From Macrostomum lignano (taxonomy: Eukaryota), in assembly GCA_002269645.1 (NCBI GenBank), contig NIVC01002029.1:1-64000 (forward strand): a stretch of DNA of 64,000 nucleotides, given 5' to 3'. Below, in pieces: positions 1 through 64,000 of this stretch; position 1 is the first letter of the stretch; each line of letters starts with the position of its first letter. The position numbers were made by a program, and so were the translations under genes. The notes beneath the pieces are model-generated. The model did no database searches and was not told the origin of the DNA. It saw only the letters and a list, made by a program, of their open reading frames with translations.

Positions 1-2957
1 AGAATATAACAAAAAGCGCTGAAACTGCTAAGTAGAAAACAATAATAACACTATAAGGACTCGACCGTCCAAAACCCCCTGCGTGACAAGCCGCAATGAG
101 AGAGGCTTCAGCAGGAGTTGCAGCCAGCCAGATAGATAGAAAGATATGCAGGGCGGAGCTCAAGAGCCGCCAGCTGTCAGTTAGGCCAGGAGAATGCAAT
201 CTTCACATGTGGGGGGCAATGTACGGCCATTATAATTCATTTCTACTACGATGCTAACAAATTGATTTTCGCCTGCAGGCAAAGCCGCGCTTATTAATGG
301 CCAGTGCTCTAATACGGTACTGAGCAATTGGTCAATTGGTTGGCGACAGAACAGAAAGGTGACAAAACTCTCGTTTTGTTGCATTCTAAATGCTTTAGTC
401 GCTAAGCTCCCGCCGCCGAGGCTTCCAACCGAGCTGGCACATTTCTGGCACAGCTATGGGGTCTTTTAGACAGCCTGTCTCAGGAATGCATAGCATTGTT
501 GATACTGACGCACGGCGCAACGGATGCAGCGATGACCAGCGTATGTATTAGTAGAATAGTGAGCGCCATTGCTAATAAGCATTCCTGGCAGCGCGACTGT
601 TCCTCTGCTTCTCTCCGTCTACTGTCTCACATGGCAACCAAATACTTTCTTTGGTGGTATGGCCGCGCTCCTGTCGCCTTTTATTTGACGATTGAAAGGG
701 TGCCGCCGACTGCCCGTCCACCCCCTGCCAGGCTAAGCGACCGATACCTCCTGGCACGCGGCCTCTGACGCTCCTCGCATTTCCGCTCACTATTTATCGA
801 AAGCAGCAGGCAACGGCAGCATGAGTCAACAAGCTGTTCAAGTTATTATAACTGGAAGCGAGCCTGGCAACTGCAAACGGCATATAAATATGCAGACTGT
901 CTGGCCGAGTGAAAGAAGAGAGAGAGAGCGACACGTATTTTCATGGGGTGCATGCAGTTATGCTATGTAAGAATCGGCAATAACCAAATGGACTTGGCGC
1001 GGTGGGCCGATCTGAATGATGCCGAGACCGAGTGCGCAAGGATGTGGAAGGTCAAAGTTCAGATAGGCGGGGGCCGGTCATGCCAATGGGCTGAAGGCCT
1101 GGGACTGCCAGTTTGAAACAACCTAGCGCCCGGTGCAATGTTGCTTTAGCAAACACAAAAGTCAGCTCGTCACTCGAACCGATCTGTCGCTGGAAGCCTT
1201 TTTTCTTATTCACTTAGTCAGGGACTAAGACTCGACCCCGGCGACCCCCCGCCTCATTAACAACATTTAGCTGCTGCTCCGCCTCCCCGCCTGCCTCCTT
1301 TCCGAAATTCCGACGCTATTTTAGACATTTCGACATCGCCTCTCGATTTAGTGGAGTCACGTCAATGGGAAGTGGAAGCTGGAGGGCGCTGAGAGAGGGA
1401 GGCTGCGAATAGCGAAACAGACCAGATGGCGGTGAGGCTGCATCCACTTCACCGCATGCGAAAGACGTGGCTAAGAAAGGAGCCAACAAAAAATTGAAAA
1501 AAGGCTAGTCCATGTGCAATTTATCTCTGTCTGTCTCCCCTCTTTTCAGTTTATATCAGATTCTTTCAATTCATTAGGCAAAGCCGAGGCTTTGCAGAGC
1601 GGAGTGAAAAAATGAACAAAACTGAAGCACCAAAGCAACTTTTATCGGAAATCCACTTCGCAATAATCTATCTTCCAGAAGAAAATTTGAACTAACTTTT
1701 TCCTTCATTCCGAAACTGGCAAGAGATATATGTCCACCAGGTGTTCATAGCGGCAGTGGATTCGATAAGCGTTCAAACCAAATTATCTTTTGCTTCGAAC
1801 GGAATCCAAAGATATTTGTTTAGATAAGCAGAATGGAATCTCAAAAGAATCAACGCAGTTCTGAAGAGATCCTTGCGCCTATAATCTAACTGGAAGACCT
1901 GGAGTAGCTCGCTACCTTATGTCCAACTGCAATCGAGCTCAAACTGGTCGCTCAGATCAGTAGGGCTCTGTTAAGTCTCAGTTAAACAAAAAACTAGCAA
2001 AAGTTAGCTGCTGTGCGTGTGTGCTCAGTTGCAGCAGCAGCAGCAGCAGCTGGGTCAACGGGATCGAGTATAGAGTTTCGTGTTGTTATACGAGTGAAGC
2101 CGCTGCCTCTCTTGGCCCAAATAGCTCGCACTTGCTATCCAAAATATGACCGAAATCGCTAAAGATAAAACTGGACCGGCCGGCTTTTGCTGGAACTTGT
2201 TTAAATTTGAAGAGCCAGAGAGTTGAGTGACACAGCCGGCATTGTTTTTAACTAGACACTCTCAAAATGCGTCACCCTACGGCCTAGGTAGAAACAATGG
2301 GATTTAGTGAATGCTGGGGGGGGGTAGAGGGAAATAAAAACGGAACTGGACACTTCCCAAACGCTTGCGTTCCCCTATTTCAAACTCTCTCGCTGACTCT
2401 GCTTTTGTGGCACTGGTCCCGCCCTCGACTGTGTCAACTAATTTTGAGCGGAGAAGGGGGGGCGGATTCCCCCCCCCCCAAATATTTGTGTCGCCATGCT
2501 TTGCCTGGGTTTTGACAAAAAGCAGACAGGAACAGACAGTGAGGGATTCTCTATCTGGAGGAATCGCTTCATGGCACTGGTAGAGATGAGGTAAGATGAG
2601 CTGCTGTTTAGCGGGACAGACTATACAGACACCGGCATCCGGGAACCGCCTCTGTATTATATTTTAGTAAAACTAGACAGACTATGAATTTAATAATGTA
2701 TAGTCAAGCAGTGCGGGCGTGCAACAGGAGTTCAGAACTACTGCGGCAAATAATAATATGAAAAAAATCAATTACTAAAAGGTTTTCTCCACCCACTGTG
2801 CCAGTTAATAATAATGAAAATAAAAAACTTTGCGCATGCGGGTGCAGGCGGGACTTGCCTGTTCTCTAGTCAGCTAGTCCCTTCCATCTGTATCATGGGG
2901 GCGACCGGGCGATGAGGAGGCGCCTAAGGGAATGGTCCACAGTATATATGGCTCATC

Positions 2958-3292
2958 TCATCTACTCCCAGCAAGTGTCAGCTTCACCAATTCCTGATGA
3001 TGATTTTTGACGATGATGGAGCAGGGAGCAGAGCGACGAGGCGCAGTCGCCTGTGAAGAATGAAAACGGGCCAGTCTCTGAAATCTCTGCAGGCTAGGTG
3101 GCAGGCCCAACCAGTCTACCGTGAGAGCGAGTCTCTCCTGGGGATAATTGCTCAACTCCGTCCGTAGCCACTTTTCTTCACACGAATGATGAATGAGGCG
3201 GACGAGCAGTTCGGCTTGGTTTTGATCGACAAGACAGTTCACGTTTTGCGGGATGGAGGGAATCGGACGACCTTTTGTCCATAAAGAGTGCA
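2958..3292 (-). CDS. Candidate orphan terminal exon, unknown product
   Basis: Branch-point-like CTAAC plus CAG acceptor at 3293-3294 (minus strand), then a 111-codon non-repetitive open frame ending in TGA. No recognisable domain and no linked upstream exon found. Confidence 0.25.
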
Positions 3293-4234
3293 CTGGCCGA
3301 ACGTTAGTTCAGAGCAACATCATAATCCCATTTTTTATTGCTATTTATGGAATTATGGTTATTGTGATACGATTTTTCTGAGTCATTATTGCAGCCTATG
3401 GTTCTACTCAGAGGCCTCTGAGCCAGACTAAAATCAATTGACCATTGCCTATCATCAGTGCCGTAATAAATTTAGCAAGTTGAATTCCAAAATCAAGGCG
3501 CGACAGCGTTTCGCTGCGCTAGTAAAGATTTTCATTGCGACCAGATATTTCCGCCAAAAAACGCCGCAAAATCTGTTCCGCATTCAAAAATCAAAATGAC
3601 GATAGAAAGTCGCAAGAAGAAAGAATTAGCCGGCATTATTAATTGCCTCGGGTGGCAGATTCCTCACCCACTCTCTGCTGTCTCCCAATACGGCCACTAA
3701 AGAGAGGGTATCGTTTCGGAAAGTCGCGCGCAAAGGGGGGGGGGGTCCCTCAGCCACCAAAGCCTGGGATCAATCGTTTTTTCACCGCTACAGGAAATTG
3801 ATACTTCAATCGCGAGGCTTGCCTGAATCCGAATGAATTATTATAATCTTATCCCGCCTCGCGCTAATCCGCAAAAAGTGACGCTGCGAAGTCGCTTATT
3901 TGGGTCGGTGGGCCTCGCAAATCAAGAAGAAACTGGGAAAATATAAACACAGGAAATAAAAGACACGAATTTGATGACGAATATTGAAGGAGACTGGGGA
4001 TGGGAGACGGGGGGGGGAGTCTGCGAACAAAGATGAGACGGGAAATTACCGAACGACATCTGCTGTTCGTGGTTTAGTTTCAGATTGGCAGCGGAATCGT
4101 GGGTTACATAAATTCCCCGGAACCCCTGGAGCGGCGCAACGAAAACACGGGCTCACAATCCCCGTGCCAGGCCGCGTTCAAGGCACTGAGGTCAAATGAA
4201 TGGGAGCCCTGTGACATTGCTTCCTTTACTTTCG

Positions 4235-4804
4235 TATCCCCCCCTCTCACCTGACACTGGATCTCCTATCTTCCACTCTCACCTGACACTGTATCTCCCC
4301 TCTCACCTGACACTGCATCTCCCCCTCTCACCTGACACTGCATCTCTCCCTCTCACCTGACACTGCATCTCCCCCTCTCACCTGACACTGCATCTCCCCC
4401 TCTCACCTGACACTGCATCTCTCCCTCTCACCTGACACTGCATCTCCCCCTCTCACCTGACACTGCATCTCCCCCTCTCACCTGACACTGTATCTCTCCT
4501 TCTTACCTGACACTGTATCTCCCCCTCTCACCTGACACTGCATCTCCCCCTCTCACCTGAAACTGTATCTCTCCCTCTCACCTGACACTGCATCTCCCCC
4601 TCTCACCTGAAACTGTATCTCTCCCTCTCACCTGACACTGTATATCTCCCCCTCTCACCTGACACTGGATCTCCCCCTCTCACCTGACACTGGATCTCCC
4701 CCTCTCACCTGACACTGGATCTCCCATCTCCCCCTCTCACCTGACACTGCATCTCCCCCTCTCACCTGAAACTGTATCTCCCACTCTCACCTGACACTGC
4801 ATCT
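4235..4804. repeat. Minisatellite, ~25-bp unit CCCCCTCTCACCTGACACTGCATCT, ~22 copies
   Basis: Tandem units directly visible, with minor variants. Confidence 0.95.
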
Positions 4805-4984
4805 CGTACAGCCAGTCAAACAAGCAAAAGATGCAGCGAATATTGCAAATAACTTGATTGACACGAACTTCACCTGGCAGACTCCACACTTTCTTAATCA
4901 ACCCTGTTAGGTATTAAAAATACGCTCTGGCCCTTAACAACTATTAAGACGGCGGTGGTCAACAGCTAACAAGAAAATTCAAAC

Positions 4985-5470
4985 AAAGAACAATGGCACA
5001 CTGCAATGCTAGAAACTAGAACTATTTACTGACATGCATTCGCGCACGCCTATCCCACTCTTGCACAATCTGCAGCCACCCACCCACCTATGGAGAAAGA
5101 TTGCGTGATCTTCACTTTTTCTGTCGCCATCGGCCATCGTTTTGCAGCGAATGCCCCGTTGAAGACTTCGCATTCTCGCCTGTTACGTCTCTGGGGGTTG
5201 GGGACTCGGGGGCGAGCACACTGACTGACTGAGCTCAGCTTTATGGATAGTCCGACCCGCCCAGGCATTCTCTACCTCCCCCCTGGAACACTCGATCATG
5301 TTCCTCGACCATGCTAAGACCCACAGGAACACACGATGGTTAATTAAACGCACACACAGCCCTACAGAGACTGAGGCCTGGGAGACTGGCATTCCGACGC
5401 TACTCAGAGAATACACTGCTGCCCTGCTAAAAAAACTGGGAACTTACAACCCCCTCCCAGCTGCCTGCCG
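4985..5470 (+). mobile_element. Possible decayed 3' fragment of a non-LTR retrotransposon ORF
   Basis: One frame, interrupted by 4 stops (3 TGA), reads ...KLELF...RLRIL...LEHSIMF..., loosely like LINE ORF2 C-termini. No RT core motif is visible. Confidence 0.2.
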
Positions 5471-8400
5471 GACTGATGAGGCTCGTGGGGGGGGGGGGGG
5501 CACGCGTCACGCGAAAGTTCAAAAAGTTGAGCAGCAACTAGAAGTCAGAACTCTCTCTTCCTCTTTTTCCCTATGTCTGTCCGCTTGAATTTACTGCTGC
5601 AGAGTGGCAAGCTGCTGCGCTGGTAGGCCTTTCTGAGGCTTCTTTTCCGTTAGCATTTCCTCTGCATGCCAGCATTTTACTGGAGAAGAGGTTTTTACAA
5701 GACATATTTTAGAGAGAAGTTTCCACCTGTGCAGTCTGAACGCTGTCGCTGCCTGCTGGTTGAGAAATGAAAATTAATGCAGGCATGCAGTTCGCTGCTT
5801 ACCCAACCGCCTCCACAAATATAAAAAGTGATTTATTCAATAAAGGAACCCGCATGAATTCGCTCAGCCAGCCAAATCGCCCAATTAATATCAGGGACTT
5901 GAAACCCAATTCTCCTAATGGTTTGTCTTCAACATTTTTTATAGTCAAGCCTTAATCAGGCTAAGTATAGGATTAGCAGATTCAAAAGCCCCCCCCCGCC
6001 TTTAGCTCGTATTGAGCTTATGATGCAAGCTAGGGAATAGCAATAATTTGGTATTTCAAAACAGCGAGGTGCGGGCCGTAGGTTAGAAAACTAGCAAGCA
6101 GCAAATACGAATATGCCAGTTACTTATAATGCGGAGGGCCAAGGCCGGGGGGAACCTTGACCTGGCTTACCCAAGCCCCTCTTTTCAAAGTCCCCTGAGC
6201 GCCAATGTCAATCACTCGAAAAAGCTTTGTCTGAATCCTTCTGTGTCTGTCGTGCGCCTACAGTCCTCTCCGACTCTCTCTTGCGTCAGTCAGTCAGTCA
6301 GTCTGGTGGGGTCAGGGGGACGGGGAAGTGATTGAAAAAATATAATAAATTCCAAATGCAGACACTGCAAGTCTCTGACTCTGTCTGTCTGCCTGTCCAT
6401 TTGATTTCTCTGGTATTCGCCTTCCCCTTTGTGTCAATGCGCCGGTCCAACTAAATTTATTTCCTAGATTTTTCAGACCAGAAATTCGTCCTACCATCGA
6501 TGTCGAACAAGATCAAGAAAGAAATTGTCAAAACCAACTGATATCCTTGGGTGTCAAGCAAGATAGACTACCAGTTCACCGGATGTCAGTCACCAGATTT
6601 GCCTTAACATCGAATTTTGGACGATTCAGCGTATTAACACTCTGTCTTCAGGGTGTTTGTTTTCATTATTTTATCGCATAGAAAATAATCAGCAGGTCTC
6701 GAATATTGCTGTGCATGACTCGTGTCAAAGAAGACGCTTATAGGAGCTTCCACTCGATCTTCGCTTAGCAATCAGTTCTATTGGCAAGCTTTCTGAAGCT
6801 ACAACTCAATCTGAATATGACAACTAGCCGGTTGGCAACAAGAGGCACAAACCGCTAGCGCTTGCCCTCGGGCAATATATCCACCAGCCAGTCGGTGTGT
6901 GCGGCTATTAACAGTAACAAAGGAATTCTTGCTGCTTATACTGTCGCCAAAAAAACTGAGGCGCGCTTATTGGTAGGCCGAACTCGCCGGACTCCAGGTG
7001 TCGCACGTGCTCGAGCCATACCGTGTAGCATAGCAACTAACTTCGATTCTAGGTGTGTTGCAGGTTGACACTCTTTTCAACACTTCTCTCCGTCTATATA
7101 CACTGTACAAGCTACACTTCGAGGTTACAGCTGTAACAGCTGGAATTCTACGCACTTCAAGTGCCGACAAATAGGCTCAGTTGAAAAAGTTACAACCCAC
7201 CCAGCCAGCTCAAATATGCATTAAAACTGTCTGCGAAAACAATCTGTTGGCACCATCTTTCTATACGAGCATTGTTTTGGCGTCGGGTCTCAATAAATGA
7301 GATAATAAACCGTCTCGTTCTCACGCAGTTTTTTTTCGCATCTCGAGATTTTTACTCGTTGATTGCACACCTTTTGCTGCTGCTGTTGCATTGTTGTTTG
7401 TTTCCCCAGAGAAAACACAAACGACTGTTGTCATAAAAATATTAATCACCCCGTTTCTAGCTGGTATTATACCGAGCGTATATCTCTATAGGGACTGCAA
7501 AGAAATGTTCTGCAACTATATTTTAAAGAGACCAAACTGCGTAAGTGCAGGCTAAGCTCGTAAAAGAAAGTAAATCCTTGACGCCTAACGCACTCCAAGC
7601 TGTCCGTCTCACTTGAGCAGCTGCTGCTGCTGTTGCCGCTTTAAGATTTGGCTGCAGCTCCAGTTGAAACAAGAGACACAATGCACGACTCAAGATAACT
7701 AAGCAGTTGCTGCATTGTTTTTCAATCAATTGTCTTTTTTGCTTCACTGTTTTCCCATCACACTCCAGTCGGGTCCAGAATTTCCAAAAGAGGTCATACC
7801 AGAAACATGCTTCCCCGACACAGCCTTAAGGGTGACGCAACACCCTGACAGGCTGTGGGAAATTAGCCCTAAAAATCTATGTAGCCTGTGCGTGTTCAAG
7901 TGTGCCTCTCTTTGCGCCACTTTCTTTTCCTCTGCTTTGTCCCGGCCTTAACAGAAAAACCTTTGCGTGGGAGAAAAGACGAGTCCAGTGTTGTCTGTCG
8001 CTTTAACATGATTGATGAATTAGCAATTGTTTAAATCTTTTCCTTTGCACAATTTTGAAAACAAGCAGGCATGCATGCGAACTGAATCCATTCAAGTGCT
8101 TCGACCTGACAGATACTAGAATGGAGCGTTACACGATAACGCAGCCGCTGCCTCACCGAGAACTCAGGATTTACAATCGGGAATAGTTCCGCTCGCAAAT
8201 CCGCTCCCCCTATCACAGCGAGTAGAGAATGGAGAAATAATTCCGCCCCCCCCTCTAGAAAATCCGCTCCCTACCCACCTCCCCACCAAGTAGATCAGGG
8301 ACCATATAGGGAGTATCCGCCCTTCCTGAAGAATCTGCTCTCTACCTCACTCAAGCACACAGGAAGAAAATAGAGGAATTCTCGCCATGAAAAACCGCTT

Positions 8401-8901
8401 TCTACCTCAGCGCCTCGATGAGTAGATAAGGAGAAGCAACGGGGTGAAATATCTGCCCCTGAAAATCCACCCCCAGAATATTATTCAAATCTTGCTCAGA
8501 CAGTCCCTAGAAACAAGTTAGTCTAACATAAGCAACGGACACGAAAAAACTGATTGCACAAGCAAAAAACCGATAACTGCAAAATTCTGCATTTAGTGAC
8601 AATCGATCCACAACTATCTCGGAAGCGATAGGATGCAAAAAGGAGGTGCCATCCACCTTTCCTGACCCCCGGTGTGTCGTGTGCGCATAGGCGAGGGGGC
8701 GTGGCGCCCTCCCACCTAACTTGGGGCTGTGCAGGCAGGCAGGCAGACGGTAGGCAGGAAGGCTGAAGGAGGCATCGGATGGGAAGCTGGGAGGAAAAGA
8801 GAAAGAAGAGTTCGGGCAATATAATATCACATCGCGGTTTGCATCCGGGACTCCTGCTCAGCTCACTCTCTCGCTTTCCTTCGATCCGACAGTGTGTGTG
8901 T

Positions 8902-9615
8902 GGGGGGTTGCTTTCACAAACGCGAAATTTCACAACCGCTAAATCATTTACTTTCACAACCGCGAAACTTCATAACCGCGAAACTTCATAACCGCGAAAC
9001 TTCACAACCGCTAAATCACCTACTTTCACAACCGCGAAACTTCACAACCGCTAATTTTTTTTGCAGTCACTTTCATAAACGCGAAACTTCACAAACGCGC
9101 AACTTCACAACCGCTAAATCACCCACTTTCATAAGCGCGAAACTTCACAAACGCGAAACTTCACAACCGCTAAATGTCATCTACTTTCACAACCGCGAAA
9201 CTTCATAACTGCGAAACTTCACAACCGCTAAAAAGACTGCAGTATATGAAAGTATGTGCAAAATTTTTAGCGGTTGTGAAGTTTCGCGGTTATGAAGTTT
9301 CGCGGTTGTGAAAGTAGATGACATTTAGCGGTTGTGAAGTTTCGCGTTTGTGAAGTTTCGCGGTTGTGAAGTTTCGCGTTTGTGAAAGTGACAGCAAAAA
9401 ATTTTGCGGTTGTGAAGTTTCGCGTTTATGAAATTTAGCGCTTATGAAAGTAGGTGATTTAGCGGTTGTGAAGTTTCGCGGTTGTGAAGTTTCGCGTTTA
9501 TGAAAGTGACTGCAAAAAAGTTAGCGGTTGTGAAGTTTCGCGTTTGTGAAGTTTCGCGTTTATGAAAGCAAGTGCTTTTAGCGGTTATGAAATTTCGCGT
9601 TTGTGTAACCCACCC
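8902..9615. mobile_element. Foldback / non-autonomous TIR element built from 16-bp sub-repeats
   Basis: Left arm 8902-9234 and right arm 9264-9615 are reverse complements made of TTCACAACCGCGAAAC-type units around a 29-nt spacer. Termini are GGGGGGTT / AACCCACCC, with TGTGT on both flanks (8897-8901, 9616-9620). No ORF. Confidence 0.85.
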
Positions 9616-9978
9616 TGTGTGGGTATAAGGGGGAAAGAAGGCACCAGAGGTCAAGGAAGTGGGAGATTTTTCGGGAGACTGCCAATATACATTGGGAAAA
9701 CGGGAGCTGCTGCTCAGTGGAAGAAGACCAAAGGACCAAAGGAGTGAGTTTAGTGGCTAGCTATTGGTATTACCCTACATATGAACATGCATTCCAAGCA
9801 TCATGCGGTGGCGGGTACGGAATAGATTAAAAGGAATTCAAAGGAAATAAAGAGACAGATTTGTGAGAAAGAGACTGACTGTACGCGCTTGGAACTGAAT
9901 GGGAGACTCCAATCCCGGACATGCTTTGTTAAAAGCCGCAGCGCCTAGCTCCGACTGTGCGTCTCTTTATCTATCTAG

Positions 9979-11257
9979 GCTCTCCGGTGCTTGGCTGGCT
10001 TTTCACACCCCTTCTTGACGTTTATAGAAAATGCATGCCTGTCTGCCAACTTGCTCTCGGCGTGGTGTTTAGTAAGTGTTTAGTAAAGTTAAGCACGAGC
10101 TCTCCTGTAGCAGCAGACAGCTTACATCACTACAGGTAGATGAATAGATGAAACATTAGAGTTTGGAGCGAAGGAGCTGACAATTTTTCGTCTAAAAGTG
10201 TTACGGGCACACTTCAGAGACAGGTGCGCCCACCTTTGAGACGCCGAGATAGAGAGAGAGAGAGACAAGAAGAGAGGAACAATGGGACTTTGAAAGTTGA
10301 GTAGCCGAGAGGCTGCATTGTCTTCAAAGGCTCCATCAGAATTGTTCAAATCCCAATGCTAATAACGAACTCAAGGATTAGTTATTCAGCTAAGCCAACC
10401 GATCGAATATCTTATTAACTGGTGTTTTAGCATAGACAGGTTTTCAGTAATTAACAATACTAATAAAACTTCTGGTAGGGAATAACGGATAGCAGAAGTT
10501 ACTTGTGTCTTTAATCGCTCCCTTCTCGTGCCTTTAGCGCCTCTCTCGTGTCTGCTAGCTCCAGCTCCTCTCTCGCGTCTGTTAGCTCCTCTCTCGTGTC
10601 TGCTAGCTCCTCTCTCGTGTCTGTTAGCTCCTCTCTCGCGTCTGTTAGCTCCTCTCTCGTGTCTGCTAGCTCCTCTCTCGCGTCTGTTAGCTTCTCTCTC
10701 GTGTCTGCTCGTGGCCTTGAGTGGCTGGCATATCTACTAACGTCCTTATTTCTCATTCCAAAAACCAATTGATTGATGCTCTAACAGAGTTGCTCTCTTA
10801 TTTAACGCTCCAAGTGAGAGCTGCTGAGAGTGAAAGAGAGCGAAAGCCGTGCTGGAGATGCCGGATTGCAGGTCTCCTCTGCTTTTCATTGGGAATGGCA
10901 GAGTCCAGGGTGCAAACAAAATAATAGGAAAAAACCTGCTGCTGCTCTTCTCACGCCACAGACTATGGTAATTTTCTTCGCCTCAAGGCACGGCTTGCTC
11001 AGACCCATAGGTTGTGAGACTGGGCAAGGTTTGTGTGGAGGGAACTGTAGATTGCTGTGCTGCTGGTTCCACTGCTAACATGGGTCTGTCCGTGTCTTGT
11101 TTTTTTAGAGTTCATCTACTTGCAAAAAACCAAACAGCAAGAATACGCAGGAAATTACTGCTAATTTTATTCCTTTGTGACTCAATGGCTTTTTATGGAT
11201 AATTCTATTACGAGCTAGTATAACTTGTATTGCCCCGAGTACTATCTATTTATTTAT

Positions 11258-11331
<74 letters not shown>

Positions 11332-11522
11332 GTCTGTCTATTTCAATCTATCTAGCAGTAGCAGCAGCAGCACTACCTCTGTCATATGCCTATCAAAAGG
11401 CAGTCAGTCTTCTGTCTTCTGTCAGTCTTCTGATGTCCCGCAGGGAGGCCAGCGATCATGTTCAAATCTTCTGGCGGGATTCTGATCCCAACCCAGCTGA
11501 GCTGGGAGAAGGAAGCCACTAA
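9979..11522 (+). CDS. Candidate unannotated multi-exon gene (3' part), unknown product
   Basis: GT-AG-bounded segments 9979-10071, 10111-10135, 10962-11013 and 11444-11522 chain in compatible phases into one open frame (ALRCLAGF...QQTAYITTDYGNFLRLKARLAQTHRLEASDHVQIFWRD...GSH*). No family recognised. Confidence 0.25.
10536..10705. repeat. Minisatellite, 21-bp unit CTCCTCTCTCGTGTCTGCTAG
   Basis: About 8 tandem units; explains the repetitive ORFs at 10511-10772. Confidence 0.9.
11259..11330. repeat. (TATC)n microsatellite
   Basis: Directly visible. Confidence 0.95.
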
Positions 11523-12139
11523 ACAATACTGGGGAGGATAAATAAACTGTCAATCGGCCAGAAAAAACCAAATCTGTCAATCTGAAAAACAGTCCCTGCT
11601 GAATATTTCATCTACCTGTTAAGAGACTTTGGCGGAATTGGTGCGTTTCAATTTGACAATATTTCGCATGCCAGTCAAGAGAATCACTGGTCAGTCAGCG
11701 GATGGCCAGTTGCTGATGATGGACGCTTGTATCTGGGTGGGTCATTCCCTCAGGTCCGTGAGTTCGGTATCATCAAGACAAAACTGTTTTAAATACAGGT
11801 ACACCGAAACCTAGGGTATATTTACCATTGTAAGCCCAGTAGTCTTCTCATAGAGAAAAAGGCAGGTTTCTGCACTCTGATTGTATTCTGGCGTCTCTAT
11901 GTCTGGAGTCCAGTGGTTCCATTGCTTTACATACCCTCTTGTTGTCGAATTCTGATTAAATTCTTTCCACTTACTGCTTTCTGGCAGAGGCAAAGTTTCT
12001 GGGAGTGGGGGGAAGTGCCTGACTGCGGATTTGTTTGCGTTTTATTAAATTAAATCAGAATTTTTTGAGCAGCTCGGGTGTGGCGGATGAGGGGAGAAAA
12101 ACGTGGTGGGGTGATTTCCTTCGACTTCGCCATGCGCTG

Positions 12140-12650
12140 TCTCTCCTTAGCTCTCATTGTCTCCTCTTAGCTTTGTCTCTCTCGTTAGCTTTCTTACTGT
12201 ATCTCCTTAGCTTTCATTATCTCCAATTAGCTTACTCACTGTCTCTTCTTAGCTCTCACATTGTCTCCCATTAGCTCTCGGTGTCTCCACTTAGATCTTA
12301 GTTTCGCCTTAGCTCTATCTCCACTTAGCTCTTACAGTTTCTCCTTAGCTCTTACAGTTTCTCATTAGCTCTTACAGTTTCACCTTAGCTCTTACAGCTT
12401 CTCCTTAGCTCTGTGTCCTCACTTAGCCCTTACAGTTTCTCTTAAACTCTGTCTTTACTTAGCTCTTACAGCTTCTCCTTAGCTCTTACAGTTTCTCATT
12501 AGCTCCTACAGTTTCTCATTAGCTCTGTGTCTTCACTTAGCCCTTACAGTTTCTCTTTAACTCTGTGTCTTTACTTAGCTCTTACAGTTTCTCTTTAACT
12601 CTGTCTTTACTTAGCTCTTACAGCTTCTCCTTAGCTCTGTGTCTCCACTG
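12140..12650. repeat. Degenerate ~20-bp minisatellite TTAGCTCTTACAGTTTCTCC
   Basis: Tandem pyrimidine-rich units visible. Confidence 0.85.
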
Positions 12651-13618
12651 TCCCGATGACTCTGTAGAGTAGAGTACTCATCAGTCGCTGCATCGTTGTA
12701 AAATATCAGGTACTACAAATTTCTAATGCCGGATCTCTAATTAAATCAAACATGCCTGCCATTCAATCCGTGACCCTGTAAACTAGTTATTTTATATCTA
12801 AATTTTAGTATTTTACAACCAGTCCCCCATGTGAGCACAGTTCATCATTGGCCATTAAAGTCCTCTATATGATTTTGCCTTGTGTCATCCTAATTTTCTG
12901 ACGCAGCTTGTACACTTAATAATCCTACTGTAATAAATTCATAATTCGCATCGTTAGCTAATTAATTATCCGTAGTTTTCAAAGCCATTGCGCGGCGTAC
13001 AAAGACTCTGCTTTGAAATCAAACTCAAATTTACTTCGTTATTTAGGTGGCCATATATATATCACTGAGCAATTTGCATGTGTGTTGCATGTCAGGCTGC
13101 TGACTGCCCGTAACAATAGTGTGTGAGAGACTGCGCTTTATTCTAACACTGCCGCGGGATGCTGCTGCTGGGACCAGTTTTCCGGCTTCCCGGCTCGCCT
13201 CAATTCTGGACTTTCCTCTGCTCTTCAAGCCTCCCCGCACTCCCCTATGCCGCTCCTTTTCTCTCTTTTCTCCACTCTGGTGGTGCGGGACCTGCAAATT
13301 CAATGATTTACCGTTCTTAATCAGCAGCCTCTAGTCAGCCTTAAAGCAGCAGGCCAGTTGAAGTAATGCCTTCTGTGCCCAATCCTCCACTCGCTTTTTG
13401 TGAGCTGTGTAGTCTAGAGATTCTGAGTCTGTGGGCATCTCTGTCCGACATCATAACTCTCTCATGTTTGTTATGACTCATAGATGATGCTTCTGGAGTA
13501 TGTTTGATCATATCGATACACTTGATGATTTTTATCAAACAGAATTCCACTATAAATACAAATAGTGGAGCTATAGAACAAACCAGAGCAACTTCAATTT
13601 ATGTGAAAACCCTTGGTT

Positions 13619-13943
<325 letters not shown>

Positions 13944-14799
13944 TAGGCCCAAGCCCCATGCCCCAGCCGCAGTCTAATTATGGCAGTGGGAATTGGGCGG
14001 CGCAGCTTGCCGCCGAAAATCCCCATAGAGAAAACACACAATAGCTACCCAGAAAAAACTGTCATTTTGGGAAAAAAATTCAAAGCATTCCGAAGCTCTG
14101 CAGCCCCCGCCGAGTCGCTCTCGTAAACAATGCAAAAATTCTCAATCCCCAAATTGGGATGGGAAAGAATCCCACGCCGCTTAGCCGCCCGCCTCAGCCG
14201 CCAGCTGGTGCAGTCCGCCCAGCCTTGAGAACTCGCTAACCCTCTTCCCAGCTCTCTCTTCTAGGAGAAAGCCGAGCAGAAGAAGTCAGGGCTGGCGGCA
14301 GTTCTCCAACTCTCTCTGTGTGTGTGTTTTTATTCAACAGCAGCAGTGGATCAGACCCAGCCGCCCAGGTGAGTAACCCGCACTCAACTGCACTCTCACT
14401 TTCCCGTTCCATTCCGCATATTGAAGGGCCAGGTGCGGGAATACGCTACTATTTTAAGGCACAGTCTCTGGTTCCGTTTTTTCCTATTTATTTTTATTTC
14501 TCATTTGCATTCCATAATTCCACATTTTAAATGCTTTTACCAACTGTGGCCAAAAATGACTGACTACTACTTTTTAAGTTTTTACTAACTTCATATCAAA
14601 ATTAAACGCATTGATGTGCACAAATTTACATAGCAATGTATTCGGTGGGTAGAGAGCAGAGATCTTGAGATAGTAGGATAAAGGGATTAAGACTGGCATT
14701 TAGCCAAATCCAGAATCTGGGCCGTAGTAGAGTCACTAATCTATGTATCCCTACCCTATCTGGATTAAGATACAGGGATGTAAAATATAGACTTAGGGA

Positions 14800-15250
14800 T
14801 TAGGGTCTAGGGATCGGGACTGAGATTGGGACCTAGAATTGGGATATTGGGACGTAGGCTAGGATCGGGATGTCGGGACCTAGGATTGGGATGTCAGGAT
14901 CTAGGACCGGGATGTCGGGACCTAAGACCGGGATGTTGGGACCTAGGATTGGGATGTCGGGATCTAGGACCGGGATGTCGGGACCTAGGACCGGGATGTC
15001 GGGACCTAGGATTAGGATTTCGGGATCTAGGATCGGGATGTCGGGACCTAAGACCGGGATGTTGGGACCTAGGATTGGGATGTCGGGATCTAGGACCGGG
15101 ATGTCGGGACCTAGGACCGGGATGTCGGGACCTAGGATTAGGATTTCGGGATCTAGGATCGGGATGTCGGGACCTAAGACCGGGATGTCGGGACCTAAGA
15201 CCGGGATGTTGGGACCTAGGATCGGGATGTCGGGACCTAAGATCGGGATC
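14800..15250. repeat. Minisatellite, 21-bp unit CTAGGATCGGGATGTCGGGAC
   Basis: Tandem units with a higher-order pattern; explains the ORFs at 14826-15394. Confidence 0.95.
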
Positions 15251-15346
15251 TGCAGCCGAATTCCAGTATCGAAATTCAATGCTCAAACAGAAAGTCCCAA
15301 AAACTCTTCTTCAGACATCCTCAGCCGCCAGGACGCAGGAACTCAC

Positions 15347-15691
15347 CGACAACAACAACCCGGATGCCCTCTTTGGCGTCCAGTCGGTCTCTGAACGCCT
15401 CGCATTCGTAGTAGCCGTCCTGCGATCTGGCCACGCCGGCTAAGCTCAGCGTGCCGTTGCCCATGACAACTAGATTAGCCCAGGCCTTGAAGCCGGACTC
15501 CACTGCGCAGGTGGCTGAGTCCCAGTGACAGCGGGCCAGCACTGCCCGGTCAGTGCCGCCTGGCACAGTGGAATAGTACCAGAATATGTAGTCGGGCTTC
15601 TCTGATACGTTGCAGTGCAGCCGCAGGTTGGACAGTTCGGACAGGTACTGGCCAGAGTTGGACGAGACCGACACAGACAGGGCGGCCGCTG
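15347..15691 (-). CDS. Internal exon encoding an immunoglobulin V-type domain (IgSF protein)
   Basis: Acceptor CTCCCTGCAG and donor GTGAGT bound a 345-nt phase-1/phase-1 exon. Translation has the B-strand Cys (LHCNV), C-strand Trp (IFWY), LSLAGVARSQDGYYEC and a G-strand RVVVV. Other exons not identified. Confidence 0.85.
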
Positions 15692-15879
15692 CTGCAGGGA
15701 GACGTGGGGCCGGTTGTGAGCGATTGTTGATATGTAATAAGCACGAGATCGCGAGATGATAAAAAACGCTTCAGGGAGCTGATCAGGGGGCAGATTGGTA
15801 GAAGATAGATATAGATTGGGAGCATTAAATGATACATTGAGAGTAGCAGGTGATATAGTGGAGGAGATGAGGACGACGA

Positions 15880-16297
15880 GGTAATGAGAGTGCCAGCAGG
15901 TGAGACAATGAGAGTGCCAGCCAGATGAGATAATGAGAGTGCCAGGCAGGTGAGACAATGAGAGTGCTAGCCATGTGAGACAGTGAGTGCCAGCCAGGTG
16001 AGACAATGAGAGTGCTAGCCAGGTGAGACAATGAGAGTGCTAGCCAGGTGAGACAATGAGAGTGCCAGCCAGGTGAGACAATGAGAGTGCTAGCCAGGTG
16101 AGACAATGAGAGTGCTAGCCAGGTGAGACAATGAGAGTGCTAGCCAGGTGAGACAATGAGTGCTAGCCAGGTGAGACAATGAGAGTGCCAGCCAGGTGAG
16201 ACAATGAGAGTGCTAGCCAGGTGAGACAATGAGTGCCAGCCAGGTGAGATAATGAGAGTGCTAGCCAGGTGAGACGATGAGCCAGTCAGGTGAGACA
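15880..16297. repeat. Minisatellite, ~25-bp unit CCAGGTGAGACAATGAGAGTGCTAG
   Basis: Tandem units visible. Confidence 0.95.
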
Positions 16298-17266
16298 CTA
16301 ACACAGTTTAAGACAGTGAGAGCGCGATTTCAGGATAGGACCTGAAAGTTTAATATTAATAGTAACTTAAAAGCATATAAAATAAATACTGGATACCAAT
16401 ATAATTTTATCTATTTAAAAGCGAAAGCACTCGATTCTCCAATCTCCACTTGCTGGCACAGAGTCAGTCAGGACCACCATCAGCAGCTCAGCTCAGCGTC
16501 AGCCGCTGACTGTCTCAAGATTCAATTGGCCAAGCATGCAAGCAAGCGACAGGGAGAGGTGAGAGAGAGAGCTCAAGGTGTCGCATTACAACCAAGCCTT
16601 TGCCCCAGGTTGAAAGAAACGAACCCAGTACAGCCCCCCTGCCCACACAGGGGAAGTGGGAGCTCATGAAAGATATTGCATTTCAAAATTGTCCAGAAGC
16701 AAATCGCTCCACCTACACCTTCCAGCGCCCGCATCTCATAGACCTTCTGCAGTCTAAACTGCTATGGATCTCCTCAAGTTTCCTAAACTGAAAAAAATCT
16801 GAAGAGCCCTCTACACTGTTCTCGCCCGGGAGTTTACAAAATCATTATATCCCAGAGGGAAAAAATCAGTTTTGAATGTCCCCAGCTAAAGCAGAGCGGT
16901 TCAATCGATGAGTCGACGGCAGGTGAATTGATTGGCGGCGCAGTGCGGAATCAAAATTCAACACTAGACCCATTTTTGCAAATGAGAATCTGCGACGGAA
17001 TGGGTCGATTGGCGGATTTGATGGACCATGACACTTGCCACCCCATCCCCATAGCCTGGACTCTAGCCATCATACTAATAGCTACATACAGCTGCTGTCC
17101 ACGCAACCTGCAGGTAAACAAAGCTGAACTTTGAAACCTCCAAACTTCCATTTTGTTCATCTAACAAACAATGGGACCAGGATTGATTTACCTGTATCCT
17201 GCTCGTTTCTTAAAGTTTTTTATTTAGTGTATATTCCAGGGTTTGAGGATAGTTTTAATATGATGC

Positions 17267-17320
17267 GGAGTTGTAGCCTAGCGGACTCACGAATTGAAGG
17301 TTGAGGGTTCGATTCCCGAA
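17267..17320 (+). mobile_element. Truncated tRNA-derived head of the CORE-SINE family
   Basis: A-box-like TAGCCTAGCGG and B-box GGTTCGATTCCC. Aligns by eye to the head of the copy at 50535-50844 with a deletion. Confidence 0.55.
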
Positions 17321-18954
17321 AACCCGAATCAAGTCGCACTACCCTCCCGGACATCCAGATATTCAATAACACTGCCAGGTCGAATTTTTTCCCATAAGCG
17401 CTAGCATATTCGATATACGTGCGGCCTTGTCAAGCCTCTAAATTTCATCGGCACGTCAATCATAAGCATCTGCATATGATCTGACTAAGTTGGTCACTGG
17501 CCTTCACCCAGGCGGAGCTTCTGTACCTTCAATAGATGGCACCAGGTGACTATCGACACTGTATACTGCCATTTTTTGTCGCTGACCAAGCTTTAATAAT
17601 GGGCAAACCTCAACTGCTGGACATCCACAGCTAGACTCTCAAGCATTCGGTCATCACCCCGACACCGTCGTCTCCTTCAACGGGTGGCACCAGACGCAGC
17701 AAGAAAAATTGCAGGTAGTTTGATATACGGAAAAATCGCTTGGTATTCCTACTTCTAATTGATGTTTTTGTATATTGGTTGGCTAAAAAAACGGCTCAAT
17801 TAATGTCAATGACGTGTTTTATTTCTTAAATAATCATAAATAATAAATTAAGATAGGCCTAATTATGAATAGATCTCAAAGGCGAACATCCCAAACTCGA
17901 AAATTATTAGTCTCGTCTGACCCCTACTATATAAGAGAGGTCCCTGAATGAGCAAGCTCTAGGCGTTAGGTTTGTGCATGCGTATAATGAGAATGAATAT
18001 TCCCTCACCACAAAAACAGTTTGAGAACAGTGGGAGGCAGAGCCCAAGTGTGGTTAGTAGGATCCCACAAACCCTGCTTGCAACATATTTGCAATATTGG
18101 GTTAACTAGCTGTTTCACCTCGATTAGCCCATGATCATCGAACTTGGTACAAAGCGCGACCGATTATGTGGGAATAAAATCCTCTTTTCCTCTTGTGGTT
18201 TATTCTTTTTCTCCCACTTATTTGTCTCCGACTCCGCCCATAACCCCTTAGCACGCACGCATTGCTTAGGCCCCCTCCCGACTCCCCTTTCACCTTTCCG
18301 ATCCTCATACCTGAGCGGAACTCGGCCCCAACAACCGCCGACTCAACTCTGCAAACGACCGCAAAAAGAATTTTTAGTTTCTCCCGTCTGTCTCCTCGGC
18401 CCTCGCTTTTTTCTTTCTTTTATATACTATATAGTCTTCTTTGTATCGACGGGTGTCGCCTTGCTTTTTGGGAAATTAAGGAATGTGCAGTCAGTCAGTT
18501 CGGGGCACGCGATGCAAATTTGTGTGTCAATTGGGGTGATGACGTCACCACCGTCTAACAAACTTGGGTTAGGAGGTCGGAGTAGCTGCGTGTGTAGGTC
18601 TTCCGCTGTCTGTCTGTTCTCTCCCTCAAAAACAGTTAACACTATACACAGCGCTTCAGCATGCAGCATCTGAAGCTGAAGTGGCAATTCTGAGCTAACG
18701 AAGAGGGCCGACTGACTGACTGACTGGCTTTCCCTTTCCCTGACAAGTTTGCATTAGAGAGCCTTGTTGAGACTACTAAGTCTTTTTAATGGGAAAAAAT
18801 CAATTTCATTTCATTAGTACCTAATTAGGTACTTGTCTCGTCTCCTACTTACATCTCTGCAAACATACTAAGATATCAGCTTTACGAAGTCGAATTCGAA
18901 ACAGATGAAGATTCAGCCAGCTGTGATATTGGGGACGCCCGACTGAGGCTGTGT

Positions 18955-19900
18955 GAATGGAGAGTGCTGTGTGAACAGAAGCGGCAGCTGCGTGAGCTGC
19001 GTGAATAGAGGCGGCGCTGTGAGAGCAGAAGCAGCAGCTGTGTGAATAGAGGGCATTGTGTGAACGGAAGCGGCAGTTGTATGAACGGAAGCAGCAGCTG
19101 TGTGAACGAAACGGCAGCTGTGTGAATAAAGGGCATTGTGTGAACGGAAGCGGCAGTTGTATGAACGGAAGCAGCAGCTGTGTGAACGGAAGCGGCAGCT
19201 GTGTGAATAGAGGGCATTGTGTGAACGGAAGCGGCAGTTGTATGAACGGAAGCAGCAGCTGTGTGAACGGAAGCGGCAGCTGTGTGAATAGAGGGCATTG
19301 TGTGAACGGAAGCGGCAGTTGTATGAACGGAAGCAGCAGCTGTGTGAACGGAAGCGGCAGCTGTGTGAATAGAGGGCATTGTGTGAACGGAAGCGGCAGC
19401 TGTGTGAACGGAAGCGGCAGCTGTGTGAATAGAGGGCATTGTGTGAACGGAAGCGGCAGTTGTATGAACGGAAGCAGCAGCTGTGTGAATAGAGGGCATT
19501 GTGTGAACGGAAGCGGCAGCTGTGTGAATAGAGGGCATTGTGTGAACGGAAGCAGCAGCTGTGTGAACGGAAGCGGCAGCTGTGTGAATAGAGGGCGTTG
19601 TGTGAACGGAAGCGGCAGCTGTGTGAATAGAGGGTGTTGTGTGAACGGAAGCGGCAGCTGTGTGAATAGAGGGTGTTGTGTGAACGGAAGCGGCAGTTGT
19701 ATGAACGGAAGCAGCAGCTGTGTGAACGGAAGCGGCAGCGGTGTGTGAACAGAAGCGGCACCTGAATAGAGGGACGCTGTGTGAACGGATGCGGCAGCTG
19801 TGACCAGAAGCGGGACCCGTATGAACAGAAGCGGCAGCTGTGTGAATAGAAGCGGCAGCTGTGTGAATAGAAGCGGCAGCTGTGTGAACGGAAGCGGTAG
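18955..19900. repeat. Compound minisatellite (21-bp GTGTGAACGGAAGCGGCAGCT + 18-bp GTGTGAATAGAGGGCATT)
   Basis: Interleaved units; all unit lengths are multiples of 3, which produces the long spurious ORFs. Confidence 0.95.
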
Positions 19901-20769
19901 CTGTGTGAGTAAGTGAAGTGACAGTTAAAAAGGGTTTAACTAGATTCATTGTCAATTCCCATGTATTATAGGCATCGGGTATACATGCTATATATAGGTA
20001 AAAACTAAAATGACACACGAGAGCGTAATCTAAATCAAACGCATTAAGTTATTGAATCAGCAACTACAAGGTATCCACAGACATCGCAAACAAAATAGCT
20101 CGTACTGGCTGGCCATATTTGAGTATTGAGCTCAACTCAATGTTTGAGCTTCAATATCGGCTTATGGGGATGAGTCCTCTTTATAACGGATCAAATAATA
20201 AGTGGGGCGCTGCAGGGATGAAAGCGGTGCCGGCCGGCCTTTTTAGCCTGATCCTCAAGATTTTTATAATAAAAGCTTCGAGAAGTTGCGTAAGTCAACA
20301 GAGTCGTTTCGAGCAGTTTCCTTCTATGTGGAATAGAGTTTTATTTTAAGATGAGTTTGTCTCTCTATACATCCTATGCATTGCTTTTATAGAATATATA
20401 AATAAGGGATATCTATATCGATGAGTTTACAGTTACCATGTAACTTAGCTTTACATGGCAACTTCGGGATTATTTCCTATTCCCAAGACACGAAAACTCG
20501 GGAGTAAGGGTAGAGTCTGCAGAATGCATTCTACATTACATACATTATAGAATACATTGAATAGGGAGGCTGGGGCCGTAACACCGGAACTCTGCTTCTG
20601 TGTGACAGGCTGAAATAAGAAATCCGAGCTTCTGTGAATAGAATTGGGGGGCGAAGGTACTAACGATGCTCTCAAGAGCAGGATTCGGGAAAATATGTTT
20701 GAAAGCAAGAAATAGCACAGGAGAAAATACAGGTCGTGCTAAGTGAGAGGCATAGAGCAAGGTCGAGTA

Positions 20770-21320
20770 AATTAAAAGAGAGATGAGATAGTGCAGAGAG
20801 GTGGATAGAGAAGATGAGACGAGATCATGAAGAGGTTAGATGAGATCAAAGGAGATAGTAGCTAAAATCAGATGAAAGGATTTCAGAGATGAGAGGCGAT
20901 GAGATAATAAATGAGACGAGACAGGAATGAGTAGTTTAATAAATAAGGTGAGATGGGATAGGATGGGATGAGATGAGGCAATGAGTAGCTATAAATTATA
21001 TGATACGAGATGGGACGGGATAGGATGTTCGGATGAAATGGGATGGGATAGGAAAGGATGAGATGGGATAAGATGGGATGAGATGGGATGGGATGAGATG
21101 AGATAAGATGGATGGGATGAGATGGGATGAGATGGGAAGAGATGGGATAGGAAGAGATGAGATAGGAAAAGACAGGATGAGATGGGAAGAGATGGGATGG
21201 GATGGGATGGGATGGGATGGGATAGGATAAGATAGGAAGAAATGAGACGGGAAGAGATGGGATGTGGTGGGATAAATAAGAGATAAGATGAGATGTAATA
21301 AGATGACAGTACTGTAGTTA
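20770..21320. repeat. Degenerate (GATGA/GATGG)n pentamer repeat
   Basis: Purine-rich pentamer periodicity visible. Confidence 0.85.
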
Positions 21321-23639
21321 TAAATGAGATTAGATGAGAGGGAAAGACACAGTGTTGAAGCAGATGAATGCAATGCCATGGCCATGCCAGTTGTAAAAGC
21401 AACGACTGCATCTCCCCTTTGATTCCCAAAGCCGGGTGTATGCTATTATGTAAACTAAGTGGATTTCCCTGTCATGCGCAATGCAGTAACACGGGTTATT
21501 CACCTCATCGGAGACCAAAGCTTCGTCAGAGGCCTTAATCCCGCAGAGACTAATTCTGATACAAACAGATCACATTTTCACCAATGGTCAGTAGCCCAAA
21601 AAAGCAAGTTTATAACTCCGCACTGAAAAAAATAGCTGGAGAAAATACCGTGGGGGGGGGGGTAATTTCTTCTCAGTAGACACACGGGACAGCAGCATGG
21701 CACTTCATTGATAATCAATTTAGGCAACTTGCAATCTTGCATATTTATTTAGTAATTGCAACTAGCGATTAGACTTGCGTTTCTTGCGTTACAACATTTT
21801 TTGGCATCCCCGTGGTGTCGTTGAAAAGGCTCAAGAAAATTGAGCAATCAACTTGAGAGAAAAAGCAGAGCCTAGCTAGAACCCTACTAAGCGAGGAAAT
21901 GATGAGAGGCGACGTGGGTGGGTTAAATCTTAATATTCATTCCAGTCTGACACTCGCCGCTAAGCTGTCTTAATTAGCCTTTCTTAGAAAAACTAGGCTT
22001 GAGAAAGTAGAGAAAGTAAAGTATGATTCTGACAATTTAATGGACAGTAACAATGGAAAAGGCGAATAAGATTTTGCAAAGACTTACATTTGCAATTGTA
22101 GCAGCAGATTGTGACAGCTAGCAGCACAACGAGCAGTCTTGGCCGATTTGCTGATGAAGAAGTCAATGCTAATAATACCGCTGTTGATGGCATGGTTTTA
22201 CCTATGCTCTGTTCGTATTTGCAATCATCTCCATCAGCCGCCGATCAAGCCGTGGAAGGTCGCCGTTCTCGTCTTTATTTTTCGCGCAATTTCATATAGC
22301 TCGGCGAGCAGCTTTCTGCTGAATTCAATTTGCACCGCTTTTCTCTTTACTTTTGTTTTATTAATAAGGGGAGAGAGAGCAAAACAGCGTTGAGACTTGA
22401 AACAATTGTGTTAAAAAAAGAAAACAAGATGTGTACAATGCTAGTGCAGCACACCGACTTGGTTGAGCTTATTTTGTCTGGGACTTTCCTACTAGCCCTT
22501 TTCAGTTAGTTCAAGCCTATTATCTATCTATTGGGCGCCGAGAATAAGAGTAAGGTTTGGTTCAACTGAAGAAGGGGGGGCGGGTTTAGCAAGGCCAATT
22601 AGGCGATTTGCTATTGGCTGGCTAACCCAGTCAGCCATTCCCACTGGCTGGGGTGGGGCAAGGGGCCCAGTGCTTGTACAATGCTGAGCTTGGGGGGCCG
22701 AGGCTGAATTGGGGCTCGTGGCGTTGTTAAACACATGGGGGCCAGCCTTCCTATCTTCTATCTTTTCTCTCGTTTGAATTCTCTTTACTTGCACTTGCTA
22801 CTATAAGTGGCGCACTGAGACATTCTTGACTTGGTGTTTTTCTCAACTCAATCAAATCTTATTATAGTTTCATTTATATTTATTCTGTCCATTTTGCACG
22901 CAGTCCTGGGACAGAGAAACTCATAATTCAATTCAAGTTATTCAACCTAAGGGCTGAGTTTTTAGTTCTTACAGTGTGTGAGCTGAAACAGATTTTGTCC
23001 AAACTGTCTTCTTTGAATTAATGCATTTTGATTTTGTTTTTTTAAGCTCGGCAGCTATTCATTTTTTGACAATGACTCGCTTTTCTTCATTCCGCTGCAT
23101 TGCATCTGTTTTGTTGCACAAATCGCAGGCGCAAGGCGCAAGGCGCGAGCAGACAGACAACGTAAGAGAGCAAAAGAGAAAAACCTGAGGGGTAGAATTA
23201 GAAGTAGGCGCGGTTGCCTTTTCTCTAACAGGTCTCCATTGCAGATGATAGTAAGTACATGGATAGGAAGTGATGGAGGCCGGGACCACACACGCTGTGC
23301 GAATGGTCATTGAACTACTGCAGACCATACAGCTTGTATATCCAATGTATTATGCTGTTTGCATGTACGTACTGTTACTGCATGTTACTGCATAACATAT
23401 TCAACCAACCAACGCTACTGTGTTAATACATGGCAGAGCAGCATTGAGATAAGGGCAATGTCCCCTGACCTTCGGGGAGCCATCCAGGGGAAGTCAAAGA
23501 GATCAGCTACTGCGTATACTAGTGAAAACGGGGTTTCCTGGAAAAATCTGGACAGTAGCGCTAAAAGGGAATTTAAAAAGCAAAATATTACGCTTAGTGG
23601 GGCTGTTGCTTGGACAAAAACTTTACGATGCAGCATGAC

Positions 23640-24492
23640 TAGGGATTGCAAATCCCAGCTGTTCTACGATCCCGGGATCCCGGACGAAGCAATGACTCAA
23701 TCCCGAGATCCCGGACCCAATCCCGGGATTGACGTTTTAAATATTTCTGCCAATAGAATGCCAGAAAACCCGCTTTTTAAAACTTTTTAAAAGTAATAGC
23801 TTTTCTATTTTATTTTACTAAATTTTACGAACACAAATGTGTAAAGCAGTAATACATTTTATATTTCTCGACTTGACAGCATTACCGAGTATCTATTATC
23901 TAATATATAATGGTTTCTTTTCCTGTTTTGTTATTTTCTACACTTGTAACTTACGAGCTCGTAATACATGTATGCAAATATAAATTCACGATCACGATCA
24001 CGCCTGACTTTGAAAATTTCACGAAATTTCACGCTCGACCAAAATTTTCTGCTCGTCCGACCTCTAGTTTGTTTTACAAATTGCCTTTGGCTCAAGGTCC
24101 GATGCCCAAGGCAGTTAGGCATGCTTTTGTTTCCTTCCAAAGCCTGTAGAAGTACATGTACATGCAGGCTGATTTCAGTAAATGCGTTGAACTCCCAGCA
24201 GACGTCAATGAGTCATTTTTCAATGCTTTTATGTACATGACACAAGTTACACATCTTCACAAGTTACACAGTCAAATACACAAACACAACACAAGTTTGA
24301 GACTCGCATGTATTGTATGTATTGTATAATTTGTATTGTATCACGTCACGATTCGAGAATCGAGAGTCACGTCACCACTCACGATCACGACGCGCGAATG
24401 TTACTTGTGTAACGTATTTAAAATACGAACATTTCGATATTTCCTGGATATCACCCACTTTATCAAAAAAGTTTCCAATCCCGGGATCCCTA
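23640..24492. mobile_element. Non-autonomous hAT-like DNA transposon (MITE)
   Basis: Termini TAGGGAT...ATCCCTA with subterminal GATCCCGG motifs. The 8-bp flanks AGCATGAC / TGCATGAC match at 7 of 8 positions, and an 8-bp TSD is typical of hAT. AT-rich non-coding interior. Confidence 0.8.
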
Positions 24493-25340
24493 TGCATGAC
24501 TGTATGACTGTATGAACCTCTTCTAGTCTAGAACTTTTCGGACTTTTTTGAGCAAGGAGTTGTTAACTCTAATATCAATTTTTTATCCAGCTACGAGTAT
24601 TGACCACGCTCCACACCTGCCTACGTACAAGGGCCACTATGGGCATTAAGTAGCTGTTTGCAAATGTCGCGTGGCATGGGTGAGTGACGGGAGGTGAGAG
24701 AGTTACGCTACAATATATACCTGTGCTCTCCAGACTCCCTCAAAAAGGCGGTGTCGGTGGTGGCTGCACAGAGCACAACAGGAAGGACTTCAGAGACGCC
24801 TCTTACTCATACAGAGCCAGACCATTATCCGGTATAATAATATAATATGTACTTAAGAAGTAAACTATAGGTAGTAGGTAGCTTTGAGAGTTCTTGTGGC
24901 TATTATATGAATACAACCTTATCCGACCACAACAACAGCCACCTTTGAATAACACTGGATGCGATAGAGTAGGTTGCAGTTTCTTTTCAATTTAAACCAC
25001 TTCCAGCGGCTGTTAAAGCGCGGAACCTCTTGTGGAAGATTTCGCAAATGCTTTGAATCTGTGATCAATATGCAGCGGGGTAACTACGAGCTATAGAGGG
25101 AAGATTAAGACTATTGAATACACACTCTGATTTTCACTCTATGGCATAAACTGGAAAGCGTTCAAACAGGGTATCTTGGAAGCATTCTAAAGTCTCTTGA
25201 GTCAATCTTGAAGCTTTCTTTTAATTCATTGCTGCGATCCGCCCTTGCAGCCCCTGAGCTCTGCCTGGCATTCACACGATAGATATATTGCCAGATTAAA
25301 CTACAGCTGACTAAATTAATTAATTATACTACGATTACAA

Positions 25341-27903
25341 ATGGACACTGAAGAAGGATATTCAGACACGTCGCAGTCACGAGGCTTTGGTAAGCAAAGC
25401 ACAGCTTTTTGCTCAAAATTCTACATAATGGTACAAGTCTAGTTTAGTTTAGTGTAGTTTTAAAACTATATGCGAAGACACTGCTAACTAAGTAGCATGG
25501 TGAACATTCTCTATGACAGTTTCAATCAAATGAAACAAAAATTCAGGTACCTGGACTACAAGTGATCGCGATGCAGACTTTGGTTGGGTAGACGCCGTAA
25601 ACAGTAACAACCACATGCAGCCAAATCCAGAACCGCCTCGGGTCCAACCGACAGATGAAACAAAAAATGCGGCTGCAGCGCAAGCATCAACAACAGATAA
25701 TTCTCGTAAGCGCACAATAATTTTGTATTTATTCTTTAATAGGCCTTATTCCGTCCACAAATCTGCTTAAATTTCCAGAGAAAGTATCAAAAAAGTCCAA
25801 CATGACCATCAGTGAGGAGCGCAACGCCAAGATTCTGCCTATGAAAAAAAATCCGCTGTATAATGTTAATCTAGCAATTGAAAAACTCAACGAGTACCCG
25901 ATGTTAAAGGTCCGCAAGGAGGGCAAGTTGTATTTAAATATGAAGAGAATAGTAAATGAGAAACACCCCAGGGTCAGGAAGAACAAGAGAGGAGAGGTGA
26001 TACCAACCATTCGCGAAGAAAAGCTCGGTCCAATTGAAAGCGTTGTTAGTCGCTTCTGTCAAGACGTACTGTGCATCAGCCGGGCTGACACGTTACCGCT
26101 GTCATCTCAGGGCGAGCGCCACCTGATTTGGGTGAGCTCGATAAAGGCTAAGCACATCATCAATCATCTCAATGGCAACGGCTGCTACGTTGTCAACCGC
26201 TTTCCAGGCGGTGTGTTCTTAAAAGACAAGCAGGTAATGGGCACCACACTCAGAGAGTTCATGTTGGAGCGAAGAAACTACTGCATGAAGAGATGTGGCG
26301 CGAATGAGAAAACACCAGTAGATGATAGCGACGATGAGGATACCGGTGGAGTGACTTACCGGATCTGTACGCATATGGTTCAATCGATGCGAACCGACGA
26401 GGAAGGTTGTACCGATGAAGCTTGCTATAACTTTGGAAAGCAAGTCTGCAAGCACTTGGACATCTTCATCCCAGAGGTGCAGAGCTTCAGCTCATATAAC
26501 GCGCTGCAGGACTTTTCTAATCGGCTTGATGATGAACTAAAGGGACAGTTGTTTGTTTGCAAACCATCCTACCTTTACAAGGGTCTTGGTTTTCGATTCT
26601 TTCACAAGGTTGAGGACTTTCAGAAGTTCTACCATATGACTATCGGTAAAGAGACGTCCCGACATGACTTCCTGGTTCAACGTGTTATCAAAGATCCTTA
26701 CCTTTTCAATGGTCGCAAGGTGGACATTCGGGCATTTATGTTAATTATGACACTGCGCTATCGTCGAGTAGTAGCCTTCATTAATCCCGGCTTCTGTCGT
26801 GTGGCCTCAGCCGAGTACGAACCTTTCAATGGGCAGCCGAGCGACGAAGACCAAGAACCAGAAGAACCCGAAAACACAAAACCTATGACACCTCGGAAGA
26901 TGCGAGATCGCGAGGCCGAGGAACTTGATGAAAAGATGCAGATGCTTGCCTGCCCGTATCAGACAAAGCAGGAGAGAGCCGAAAGAGCCAGGCGTATGAG
27001 TGAGAATCAACTGTTCACCGATCGTGAAGATCGGTCTAAAGAACTTGATGAGGTTTTCAGAAGCGAATCGCTTCTTGAGAAGATTAAGGGACAGATCAAG
27101 CATATTGGAATGCGCTTAGCCTCTGCTATTGAAAGCAAAATCTGGGACGCTTATGGCTGCTACCAGATCTTCGGATTAGACTTATGTGTGGACGAAAATC
27201 ATAAAGTAAGGTCTTTTACTCGTAGTTTTAATAAGTAAATAATAGTTTATCAATTTCAAACAGGAAATCACAAGAACTGTTAGCTCATCAGCGTTTTATG
27301 GCTAAAACGCCCTTTCAGGTGTGGCTCCTCGAAGTAAACAGCCAAGCAATGAGCGAGGTGGATTTGTTGAGCCCAACCCAGCGCGTTGTAGTGCCCGCCG
27401 TGATCATGGAGTCCATAGGCCTGGTGGTTGAATGCATGTACAAGTCCAAGAATGGTCTGCGGCTGCGAAAAAGTCCGATAGACGAGTTCAAGGAGACCGG
27501 ATTCTTGTTCGCGCAAAACTTCACCATGGTTTTCTCCACACTTGTAAATATTGGTTGCTTAAACCACTTAAGCCTTGACTAATGTCCGTAACGTTTCATT
27601 ATCAGTAGCAAGCGGTCATACATAAGAAAATTAACTGTGGAGAACTATTGAAAAAAATTATTGAAACTTTCAAGCTTCAAGCCCTATCTGAAATTTCAGA
27701 AGCGGCGACGCACCGACTATCTGCCGCCAAGGAAGCCGCCACCCAGGGTGATTCCATTCTATCAGCGAGTGGATATGGTTGACCATATGATACGCCAAAC
27801 AGACCAGAGAAAGTTCGAGACCACGGAAATGCGTAGGAAAGTCTTAGCTGAGAAGGCGAACTATAAGAGCAAAGTCAAAGCTAAGGATGAAGAAGAGTCG
27901 TGA
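25341..27903 (+). CDS. Tubulin-tyrosine ligase-like (TTLL) ATP-grasp protein, divergent, most like TTLL10-type glycylases
   Basis: Exons 25341-25389, 25547-25705, 25743-27205, 27319-27543, 27700-27903 (all GT-AG and phase-compatible; last exon less certain, an alternative stop lies at 27582). TTL motifs: VNRFPG, FVCKP, VQRVIKDPYLFNGRKVDIRAFMLI, QIFGLDLCVDENHK|VWLLEVN. Confidence 0.88.
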
Positions 27904-29482
27904 ACAAGTGAGCATCAATGAGTTAATTCACTGAGCTCTTTGGGACGCAAGAGGCGAATCGTCCAAGCAGTGAATCCTTTAATCTTGACGCATTTTAGTT
28001 TCGCAAAGTTAATTTGAGTTTATTTTAATTTAAAAATCGCATTTCAGTGCGATTCAATATATAAACTCAACGTTCTGACCACGATTTTTGTGGCTTGACA
28101 TTGATTAGAAAATCTTAAACTTGTCGTTTAGAAATTTAATGCATCCTTTATTCGTTATGAAAGTGTTTAAATGGCAGTTATATAATGCTACCATGAGTAG
28201 GTCATTTCGATAGCGTGATTTGAAGTTGACAATGCTAGTAGTATAATTAGAATGTCCGATCAACTATACTCCTCTCTATAATTAATGCGATTGGATGTAG
28301 TTTAAAATAATTGATATCGGTATAATCAATCGAAACCCTATAACTTTCTGATGTTCCACGCCCGAAAATTCGGTTCCCATCAGAGACAGTAGAAAACGAG
28401 GCTACGATCCCAGGATCTGTTACGTCACAGTGCTCCCTGTAAGTGTATGAGCACTTGCCGAAGATAGAAATGGAAATTTCCGACTTTAAAACTCTAAATA
28501 CCACTTGAAGCCAGCATGTGTTCGGTCCGAGACGGTTATTGCAAGCCTATGGACGTTGATTTTGGGAAAATGTACTTTCTGGCAGGCTTGCTCGTAAAAA
28601 TGCAGCTTTTCCTATCTCTTCGATGCGTTTTTTTCTCAGCTAAATTGTCTGAGAAGTCTTGCTTGCTTCCGGTCAGAAAGATTGGAAAGGAACTAAGAGC
28701 TATATTTCAACTGAAGCTCAAATCAATAAAATACAAACTGTAATCAACTTTGTAAGTACGCGGGTGTATATTGCAACTTCAGCCGATGAGAAGCTGCCAA
28801 TTTCGTAGAGAAAAATAAAATTCCAGAACCTTTGAACTCCAACCTCTCAGCTTCTTGAGCGTATCGCCTATCTCTTACTAATATATATATCCTTTATCTC
28901 TCCCACGCCCACAAGCTAAACTATCAATCCAGATCCTAGTTTCTGACGATCCTCCTTTTTCAAAGCCATGTGTTTTTAGATATCTGCCTTCATCTCACAC
29001 AATGGGAGCCCACCCCTGACTTCTCTCTAAGCGTTTTTTTCCTGAAAAAGATGGGCTAATTATTCTAACGACAGCCTCACGCAATTTTCATTATCAAAGA
29101 GCTTCTGATGGGGCATGCTGCGCTAAAAAAGCATTTTTTCCTTCCATTGTTGAGTGGCTTTTATCATCTCTGCTTCCCTTTCGGTGAAATGTCTTTGGGG
29201 TAAAAAAAGAAGTTCAATGAGAAAGTAGGTTGCTAATCGGAGCAACCTTTTTGCTTTGCTGCCGACCAAAGCGCTTCAGCCAAGTTTTAATCTATGCTCA
29301 AAGCAAAGCAACCATCAACCAAAATCTCCAACTTTTATCCAATACCTGTCAATAGGGAAATTGGAGGAAGCTTGGAAAACACTTTGAATTATCCAATGAC
29401 TTCTGTTGTATAAGCATGGGCTTATTACTGGCAGGGGCGTCATCATGGATGATGGTGGCTGAAAAGCCAAGAATTCTACATG

Positions 29483-29788
29483 TACTCATTTTGGCGCCTC
29501 AGGCACTCATTTTGGCGCCTCAGGCACTCATTTTGGCGCCTCAGGCACTCCTTTTGGCGCCGCAGGCACTCCTTTTGGCGCCGCGGGCACTCATTTTGGC
29601 GCTGCAGGCACTCATTTTGGCGCCGCAGGCACTCCTTTTGGCGCCGCGGGCACTCATTTTGATGTCGCGGGCACTCATTTTGGCGCCGCAGGCACTCATT
29701 TTGACGTCGCGGGCACTCCTTTTGGCGCCGCGGGCACTCATTTTGGCGCCGTGGGCACTCCTTTTGGCGCCGCGGGCACTCATTTTTA
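29483..29788. repeat. Minisatellite, 21-bp unit GCACTCATTTTGGCGCCGCAG
   Basis: About 14 tandem units. Confidence 0.95.
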
Positions 29789-30959
29789 CGCCCTGAAGCA
29801 AAACTATTGATTTCCTCAACTGGTCACAAGGGAGGGGTGACGAACCTCATCTTCCGACCTCATACGAGAAGTTGAATTTAAATCCAGAATGTATTCGATT
29901 TAATGGCGACTCAAATGTCAAACAGTTAAACAAATAAAATGATACTATTATGAAAGTCTCAATAAAAGAGATTATAACGCGTTATCAAAAACTAATTTGA
30001 ATTTTGATTATTTCTTTCTTGAATTTTGAAAAATGCCTGTTTCACGTGTGCTCTTTGAGAGTTTCTGAAGGTGTGAAAAGTTGATTATCTCGTGCCAAAG
30101 CACCAATTAGAGTCTTGCATAAATTTTCCCATAACTTTGGCGTGCTATAAGTCTTCTTTATTGCCAGAAATTCTTGAAGGCCTGTTATCATGTGTTTGCC
30201 AGGCTTTTATCGGAGATCCAGCAGCGAGTCAGCTTCTTCTAGGGGCGGGATTAGGCAGCTATGACCCGGCGCGGTTCCGGGCCAGATGGTAGCCCCTGAA
30301 TTCTGCAGTGCTGCGCAGGGATATCTGCAAACTTCCAATCTGAAAGCTTTGGAGCTTTAAAGTTTGTTTTTGCTGTGTACTTTTCCTTCTTTTATTCCTG
30401 GCGTGGCAGGTTAGCTCGCCTCGGTAAATATTTTGAAGAAGGGTCGAGATGCTACGAGAGATCTGCATGTTGTGGAGATTGCAACAAACCGAATAGCAGG
30501 AATTTTTTTTTATTTTTGTGAATTTAGCATAGACCTAATTAGCCTTAGGGCTACTGGGGAGGCAATTACATGAGCTCGGACAAAATTACCTGTAGTGGGG
30601 ACGAAAACTCCCCAATTCAATATCTGACGGTTTCAAGGATTTCCAATGAAAATTTCTCACCAGGAGGTAACATTAGGCGCAGAAACAAACGATCAAAAAA
30701 GATGATTAGATTTTACAAAATTTGATTAATACTTTATAAACGAGTCTAGTATTGAATAAGTAATCAACAGCTAAAAAAATGTAATCTGATAAATTGTGAC
30801 TTCGAATATAGTATGTTTCTTAAGTATAACATTATTTGCTCCATACTTTTGAGTATTTACAACGAAGCAGATAGAGTAGCATCTCAGTCTTAATGGAAGA
30901 ATGGCGAGGAATGGCGGTGAGAGTCTCGAAGTGAAGAAGCGATTCTTTGGTTTGAGTCC

Positions 30960-32375
30960 TCACACTGAGGTGAGCCGGTACCCGACGCAGTCGCGGTACT
31001 TTCTCTCGCGTCGCCTTCGGGAGGCGCTGCTGCCGCTGCCGCCACTGTCGCAGCCGGACGAAGTCCAGCGCTGGTCTCCAACTGAGCGCGGACCCCGCAG
31101 AGGGCGCAGCTCCTCCGAAGCCGCTCCGACAATTTCGTCACTGTCGTCATAGTCGATCGCCTCCAGGGACGGCGGCGGCGGCGGCTGCTGCCGAGGCGCC
31201 CGATGCTGTATCGGAGGCGGCGTGAGCGGGGGCGTTACCGGCAGCGGGGCTCGCTCCGGACGGAACTTGTACTGCGCCACCGCCTTGCCCGAGCTGGCCG
31301 GGGTCGAGCAGCAAACGAACAGTCTGCGCTGCAGCTCCTGGCGGAATCGGTGACCGAGCACGAAGTAAAATATCCAATTGGTGGCGTTGTTCGTGTACAT
31401 GAGCACGGCGAACACTCGTTCGGCTATTTTCAGTGCAGCGGCGTGCGCCGGACCTCCGCGCTGGAGATCGGCGCGCCGCTCCGTAGCGTAGATCAAGTAG
31501 AGCTCATAGGGCAGCGCGAACAGCAGGAAGGTGGAGTTCATGCCGATCAGGGCGATGGAAATCCGACGCTGCTGCTGGCTTAGGCGGGCCTGGTCGGTCG
31601 GGAAGGTGCGCTTGAACCGGTGCAGGCTGTACATGATTCCCGCCGAGCTGACCGCCAGGCACACGGCCGGGAAGAACACCCGGAGCACCAGGGTGCTGTA
31701 GAAATAGTAGGGCGACTTCCATTTCTGAGCGCACACGCCGCCGCTACCGCCGCCGCCGCCAGTGCCGTTGTTTGCTTCGCTGCGCTCGTAGTACTTGACG
31801 GAACTGGTGACGGCCGCCACGGCCAGCACGATTGGCACAGCCAGCGTCACCGCCAGGGCCCGCTTGGAGGCGGCGTAGTTCAGCCGGCGTCGGCAGGCCA
31901 GCGGCATCACGGCGCTCAGACATCGGGTGAGACTGATGCCCACCTGCACCCAGCTGGAGGCGATGAGGCCATAGTACTGCAGGATGGTCAGGCCGTAGCA
32001 GGCCGGCGCGTTCCAGCTTCGAGGATCGTAGCTGCCAACCGTGGCAGTCGGCGACAATTCGGCTTTGACAATGGCTCGCACAATGTTCAGGTACATGATT
32101 GGCAGGCCCACTGACAGTACGCACAGGTCGGTAAGGCTGAGCGCGATGAACCAGGGCCGGGCCTCCTTCTGCGTGCTGCCGCGCCGGAGCAGCACGGTGA
32201 CGCACACGATCGTGCCCGCGCAGCCGGACACGTACAGCAGCGGGACTAGCCAGGCGAACAGGTACTTGTACACCGCGGCCAGCAGCTCCAGTGCGGCCGC
32301 CTCTTTGGCCGCGTCACTGTCGACGTCTACCGTTGAATTGCCACCGTTCATCAAACTGGCAGCGGTTACCGGCAT
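30960..32375 (-). CDS. Intronless rhodopsin-class (class A) GPCR, peptide-receptor-like orphan
   Basis: Seven hydrophobic segments. TM2 LSLTDL, TM3 C...SSWVQVGISLTRCLSAVMPL, TM6 FLLFALPY, TM7 YTNNATNWIFYFVLGHRFRQEL. N-terminal NST sequon. Start chosen at the ATG at 32375 (MPVTAA...); the open frame extends to 32609. Confidence 0.93.
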   Translation of the reverse strand: MPVTAASLMNGGNSTVDVDSDAAKEAAALELLAAVYKYLFAWLVPLLYVSGCAGTIVCVTVLLRRGSTQKEARPWFIALSLTDLCVLSVGLPIMYLNIVRAIVKAELSPTATVGSYDPRSWNAPACYGLTILQYYGLIASSWVQVGISLTRCLSAVMPLACRRRLNYAASKRALAVTLAVPIVLAVAAVTSSVKYYERSEANNGTGGGGGSGGVCAQKWKSPYYFYSTLVLRVFFPAVCLAVSSAGIMYSLHRFKRTFPTDQARLSQQQRRISIALIGMNSTFLLFALPYELYLIYATERRADLQRGGPAHAAALKIAERVFAVLMYTNNATNWIFYFVLGHRFRQELQRRLFVCCSTPASSGKAVAQYKFRPERAPLPVTPPLTPPPIQHRAPRQQPPPPPSLEAIDYDDSDEIVGAASEELRPLRGPRSVGDQRWTSSGCDSGGSGSSASRRRRERKYRDCVGYRLTSV

Positions 32376-32901
32376 CTTTTGGAGCGACTTTTTTCGTCTG
32401 TTTTTTTCTCTGAGTCTTTGAAGTATTCGGCGTGGGTGGCAGGAGGATGCGGGCCATGGGGGCGCCCACTTTTGAATCTTATCTCTGGCCATCGCTTGAG
32501 TCCAGAGCGAGTGGTAGGCTGATTCGCTCGCAACTAGCTGTCCAATCTCGGGGACTGGGGGGCTGCGTGGGATTTGCTCCCACGAGGGATCGGGGATGAG
32601 AGTAGCCATGAAATCCTCATTTTAAATCCCCGCAGAGTACAGGAGGCTGGGGAATATGTAGAGTATTCGAGAACTACTATGCATCGACTCACTCCATCAT
32701 TGTCAATATCTCGGTCCGTGCAGCAGACAAAACTCCCTGGACTGTCATGTCTTCTGGTTAAAGGAATAACGAAAATCCGCGTTATTAATTTGCATCGCGG
32801 GTTTCCGTCTGCTGGGAATTATTTTTTTGGCAAACGGGAATTATTAGAAACACGAAATTAGTATTGACTTTTTTGCCGTGATCCACCCGACACCAAGGAG
32901 G

Positions 32902-33345
32902 CTAGCGGTGACGCACAGCAGGGTGGAGGGTAGCGGTGACCCACAGCAGGGTGGAGGGTAGCGGTGACCCACAGCAGGGTGGAGGGTAGCGGTGACCCAC
33001 AGCAGGGTGGAGGGTAGCGGTGACCCACAGCAGGGTGGAGGCTAGCGGTGACGCACAGCAGGGTGGAGGGTAGCGGTGACCCACAGCAGGGTGGAGGGTA
33101 GCGGTGACCCACAGCAGGGTGGAGGGTAGCGGTGATCCCCGGGCGGGTAAAGTAGAGGGTAGCTCAGTGATCCCCGGGCGGGTAGGGTGGAGGATAGCGG
33201 TGATCCCTGGGCGGGTAAAGTGGAGGGTAGTGGTGATCCCCGGGCGGGTAGGGTGGAGGGTAGCTCAGTGATCCCCGGGGGGTAGGGCGGAGGGTAGCTC
33301 AGTGATCCCCGGGCGGGTAAGGCGGAGGGTACTGAGGTGACCTAC
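32902..33345. repeat. Minisatellite, 28-bp unit AGCGGTGACCCACAGCAGGGTGGAGGGT, grading into a diverged variant
   Basis: Tandem units visible; the variant after ~33130 has ATCCCCGGGCGGGTA. Confidence 0.9.
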
Positions 33346-33911
33346 AGCGGGCAGGGTTAAGGCGGAGAACATGGCATGAAGGCAAAGTATCGCTCAGTTC
33401 TTATTTCCCCCAACTCTTTGCCAAGGGAAGTTACTTTTCCGGAAATTCGCCAGAGCAAAAACAGACCAGACTCTGCTCGCATCCGGAGTTCAAGAATAAA
33501 TTATAAAGCTGAGAACAGTAGCCTGTGCAGACTGTGAACTTTTATGGCTCAAGTCTGTTCGGCGCCTTCATCTCTACTTGGAATGCAAATGCTGTGACGG
33601 CGTGCATAAATCAGCTCCCCCACTGATGCTGTCGACCCTGAATCCGCTTCTCCATGTCGCTTGTGAGCTTTGAGTCGCAGAGTCAGAGATTCTCTCTTGT
33701 CAGCGAGATTGGATTTTGCACTCCCAATATCCCCCTTGTACCCGTCGCATTATCATGCTTTCCTTCGCTATCCCCTCCGGTTTAATTAGGCCTAAGGGCT
33801 ATTGCATGTTCGATATGCCCCTCTCTCCCGACCCCCTCCATGTGTATTTTAGATGGTGCAGCTGCATATTGGAAAAAGTTTTCGATTTTCGATTTCGAGG
33901 ATGGCAGAAGG

Positions 33912-34676
33912 GAATAGAATAGAATAGAATAGAATAGAATAGAATAGAATAGAATAGAATAGAATAGAATAGAATAGAATAGAATAGAATAGAATAGAAT
34001 AGAATAGAATAGAATAGAATAGAATAGAATAGAATAGAATAGAATAGAATAGAATAGAATAGAATAGAATAGAATAGAATAGAATAGAATAGAATAGAAT
34101 AGAATAGAATAGAATAGAATAGAATAGAATAGAATAGAATAGAATAGAATAGAATAGAATAGAATAGAATAGAATAGAATAGAATAGAATAGAATAGAAT
34201 AGAATAGAATAGAATAGAATAGAATAGAATAGAATAGAATAGAATAGAATAGAATAGAATAGAATAGAATAGAATAGAATAGAATAGAATAGAATAGAAT
34301 AGAATAGAATAGAATAGAATAGAATAGAATAGAATAGAATAGAATAGAATAGAATAGAATAGAATAGAATAGAATAGAATAGAATAGAATAGAATAGAAT
34401 AGAATAGAATAGAATAGAATAGAATAGAATAGAATAGAATAGAATAGAATAGAATAGAATAGAATAGAATAGAATAGAATAGAATAGAATAGAATAGAAT
34501 AGAATAGAATAGAATAGAATAGAATAGAATAGAATAGAATAGAATAGAATAGAATAGAATAGAATAGAATAGAATAGAATAGAATAGAATAGAATAGAAT
34601 AGAATAGAATAGAATAGAATAGAATAGAATAGAATAGAATAGAATAGAATAGAATAGAATAGAATAGAATAGAATA
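33912..34676. repeat. (GAATA)n pentamer microsatellite
   Basis: About 150 perfect units; explains the FYSIL-type ORFs. Confidence 0.99.
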
Positions 34677-34714
34677 TATAATAGAGAAAGAGAAATTGTG
34701 TTGTGAGAAAGAAG

Positions 34715-34910
34715 TACAGAGTGGGATAAGTACAAAGTGAGATAAGTACAGAGTGGGATAAGTACAGAGTGAGATAAGTAAATAGTGAGATAAGTACAGA
34801 GTGAGATAAGTACAGAGTGAGATAAGTAAACAGTGAGATAAGTACAGAGTGAGATAAGTACAGAGTGAGATAAGTAAACAGTGAGATAAGTACAGAGTGA
34901 GATAAGTACA
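34715..34910. repeat. 16-bp tandem GTACAGAGTGAGATAA
   Basis: About 12 units. Confidence 0.9.
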
Positions 34911-35689
34911 AAGAGAATGAGAAGAAGGCTGAGGGGTGAGAGAGTGGGCAGTGCAAGAGAAGCGTGAGGGCGAGCGCGCATCCTGTGTGCCAGTTTGGAA
35001 GAAAGCTTTGAGAGCAGCCGAGCGTTACTTCCGTAGCTAATCCTGGACTCAAAAGGATCCGAGTAAACAAATCTGATCCGGTGTCGCTCTCCTTACCAAT
35101 TATCAGAACTCGCAGTCAGAACTGGATTCTGCCTCCTTTTGATCACCTGACTCCGCGTTGCTGCTCTTGTCAGGCTAAATACTTCCTTAGGGGCGTCTTA
35201 GTAGAGTAATTAGCTAATTATATGCTTCAGGTGAGTTACGAGAATAGCCTAAATTGCTGTTGGAGTGCCTCTAAACCTTAAGAGTTTACGAGTAAGATGT
35301 AAGAGTCCAGCCCGAAGCCTGGCGTCACTTCGGGCTGAAAACTGAACAAACGTTTATCATGTGGAAACTCCATAAACATGTTGCTGAGTGCATGCATATC
35401 AAAAAGCTCAAATTGAATTGTAATTCTGACTACTAGGAAAATTTTTTGAAATAATAATTTCACGAATTGGCTAATTAAATCTGAGCGACAAAATGTGAAA
35501 AAGGGAGAGGGAAATGATGGGCGCCAGTGATGGTAGATGCTATCAATAAATATGATGATTTGGGAGAGAAAACAGTTGCGTGGGAGAGAGGAAGAGGGAG
35601 TAGAGTAGGGAGGAGAGGGAGGGGAAGGAGAGTAGAGAGATGGAGAGGGGTGAAGGAGAGTATGGAGAAGGATAGGGAGGTGAAGTAGA

Positions 35690-36540
35690 GTAGGGAGAAG
35701 GAGAGGGAGGGGAAGCAGAGTAGGGAGAAGGAGAGGGGGCAGTAGAGTAGGGAGAAGGAGACGAATTAGAGTAGCGAGAAGGAGAGGAAGTAGAGTAGGG
35801 AGAAGGAGAGGGGGCAGTAGAGTAGGGAGAAGGAGACGAATTAGAGTAGCGAGAAGGAGAGGAAGTAGAGTAGGGAGAAGGAGAGGAAGTAGAGTAGGGA
35901 GAAGGAGAGGAAGTAGAGTAGGGAGAAGGAGAGGGGGCAGTAGAGTAGGGAGAAGGAGACGAATTAGAGTAGCGAGAAGTAGAGGAAGTAGAGTAGGGAG
36001 AAGGAGACGAAGTAGAGTAGGGAGAAGGAGAGGAAGTAGAGTAGGGAGAAGGAGAGGGGGCAGTAGAGTAGGGAGAAGGAGACGAATTAGAGTAGCGAGA
36101 AGGAGAGGAAGTAGAGTAGGGAGAAGGAGAGGAAGTAGAGTAGGGAGAAGGAGAGGGGGTAGTAGAGTAGGGAGAAGGAGAGGAAGTAGAGTAGGGAGAA
36201 GGAGAGGAAGTAGAGTAGGGAGAAGGAGAGGAAGTAGAGTAGGGAGAAGGAGAGGAAGTAGAGTACGGAGAAGGAGAGGAAGTAGAGTAGGGAGAAGGAG
36301 AGGAAGTAGAGTAGGGAGAAGGAGAGGAAGTAGAGTAGGGAGAAGGAGAGGTAGTAGAGTAGGGAGAAGGAGAGGGGGGTAGTAGAGTAGGGAGAAGGAG
36401 AGGAAGTAGAGTAGGGAGAAGGAGAGGAAGTAGAGTAGGGAGAAGGAGAGGAAGTAGAGTAGGGAGAAGGAGAGGAAGTAGAGTAGGGAGAAGGAGAGGA
36501 AGTAGAGTAGGGAGAAGGAGAGGAAGTAGAGTAGGGAGAA
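35690..36540. repeat. Purine-rich minisatellite, ~24-bp unit GTAGAGTAGGGAGAAGGAGAGGAA
   Basis: Tandem units visible; explains the SSPSPYST ORF. Confidence 0.95.
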
Positions 36541-39500
36541 TGAGCGGGAGCAATTAAGGTAGATTAGAAGTCGGATGCAGGGAGAAAGGTGAAGGGATCT
36601 GAGTTTGGGAAGCAGAGCATAAGAGAAACAGACAGAGCTGAGGCAAATGTCCCTGCAACAAAAATAATGAATTTAATGGATCCCACTCGCTGGGCAAGGA
36701 TTACCAGCGTAGTGATGGGGGGGAGCCGCGCAGGTGCACAAACAATGGCCCGATGCATTAGATTAAATTCCCTGTTCAGCCCGGGGATAAACACGAATAG
36801 CATTCGGCCTGTTTCTCCTCTTTGCACGTTGGCCCGTTCAGCTTCTGGCTGACTTTTCCCAGCGTGCGCGCCTCCGGTTCTTAAATAACGGGCCGCCCCG
36901 GCGCTGCCTGCGTCTGAAGGGGAAATTTGTGTTTCACTCGCCTCTTCTTTCCGCTTCGGTTTCCTCAGGCCTTGCAGCTGGAAAAAGGACAGTTTGACTT
37001 CCCTATGCTGGCCTGTCTCGGGGATATTTACAATATCCTCAAGGACGGGGTCCGATGTCAGCGCCTCCTCGGGGGGTAATTGAATCTGCTGCTCGGAGTT
37101 GGAGAATTGAATTTCTCAAAAATGAGAAGACACGAGAGAAATTCATTAATTCTACAGACATGATAGTCGATAGGAACTTTTTTCTGGAATATTGGCTTCA
37201 TTATGCAGCCATTGTCTACCGCTGCAAGCAGGCAGTTGTCGTGGCTGAGCTGACTGAATTCCATGCTTGTTGCTGCATAGAAATCCGGGTCTTTGGTGAT
37301 CACCCAGGTGTGGCCAGCCCCCTCCTACGCTAGTAGTTGTAGTAGGTAACGACGCAGAGGACTCAAAGAGCTCTAGAGCAGAAGCGCTCGCGGAAAGCCG
37401 AGGAGGGAAGGCGCATGGCCTGGCTAGGAGTCAGGTACAGGACGCGTGGATCGTCAATAAAATTTGTGTCAATGAGGGTCATGGTGCCGGCTCGTCCTCG
37501 GCGAAATCCCTCCTAAGGTTGGCTTCTCCCCGTCCGTGCTTCCCTCCCACGATGCAGAGTAGCTTAGAAGTGCGCACCCTGTGTGAGCGGGTGTACAAGT
37601 GTGTTTCTGTATACAGTTTCGGCACGCTTGTGTTTGCTCAGGAGTCAGATGGTATCCACAGCCCTCCTGCAAATTTCCTACAAGCATGAACGTTGTTCTG
37701 TATTGCACTGAAGGCAGATTTATGATGAAGGATGGCTAACTCAAATTTTGACAATCAGCACTACTGGAGACTGAGGAATAAGTGACCCCTGCGTAACGCT
37801 TTCTCGGCACGCCTGTGCAGCATGAGACAGACCAGGCTTACGAGCTAAGGTCTGCAATCATACACACCTGCACCCCCTCTATTCTGCTGCGGGACTTACA
37901 GGCCGACCCAGGGTTTCGCCTCCCGCGTGTGTTCAAGGCAGCCCATCCGTGACCTGTGCGTGATCAGGTACCTCTGGCCACGGCTCTGAGGAACAGGTAT
38001 CACCCTCTGACCTTAACAGGGTATGCGGCCAGTCCGCAGGCTGCGGGGCAGCCTCCTTGTCTCCCTTAAGGAACCCAATATAGCACCGCGCTGATGGACC
38101 TTTGGCTCGGTCTTTAGCTGGACCCTTAGCCGCGGGGAGCATCTCGGTTGTTAGCGGTAGGGCCGGTAAGGGCTCCAAGCTTAGCTCCCATTTGCTTCTC
38201 AGTGACCTAAGGAGTTTCAACGTGATACCTGCCGCATCCCTAGATGCTGCTGGAACGCCAATAGCCCGCTGACAAAAGGAGGTTTTACCACAGACAATTT
38301 GCCGAGAAAAATTCACTAAGGAAGGCACACATTGCAGAGTTCGGTATAGCTGTAACTGTAGCAGTATTTTTATAAATAACAGACTGGATTTAACTTGCGA
38401 TATCAGTTCAGTTCAAGCGCATTACCAGTTTCAACTAATATTTGAAAGTCCAGAATGAGGGTTAGTTATCGGTTTACTGCACAAAAAAGGAAAAACGAAT
38501 TGTGGCCCACCGAACACCGGCAAGCAAGCAAAGTTCCGGCAAAATTTCAGTTCTCTATTAAATGTACTTTTTTACTGTCTACGATACATCAGACAAAGCA
38601 TGCATCTTATCTTGATAAGCTAATTAGTTAAATTGATTTATTTTGCCGATGTATTATTATGCTTCAGCTATCCATGAATAGATTTTGGCACCAGTTTAAA
38701 TTTATATTTCTTAGAAACGAAGAAATTTCACATTTCGCCGGAGGGCGAACTCCTTTGTACTTTTATTCCGGAGATCAGGCATTAATCCGATTTTCTGCAG
38801 CTGCAGCAGGATACCCTGGCCAGCTGGTTTAAATTAAAGGCATTAGAAAGTCCCAGAAGGTTGCAAGCGTTTGCAATTAGCTATTTTTGCAACTGAGCTC
38901 CGAGTTCCCTCCCCTTGCACCCACCTGTCTCCGCGCGAGCAAACAGTTCGGCATTAGAGGCATCCATCCATCCCCAGGACTCGCTGCTCATCCGTCATTT
39001 TTCTTCCTTTCTTGACATCCCCTTCCTGTGTGTCAGTTAGTGCTCAACCTCCACCCCGTCCCCAAAGTCACTCTCCACCCATCCCCCCCCCACTAAAAAA
39101 GTATCCCCTCGTGGGATTTTAGCGATCCCCATCAGCAGCGCCTGATCGATTAAGTGCAGAGCTGGAGTCCAACGTTTTTTTGGAAGCTTCCTTTGAGAAC
39201 TTTTCTTGGCGAAGAGTCGGGGATCAGCTGCAGAGGGGAAATTGTGTGTAAGCAGTGCGGGAATCTGGCCTGCTCGTCATGATCGATAGATGAGGCAGCT
39301 CCGTCTGGGGCGATGAATTGATAATCAGGGAAGGGGCATCTCTGCAACTCGAATGGATTGCACTGAGTCGAGAATCGCAGCGAACTTCTATTGCGTGCCT
39401 ACATGTCTGCCTACCTGTGTCTGTACCGCTTTCCCATCTGTGACTTGATCGCTTACCGATACTCTGTGAATGAGAGCAAATGATGAATGAAACAAACGAG

Positions 39501-39544
39501 GAAATGGAGAGGGAAGGTGAGTGGAAGTATGGTGGGATAGGGGG

Positions 39545-40262
39545 AGAGGGAGAGGAGAGAAAGTAGAGTAGGGAGAGGGGGAGAGAGAGGAAGTAGAGTA
39601 GGGTGAGAGAGAGAGAGAGGAAGTAGAGTAGGGTGAGGGAGAGAGAGAGGAAGTAGAGTAGGGTGAGGGAGAGAGAGAGGAAGTAGAGTAGGGTGAGGGA
39701 GAGAAAGAGAGGAAGTAGAGTAGGGTGAGGGAGAGAGAGAGAGGAAGTAGAGTAGGGTGAGGGAGAGAGAGAGAGGAAGTAGAGTAGGGTGAGGGAGAGA
39801 GAGAGGAAGTAGAGTAGGATGAGGGAGAGAGAGAGGAAGTAGAGTAGGGTGAGGGAGAGAGAGAGAGGAAGTAGAGTAGGATGAGGGAGAGAGAGAGGAA
39901 GTAGAGTAGGATGAGGGAGAGAGAGAGGAAGTAGAGTAGGGTGAGGGAGAGAGAGAGAGGAAGTAGAGTAGGGTGAGAGAGAGAGAGAGGAAGTAGAGTA
40001 GGGTGAGGGAGAGAGAGAGGAAGTAGAGTAGGGTGAGGGAGAGAGAGAGGAAGTAGAGTAGGATGAGGGAGAGAGAGAGGAAGTAGAGTAGGGTGAGGGA
40101 GAGAGAGAGAGGAAGTAGAGTAGGATGAGGGAGAGAGAGAGGAAGTAGAGTAGGATGAGGGAGAGAGAGAGGAAGTAGAGTAGGGTGAGGGAGAGAGAGA
40201 GAGTAAGTAGAGTAGGGTGAGGGAAAGGGAGAGGAAGTAGAGTAGGGGAGAAGGGGAGAGGG
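39545..40262. repeat. Purine-rich minisatellite, ~30-32-bp unit GTAGAGTAGGGTGAGGGAGAGAGAGAGGAA
   Basis: Tandem units with a variable (GA)n tract; shares GAGGAAGTAGAGTAGGG with the 35690-36540 array. Confidence 0.95.
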
Positions 40263-41499
40263 GAGAGGAGAAGTATTAACAGAGTGGAAGTAGACTGGTC
40301 AGAAAGAATTGGGCGCAGAGATTATCGAGCGCTCGATATTCTCTGATCGGACGTGAAAACGAGCAGCCCTCCTGTTATTGCTCAACCTGGGTAATATCGT
40401 ATTTGATTTTAGCTGTTTTATTCATTTTTTTGGAATACTTGACTTGGATAGTAACACAAATAAGTATTAGTAATAATAGGCCTTTTCTATCGCTGACAAC
40501 TTTTAATGGTTTACTTACTGTTAAGCTTCCCTTGCTCTTGTCGTCAGTTTTTCAACTGAAGAAATAAAAATTCAGTTACTTTTCAATGTAGCTTACTGTC
40601 AGTAGGACTTATAAGGCTTTTTTAAGAGCAAGAGTAATCACGTTTTAGAATGACTATAGTATTCGTACAAAATTGGCTGTATTTAAAGATCACTTAAGAC
40701 ATGAATGAGTGGTGAAGGTTGAAACGCACAAAGCGATGGGGCCAATCCCCGTGGAAAGCAAATTTATGTTTCTCCCCAAAATAACCTTTGTTAGTCACCG
40801 AAAATTGCAAGCAAACACCAGTAATGCATCGATTCCATTCGAGCTCAGGCGACGACAAACGGGTAAAAATGGGGGGCGTTGCCCTTAGCAACCGGGGGGA
40901 GGGGCTTGCGCGCACAAAGCTGTCACGCACACTGCTTTTGCTATACTGGACTTTTTTTCGGCGCAAAGCGAAGCGAGAGAGAGAGAGAGAGACTGAGAGA
41001 TGCTGGGCAAAGGCATCCAAGCTTCATCTCGGCATACAGCACGGTCGGGTGAGCTTGTCTGGGGGGGATGCAACAGAAATGAGAAAGCGATGGGTGATGA
41101 GCACACACGCCTGACTTGGTCAAGTCGAGCCAATCGGTCCATCCCTTAGGACTCGGCCGTTGAGCACAGTGAGCAGCGGTGGTCGGGCGTGAAGCATAAG
41201 GTGTCACCTGATAGCCCCCCCCCCCTAGCCAATTCCTGAGAGATGTAGACAGACAGACCGAAATTAATTAACCAATGAACTCACATTTCTGTCATCAACT
41301 GGACCAGCTCTCTACTTAACATTAATTTCAGAATTTTTGCATGCATTCTTCGATTTTTTATTTATTAAATTTTCTGTTTGTACAACTACAGGAAGAAAAA
41401 ACGATTCGTTTGTTTGTTCAGTGCAAACAGAATCGAGCCTGCTTGAGCCTTCACGCTTGGATGGTCTCACGCTGTAGAACTGAAGTCCGTGTGTCTGGA

Positions 41500-44151
41500 T
41501 CCTGAAGGACTGGTGCTTGTGTTATGGCTGTCTCCTGAAGGACTGGTGGTTGTGTTATGGCTGTCTCCTGAAGGACTGATGGTTGTGTTATGGCTGTCTC
41601 CTGAAGGACTGGTGGTTGTGTTATGGCTGTCTCCTGAAGGACTGGTGGTTGTGTTATGGCTGTCTCCTGAAGGACTGGTGGTTGTGTTATGGCTGTCTCC
41701 TGAAGGACTGGTGGTTGTGTTATGGCTGTCTCCTGAAGGACTGGTGGTTGTGTTATGGCTGTCTCCTGAAGGACTGGTGGTTGTGTTATGGCTGTCTCCT
41801 GAAGGACTGGTGGTTGTGTTATGGCTGTCTCCTGAAGGACTGGTGGTTGTGTTATGGCTGTCTCCTGAAGGACTGGTGGTTGTGTTATGGCTGTCTCCTG
41901 AAGGACTGGTGGTTGTGTTATGGCTGTCTCCTGAAGGACTGGTGGTTGTGTTATGGCTGTCTCCTGAAGGACTGGTGGTTGTGTTATGGCTGTCTCCTGA
42001 AGGACTGGTGGTTGTGTTATGGCTGTCTCCTGAAGGACTGGTGGTTGTGTTATGGCTGTCTCCTGAAGGACTGGTGGTTGTGTTATGGCTGTCTCCTGAA
42101 GGACTGGTGGTTGTGTTATGGCTGTCTCCTGAAGGACTGGTGGTTGTGTTATGGCTGTCTCCTGAAGGACTGGTGGTTGTGTTATGGCTGTCTCCTGAAG
42201 GACTGGTGGTTGTGTTATGGCTGTCTCCTGAAGGACTGGTGGTTGTGTTATGGCTGTCTCCTGAAGGACTGGTGGTTGTGTTATGGCTGTCTCCTGAAGG
42301 ACTGGTGGTTGTGTTATGGCTGTCTCCTGAAGGACTGGTGGTTGTGTTATGGCTGTCTCCTGAAGGACTGGTGGTTGTGTTATGGCTGTCTCCTGAAGGA
42401 CTGGTGGTTGTGTTATGGCTGTCTCCTGAAGGACTGGTGGTTGTGTTATGGCTGTCTCCTGAAGGACTGGTGGTTGTGTTATGGCTGTCTCCTGAAGGAC
42501 TGGTGGTTGTGTTATGGCTGTCTCCTGAAGGACTGGTGGTTGTGTTATGGCTGTCTCCTGAAGGACTGGTGGTTGTGTTATGGCTGTCTCCTGAAGGACT
42601 GGTGGTTGTGTTATGGCTGTCTCCTGAAGGACTGGTGGTTGTGTTATGGCTGTCTCCTGAAGGACTGGTGGTTGTGTTATGGCTGTCTCCTGAAGGACTG
42701 GTGGTTGTGTTATGGCTGTCTCCTGAAGGACTGGTGGTTGTGTTATGGCTGTCTCCTGAAGGACTGGTGGTTGTGTTATGGCTGTCTCCTGAAGGACTGG
42801 TGGTTGTGTTATGGCTGTCTCCTGAAGGACTGGTGGTTGTGTTATGGCTGTCTCCTGAAGGACTGGTGGTTGTGTTATGGCTGTCTCCTGAAGGACTGGT
42901 GGTTGTGTTATGGCTGTCTCCTGAAGGACTGGTGGTTGTGTTATGGCTGTCTCCTGAAGGACTGGTGGTTGTGTTATGGCTGTCTCCTGAAGGACTGGTG
43001 GTTGTGTTATGGCTGTCTCCTGAAGGACTGGTGGTTGTGTTATGGCTGTCTCCTGAAGGACTGGTGGTTGTGTTATGGCTGTCTCCTGAAGGACTGGTGG
43101 TTGTGTTATGGCTGTCTCCTGAAGGACTGGTGGTTGTGTTATGGCTGTCTCCTGAAGGACTGGTGGTTGTGTTATGGCTGTCTCCTGAAGGACTGGTGGT
43201 TGTGTTATGGCTGTCTCCTGAAGGACTGGTGGTTGTGTTATGGCTGTCTCCTGAAGGACTGGTGGTTGTGTTATGGCTGTCTCCTGAAGGACTGGTGGTT
43301 GTGTTATGGCTGTCTCCTGAAGGACTGGTGGTTGTGTTATGGCTGTCTCCTGAAGGACTGGTGGTTGTGTTATGGCTGTCTCCTGAAGGACTGGTGGTTG
43401 TGTTATGGCTGTCTCCTGAAGGACTGGTGGTTGTGTTATGGCTGTCTCCTGAAGGACTGGTGGTTGTGTTATGGCTGTCTCCTGAAGGACTGGTGGTTGT
43501 GTTATGGCTGTCTCCTGAAGGACTGGTGGTTGTGTTATGGCTGTCTCCTGAAGGACTGGTGGTTGTGTTATGGCTGTCTCCTGAAGGACTGGTGGTTGTG
43601 TTATGGCTGTCTCCTGAAGGACTGGTGGTTGTGTTATGGCTGTCTCCTGAAGGACTGGTGGTTGTGTTATGGCTGTCTCCTGAAGGACTGGTGGTTGTGT
43701 TATGGCTGTCTCCTGAAGGACTGGTGGTTGTGTTATGGCTGTCTCCTGAAGGACTGGTGGTTGTGTTATGGCTGTCTCCTGAAGGACTGGTGGTTGTGTT
43801 ATGGCTGTCTCCTGAAGGACTGGTGGTTGTGTTATGGCTGTCTCCTGAAGGACTGGTGGTTGTGTTATGGCTGTCTCCTGAAGGACTGGTGGTTGTGTTA
43901 TGGCTGTCTCCTGAAGGACTGGTGGTTGTGTTATGGCTGTCTCCTGAAGGACTGGTGGTTGTGTTATGGCTGTCTCCTGAAGGACTGGTGGTTGTGTTAT
44001 GGCTGTCTCCTGAAGGACTGGTGGTTGTGTTATGGCTGTCTCCTGAAGGACTGGTGGTTGTGTTATGGCTGTCTCCTGAAGGACTGGTGGTTGTGTTATG
44101 GCTGTCTCCTGAAGGACTGGTGGTTGTGTTATGGCTGTCTCCTGAAGGACT
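41500..44151. repeat. Near-perfect 33-bp tandem array GTTATGGCTGTCTCCTGAAGGACTGGTGGTTGT, ~80 copies
   Basis: Units appear identical except for two variants at the left end. The 33-nt unit keeps four reading frames open. Confidence 0.99.
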
Positions 44152-45103
44152 ATGTTCACCCCTGCACTGCAATACTGCAGAAGGAGAACCACATTTTCCA
44201 GTTGGAGTTAAGAAATCGCTGCTCCTCAAATTCCGAAGCAGTCAGTGAGTCAGCAGCCCCTTTGCCCTATAGAACCTCACGGTCAGGCTAGAATCTTGCG
44301 GTCTTGAGCGCTTCCACCCCTCCGATTAAGTCAGGCCGGCCCCGACAAAGGAGAACGCAATTGAATTACCACTCAGTGACGGGGGGTCATTTGCAACCCG
44401 CTGCAGCACTGCTGCTCCGGGTCGGGAACAGAGTTCCTGAATGTGTCTTCTAGGAATTCCTGGAATTAATCCGATTTGCGCGACATTACAAACTAGTAGG
44501 TCGAACTTCTCTGCCCTTCTCTCCATCTTTCCCTTCTCAAATTCGTCTACAAAGTCCGCAACGCACTTCAAGATGCATCGGTCAAAACTTTTTTATTTGA
44601 AATTTCCTTCCTTCATCTTGGGAACACGCTGCGAAAAAAACTAGAAAAAATGGTTTAATCCCCAGAGCATAACGTTTCTTCCAAGTTCAAGACTCTTGGC
44701 TGAATTTCTATAAGTTGAGTATTGCGCAATGACGTGCTTAAGCAAGCGCGTCGTGAGCTCATCCAGATCCCTTAGTTATAATAAATCTGCAGGCCCCAGC
44801 TTCTTAAAGATGAAGCGGAACCTAATGCAGAAAGTGCTCGGTTCACTGACTGCCTTTATTACTGGCTGACTTGGCCCGCCAAGCCTTCTCGCTTTTCTTT
44901 CAAACTCAGTCAAAACCCTCCGCGCCTGGGATTAACGAGCGGCGTGGCATTAGAAAAAAAAACTTTGACATCGGGTGGCCAATCAGAGACGTGGAAGACT
45001 TGGGGGGGTTTGGCACAGCGGGTCTGAGACCAAAAGCTTATTAGTGACCCCTGATTCTGGGCCCTGACACTTGCGGAGCTGCAGCCAGCATTCGAGCACA
45101 AGG

Positions 45104-48100
45104 ATGAAGCCGGCAGACAGTCTTGGCGCTGCAGCCCCGACGGCGCACTGGTGCCTCACGCTGCTACTGGCTCTGTCCCTGGCCTTCCTGGCCTGGCGAA
45201 CCGTCGTTATGGACGCTCAGATTCGGGCCATCGCTGAATCGTTGGACGCCGCCGCCGTCAATGCTTCATTGAGCGACGATGCCGGCCTTCACCTGTGGAT
45301 CAGCGGCGGCTCCGCGCGTCCGCAGCTGCGGATGCGACGCAGTGTTGGCCGGCGAAGAGGTCTTCAAGACGGCGACGGCCGCTGGTTGGATGCCGTCAGC
45401 AGATTCAGGGTGAGACCGGGCAGCTCTGCTCGATCGGCTGGTGGCTGCGCCCTAGATTCTTAGAGTACACCAATGAGCCCTCCTAGATTCTTAGAATACA
45501 CCAATGAGCCCTCCTAGATTCTTAGGATACACCGATGAGCCCTCCTAGATTCTTAGGATACACCAATGAGCCCTCCTAGATTCTTAGGATACACCGATGA
45601 GCCCTCCTAGATTCTTAGGATACACCAATGAGCCCTCCTAGATTCTTAGGATACACCGATGAGCCCTCCTAGATTCTTAGGATACACCAATGAGCCCTCC
45701 TAGATTCTTAGAGTACACCGATGAGCCCTCCTAGATTCTTAGGGTACACCGATGAGCTTCCTAGATTCTTAGAGTGCACCGATGAGTCCTCCTAGATTCT
45801 TAGGGTACACCGATGAGCCCTCCTAGATTCTTAGGGTACACCGATGAGTCCTCCTAGATTCTTAGAGTGCACCGATGAGTCCTCCTAGATTCTTAGAGTG
45901 CACCGATGAGTCCTCCTAGATTCTTAGAGTGCACCGATGAGTCCTCCTAGATTCTTAGAGTGCACCGATGAGCCCTAGCTTATTATGGTACACCAATGAG
46001 CCCTCCTAGATTCTTAGGGTACACCGATGAGCCCTCCTAGATTCTTAGGATACACCAATGAGCCCTCCTAGATTCTTAGGGTACACCAATGAGACCTCCT
46101 AGATTCTTAGGGTACACCGATGAGCCCTACTAGATGCAATGCGAAGTTAAGTGTCTTGCTCAAGGACACAAATTGTGTCCAAGAATAAAACAATAATATA
46201 AACTGAAATTCTGTTTTGTCGATTAGCAGCAGTGCTTATCAAAGCTTCAACTGACTGGCGATTGCGCAATCAATCAGCTGCAGCTTCGTTGCAGCTTGCT
46301 CAGTTGGTCGTAAAAAAGGGACTGATTGATTAAAGATTTTAGCGCATTGACTGAAAAGAGTTCAAAGAAAATGACTCAACAGTCTGAATGAAAAAGTTGC
46401 AGAAAGTGGAAAATTCCTTTATTTAGATTGGAAAAAATATTTACCTTTTAATATACAACGTGCTGAACAGGTAGAACAGGTGCAGTAGTGCTAAGGACAG
46501 GTAGAACAGGTGAAGTAGTGCTAAGGACAGGTAGAACAGGTGCAGTAGTGATAAGCACCGGTAGATCAGGTGGAGTAGTGCTATGGACAGGTAGAACAGG
46601 TGCAGTAGTGCTAAGGACAGGTAGAACAGGTGCAGTAGTGATAAGGACCGGTAGAACAGGTGCAGTAGTGCTATGGACAGGTAGAACAGGTGCAGTAGTG
46701 CTAAGGACAGGTAGAACAGGTGCAGTAGTGCTAAGGACAGGTAGAACAGGTGCAGTAGTGCTATGGACCGGTATAACAGGTGCAGTCGTGCTATGGACCG
46801 GTAAAACAGGTGCAGTAGTGATATGGACCGGTAGAACAGGTGCAGTAGTGCTAAGGACCGGTAGAACAGGTGCAGTAGTGCTATGGACCGGTAGAACAGG
46901 TGCAGTAGTGCTATGGACAGGTAGAACAGGTGCAGTAGTGCAAAGGACAGGTAGAACAGGTGAAGTAGTGCTAAGGACAGGTAGAACAGGTGCAGTAGTG
47001 CTAAGGACAGGTAGAACAGGTGCAGTAGTGCTATGGACCGGTATAACAGGTGCAGTCGTGCTATGGACCGGTAGAACAGGCGCAGTAGTGATATGGACCG
47101 GTAAAACAGGTGCAGTCGTGCTATGGACCGGTAGAACAGGTGCAGTAGTGCTATGGACCGGTATAACAGGTGCAGTAGTGCTATGGACCGGTAGAACAGG
47201 TGCAGTAATGCTATGGACCGGTATAACAGGTGGAGTAGTGCTATGGACCGGTAGAACAGGTGCAGTAGTGCAAAGGACAGATAGAACAGGTGCAGTAGTG
47301 CAAAGGACAGATAGAACAGGTGCAGTAGTGCAAAGGACAGATAGAACAGGTGCAGTAGTGCAAAGGACAGATAGAACAGGTGCAGTAGTGCAAAGGACAG
47401 ATAGAACAGGTGCACCAGAAGATGAAGCAAGATCGAAGAGTAGAAGGCTGTGTGCCTGGATAGAAGCGCAAAAGCTACCAAAAGGAGCTTTCAGAGCAAG
47501 GCTATTTAAGCCGTCAAGCTTAACTATTCTACTCAACACCTTCCTCATTTGCGAGTCCAATGCATCAATTTTGCCGCCTCATCAACCCTGTTTAAAAATG
47601 CCCAGATGCTCGTGTCGTTGCTAACGAGACTAAGCCGCTCTCCACTTACTCGAGGAAAGGTTTTGGAGCAAAGACAGAGATTAACCTTCCTGAGCCAATG
47701 GCTTAACCAAACCAAAACCTACTATTATAGTGGGGAGGGCAACGGACATCAAGGTGTTGAAGAGGCGATGGGGCTAGCAACAAAAAAGGTTTGGAAGAAT
47801 AAGCTGCTAAATAAACGAAGCACTCTGAGCGTAGAAAAAAGGCAGCCAAAACTGCCAATACCGCAGCTTCCCACTTTTGCATTCAAGGGCGGAGCACTTG
47901 ACAGCACGGCCCTCTTCAACTGAAAACTCGGGAATCTCCCCAGTTTCCTGAACTTGATCCCAATGGCAGGGGAAGCTGAATAAGTTTATTCCCGCCCGCC
48001 ATCAGGCGGCTGCGTGCGGAAGCGCCGATCTGAGAGCTGGCCACTTGTGCAGACGGCAGAGGGTTGAGGACAGGGAGGAGATTAAGCGTAGGGAACCAAT

Positions 48101-51071
48101 ATTCAGCGCCATGTGGCAAGGGCATTCTAGAGTTTCCAATCGCTATTCAACAGCCCAAGGTGGAGATTTCCTTCGCATTCTTTAGTTCTGAGCGTATAGC
48201 GTCAAGCATTTCCAACAAGCCGGCTGCAATGCAAACTGAAGCTTTTAGGACTTTTTATGATGGCTGATAAACTGCGTTCATAAACTTGTTCATAGTTTAC
48301 AATATGGCTCGCTAACAATGCCCAGGTTGCCGACTTGAAGTCCATCTGTGTTGCCGTGTCCGAGGCCTGCGCTGTGAAGCACCGGGCCCGCAGTGCGAGG
48401 AATTCTAAGCGTGAGGACTTTTTGAATGTTTTGCTTGTCAAGATTCAAATTGCTCAAACCCAGCCCTTCAAACACAGCCCTTCAAACCCAACCCCTCAAA
48501 CCCAGCCCTTCAAACACAGCCCTTCAAACACAGCCCTTCAAACCCAGCTCTTCAAACCCAGCCCTTCAAACCCAGCCCTTCAAACCCAGCCCTTCAAACC
48601 CAGCCCTTCAAACCCAGCCCTTCAAACCCAGCCCTTCAAACCCAGCTCTTCAAACCCAGCCCTTTAAACCCAACCCCTCAAACCCAACCTCTCAAACCCA
48701 ACCCCTCAAACCCAACCTCTCAAACCCAACCCCTCAAACCCAACCTCTCAAACCCAACCCCTCAAACCCAACCTCTCAAACCCAACCCCTCAAACCCAAC
48801 CTCTCAAACCCAACCCCTCAAACCCAACCTCTCAAACCCAACCCCTCAAACCCAACCCCTCAAACCCAACCCCTCAAACTCACCCCTTCAAACCCGAAAT
48901 TTCAAACCCAACCCCTCAAACCCAACCCCTCAACCACAATCCCTCAAACCCAATCTTTCAAACTCAACCCCTTAAACCCAACCCCTCAAACCCAACCCCT
49001 TGAATCCAACCCCTCAAACCCAACCCCTCAAACCCAACCCCTCAACCACAATCCCTCAAACCCAACCCCTCAAACCCAATCCCTCAAACCCAACCCCTCA
49101 AACCCAATCCCTCAAACCCAACCCCTCAAATCCAACCCCTCAAACCCAACCGCTCAAACTTATCGCTCTCAAGCCAATTCCCTCAAGCCAAAACCTCAAA
49201 ACCGCTAATGTATTTCACTGGAAGATAGACGAGAACCCGATTTGGCCTGACGAAAGAGACCCGAATCTCTTTCCAGCGAAGTCAACCACCCAATCCGCTG
49301 CTTTGGGCCGCCCTGGGCCGCCCGGACCAAAGGGCGACAAAGGCGACAAAGGCGACATGGGCGAGCGCGGTCTGCTCGGCCCCATCGGGCTGCCCGGCAA
49401 GATGGGACCCCGAGGCGTCCAAGGTCCCAAAGGCGAACCGGGCGACTCTTTCAGACCAAGTGAGCCGCCTGGGTTGTTTTTTTATCGTAAAAACTCAAAA
49501 AGAATCCTAACCAATTGATGCTCAATTTACTCGTAAAACCATCTTTAACCTATTTCAGGCAACATGAAGTGCAGAGTTGACTACCAGGGCGAGACCGTGT
49601 GCAGCTACAGGGATTCCAACAACAATCTGGTTAACATGCGGAGCCGGGGAGAGAAGCAGTGGCAGCCAGAGCCCTGGTGTACTTGTAAGTGGCATTGAGA
49701 AATACCGTGTTACTTGTATTGCGGTGGGTGTGGATTGGGGTGGGTGTGGATTGGGATGGGTGTGGATTGGGGTGGGTGTGGATTGGGGTGGGTGTGGATT
49801 GGGGTGGGTGTGGATTGGGGTGGGTGTGGATTGGGGTGGGTGTGGATTGGGGTGGGTGTTGATTGGGGTGGGCGGGAATTGGGGTGGGTGTTGATTGGGG
49901 TGGGTGTTGATTGGGGTGGGCGTGGATTGGGGTGGGTGTTGATTGGGGTGGGTGTTGATTGGGGTGGGTGTGGATTGGGGTGGGTGTGGATTGGGGTGTC
50001 TGGGTATTGGGGTGGGTGTTGACTAGGGTGGGTGTGGATTGGGGTGAGCTCTGCTGAATGCGTTTTGGGTGTAAATGGATTGGTGTCACCATGGGGTGTT
50101 ATAATACAACCCAGTATAGTATCGCATATTAATTTCTCATTAACCGCATCTGTGTTTATTCTTCCACCAATCGCAGGCCAAAAAGGCGAGCCGGGCGACC
50201 GAGGCCTGGTCGGGCTACGCGGCGAGAAAGGCGAGCCGGGGGTGTGCAACAGGGCCTGCTTTAACGGTGAGACAGGAATTTCGCTGCTTGAATTTATGGC
50301 TTTTTAAAGATTCAAGAAATCGTTGTAAGGGATTTCAAGAGACGAAATCGCATACAGGCTATTACAAACTTACAGGCTGTTACAGACTTACAGGCTATTA
50401 CAGACTTACAGGCTAGTACAGACTTACAGGCTAGTACAGACTTACAGGCTAGTACAGACTTACAGGCTATTACAGACTTACAGGCTTACAGACTCTATGG
50501 GGTTACAGACTTACAGGTTTAGACTATTGGATTTAATAATAATAAATAATTGAATACACCTGCCCTAATGGGCAGACGTGCAACCGACAGCTCAGCCGCA
50601 GCTTATTGCGCGGCGCATCTGAAGGCTGCGTACGGCTGTTCAGTCCAAGGACTGGGGGTCGCCACACACAGCCTCAATTACCCCAGCTAATGCTGGCATC
50701 CATTTTACAGCTGGGTGAACAGAAGCAATGTAGAGTTACGTGTCTTGCTCAAGGACGCAAATTGTTCCAGCGGGATCGGGAATCGAACCCCCGACCCCCG
50801 ACCTTCAAGTCGTGGTCCGATGCTCTAACCACTAGGCTAAAACCCTCTTGTATATGGGCTTACAGACTACAAGCTCTTGCAGAATTCCAGCGCTTAAAGA
50901 CAAGGAGCTCTTACAGACTACTAAAAATAGTATCTAAAATGGATTTCATGCGCTGCACTCATTGCAGAGCCACCGGTCCAGCCATCAAAGACCAACGGGT
51001 CCCCCGGGCTGACCAACTGCAGCTACGCTTCTTTGCTACTCCTCCTGCAGCTCTGCTTTTTAGCCATCTGA
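45104..51071 (+). CDS. Short membrane collagen (colmedin/MACIT-like N-terminus) with a C-terminal GPI-like signal, 297 aa
   Basis: Exons 45104-45409, 48326-48410, 49277-49459, 49559-49684, 50177-50266, 50968-51071: all GT-AG, phases 0,1,1,1,1, total 894 nt in one frame. Hydrophobic segment at aa 16-31, furin site RMRR, Cys motif [19 protein letters not shown], 16 + 7 Gly-X-Y triplets, hydrophobic C-terminus [13 protein letters not shown]. Confidence 0.85.
45451..46133. repeat. Minisatellite, 31-bp unit CCAATGAGCCCTCCTAGATTCTTAGGATACA (collagen intron 1)
   Basis: About 22 head-to-tail units with no spacers. Confidence 0.95.
46136..46176 (-). mobile_element. CORE-SINE core fragment
   Basis: GCAATGCGAAGTTAAGTGTCTTGCTCAAGGACACAAATTGT closely matches the core of the copy at 50535-50844. 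Confidence 0.7.
46465..47412. repeat. Minisatellite, 30-bp unit CAGGTAGAACAGGTGCAGTAGTGCTATGGA (collagen intron 1)
   Basis: About 31 units; explains the [10 protein letters not shown] ORFs. Confidence 0.95.
48460..49205. repeat. 14-bp C/A-rich tandem CAAACCCAACCCCT / CAAACCCAGCCCTT (collagen intron 2)
   Basis: Tandem units visible. Confidence 0.95.
49722..50046. repeat. 16-bp G-rich tandem TTGGGGTGGGTGTGGA (collagen intron 4)
   Basis: Tandem units with recurrent G3/G4 runs. Confidence 0.95.
50362..50525. repeat. 17-bp tandem TTACAGACTTACAGGCT (collagen intron 5)
   Basis: Tandem units visible. Confidence 0.85.
50535..50844 (-). mobile_element. Near full-length tRNA-derived CORE-type SINE
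   Basis: On the minus strand: A-box TAGCCTAGTGG, B-box GGTTCGATTCC, MIR-core-like GTCCTTGAGCAAGACACGTAAC...CTGTAAAATGG, and an (ATT)n-like tail. A homologous copy lies at 62254-62428. Confidence 0.85.
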
Positions 51072-51469
51072 GACAGCCGCCCCGCCTCAGCCTACCTGGG
51101 GAGCACGCCCGATGTCCCACTCGTCAAATCATCATCCTCGAGTTTGTCTAAGTTCATTTTTAGCAGTAGCAAATCAACTAAAAATAATTTGCTCTATACT
51201 CGCTACTCATGCTACTGATAGTAGAGTTAGTAGGGGGATTGTGTATCGAATAAAAAACTAAATCATAATTTTAAATGTTTTTGTTACTCTAGCATGCCTT
51301 AAGAAGCCGCGTTATCAAAGTTTTGTTGAAATTCGTATTTATTAACCAATGAATGTTTTGCATAATAAACGGCTTTATTCACATTCTAATTTTACTCAAA
51401 TTTTCACGATTGAATAAAACCAAATCAGAATGATCTATTTATATTTGTATTTGTATTAGAGTGAGTACA

Positions 51470-52090
51470 TAGAGTCACACCAGAGTCACACCAGAGTCAC
51501 ACAGAGTCACACTAGAGTCACACCAGAGTCACACAGAGTCACACCAGAGTCACACCAGAGTCACACCAGAGTCACACCAGAGTCACACCAGAGTCACACC
51601 CAAGTCACACCAGATTCACACCCAAGTTACGCCAGAGTCACACCAGAGTCACACCAGAGTCACGCTAGAGTCACACCAGAAGCACACCAGAGCCACACGA
51701 GAGTCACACCAGAGCCACACCCAAGTCACACCCAAGTCACACCCAAGTTACGCCAGAGTCACAACAGAGTCACACCAGAGTCACACCCAAGTCACACCCA
51801 AGTCACACCAGAGTCGCACCAGAGTCACACCAGAGACACACCAGAGCCACACCAGAGTCACATCAAAGCCACAACAGAGTCACACGAGAGTCACACCAGA
51901 GCCACACCAGAGCCACACCAGAGTAACACCAGAGTCACACCAGTGTCACACGAGAGTCACACCAGAGTCACAACAGTCATACCAGAGTCACTTAAGTAAC
52001 ACCAGAGTCACACCAGTGTCACACGAGAGTCACACCAGAGTCACAACAGTCACACCAGAGTCACTTAAGTCACACCAGAGTCACACCAGA
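51470..52090. repeat. 11-bp tandem GAGTCACACCA
   Basis: Tandem units visible. Confidence 0.95.
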
Positions 52091-52188
52091 GAAGATGTGA
52101 CTCCGTGGAATATTCTCTTTTAGATAATCTGATCAGAATTAATACTCCTGTTTTGCATGCACCTACGCCGTAACAGCGCGGTGCCTAT

Positions 52189-52395
52189 GGGGCCGTAGCC
52201 CAGTGGTCTAACGCGGGCCCTTTTGTGCCAGCGGCCCAGGCTCGATTCCAAGTGCAGTCAAATTAATTTGGGGACTGGATTGGACTCTCGGCTTGGCTCT
52301 GCTCGTGCAATCGAGGGCCAACCCCCCCCCCCCAAGGCACAGTGAAGTGTGCATGCCTAACGATAAATAAAGTTAGGGCTGTACACTCCTGTGTG
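52189..52395 (+). mobile_element. tRNA-derived SINE of a second family
   Basis: GGGGCCG TAGCCCAGTGG (A-box) ... GGCTCGATTCC (B-box-like). The cloverleaf is incomplete (no 3' acceptor strand), and the body is unrelated to the CORE-SINE. Confidence 0.6.
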
Positions 52396-52419
52396 AGTGT
52401 GTGCCTGTGCGTATGACCA

Positions 52420-52575
52420 AGACCAGTCACCCCGGCCAATCACCCCGGCCAGTCACCCCGGCCAGTCACCTCGGCCAGTCAACCAGTCACTCAGGCCAGT
52501 CACCCCGGCCAGTCACCTCGGCCAGTCACCCCAGCCAGTCACCTCGGCCAGTCACCCTCAGTCGGCCAGCCCGCC
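52420..52575. repeat. 13-bp tandem GCCAGTCACCCCG abutting the DEG/ENaC stop codon
   Basis: Tandem units visible. Confidence 0.9.
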
Positions 52576-55500
52576 AGCGTCAAACTTTTGAACGCGGCCA
52601 GCAGCCGTAGCTGCCGCAGTCACCGCAGCCGCAGCAGGTGGCGCCTCTCCGCTGTCGCCGGCGCCATCAGAGCAGCCAAGCAGTCTCTTAAACAGGTAAT
52701 AAATAAACTCGAGCAGCTCCACCGAAGTGATGACAGTCAGGCCTCCCCACAGAGAGAATGAGCCGCCGATCTGTGAGATCAACGCCTCCAGGGTGATCTG
52801 CAGTTTCTCCCGGGTCACCGTTCGGGCAAAATCCGGCCGGAACACCCGCAGCCGAAGGAAATTATCCCTGATAAGGTTGCCCTCCTCCGACTGCAGCAGG
52901 TCGGCGGCCTTGGCGGCCTGGCCGCTCTGCACGAGGCTGTCCAATCGGCTGTACACGCTGAACTTGCCAGCCAGCATGGAGTTGTTGCGCACCCTTAGCC
53001 TGTAGAAGTCCAGCTCGTTAGTTTTCGGCGGCCACAAAGATTGATAGGCGGTGCTTTTGAACGCCAGTGAGTGACAGGAGGCCGGGCAAGCGACGCCCGA
53101 GTCGCTGGCGATGAGGTTGCGCGGGTCCAGCTCCTGCTTCGAGGCGCAGTCGTAGCTGCGGGTAGATAGAGGCGGATCTATAGACTGACAATAGATCTGC
53201 TTGTAAATGTATATAGAAATTTACAGTATGCATCTATAGACACAAAGAGCTCAGACCTATATACAGAGCCAAATGACCAAATATAAAGACATCAAGAGAT
53301 CTAGATATATACGCCAAGAGGCCACCATAGACGCCAAGAGATTCACATGGATAGGCATTCAAAGACTCGCATCTATAGATTCCAAGAGCCACAGTGACCT
53401 ACAGGCACCTACAAATCTAAATATATAGAAACCCAGTGATCTATAGAAACCCAGTGATCTATAGACAGCCAGAGATTTATAGACACCCAGAGATCTATAG
53501 ACACTCAGATATCCTCATCTACAGTATAGACACTTAAATATTTAAAACGTTTAACAACCAGAGATTTGGATCTATAGCCACCCAGAAATCAGGTATTTTG
53601 ACGAACAGACTCAGATCTAGGTACCTAAGCAAGATCTAGAGACGCCCAGATCTCAGATCTATACAGGCCCCTAAGCGCCCAAGCCGCTGCAGTGTGATTC
53701 GGACTGCTCACGCAAAGCAGGGAATTATTAAATTAATTTCGAGTCAAAGGTTCTGAGGTCAAAATTTTCCTTTTCCAATACATCATTTTAGCCCTTAGAC
53801 AGGGAATTATCGCCTCGGATTACAACTTTTCCCTTGAGGCACTTATAGCCTAGAAATGCGTTTCACTCCTCAAAATATTGGATTTCTTTTAGGCGCATAA
53901 ATGAAATTAAATTCGTACATAGCATTATTATAAACAAATTGCAGTTATTCAGTCTTAATTCTGTTGCATCTTGTCTGTAAGTCTTCTGTACCTGTCTATA
54001 AATCTTCTGTATCTGGCTGTAAGACTTCTGTATCTGTCTATAAGTCTCCCTGTATCAGTCTGTAAGTCTCCCTGTATCATTCTGTAAGTCTACCTGTATC
54101 TGTCTGTAAGTCTACCTGTATCAGTCTGTAAGTCTCCCTGTATCTGTCTGTAAATCTCCCTGTATCTGCCTGTGAGTCTCCCTGTATCAGTCTGTAAGTC
54201 TCCCTGTATCTGTCTGTAAATCTCCCTGTATCAGTTGTAAGTCTCCCTGTATCTGTCTGTAAGTCTCCCTGTATCTGTCTGTAAGTCTCCCTGTATCTGC
54301 CTATGAGTCTCCCTGTATCTGCCTGTGAGTCTCCCTGTATCTGCCTGTAAGTCTACCTGTATCTGTCTGTAAGTCTCCCTGTATCAATCTGTAAGTCTAC
54401 CTGTATCTGTCTGTAAGTCTACCTGTATCAGTCTATAAGTCTCCCTGTATCTGTCTGTAAATCTCCCTGTATCTGCCTGTGAGTCTCCCTGTATCAGTCT
54501 GTAAGTCTCCCTGTATCTGTCTGTAAATCTCCCTGTATCAGTCTGTAAGTCTCCCTGTATCTGTCTGTAAGTCTCCCTGTATCTGTCTGTAAGTCTCCCT
54601 GTATCTGCCTATGAGTCTCCCTGTATCTGCCTGTGAGTCTCCCTGTATCTGCCTGTAAGTCTACCTGTATCTGTCTGTAAGTCTCCCTGTATCAATCTGT
54701 AAGTCTACCTGTATCAGTCTGTAAGTCTACCTGTATCTGTCTGTAAGCCTCCCTCTATCAGTCTGTAAGTCTCCCTGTATCTGCCTGTGAGTCTCCCTGT
54801 ATCTGCCTGTGAGTCTCCCTGTATCTGCCTGTGAGTCTCCCTGTATCAGTCTGTAAGTCTACCTGTATCTGTCTGTAAGTCTCCCTGTATCAGTCTGTAA
54901 GTCTACCTGTATCAGTCTGTAAGTCTCCCTGTATCAGTCTGTAAGTCTACCTGTATCTGTCTGTAAGTCTACCTGTATCAGTCTATAAGTCTACCTGTAT
55001 CTGTCTGTAAGTCTACCTGTATCTGTCTGTAAGTCTACCTGTATCAGTCTGTAAGTCTCCCTGTATCAGTCTGTAAGTCTACCTGTATCAGTCTGTAAGT
55101 CTACCTGTATCTGTCTGTAAGTCTACCTGTATCAGTCTGTAAATCTCCCTGTATCAGTCTGTAAGTCTCCCTGTATCTGCCTGTGAGTCTCCCTGTATCT
55201 GTCTGTAAGTCTACCTGTATCTGTCTATAAGCCTCCCTGTATCAGTCTGTAAGTCTCCCTGTATCTGTCTGTAAGTCTCCCTCTATCAGTCTGTAAGTCT
55301 ACCTGTATCTGTCTGTAAGTCTACCTGTATCAGTCTGTAAGTCTACCTGTATCTGTCTGTAAGTCTACCTGTATCTGTCTGTAAGTCTACCTGTATCTGT
55401 CTGTAAGTCTACCTGTATCTGTCTGTAAGTCTCCCTCTATCAGTCTGTAAGTCTACCTGTATCTGTCTGTAAGTCTACCTGTATCAGTCTGTAAGTCTAC

Positions 55501-57202
55501 CTGTATCTATCTGTAAGTCTACCTGTATCTGTCTGTAAGTCTACCTGTATCTGTCTGTAAGTCTACCTGTATCAGTCTGTAAGTCTACCTGTATCAGTCT
55601 GTAAGTCTACCTGTATCTGTCTGTAAGTCTACCTGTATCTGTCTGTAAGTCTACCTGTATCTGTCTGTAAGTCTCCCTGTATCTGTCTGTAAGTCTCCCT
55701 GTATCTGCCTGTAAGTCTACCTGTATCTGTCTGTAAGTCTCCCTGTATCTGTCTGTAAGTCTCCCTGTATCTGTCTGTAAGTCTCCCTGTATCTGTCTGT
55801 AAGTCTCCCTGTATCAGTCTGTAAGTCTCCCTGTATCTGCCTGTAAATCTCCCTGTATCAGTCTGTAAGTCTACCTGTATCTGTCTGTAAGTCTACCTGT
55901 ATCTGCCTGTAAGTCTACCTGTATCTGTCTGTAAGCGAAAACAGAGAAATTGTGTTGAGAACAATTGTGCGCCAAAGCGGTGTCTAGTAGCATTTTTTTA
56001 AATTGTAGCATCAAACTTGGGTTAAACAACAAATTTCTCCTGGCATCGCACCTGGTGAAGAAGGCGTTGAAGTTAAGCGACTGGTTGCCAACCTGGCCGC
56101 AGAAAGGCACCCCGCTGTGCTCGCTACTGAGCGGGAAGTCCGGATCAACACAGCCGCAGTGTCGCATGATGGAGTTCTGCACCTCCAGCTGGCGGCAGGT
56201 GAGACTGTCGTACTCGAACTCACGACTGTTTGCGCCTCTGTCGTCGCCGCCGCCGCCGCCGCCGCTGCCGATGTGCAGCTGGATTCGCCGCCTCTCCGTG
56301 CAGTTCTGCTTCGGCGAGTGTTTGTACTTTTCAATGCTGCGCGCTTCGACCAACTCGATGACACTCTTTGTGCCCGGCAGGACGTGGATGCCGAGCTGAC
56401 TGATCCTGGGATAGCTTCCCGCCGGGTGCACCATCACGTGGGCCCCGATGCTGTCGTCCAGGTCGAACAGAGTTGAAGAGTCGTTGCAGAGATCCTCGTC
56501 TTGACAGCTGTGCATCTGCTCCGTGTCAAGGTACAGGTCCATCTCCAGCGCCTGGGTTGTGTTGGCAATGTCGGCCGTAGGCGTCAGCATGAAGCAGGTG
56601 AAGAACTGCGGATTCGGTATGAGCAGCACGTCCGAGTCCAGGTTGCAGCTTCGCTGTTGGAGCTTCGAGTCCTTGACGTAGGTGAAGTTGCAGGTGCCAT
56701 TCAGCACGAAGTCGTGAAAAGCCAGACCGATGCGCCGGACGGTGTCCACGCCCCAGTTCTGATAGAGAAACGACTTGTCTGTCAGCGCCTTGAAGCTCTG
56801 GGAGAAGTTGGCGTCGTTTCTCAACTGGGTGAGCATGTGCAGCAGGCGGATGTCAGCGACGTTCTTTTCCGTCCGGCTGCCGAACCTGCGAATCATGTCA
56901 GTGGAGAAGGGCTGCAGGTTGCAGACGGTCACGGAGGGGAACGGCACGAGTTCAGAGTAGTGCTCAGTGGTGACTTCCAGCACGGTCTGGTAGAGGCGGT
57001 AGGTGCTGACCAAGCGCACCGTGAAGACCAGGCTGATTCCCAGGAAGCCGGACACGGAGACCAGCCACACCAGCTTCCAGCAGGCGCTGCGGCAGCGCAG
57101 AATCCTGGGCACTCCGCGGACAGACGACAGCAGGCAGAACCGGATGAGCTCGTCTTTGACCGACTCTGGCTGGCTCGATCTTTGCATGATGTCGCGGCTC
57201 AT
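52558..57202 (-). CDS. DEG/ENaC (ASIC/degenerin family) amiloride-sensitive-type cation channel subunit, 582 aa
   Basis: Exon 1 57202-56052 (donor ACCAG|GTGCGA) and exon 2 53155-52558 (acceptor CTACCCGCAG), joined in phase 2. TM1 KLVWLVSVSGFLGISLVF, FPSVTVCNLQP, GAHVMVHP, Cys-rich thumb CRQ...HCGC...CPASC, TM2 LISQIGGSFSLWGGLTVITSVELLEFIY. Confidence 0.93.
53970..55935. repeat. 22-bp minisatellite GTCTGTAAGTCTCCCTGTATCT filling the DEG/ENaC intron
   Basis: About 89 units with recurrent variants. Confidence 0.97.
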
Positions 57203-57514
57203 AGCTGCTTCTGCTACAGACAGGCAGGCAGGCAAGCAAAAGTTCCCGAAGATTGCCTGAGGATTTCCTGCCTTTAGTCCACGAATTCACCCTCCCTCTG
57301 TCCTTCTGTCCGCCAATGCGCGAGTTTCGCCGCTCACTGCTTGAACGCATCGGGGCGGAGTTGCAGTGCACTTCTGGTCTTCCGAATTGCAAATGCAGCC
57401 AGCAGGTGTTTTGTCTGGGCTGCGCTCACAAGTTTATCAAGCTGCTTTTTCATGAACTGCTGCCGGAGACCGGCAGGCAAGCAAAGTTCCGGCGAAATTC
57501 CAGCCACTCCTGTC

Positions 57515-57702
57515 TGTAGTATAGTTCAGTGCGATGTACAATATTGGCGCGCAAATATTATTAGTCACGTGTTGCAATGTATTACGTAAGACTCACGCGC
57601 ACTTACTCTTCACATATATAAATATACTTGCAGGGCAAGTCGGCCCATTTATAAGATTCTTCGTGCACTCGCAAACCCTCCGATTTTGTCTGAGTCACTA
57701 CA
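57515..57702 (+). repeat. 5' LTR
   Basis: Direct repeat of 61951-62138; contains a TATATAAATA box. Confidence 0.97.
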
Positions 57703-57769
57703 TGGCGTCGCAAGCAAACTATTGACTGATCATCACTCTCTAACCCAGCGCGGTTCCAGCCACACAAAC

Positions 57770-60700
57770 ATGGCCCAAGCTTTGCAACTCACTGCACCAG
57801 ATGCATTTGATATCGATAGCGATCCACTCACACGAGCCCAGAGATGGAAGACTTGGGCACGGAGGTTCAATAGCTACATTCGCGCTGCTGGCATCACAGA
57901 TGCGACACAACAGCTGGAGTTGCTGGTCTACGCAGCGGGAGAGAAGTTGGAAGACTTTATGGAAGACAACAGTGTTCAAAAAGGAAAATCTACAAACGAG
58001 CTCATCCAAAAGCTACAAGAGATCTTCGACCAGAAAAACAGCGTCGTCTTCCTCCGGTACCAATTCGAGACCTGCAGACAGGAGGAGGGGGAGTCCATCG
58101 ATGCGTGGTACCATCGGCTGCGCAAGGCCGCGGATCAATGCGAATTCGGAGAACTACGGGACTCTCTCATCAGGGACAAGGTGGTCGCCCACTACCGATC
58201 GGAGAAGATCAGAAGGGAGCTCCTTCAGCTGAACGATATCTGTCTAGCTGACGTACTGAAGCGAATCCGAGCAAGGGAAGCTGCGGAGCAACAGGCACAG
58301 GCCATGGAAGAAAACAGCTCAGGTGGCGCCGGCGCCATGACGACCGCGAACGTGGCAGCGCTAGGCCCACCCGAGCACGACCGTCGCAGCCATTCAGAAG
58401 GGATCCTGCAATGAAGGACGGTGGCATCAGCTGCGAGCGCTGCGGACGGCCGGGTCATCGAACGTGCGAGGCTGCTAGAGACAAAGCATGTCGACGCTGC
58501 GGTAAGATTGGCCATTTCGCCCGGGCATGTCGGGGAACGTCCAGAATACCCGTGAGAGCTGTCAACAAACCGGACGATCGCTCCTACGGGCAAGTCGAAT
58601 ATCTGCAGGACAACTCCACTGAGCACGAGCTTTTCAGCCTCCGAAATAGCGGATCAGCATGGACTCAAGCCACCGTCAACGGATTCAAGACAACCCTGCT
58701 TATCGACAGTGGAGCGGCCTGCAACATCATCGACAGGGAGGCCTTCGAAAGGATGCCACAGAAGGCCAGGCTCCAAGCAGCCAGTGATCGGGTCTATCCC
58801 TATGGAAGCCAACAGCCACTGAAGCTGCTCGGCAAGATCGACCTACAGGTCAGCGTTTTCGGTTGCCAGGAGACGCTTCCGTTCCTGGTGCTGGACGGAA
58901 AGGGTGCTTGCATAATAGGCCGCAGGAGCGCGGAAGACCTAGGAGTTCTGCGAGTCGGCCCGGAAGACAAGGCAGCGTGTGAGCTACGCTCGGAGTGTCC
59001 GACTGACAGGCTGTTAGCCGGCGTTCCATAAGACCTTCGGCAGTCCCCAGGTGCTCCATCTTTAGACGAAATCCTCAAGGAAAATGCACAGGCCTTCGAC
59101 GGAATCGGCTGTCTTAAGAACTACGCAGCCCGTATCTTCCTGGAAGAGGGCGCAAGACCAGTGTGCCATCCACCATCAAGAGTGCCAATTCACCTCGCCC
59201 AGCAGTGGACGCCGAGCTCCAGTACCTAGAAGAACAAGGCATCATTGAGCCAGTGGAGGGACCCTGCCCGTGGGTTTCTCGTATCGTCGTCGTCCCCAAA
59301 GAAGCTCCTGGCGAGATCAGGATCACTCAGGATCTGAGGGAGCTAAACAAGTCTGTCGTCAGGGAGCGAACCCAATACCGACCTTTGAGGAGGTAACAGG
59401 CGACATGGCAGGAGCGACGCTGTTCTCAGAGTTGGACGTCGCAAAAGCTTTCTATCAAATCCCTGTGTCAGAGGAGTGCCGGCATCTTCTAACTTTTTCA
59501 ATGCCTCGAGGTCTTCGGCGGCTGACGAGACTCTGCATGGGGCTATCAACGGCGCAGAAATTCTTCAAGCTGTTATGTCATCCGCGCTGGCTGGACTTTC
59601 AAAAGTAAAATGGATCCACGATGACATTATTGTCTATGGCCACAGCGTGGCGGAGCATCACAACAATCTGCGGGAGTGCCTCCAGCGGCTGGCGCAGCAC
59701 GGACTGACGCTCAACCCGGCCAAGTGCAAGCTGGCACGAACGCAAGTCACCTTCATGGGGATGCGATTGTCGAAGGACGGAGTCAGGCCAACCGAGTCAA
59801 AGCTGGAGGCAGTTAATGCATTTGCAGAGCCAACGAATGTCACGGAGGTGCGCTCGTTCTTGGGACTTGTCAACTACCTGGCCGCATTCACCCCGAGGCT
59901 GGCGGACCTGGCAAAGCCGCTGCGCAACCTGACAAGGAAGGGCCAGCCCTGGGCATGGGCCGATCTGGAAAGACAAGCCTTCAGCGACATCAAGTCTCAA
60001 ATCGCGTCAAGTGGCTCTCTTGCCTTTTTCAACCATCGCCTTCCGACGCAACTCATTGTCGACGCTGGGCCAGCGGGGCTGGGTGCAATCCTGTCACAGA
60101 CACAATCGGACGGAACCAGGCGGCCCATCGCATACGCTAGCCGGACACTGTCGGACGTTGAGCAACGCTATTCCCAAACAGAGAAAGAGGCGTTGGCCGT
60201 GAAGTTCGGCTGTTTAAAGTTTCAATTCTAACTCCACGGCGCGCCGATGTTCACGGTGCAAACCGACCACAAGCCACTGGTTGCTCTGTTCGGCAGCAGT
60301 TCGAGACCCCCTCCGAGAATCGAAAGGATGGCATTGCGCATTCAGCGTATGAAATTCACAGTCGAGTACCAGCCGGGCCCGCTCAACCCGGCAGACGTGC
60401 TCAGCCGACAGCCACTGCCGACACCCGCACCGAATGTGGGCGAACAGCTGGATGCACTTTCCATCGCCGCTGTTGTACAGGCGGCCGTACCAAATGCGCT
60501 GTCACTGACCAGCGTACAGAAGAGCTCGCAAAAGGACGCAACAATTCAAGCGGCGATTCGCGCCTTAGAGACAGGGCGGTGGAGCCTGGAGTCAGCAGAA
60601 CTGCGGTCGCTGCATGCGCTGCGTCACGAACTGTCGGCAGTGGACGGGGTGCTCCTACGGGGCCAGCGGATCATCGTCCCGGTGGCGCTCCGACGGCTTG

Positions 60701-61805
60701 TACTGGATCTAGCGCACCGGGGGCACCAGTGCACACGTAAGACGCTGGACCGGCTGAACACCAAGGTCTGGTGGCCAAGGATGCAACTGGAGACGGAGCG
60801 CTTCATAGCCACGTGCCGGGCCTGCCTGGCGACCTCGCACGCCGCTGACGTGACTGCATCACCGCTAAAGCCGACGCCCATCCCGAAGGCGGCCTGGCTG
60901 ACGCTCGGGCGGATCTGCTAGGACCCATTCAAGGCAGCATGCTGCTAGTCTGCGTCGATCAATACTCCCGATTTCCCGAGGTGGAGGTTGTCCAGACCAC
61001 GACGGCTGAGGCGCTAATCCCTCGACTGAGGAGTTCATTCGTCCGGTTTGGAATCCCTCAAACGTTAGTTACTGACAACGGCCCACCGTTCTCTTCAGCC
61101 CAGTTCAAGAGCTTCCTGGACAGCTACGGAATTCGGCAGCGCCTCATCACACCGTTACATCCACAGGCCAACGGCGCCACCGAGCGTTTGAATCGTTCCA
61201 TCAACAAGGTGGTGCGCGCTGCGATCGCACAGAAGCGCGACTGGAGAGCGGCCCTTGACGAGTGGCTGCTGGCCTATCGGTGCACGCCTCAGCGAACAAC
61301 TGGACGGGCGCCTGCCGAGCTCCTCATGGGTCGCGTGCTGAACGACTCCATCCCGTCGGTCAGACCGTCGAGACCGGTGGCCATCGCCGACCGGAAGCTT
61401 CGGCAGCGCGACGCACTTCGAAAGGCGCAAGGCAAGCTCTACACAGACCGGAAGCGACTGGCGAGACCGCACAAGCTCAAGGTTGGCGACACAGTGCTGC
61501 GGCGGCGACTGAATCCGCTCAAGGGAGACACGCCGTTCGAGTGGGACCCCTGGCTCATCGAGGAGATCAAGGCGGACTCGGCGACGATACGACAGGGTGC
61601 CAGAGTTTGCAGGCGGCACTGCACCGACCTAAAGCGAGTGGCACCGGAGTCCGAGCCTGACAATCCGGGCGAGCTGCCAGCGATGCCGCAACCGGAAGTG
61701 AATGCGCCTCCGCCGCAGCCAGCCGCAGGCGAGCGAGCGGCCTCGCCCATTGCGTTGCGGCCACATCCCCGGGCGGCGAAGGTGAACGTGAACTACAAGG
61801 CTTGA
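57770..61805 (+). pseudogene. Retrotransposon gag-pol, frameshifted
   Basis: Gag with two zinc knuckles (CERCGRPGHRTC, CRRCGKIGHFARAC), protease DSG, RT (ELDVAKAFYQI; WIHDDIIV), RNase H (IVDAG; YSQTEKEALA), integrase (HRGH...CRAC; VDQYSRF; TDNG; ANGATER). About 5 frameshifts and 2 in-frame TAA stops (59029, 60229). Confidence 0.92.
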
Positions 61806-61950
61806 AAAAGGTTTTTGTTAAACGGTAGCATCTGATTTTTGTATTTTTTGCTGGACTTTTGCTAAAATTGTAACAGAATGAAATTTAACAAAAACAGATT
61901 TTTTAAACCCAACTTTAAAATTTTGCTTTTAAGCCGTATTTGAGGAGAGA

Positions 61951-62138
61951 TGTAGTGTAGTTCAGTGCGATGTACAATATTGGCGCGCAAATATTATTAG
62001 TCACGTGTTGCAATGTATTACGTAAGACTCACGCGCACTTACTCTTCACATATATAAATATACTTGCAGGGCAAGTCGGCCCATTTCTAAGACTCTTCGT
62101 GCACTCGCAAACCCTCCGATTTTGTCTGAGTCACTACA
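61951..62138 (+). repeat. 3' LTR
   Basis: Direct repeat of 57515-57702. Confidence 0.97.
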
Positions 62139-62253
62139 CTGTCTCTGCAGTGTTTTGTCTGGACGGATTTGTCTATGGCCAAACCCCACTCAGCGCCGTG
62201 CAGAACAGCAAATCTTTAGGAAATCCGCTGTTGCCCCTCTCCAAAAGTACGGC

Positions 62254-62428
62254 AAGGTCGGGGGTTCGATTCTCGACCTGCTTGGAACAATTTGTGTCCA
62301 TAAGCAAGACACTTCACTCTGCATTGCTTCAGCTCACCCAGCTGTAAAATGGGTGCCAGCATTAGCTGGGGTAATTGAGGGTGTGTGTGGCGACTCCCCA
62401 GTCCTTGGACTGAACAGCCGTACGCAGT
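62254..62428 (+). mobile_element. 5'- and 3'-truncated CORE-SINE copy
   Basis: B-box GGTTCGATTC, core TGTGTCCATAAGCAAGACACTT...CTGTAAAATGGG. Collinear with the reverse complement of 50625-50800. Confidence 0.85.
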
Positions 62429-62817
62429 CTTGAGTTGAGATACTGAGAACTTTGTGATAAAAACTGAAATCTTCCCATCTCGCCTCGAGCAGAATCTGCC
62501 AGTACGGCGTAATTCTACCCTAGAAACTTTTGTCCTGCTACAGATCCGGATAAAAATCAAAGAACCAGTATGAACCGGATCCAAACCGGAGTCTTGATCA
62601 AATTCAACGCATTTTGCACACAAGCGGCTCAAGGAGCCGTGAGCTGCTAGCAGCGGGTGGCAGTCTCAGATTCAACTGCCGAGCACGCGATGCAGGTTGG
62701 CTGGGCTGAGTCTGTGACTCCGATGAGCTGAAACAGAACACTTATAGACTTGCTATAAATAGGTATCCGGTATGGACATCCCGTTTGATATGTTTCTTGT
62801 CAGACAGTCTGTTTTAG

Positions 62818-63028
62818 AATGATATTGGAGTGATATTGGAGTGATGTTGGAGTGATATTGGAGTGACATTGGAGTGATATTGGAGTGATATTGGAGTGAT
62901 ATTGGAGTGATATTGGAGTGATATTGGAGTGATATTGAAGTGATATTGGAGAGACATTGGAGTGTTATTGGATTGATATTGAGGTGATATTGGGGTGATA
63001 TTTTGGTGATATTGGGGTTATATTGGGG
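62818..63028. repeat. 11-bp tandem GATATTGGAGT
   Basis: Tandem units visible. Confidence 0.95.
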
Positions 63029-63644
63029 CCTAAGCATTTTTAATCTCCGTGATCCTTGTCTAAGAGACTTACGAGTACTTAGTATGAAGTCCTAAAATCT
63101 CTATATTGAAAAGTCAGCTAGCATTAGAAATTTGAAATCGATAAACATAATTAACTTTCAGATCTCTTCACTTTCTCTCTCTATCCAGGTCACCTGTGCT
63201 CTCGCTTTGCTAGGCTGGATCCATAGCAGTAATAAAGTTTGCATTATACAGTTTCAGATACAGTAGCTGGGTAGGCTGATCGGGTTTTGCCAGCTAAACT
63301 TAGCAGTCCTTGAACTTGAAGCGAGTTTAGTCCTGCTATGCTGTCAATGGAGTTTACAATCGCACAGCTGAATTCAAATTTCAAGCAAAAAACTGCACAG
63401 CCAGAGAACAAGTAGTTCTGACTCAATCGTATTTGATCAGTCTGGGAACTCTGTGCAATAACAGCTGTCAGACATGCAGGCTTGTACTCGTAATGGCGCT
63501 TTTAACTTCAAACAATCTTCTGGGGGGGGGGACAATTTACCAGGTTTTGATGGTATTTCAAATATATTTTCCTAAAAAATAGGTTAGAGTGATCCTCTAG
63601 CAAGCCATGCGAGCGTAGACCCACTTTTTTGTTCCACTGTTCCC

Positions 63645-63835
63645 TGCTTTCTGACCACACTGTCCCCTGCTTTCTGTCCACTGTCCCCTGCTTTCTGTCC
63701 ACTGTCCCCTGCTTTCTGTCCACACTGTCCCTGCTTTCTGTCCACACTGTCCCCTGCTTTCTGTCCACTGTCCTTTGCTTTCTGTCCACTGTCCCCTGCT
63801 TTCTGTCCACTGTCCCCTGCTTTCTGTCCAATGTC
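63645..63835. repeat. 21-bp tandem CTGTCCCCTGCTTTCTGTCCA
   Basis: About 9 units. Confidence 0.95.
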
Positions 63836-64000
63836 CTTGGAAAAAATTCGAGATCACACATGTGCGCTACAGATGGAAAAGTTCAAATCGAAATGATTTG
63901 TTTATTCAAATTGGCGCGATTATAACTGTAAATATTAACAAAACCACTGCGGTTAGGTTAAATATTTCTATATTACTAAGCGAGAAAAATGTGTATGGTT

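What the first reader, a model, noticed from the sequence alone, without database searches (positions are those of the whole stretch)
45104..51071. Short collagen predicted to be anchored at both ends (type II TM + GPI signal), lacking the olfactomedin domain
Seen: six phase-consistent exons give a 297-aa protein. Its parts are a short N-tail, a hydrophobic segment (aa 16-31), an amphipathic stretch, a furin site RMRR, and W...[19 protein letters not shown]. These are followed by 16 Gly-X-Y triplets, a Cys-containing non-collagenous insert ([11 protein letters not shown]...WCTC), 7 more triplets and CNRAC. The last exon reads [34 protein letters not shown]: small residues, a spacer and a hydrophobic end with no cytoplasmic tail. 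Known: TM + furin site + this Cys motif + collagen resembles colmedins (gliomedin/UNC-122) and MACIT collagens, which end in an olfactomedin or short soluble domain rather than a GPI signal. Dual TM+GPI topology is rare (e.g. BST2/tetherin). Inference: a possibly undescribed collagen class that either tethers two membranes or is converted by furin into a GPI-anchored trimer.
Basis: partly seen in the sequence, partly recalled or inferred. Interest (0 to 1): 0.75.

Follow-up and report, generated by a model that had tools for sequence, protein, structure and literature searches.

The report
Unannotated flatworm mini-collagen with GPI-like tail
An intact but unannotated six-exon gene of the flatworm Macrostomum lignano encodes a 297-residue membrane-targeted short collagen whose last exon looks like a GPI lipid-anchor signal. 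No transcript, homologue or dedicated predictor could be brought to bear, so the unusual "anchored at both ends" reading remains a hypothesis.

Summary
The window is Macrostomum lignano.

- **Annotation and homology:** The gene is not annotated. No annotated protein matches its non-collagen parts, and an exhaustive search with exon 1 found nothing real.
- **Domains:** No olfactomedin or other domain lies in the 1.5 kb before a convergent ASC/ENaC gene.
- **Coding evidence:** The model frame scores best in codon usage in all six exons, though weakly for exon 6 alone.
- **Last exon:** GC content jumps at 50968, which favours that acceptor over a consensus-stronger rival at 51051.
- **Tail:** It passes a rule-based GPI filter that 2.5% of random terminal ORFs pass. 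The three rival tails fail it.
- **N-terminus:** The hydrophobic segment is borderline between a signal peptide and a signal anchor. RMRR lies downstream of it.

The likeliest mature form is therefore a furin-processed trimer held only by GPI, not a doubly anchored protein. It resembles MACITs, colmedins and nematode cuticle collagens in architecture but fails each family's sequence or domain test. I call it a new variant of membrane-associated collagens, of moderate interest, unproven without RNA evidence.

The parts
45104..45409 (+). Exon 1 (aa 1-102). It holds the start ATG (A at -3), the N-tail, the hydrophobic segment, an amphipathic helix, the furin site and the start of the W...SRFR motif. 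The donor is CAGG|GTGAGA.
   Evidence: Codon score +18.6, the best of three frames. An in-frame stop lies upstream at about 45065.
45149..45196 (+). Hydrophobic core at aa 16-31 ([16 protein letters not shown]), lying inside an uncharged run at aa 6-31. It is either a signal anchor or the h-region of a signal peptide.
   Evidence: The best 19-residue Kyte-Doolittle mean is 2.0. The -3/-1 sites fall only after residues 19, 23, 25 and 27 within the core, or after 42 and 44.
45329..45340 (+). RMRR (aa 76-79), the only R-x-K/R-R proprotein-convertase consensus in the protein. RRR at aa 83-85 follows it.
   Evidence: motif scan.
48326..48410 (+). Exon 2 (aa 103-131). It encodes VADLKSIC-x6-C (C110 and C117, at 48347-48370), then the basic stretch [11 protein letters not shown] with an RSAR RxxR site (aa 124-127).
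   Evidence: Codon score +9.1.
49277..49459 (+). Exon 3 (aa 131-192). COL1 consists of 16 Gly-X-Y triplets at 49306-49449.
49559..49684 (+). Exon 4 (aa 192-234). This is the non-collagenous insert with C196, C206, C232 and C234 ([11 protein letters not shown]...WCTC). The donor is a perfect GTAAGT.
   Evidence: It has the strongest codon score, +20.2 over 41 codons, reached by 0.6% of null windows.
50177..50266 (+). Exon 5 (aa 234-264). COL2 consists of 7 triplets (50185-50247), ending in G-V-C257-N-R-A-C261.
50968..51071 (+). Exon 6 (aa 264-297 plus the stop). It encodes the putative GPI-attachment signal. The omega candidate N273-G-S is at 50994-51002. The spacer is [10 protein letters not shown]. 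The hydrophobic end L286-I297 is at 51033-51068, and TGA is at 51069-51071.
   Evidence: GC rises from 0.40 to 0.61 at 50968. GC3 is 0.76 in the model frame against 0.48-0.52 in the other two.
51051..51151 (+). Rival terminal exon. The acceptor TACTCCTCCTGCAG| has 85% pyrimidine upstream and a CTGAC branch-like site about 38 nt upstream. It would give the tail [33 protein letters not shown].
   Evidence: codon score +0.8; not GPI-like. I consider it less likely because the GC-rich block already begins at 50968.
51249..51254 (+). First AATAAA after the stop, lying in an AT-rich stretch. It is a candidate polyadenylation signal, about 180 nt into the 3' UTR.

Best explanation
This is a real, intact, lineage-restricted gene of Macrostomum lignano for a membrane-associated mini-collagen.

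Inferred mechanism:
1. The N-terminal hydrophobic segment targets the chain to the ER with the C-terminus in the lumen.
2. A juxtamembrane amphipathic helix and the C-x6-C pair bring three chains into register.
3. Two short triple helices (16 and 7 triplets) form, and each is locked by flanking cysteine pairs.
4. The C-terminal ~24 residues act as a GPI-attachment signal, with omega around N273.
5. A proprotein convertase cuts after RMRR79, and possibly after RSAR127, in the late secretory pathway.

The mature product would be a collagen trimer of about 195 residues per chain, held on the cell surface by GPI anchors at its C-terminal end. A doubly anchored form would be at most a transient precursor.

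Shown here: the exon structure, the motifs, the collagen domain, the absence of any other domain, and the absence of detectable homologues. Inferred: topology, trimerisation, furin cleavage, GPI addition and expression.
For: - **Gene structure:** Six in-phase GT-AG exons give an uninterrupted 297-aa ORF.
- **Collagen domain:** Pfam Collagen matches at E=1.1e-12. These are the only long Gly-X-Y runs in 64 kb.
- **Coding signal:** The model frame wins the codon-usage test in all six exons, 72.8 bits in total. Exon/intron GC contrast is present at most boundaries, including 50968.
- **3' end:** The gene is boxed in by a convergent ASC/ENaC gene ending at 52558. No Pfam domain lies in the + strand frames between them. 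AATAAA lies 180 nt after the stop.
- **Tail:** It passes a GPI rule filter that recognises 5 of 6 textbook GPI signals and that 2.5% of 2079 random terminal ORFs pass. All three rival tails fail it.
- **Processing motifs:** RMRR is a full R-x-K/R-R site, and there are five Cys pairs.
- **Precedent:** Two families use an N-terminal TM or signal peptide followed by a furin site ahead of the collagen domain. These are MACITs (PMC4678570, PMC7848082) and nematode cuticle collagens (PMC10538796).
- **A similar protein:** A coral protein found here (P0025) has the same layout. It has a TM, a coiled coil, RLSRR, IC-x6-C before the collagen and G-x-CNRxC after it.
Against: - There is no transcript evidence.
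- The gene is absent from the M. lignano protein sets in the database. The syntenic NCBI contig is only sparsely annotated.
- No homologue of the non-collagen parts was found anywhere, so conservation of the tail cannot be assessed.
- Exon 6 alone has only weak coding statistics; 14-15% of null windows reach its score.
- A rival acceptor at 51051 has a stronger consensus.
- My GPI filter is home-made and was loosened after a first, over-fitted version. No trained GPI, signal-peptide or TM predictor was available.
- The hydrophobic tail is short, 12 residues with one Gln.
Confidence: 0.45

Rival explanations
1. The collagen gene is real but its 3' end is wrong. The hydrophobic tail would then be an accident of the chosen acceptor. 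The protein would really end in another short peptide: via 51051 or 50970, or via intron-5 read-through giving ...[16 protein letters not shown]. It would be a MACIT-like or cuticle-collagen-like type II or secreted mini-collagen that furin simply sheds.
For: - The acceptor at 51051 has 85% pyrimidines, a CTGAC branch-like site about 38 nt upstream and CAG.
- The GC-rich block continues to about 51150, where the alternative frame ends.
- Exon 6's coding score is not significant on its own.
- A 34-codon open frame after a given acceptor is expected in about 20% of cases.
Against: - GC rises at 50968, not at 51051.
- GC3 is 0.76 in the model frame, matching exons 1-5 (0.68-0.79), against 0.48-0.62 for the rivals.
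- The first AG after an intron's branch region is normally the one used.
- Only 2.5% of random terminal ORFs look GPI-like, yet the frame dictated by exon 5's phase does.
Confidence: 0.25
2. The N-terminal segment is a stable type II transmembrane anchor that is kept, and the C-terminus is GPI-anchored. The trimer would then be fixed at both ends, as in tetherin/BST2. It would either lie along one membrane or bridge two.
For: - The uncharged run at aa 6-31 is long enough to span a bilayer, and the best 19-mer KD mean is 2.0.
- There is no helix breaker and no canonical c-region after the core.
- The tail is GPI-like.
- Furin cleavage of MACITs and gliomedin is partial, so membrane-bound and shed forms coexist (PMC7848082, PMC2064815 abstract).
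Against: - A full-consensus RMRR site plus further basic clusters lie between the anchor and the collagen. These sites are used to release MACITs and cuticle collagens (PMC10538796).
- The strongly hydrophobic core is only 16 residues, with small residues at -3/-1 after 25 and 27, which is compatible with a cleaved signal peptide.
- Nothing could be tested experimentally or with trained predictors.
Confidence: 0.1
3. It is not a functional gene. It could be a decaying or never-expressed collagen-like locus in a repeat-rich, recently duplicated genome, or an over-interpreted set of ORFs.
For: - It is missing from both M. lignano annotations represented in the database.
- It has no homologues.
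- Every intron longer than 100 nt is filled with minisatellites.
- The per-exon codon statistics are individually modest.
Against: - The ORF is uninterrupted across six exons with five canonical introns.
- 23 perfect Gly-X-Y triplets cannot arise by chance.
- The correct frame wins in 6 of 6 exons.
- The NCBI annotation of this region is visibly incomplete. It also misses an intact 549-aa 7tm_1 GPCR ORF.
Confidence: 0.2

Closest known systems
MACIT collagens (XIII/XXIII/XXV; C. elegans COL-99)
   Same: Both have an N-terminal membrane segment, a juxtamembrane helix, a furin-type site N-terminal to the first collagenous domain, and interrupted triple helices. MACITs also have a cysteine pair near the C-terminus. 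Their folding is presumed to run N to C and they are shed by convertases (PMC7848082, PMC4678570).
   Different: This protein is 297 aa, against roughly 500-700 as I recall it. It has only two short COL domains. No MACIT appears among the hits, and the conserved MACIT C-terminal motif is not detectably present. MACITs were reported absent from Lophotrochozoa (PMC4678570). MACITs end in a soluble NC domain, not a hydrophobic GPI-like tail.
Colmedins (gliomedin, UNC-122)
   Same: Both are type II-like, with a furin site and a short collagen region. By my recollection of gliomedin, it too has a C-x6-C pair just before the collagen. That point is a lead only and was not tested here.
   Different: The defining olfactomedin domain is absent from the model and from the locus. 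No sequence similarity was detected.
Nematode cuticle collagens (e.g. SQT-3, DPY-17)
   Same: Both are about 300 aa. Both have a predicted TM or a signal peptide at the N-terminus, then an RxxR convertase site, then two Gly-X-Y blocks separated and flanked by cysteines. BLI-4/furin cleavage is needed for secretion of the nematode proteins (PMC10538796).
   Different: There is no Col_cuticle_N (PF01484) match even at E<=1. The organism is a flatworm without a collagen cuticle. The collagen blocks are much shorter. Cuticle collagens are not described with a GPI-like hydrophobic C-terminus.
Acropora muricata 'otolin-1-A-like isoform X1' (P0025, 376 aa)
   Same: This was the only one of 123 retrieved proteins with both Cys motifs. 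It has an N-tail, a TM-like segment, a heptad-rich helix and RLSRR. It has INKIC-x6-C immediately before a collagen block, and GIPGRCNRRC after it, compared with [10 protein letters not shown] here.
   Different: Outside the Gly-X-Y repeats there is no significant alignment (masked phmmer E about 3). The modules are arranged differently, and its C-terminus carries charges and is not GPI-like. Homology is therefore unproven.
Tetherin/BST2 (type II TM plus GPI)
   Same: The predicted combination of an N-terminal membrane segment and a C-terminal GPI signal on an elongated, disulfide-linked oligomer.
   Different: Tetherin is a coiled-coil dimer without collagen and without a furin site between the anchor and the rod. 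The two are unrelated in sequence. The comparison rests on general knowledge and was not tested here.

Membership tests
Colmedin | C-terminal olfactomedin domain (PF02191) | tested here: not met
   Pfam on the model finds only Collagen. The three + strand frames of 51060-52600 and of intron 1's unique part have no domain. A convergent ASC gene starts at 52558.
Colmedin | Type II membrane topology with a collagenous ectodomain | tested here: inconclusive
   The collagen domain is present. The N-terminal segment is borderline between a signal peptide and an anchor by heuristics. No trained predictor was available.
MACIT | Predicted type II transmembrane topology (criterion a of PMC4678570) | tested here: inconclusive
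   There is a 26-residue uncharged run with a 16-residue core, and -3/-1 sites lie within the core.
MACIT | Interrupted collagen triple helices in the ectodomain (criterion b) | tested here: met
   COL1 has 16 triplets and COL2 has 7, separated by an insert of about 48 residues with four Cys.
MACIT | Conserved C-terminal motif with two Cys, and reciprocal best hits to collagens XIII/XXIII/XXV at E<1e-10 (criterion c and validation step) | tested here: not met
   No MACIT is among the 120 best hits of the full protein. The collagen-masked query, which includes the C-terminal region, gave no hit at E<=10.
MACIT | Juxtamembrane furin consensus N-terminal to COL1 | tested here: met
   RMRR at aa 76-79 and RSAR at aa 124-127. 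This is motif presence only; cleavage was not tested.
Nematode cuticle collagen | Col_cuticle_N domain (PF01484) | tested here: not met
   It is not reported by hmmscan at E<=1.
Nematode cuticle collagen | TM or signal peptide, plus RxxR, plus two Cys-flanked Gly-X-Y blocks in a protein of about 300 aa | tested here: met
   The feature list is taken from PMC10538796. This is architecture only.
GPI-anchored protein | N-terminal ER-targeting hydrophobic signal | tested here: met
   The hydrophobic core at aa 16-31 lies near the N-terminus, and the N-side is net more positive than the C-side. This is heuristic.
GPI-anchored protein | C-terminal signal made of a small omega, omega+1, omega+2 triad, a polar spacer of 5-10 residues, and a hydrophobic stretch reaching the C-terminus with no cytoplasmic tail | tested here: met
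   The elements are N273-G-S, then PGLTN(CSYAS), then (CSYAS)[12 protein letters not shown] followed by the stop. It passes the rule filter, as do 2.5% of the null set, and the rival tails fail. NetGPI, PredGPI and big-PI were not available.
GPI-anchored protein | Actual lipid anchoring (PI-PLC release, detergent partitioning) | not testable with these tools
   This needs an experiment.
Dual-anchored (tetherin-like) protein | The N-terminal TM is retained in the mature protein together with the GPI anchor | not testable with these tools
   The RMRR site between the TM and the collagen argues for removal. The extent of cleavage is unknown.

The most novel reading that the evidence does not exclude
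A collagen triple helix fixed to membrane at both ends. It would have a retained type II transmembrane N-terminus and three GPI anchors at the C-terminus, giving a tetherin-like collagen rod. Convertase cleavage would switch it from doubly to singly anchored. Such a protein would represent a previously undescribed mode of collagen-membrane attachment in animals.
Probability: 0.1. Interest if true: 0.8.

Novelty: new variant of a known kind. Interest (0 to 1): 0.45.

Why it matters
Membrane-associated collagens known so far (MACITs, colmedins, ectodysplasin, class A scavenger receptors, many nematode cuticle collagens) are all held by an N-terminal type II anchor and released by proteolysis.

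A collagen held by a C-terminal GPI anchor would be a different way to attach a triple helix to a cell surface. It would be releasable by phospholipases rather than proteases. Its membrane-proximal end would be the C-terminal end. The phrase 'GPI-anchored collagen' occurs in none of the 8.3 million papers searched.

It would also be the first membrane collagen reported from a flatworm. MACITs were not found in Lophotrochozoa (PMC4678570). The planarian matrisome lists only fibrillar, type IV and multiplexin collagens (PMC6453901).

The case also shows that M. lignano annotations miss intact genes whose introns are packed with minisatellites.

The weight of all this is limited. The evidence is one gene model in one genome, without RNA support or conservation.

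Tried and rejected
1. **Full-length homology search.** It was swamped by Gly-X-Y matches to phage tail fibres, C1q/otolin and MARCO, and was uninformative apart from P0025.
2. **Collagen-masked search.** It gave nothing at E<=10.
3. **Exhaustive HMMER with exon 1.** The three hits are translated tandem repeats, with 13, 3 and 6 matched stretches. I rejected them as spurious.
5. **Reaching the syntenic NCBI contig.** The neighbouring GPCR ORF is not on record. The TTLL neighbour gave locus L001 of NIVC01000142.1, collinear with window positions about 15.0-37.6 kb at 94-99.8% identity. That stops about 7.5 kb short of the collagen gene, so no allele or homeologue comparison was possible.
6. **PDB sequence search of the non-collagen parts.** It gave nothing.
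7. **First GPI filter.** It was over-fitted: it rejected all six textbook signals. I discarded it for a looser one.
8. **Suspected tRNA-derived SINE in intron 5.** ARAGORN and Rfam find nothing. It is an interspersed repeat of unknown class.
9. **Downstream olfactomedin, TNF or C1q exon.** Rejected.
10. **Other exon 6 acceptors.** Acceptor 50970 (the second AG of CAGAG) gives codon scores of -4.5 and +0.4 and has G at -3. Acceptor 51051 has the GC step in the wrong place. I judged both less likely, but neither is excluded.
11. **Snellman et al. 2000 (PMC302104).** The paper on the conserved trimerisation sequence is not held.
Full report
**1. What is there**

I re-derived the gene model from the raw sequence. 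Six exons lie on the + strand: 45104-45409, 48326-48410, 49277-49459, 49559-49684, 50177-50266 and 50968-51071. They are joined by five GT...AG introns with entry phases 0,0,1,1,1,1. Together they give an 894-nt CDS and a 297-aa protein that ends at TGA 51069-51071.

- an N-tail, then a hydrophobic core at aa 16-31;
- an amphipathic stretch;
- RMRR at aa 76-79;
- W94...SRFR|VADLKSIC110-x6-C117;
- a basic stretch with RSAR at aa 124-127;
- 16 Gly-X-Y triplets;
- an insert of about 48 residues with four Cys (C196, C206, C232, C234);
- 7 more triplets running into C257-NRA-C261;
- [34 protein letters not shown].

Pfam sees only the collagen repeat, at E=1.1e-12. These are the only long Gly-X-Y runs in any frame of the window.

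**2. Organism and surroundings**

A neighbouring ORF (25802-27238) is 99% identical to Macrostomum lignano BOX15_Mlig029260g2, a tubulin-tyrosine-ligase-like protein. Window positions about 15.0-37.6 kb are collinear at 94-99.8% identity with GenBank contig NIVC01000142.1. The window is therefore from this free-living flatworm, from another haplotype or assembly.

Around the collagen gene lie:
- an 80-copy 33-nt satellite upstream, at 41500-44151;
- a convergent amiloride-sensitive-channel (ASC/ENaC) gene downstream, whose last exon ends at 52558;
- a Ty3/gypsy-type retroelement at about 57.7-61.8 kb;
- further upstream, a 7tm_1 GPCR ORF and an Ig-domain gene.

Only about 1.5 kb of + strand remains after the stop. 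It consists of an AT-rich stretch with AATAAA at 51249 and two minisatellites, and it has no Pfam domain in any frame. The refuting scenario 'transcripts continue to an olfactomedin domain' has no substrate in this locus.

**3. Is the model coding?**

I built a codon table from four confident coding stretches in the window: TTLL, GPCR and two ASC exons. With it, the model frame scores best of the three frames in all six exons, 72.8 bits in total.

Against a null of random open windows, the per-exon tail fractions are 0.18, 0.054, 0.16, 0.006, 0.059 and 0.14. That null is heavy-tailed because minisatellites are open in many frames. Each fraction is modest on its own, but all point the same way. 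Fisher's combination, my own arithmetic, gives about 0.001.

Exons are 56-69% GC and most intron flanks are 29-46%. Exon sequences are unique in the window. I regard exons 1-5 as a real coding structure.

**4. The last exon**

After the exon 5 donor (AACG|GTGAGA) many AGs are possible. Three deserve attention:
- 50970, the second AG of the same CAGAG;
- 51051 (TACTCCTCCTGCAG|), which has the best polypyrimidine tract and a CTGAC branch-like site about 38 nt upstream.

Intron-5 read-through would end the protein after 13 codons.

The evidence favours 50968:
- GC content steps from 0.40 (0.33 in the last 40 nt) to 0.61 exactly there, not at 51051.
- GC3 in the resulting frame is 0.76, like exons 1-5 (0.68-0.79). 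It is 0.48-0.62 in the alternatives.
- Codon scores are +5.1, against -4.5 and +0.8.
- CAG|A is a better acceptor than GAG|C.

The evidence against it:
- The +5.1 score is reached by 14-15% of null windows.
- The GC-rich block runs on to about 51150, where the alternative frame stops.

I put the 50266-50968 junction at roughly 70%.

**5. The C-terminal signal**

From K271 onward there is no charged residue. The tail has three parts:
- N273-G-S, an ideal small omega, omega+1, omega+2 triad;
- a polar, Pro/Gly-containing spacer;
- a hydrophobic end that runs into the stop codon. L286-I297 is 12 residues, or 16-17 counting CSYAS.

That is too short and too marginal for a bilayer-spanning helix, which is the usual character of GPI signals.

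No trained predictor was available, so I wrote a rule filter. The first version was over-fitted and I discarded it. The second recognises 5 of 6 textbook GPI signals that I supplied from memory. The model tail passes it, and all three rival tails fail it. Of 2079 distinct random 'terminal exons' drawn from this window, 53 pass, or 2.5%.

The tail is unlikely to be an accident, but the test is crude. Given a correct exon 6, I estimate about 75% that it functions as a GPI signal.

**6. The N-terminus**

The uncharged run covers aa 6-31. The strongly hydrophobic core is 16 residues, and the best 19-residue Kyte-Doolittle mean is 2.0. Canonical small residues at -3/-1 occur only inside the core (after 19, 23, 25, 27) or far beyond it (after 42, 44). 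No Pro or Gly break follows the core, which runs straight into an amphipathic helix.

This is the grey zone between a long signal peptide and a short signal anchor. C. elegans cuticle collagens, which share this layout, split into about one third signal peptide and two thirds type II TM (PMC10538796). I cannot decide between the two here.

In either case RMRR79, the only full R-x-K/R-R site, lies between this segment and everything collagenous. A second RxxR site (RSAR127) sits 14 residues before COL1.

**7. Mechanism**

The layout is an N-terminal membrane segment, then a helix, a convertase site, a Cys pair and an interrupted collagen. MACITs and cuticle collagens share this layout. In MACITs a juxtamembrane coiled coil nucleates N-to-C folding, and furin releases the ectodomain (PMC7848082, PMC4678570, PMC10538796).

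I infer the same logic here, with one addition. The C-terminal end would be transferred to GPI in the ER. After convertase cleavage the trimer would then stay on the surface through lipid anchors instead of being shed.

A doubly anchored form would exist only before cleavage, or to the extent that cleavage is incomplete. The Cys pairs immediately bracketing each short helix (C-x6-C, C-x9-C, CTC, C-x3-C) plausibly form interchain knots. These would compensate for the short helices of 16 and 7 triplets. All of this is inference from sequence.

**8. Relatives**

- Nothing in the 5.8-billion-protein index matches the non-collagen parts, even at E<=10. This includes the two M. lignano proteomes that are demonstrably in the index.
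- The exhaustive HMMER scan of exon 1 against 1.84 billion representatives returned only three translated tandem repeats.
- PDB sequences gave nothing.

The gene is thus unannotated and, as far as could be tested, an orphan outside its Gly-X-Y repeats.

One hit from the first search is instructive: Acropora muricata 'otolin-1-A-like X1' (P0025). Its layout is:
- an N-tail, a TM-like segment and a heptad-rich helix;
- RLSRR;
- INKIC-x6-C directly before a collagen block;
- GIPGRCNRRC directly after it, compared with [10 protein letters not shown] here.

It is the only one of the 123 retrieved proteins with both Cys motifs. The non-collagen similarity is not statistically significant. This shows a recurring design, not demonstrated homology.

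**9. Family membership**

- **Colmedin:** fails on the defining olfactomedin domain.
- **MACIT:** meets the architectural criteria but fails the sequence criterion, which is the conserved C-terminal motif and reciprocal hits. MACITs were reported absent from Lophotrochozoa.
- **Nematode cuticle collagen:** meets the architecture but has no Col_cuticle_N domain.

It should not be filed under any of these families. It works like them at the N-terminal end and, if the tail is real, unlike any of them at the C-terminal end.

**10. Verdict**

The description is accurate. The 'short collagen without olfactomedin, with a GPI-like tail' part is reasonably supported in silico. The 'anchored at both ends' and 'new class' parts are not established.

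My estimates are:

| Reading | Estimate |
|---|---|
| Real expressed gene | about 0.75-0.8 |
| GPI-anchored mature collagen | about 0.4-0.45 |
| Stably dual-anchored | about 0.1 |

I rate it a new variant of a known kind (membrane-associated collagen-like proteins), with moderate interest at 0.45. The idea is cheap to test with existing RNA-seq data and standard predictors, but at present it rests on one unconfirmed terminal exon in an orphan gene.

Noticed in passing
window 45451-46135, 46467-47414, 48453-49159, 49718-50046, 50353-50517: Every intron of the gene longer than about 100 nt carries its own distinct minisatellite, with periods of 31, 30, 14, 16 and 18 nt and 9-50 copies. Only the 99-nt intron 3 is repeat-free. 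This repeat load may be why annotation pipelines missed the gene.
   Followed up: partly
window 41500-44151: A 33-nt satellite with 80 copies at 99% identity. It is open in several frames on both strands, so mechanical ORF lists show 900-aa 'proteins' here.
   Followed up: partly
window 50616-50796 (+), 62256-62437 (-), fragment 46132-46181: An interspersed repeat, 90% identical between two copies in opposite orientation, one of them inside intron 5. By eye it looks tRNA-derived (GGTTCGAATCC-like core), but ARAGORN and Rfam report nothing.
   Followed up: partly
window 30960-32609 (-): An intact 549-aa rhodopsin-family GPCR ORF (7tm_1, E=2.6e-13). It is not called as a gene on the syntenic NCBI contig (locus L001) and is not on record as a protein. 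It is a second unannotated gene in the same window.
   Followed up: partly
window 52558-53037 and 55871-57235 (-): A two-exon (at least) amiloride-sensitive sodium channel (ASC/DEG/ENaC) gene, convergent with the collagen gene. The roughly 2.8-kb intron between the two pieces was not examined.
   Followed up: partly
window 57686-61805 (+): A Ty3/gypsy-type retroelement. The gag-like ORF, zinc knuckle with aspartyl protease, RT/RNase H and integrase lie in separate ORFs, which implies frame breaks between the pol pieces. I did not look for LTRs.
   Followed up: partly
P0025 (Acropora muricata, 376 aa; not in the window): This coral protein, auto-named 'otolin-1-A-like', has no C1q domain recorded. 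Its layout is TM, coiled coil, RLSRR, then repeated [C-x6-C, collagen, CNRRC] modules. It may mark an undescribed family of cnidarian type II mini-collagens.
   Followed up: partly
window 33912-34676 and 13618-13943: A perfect (GAATA)x153 microsatellite and a (TAGA)x82 microsatellite. They are long, almost uninterrupted simple repeats between genes.
   Followed up: no
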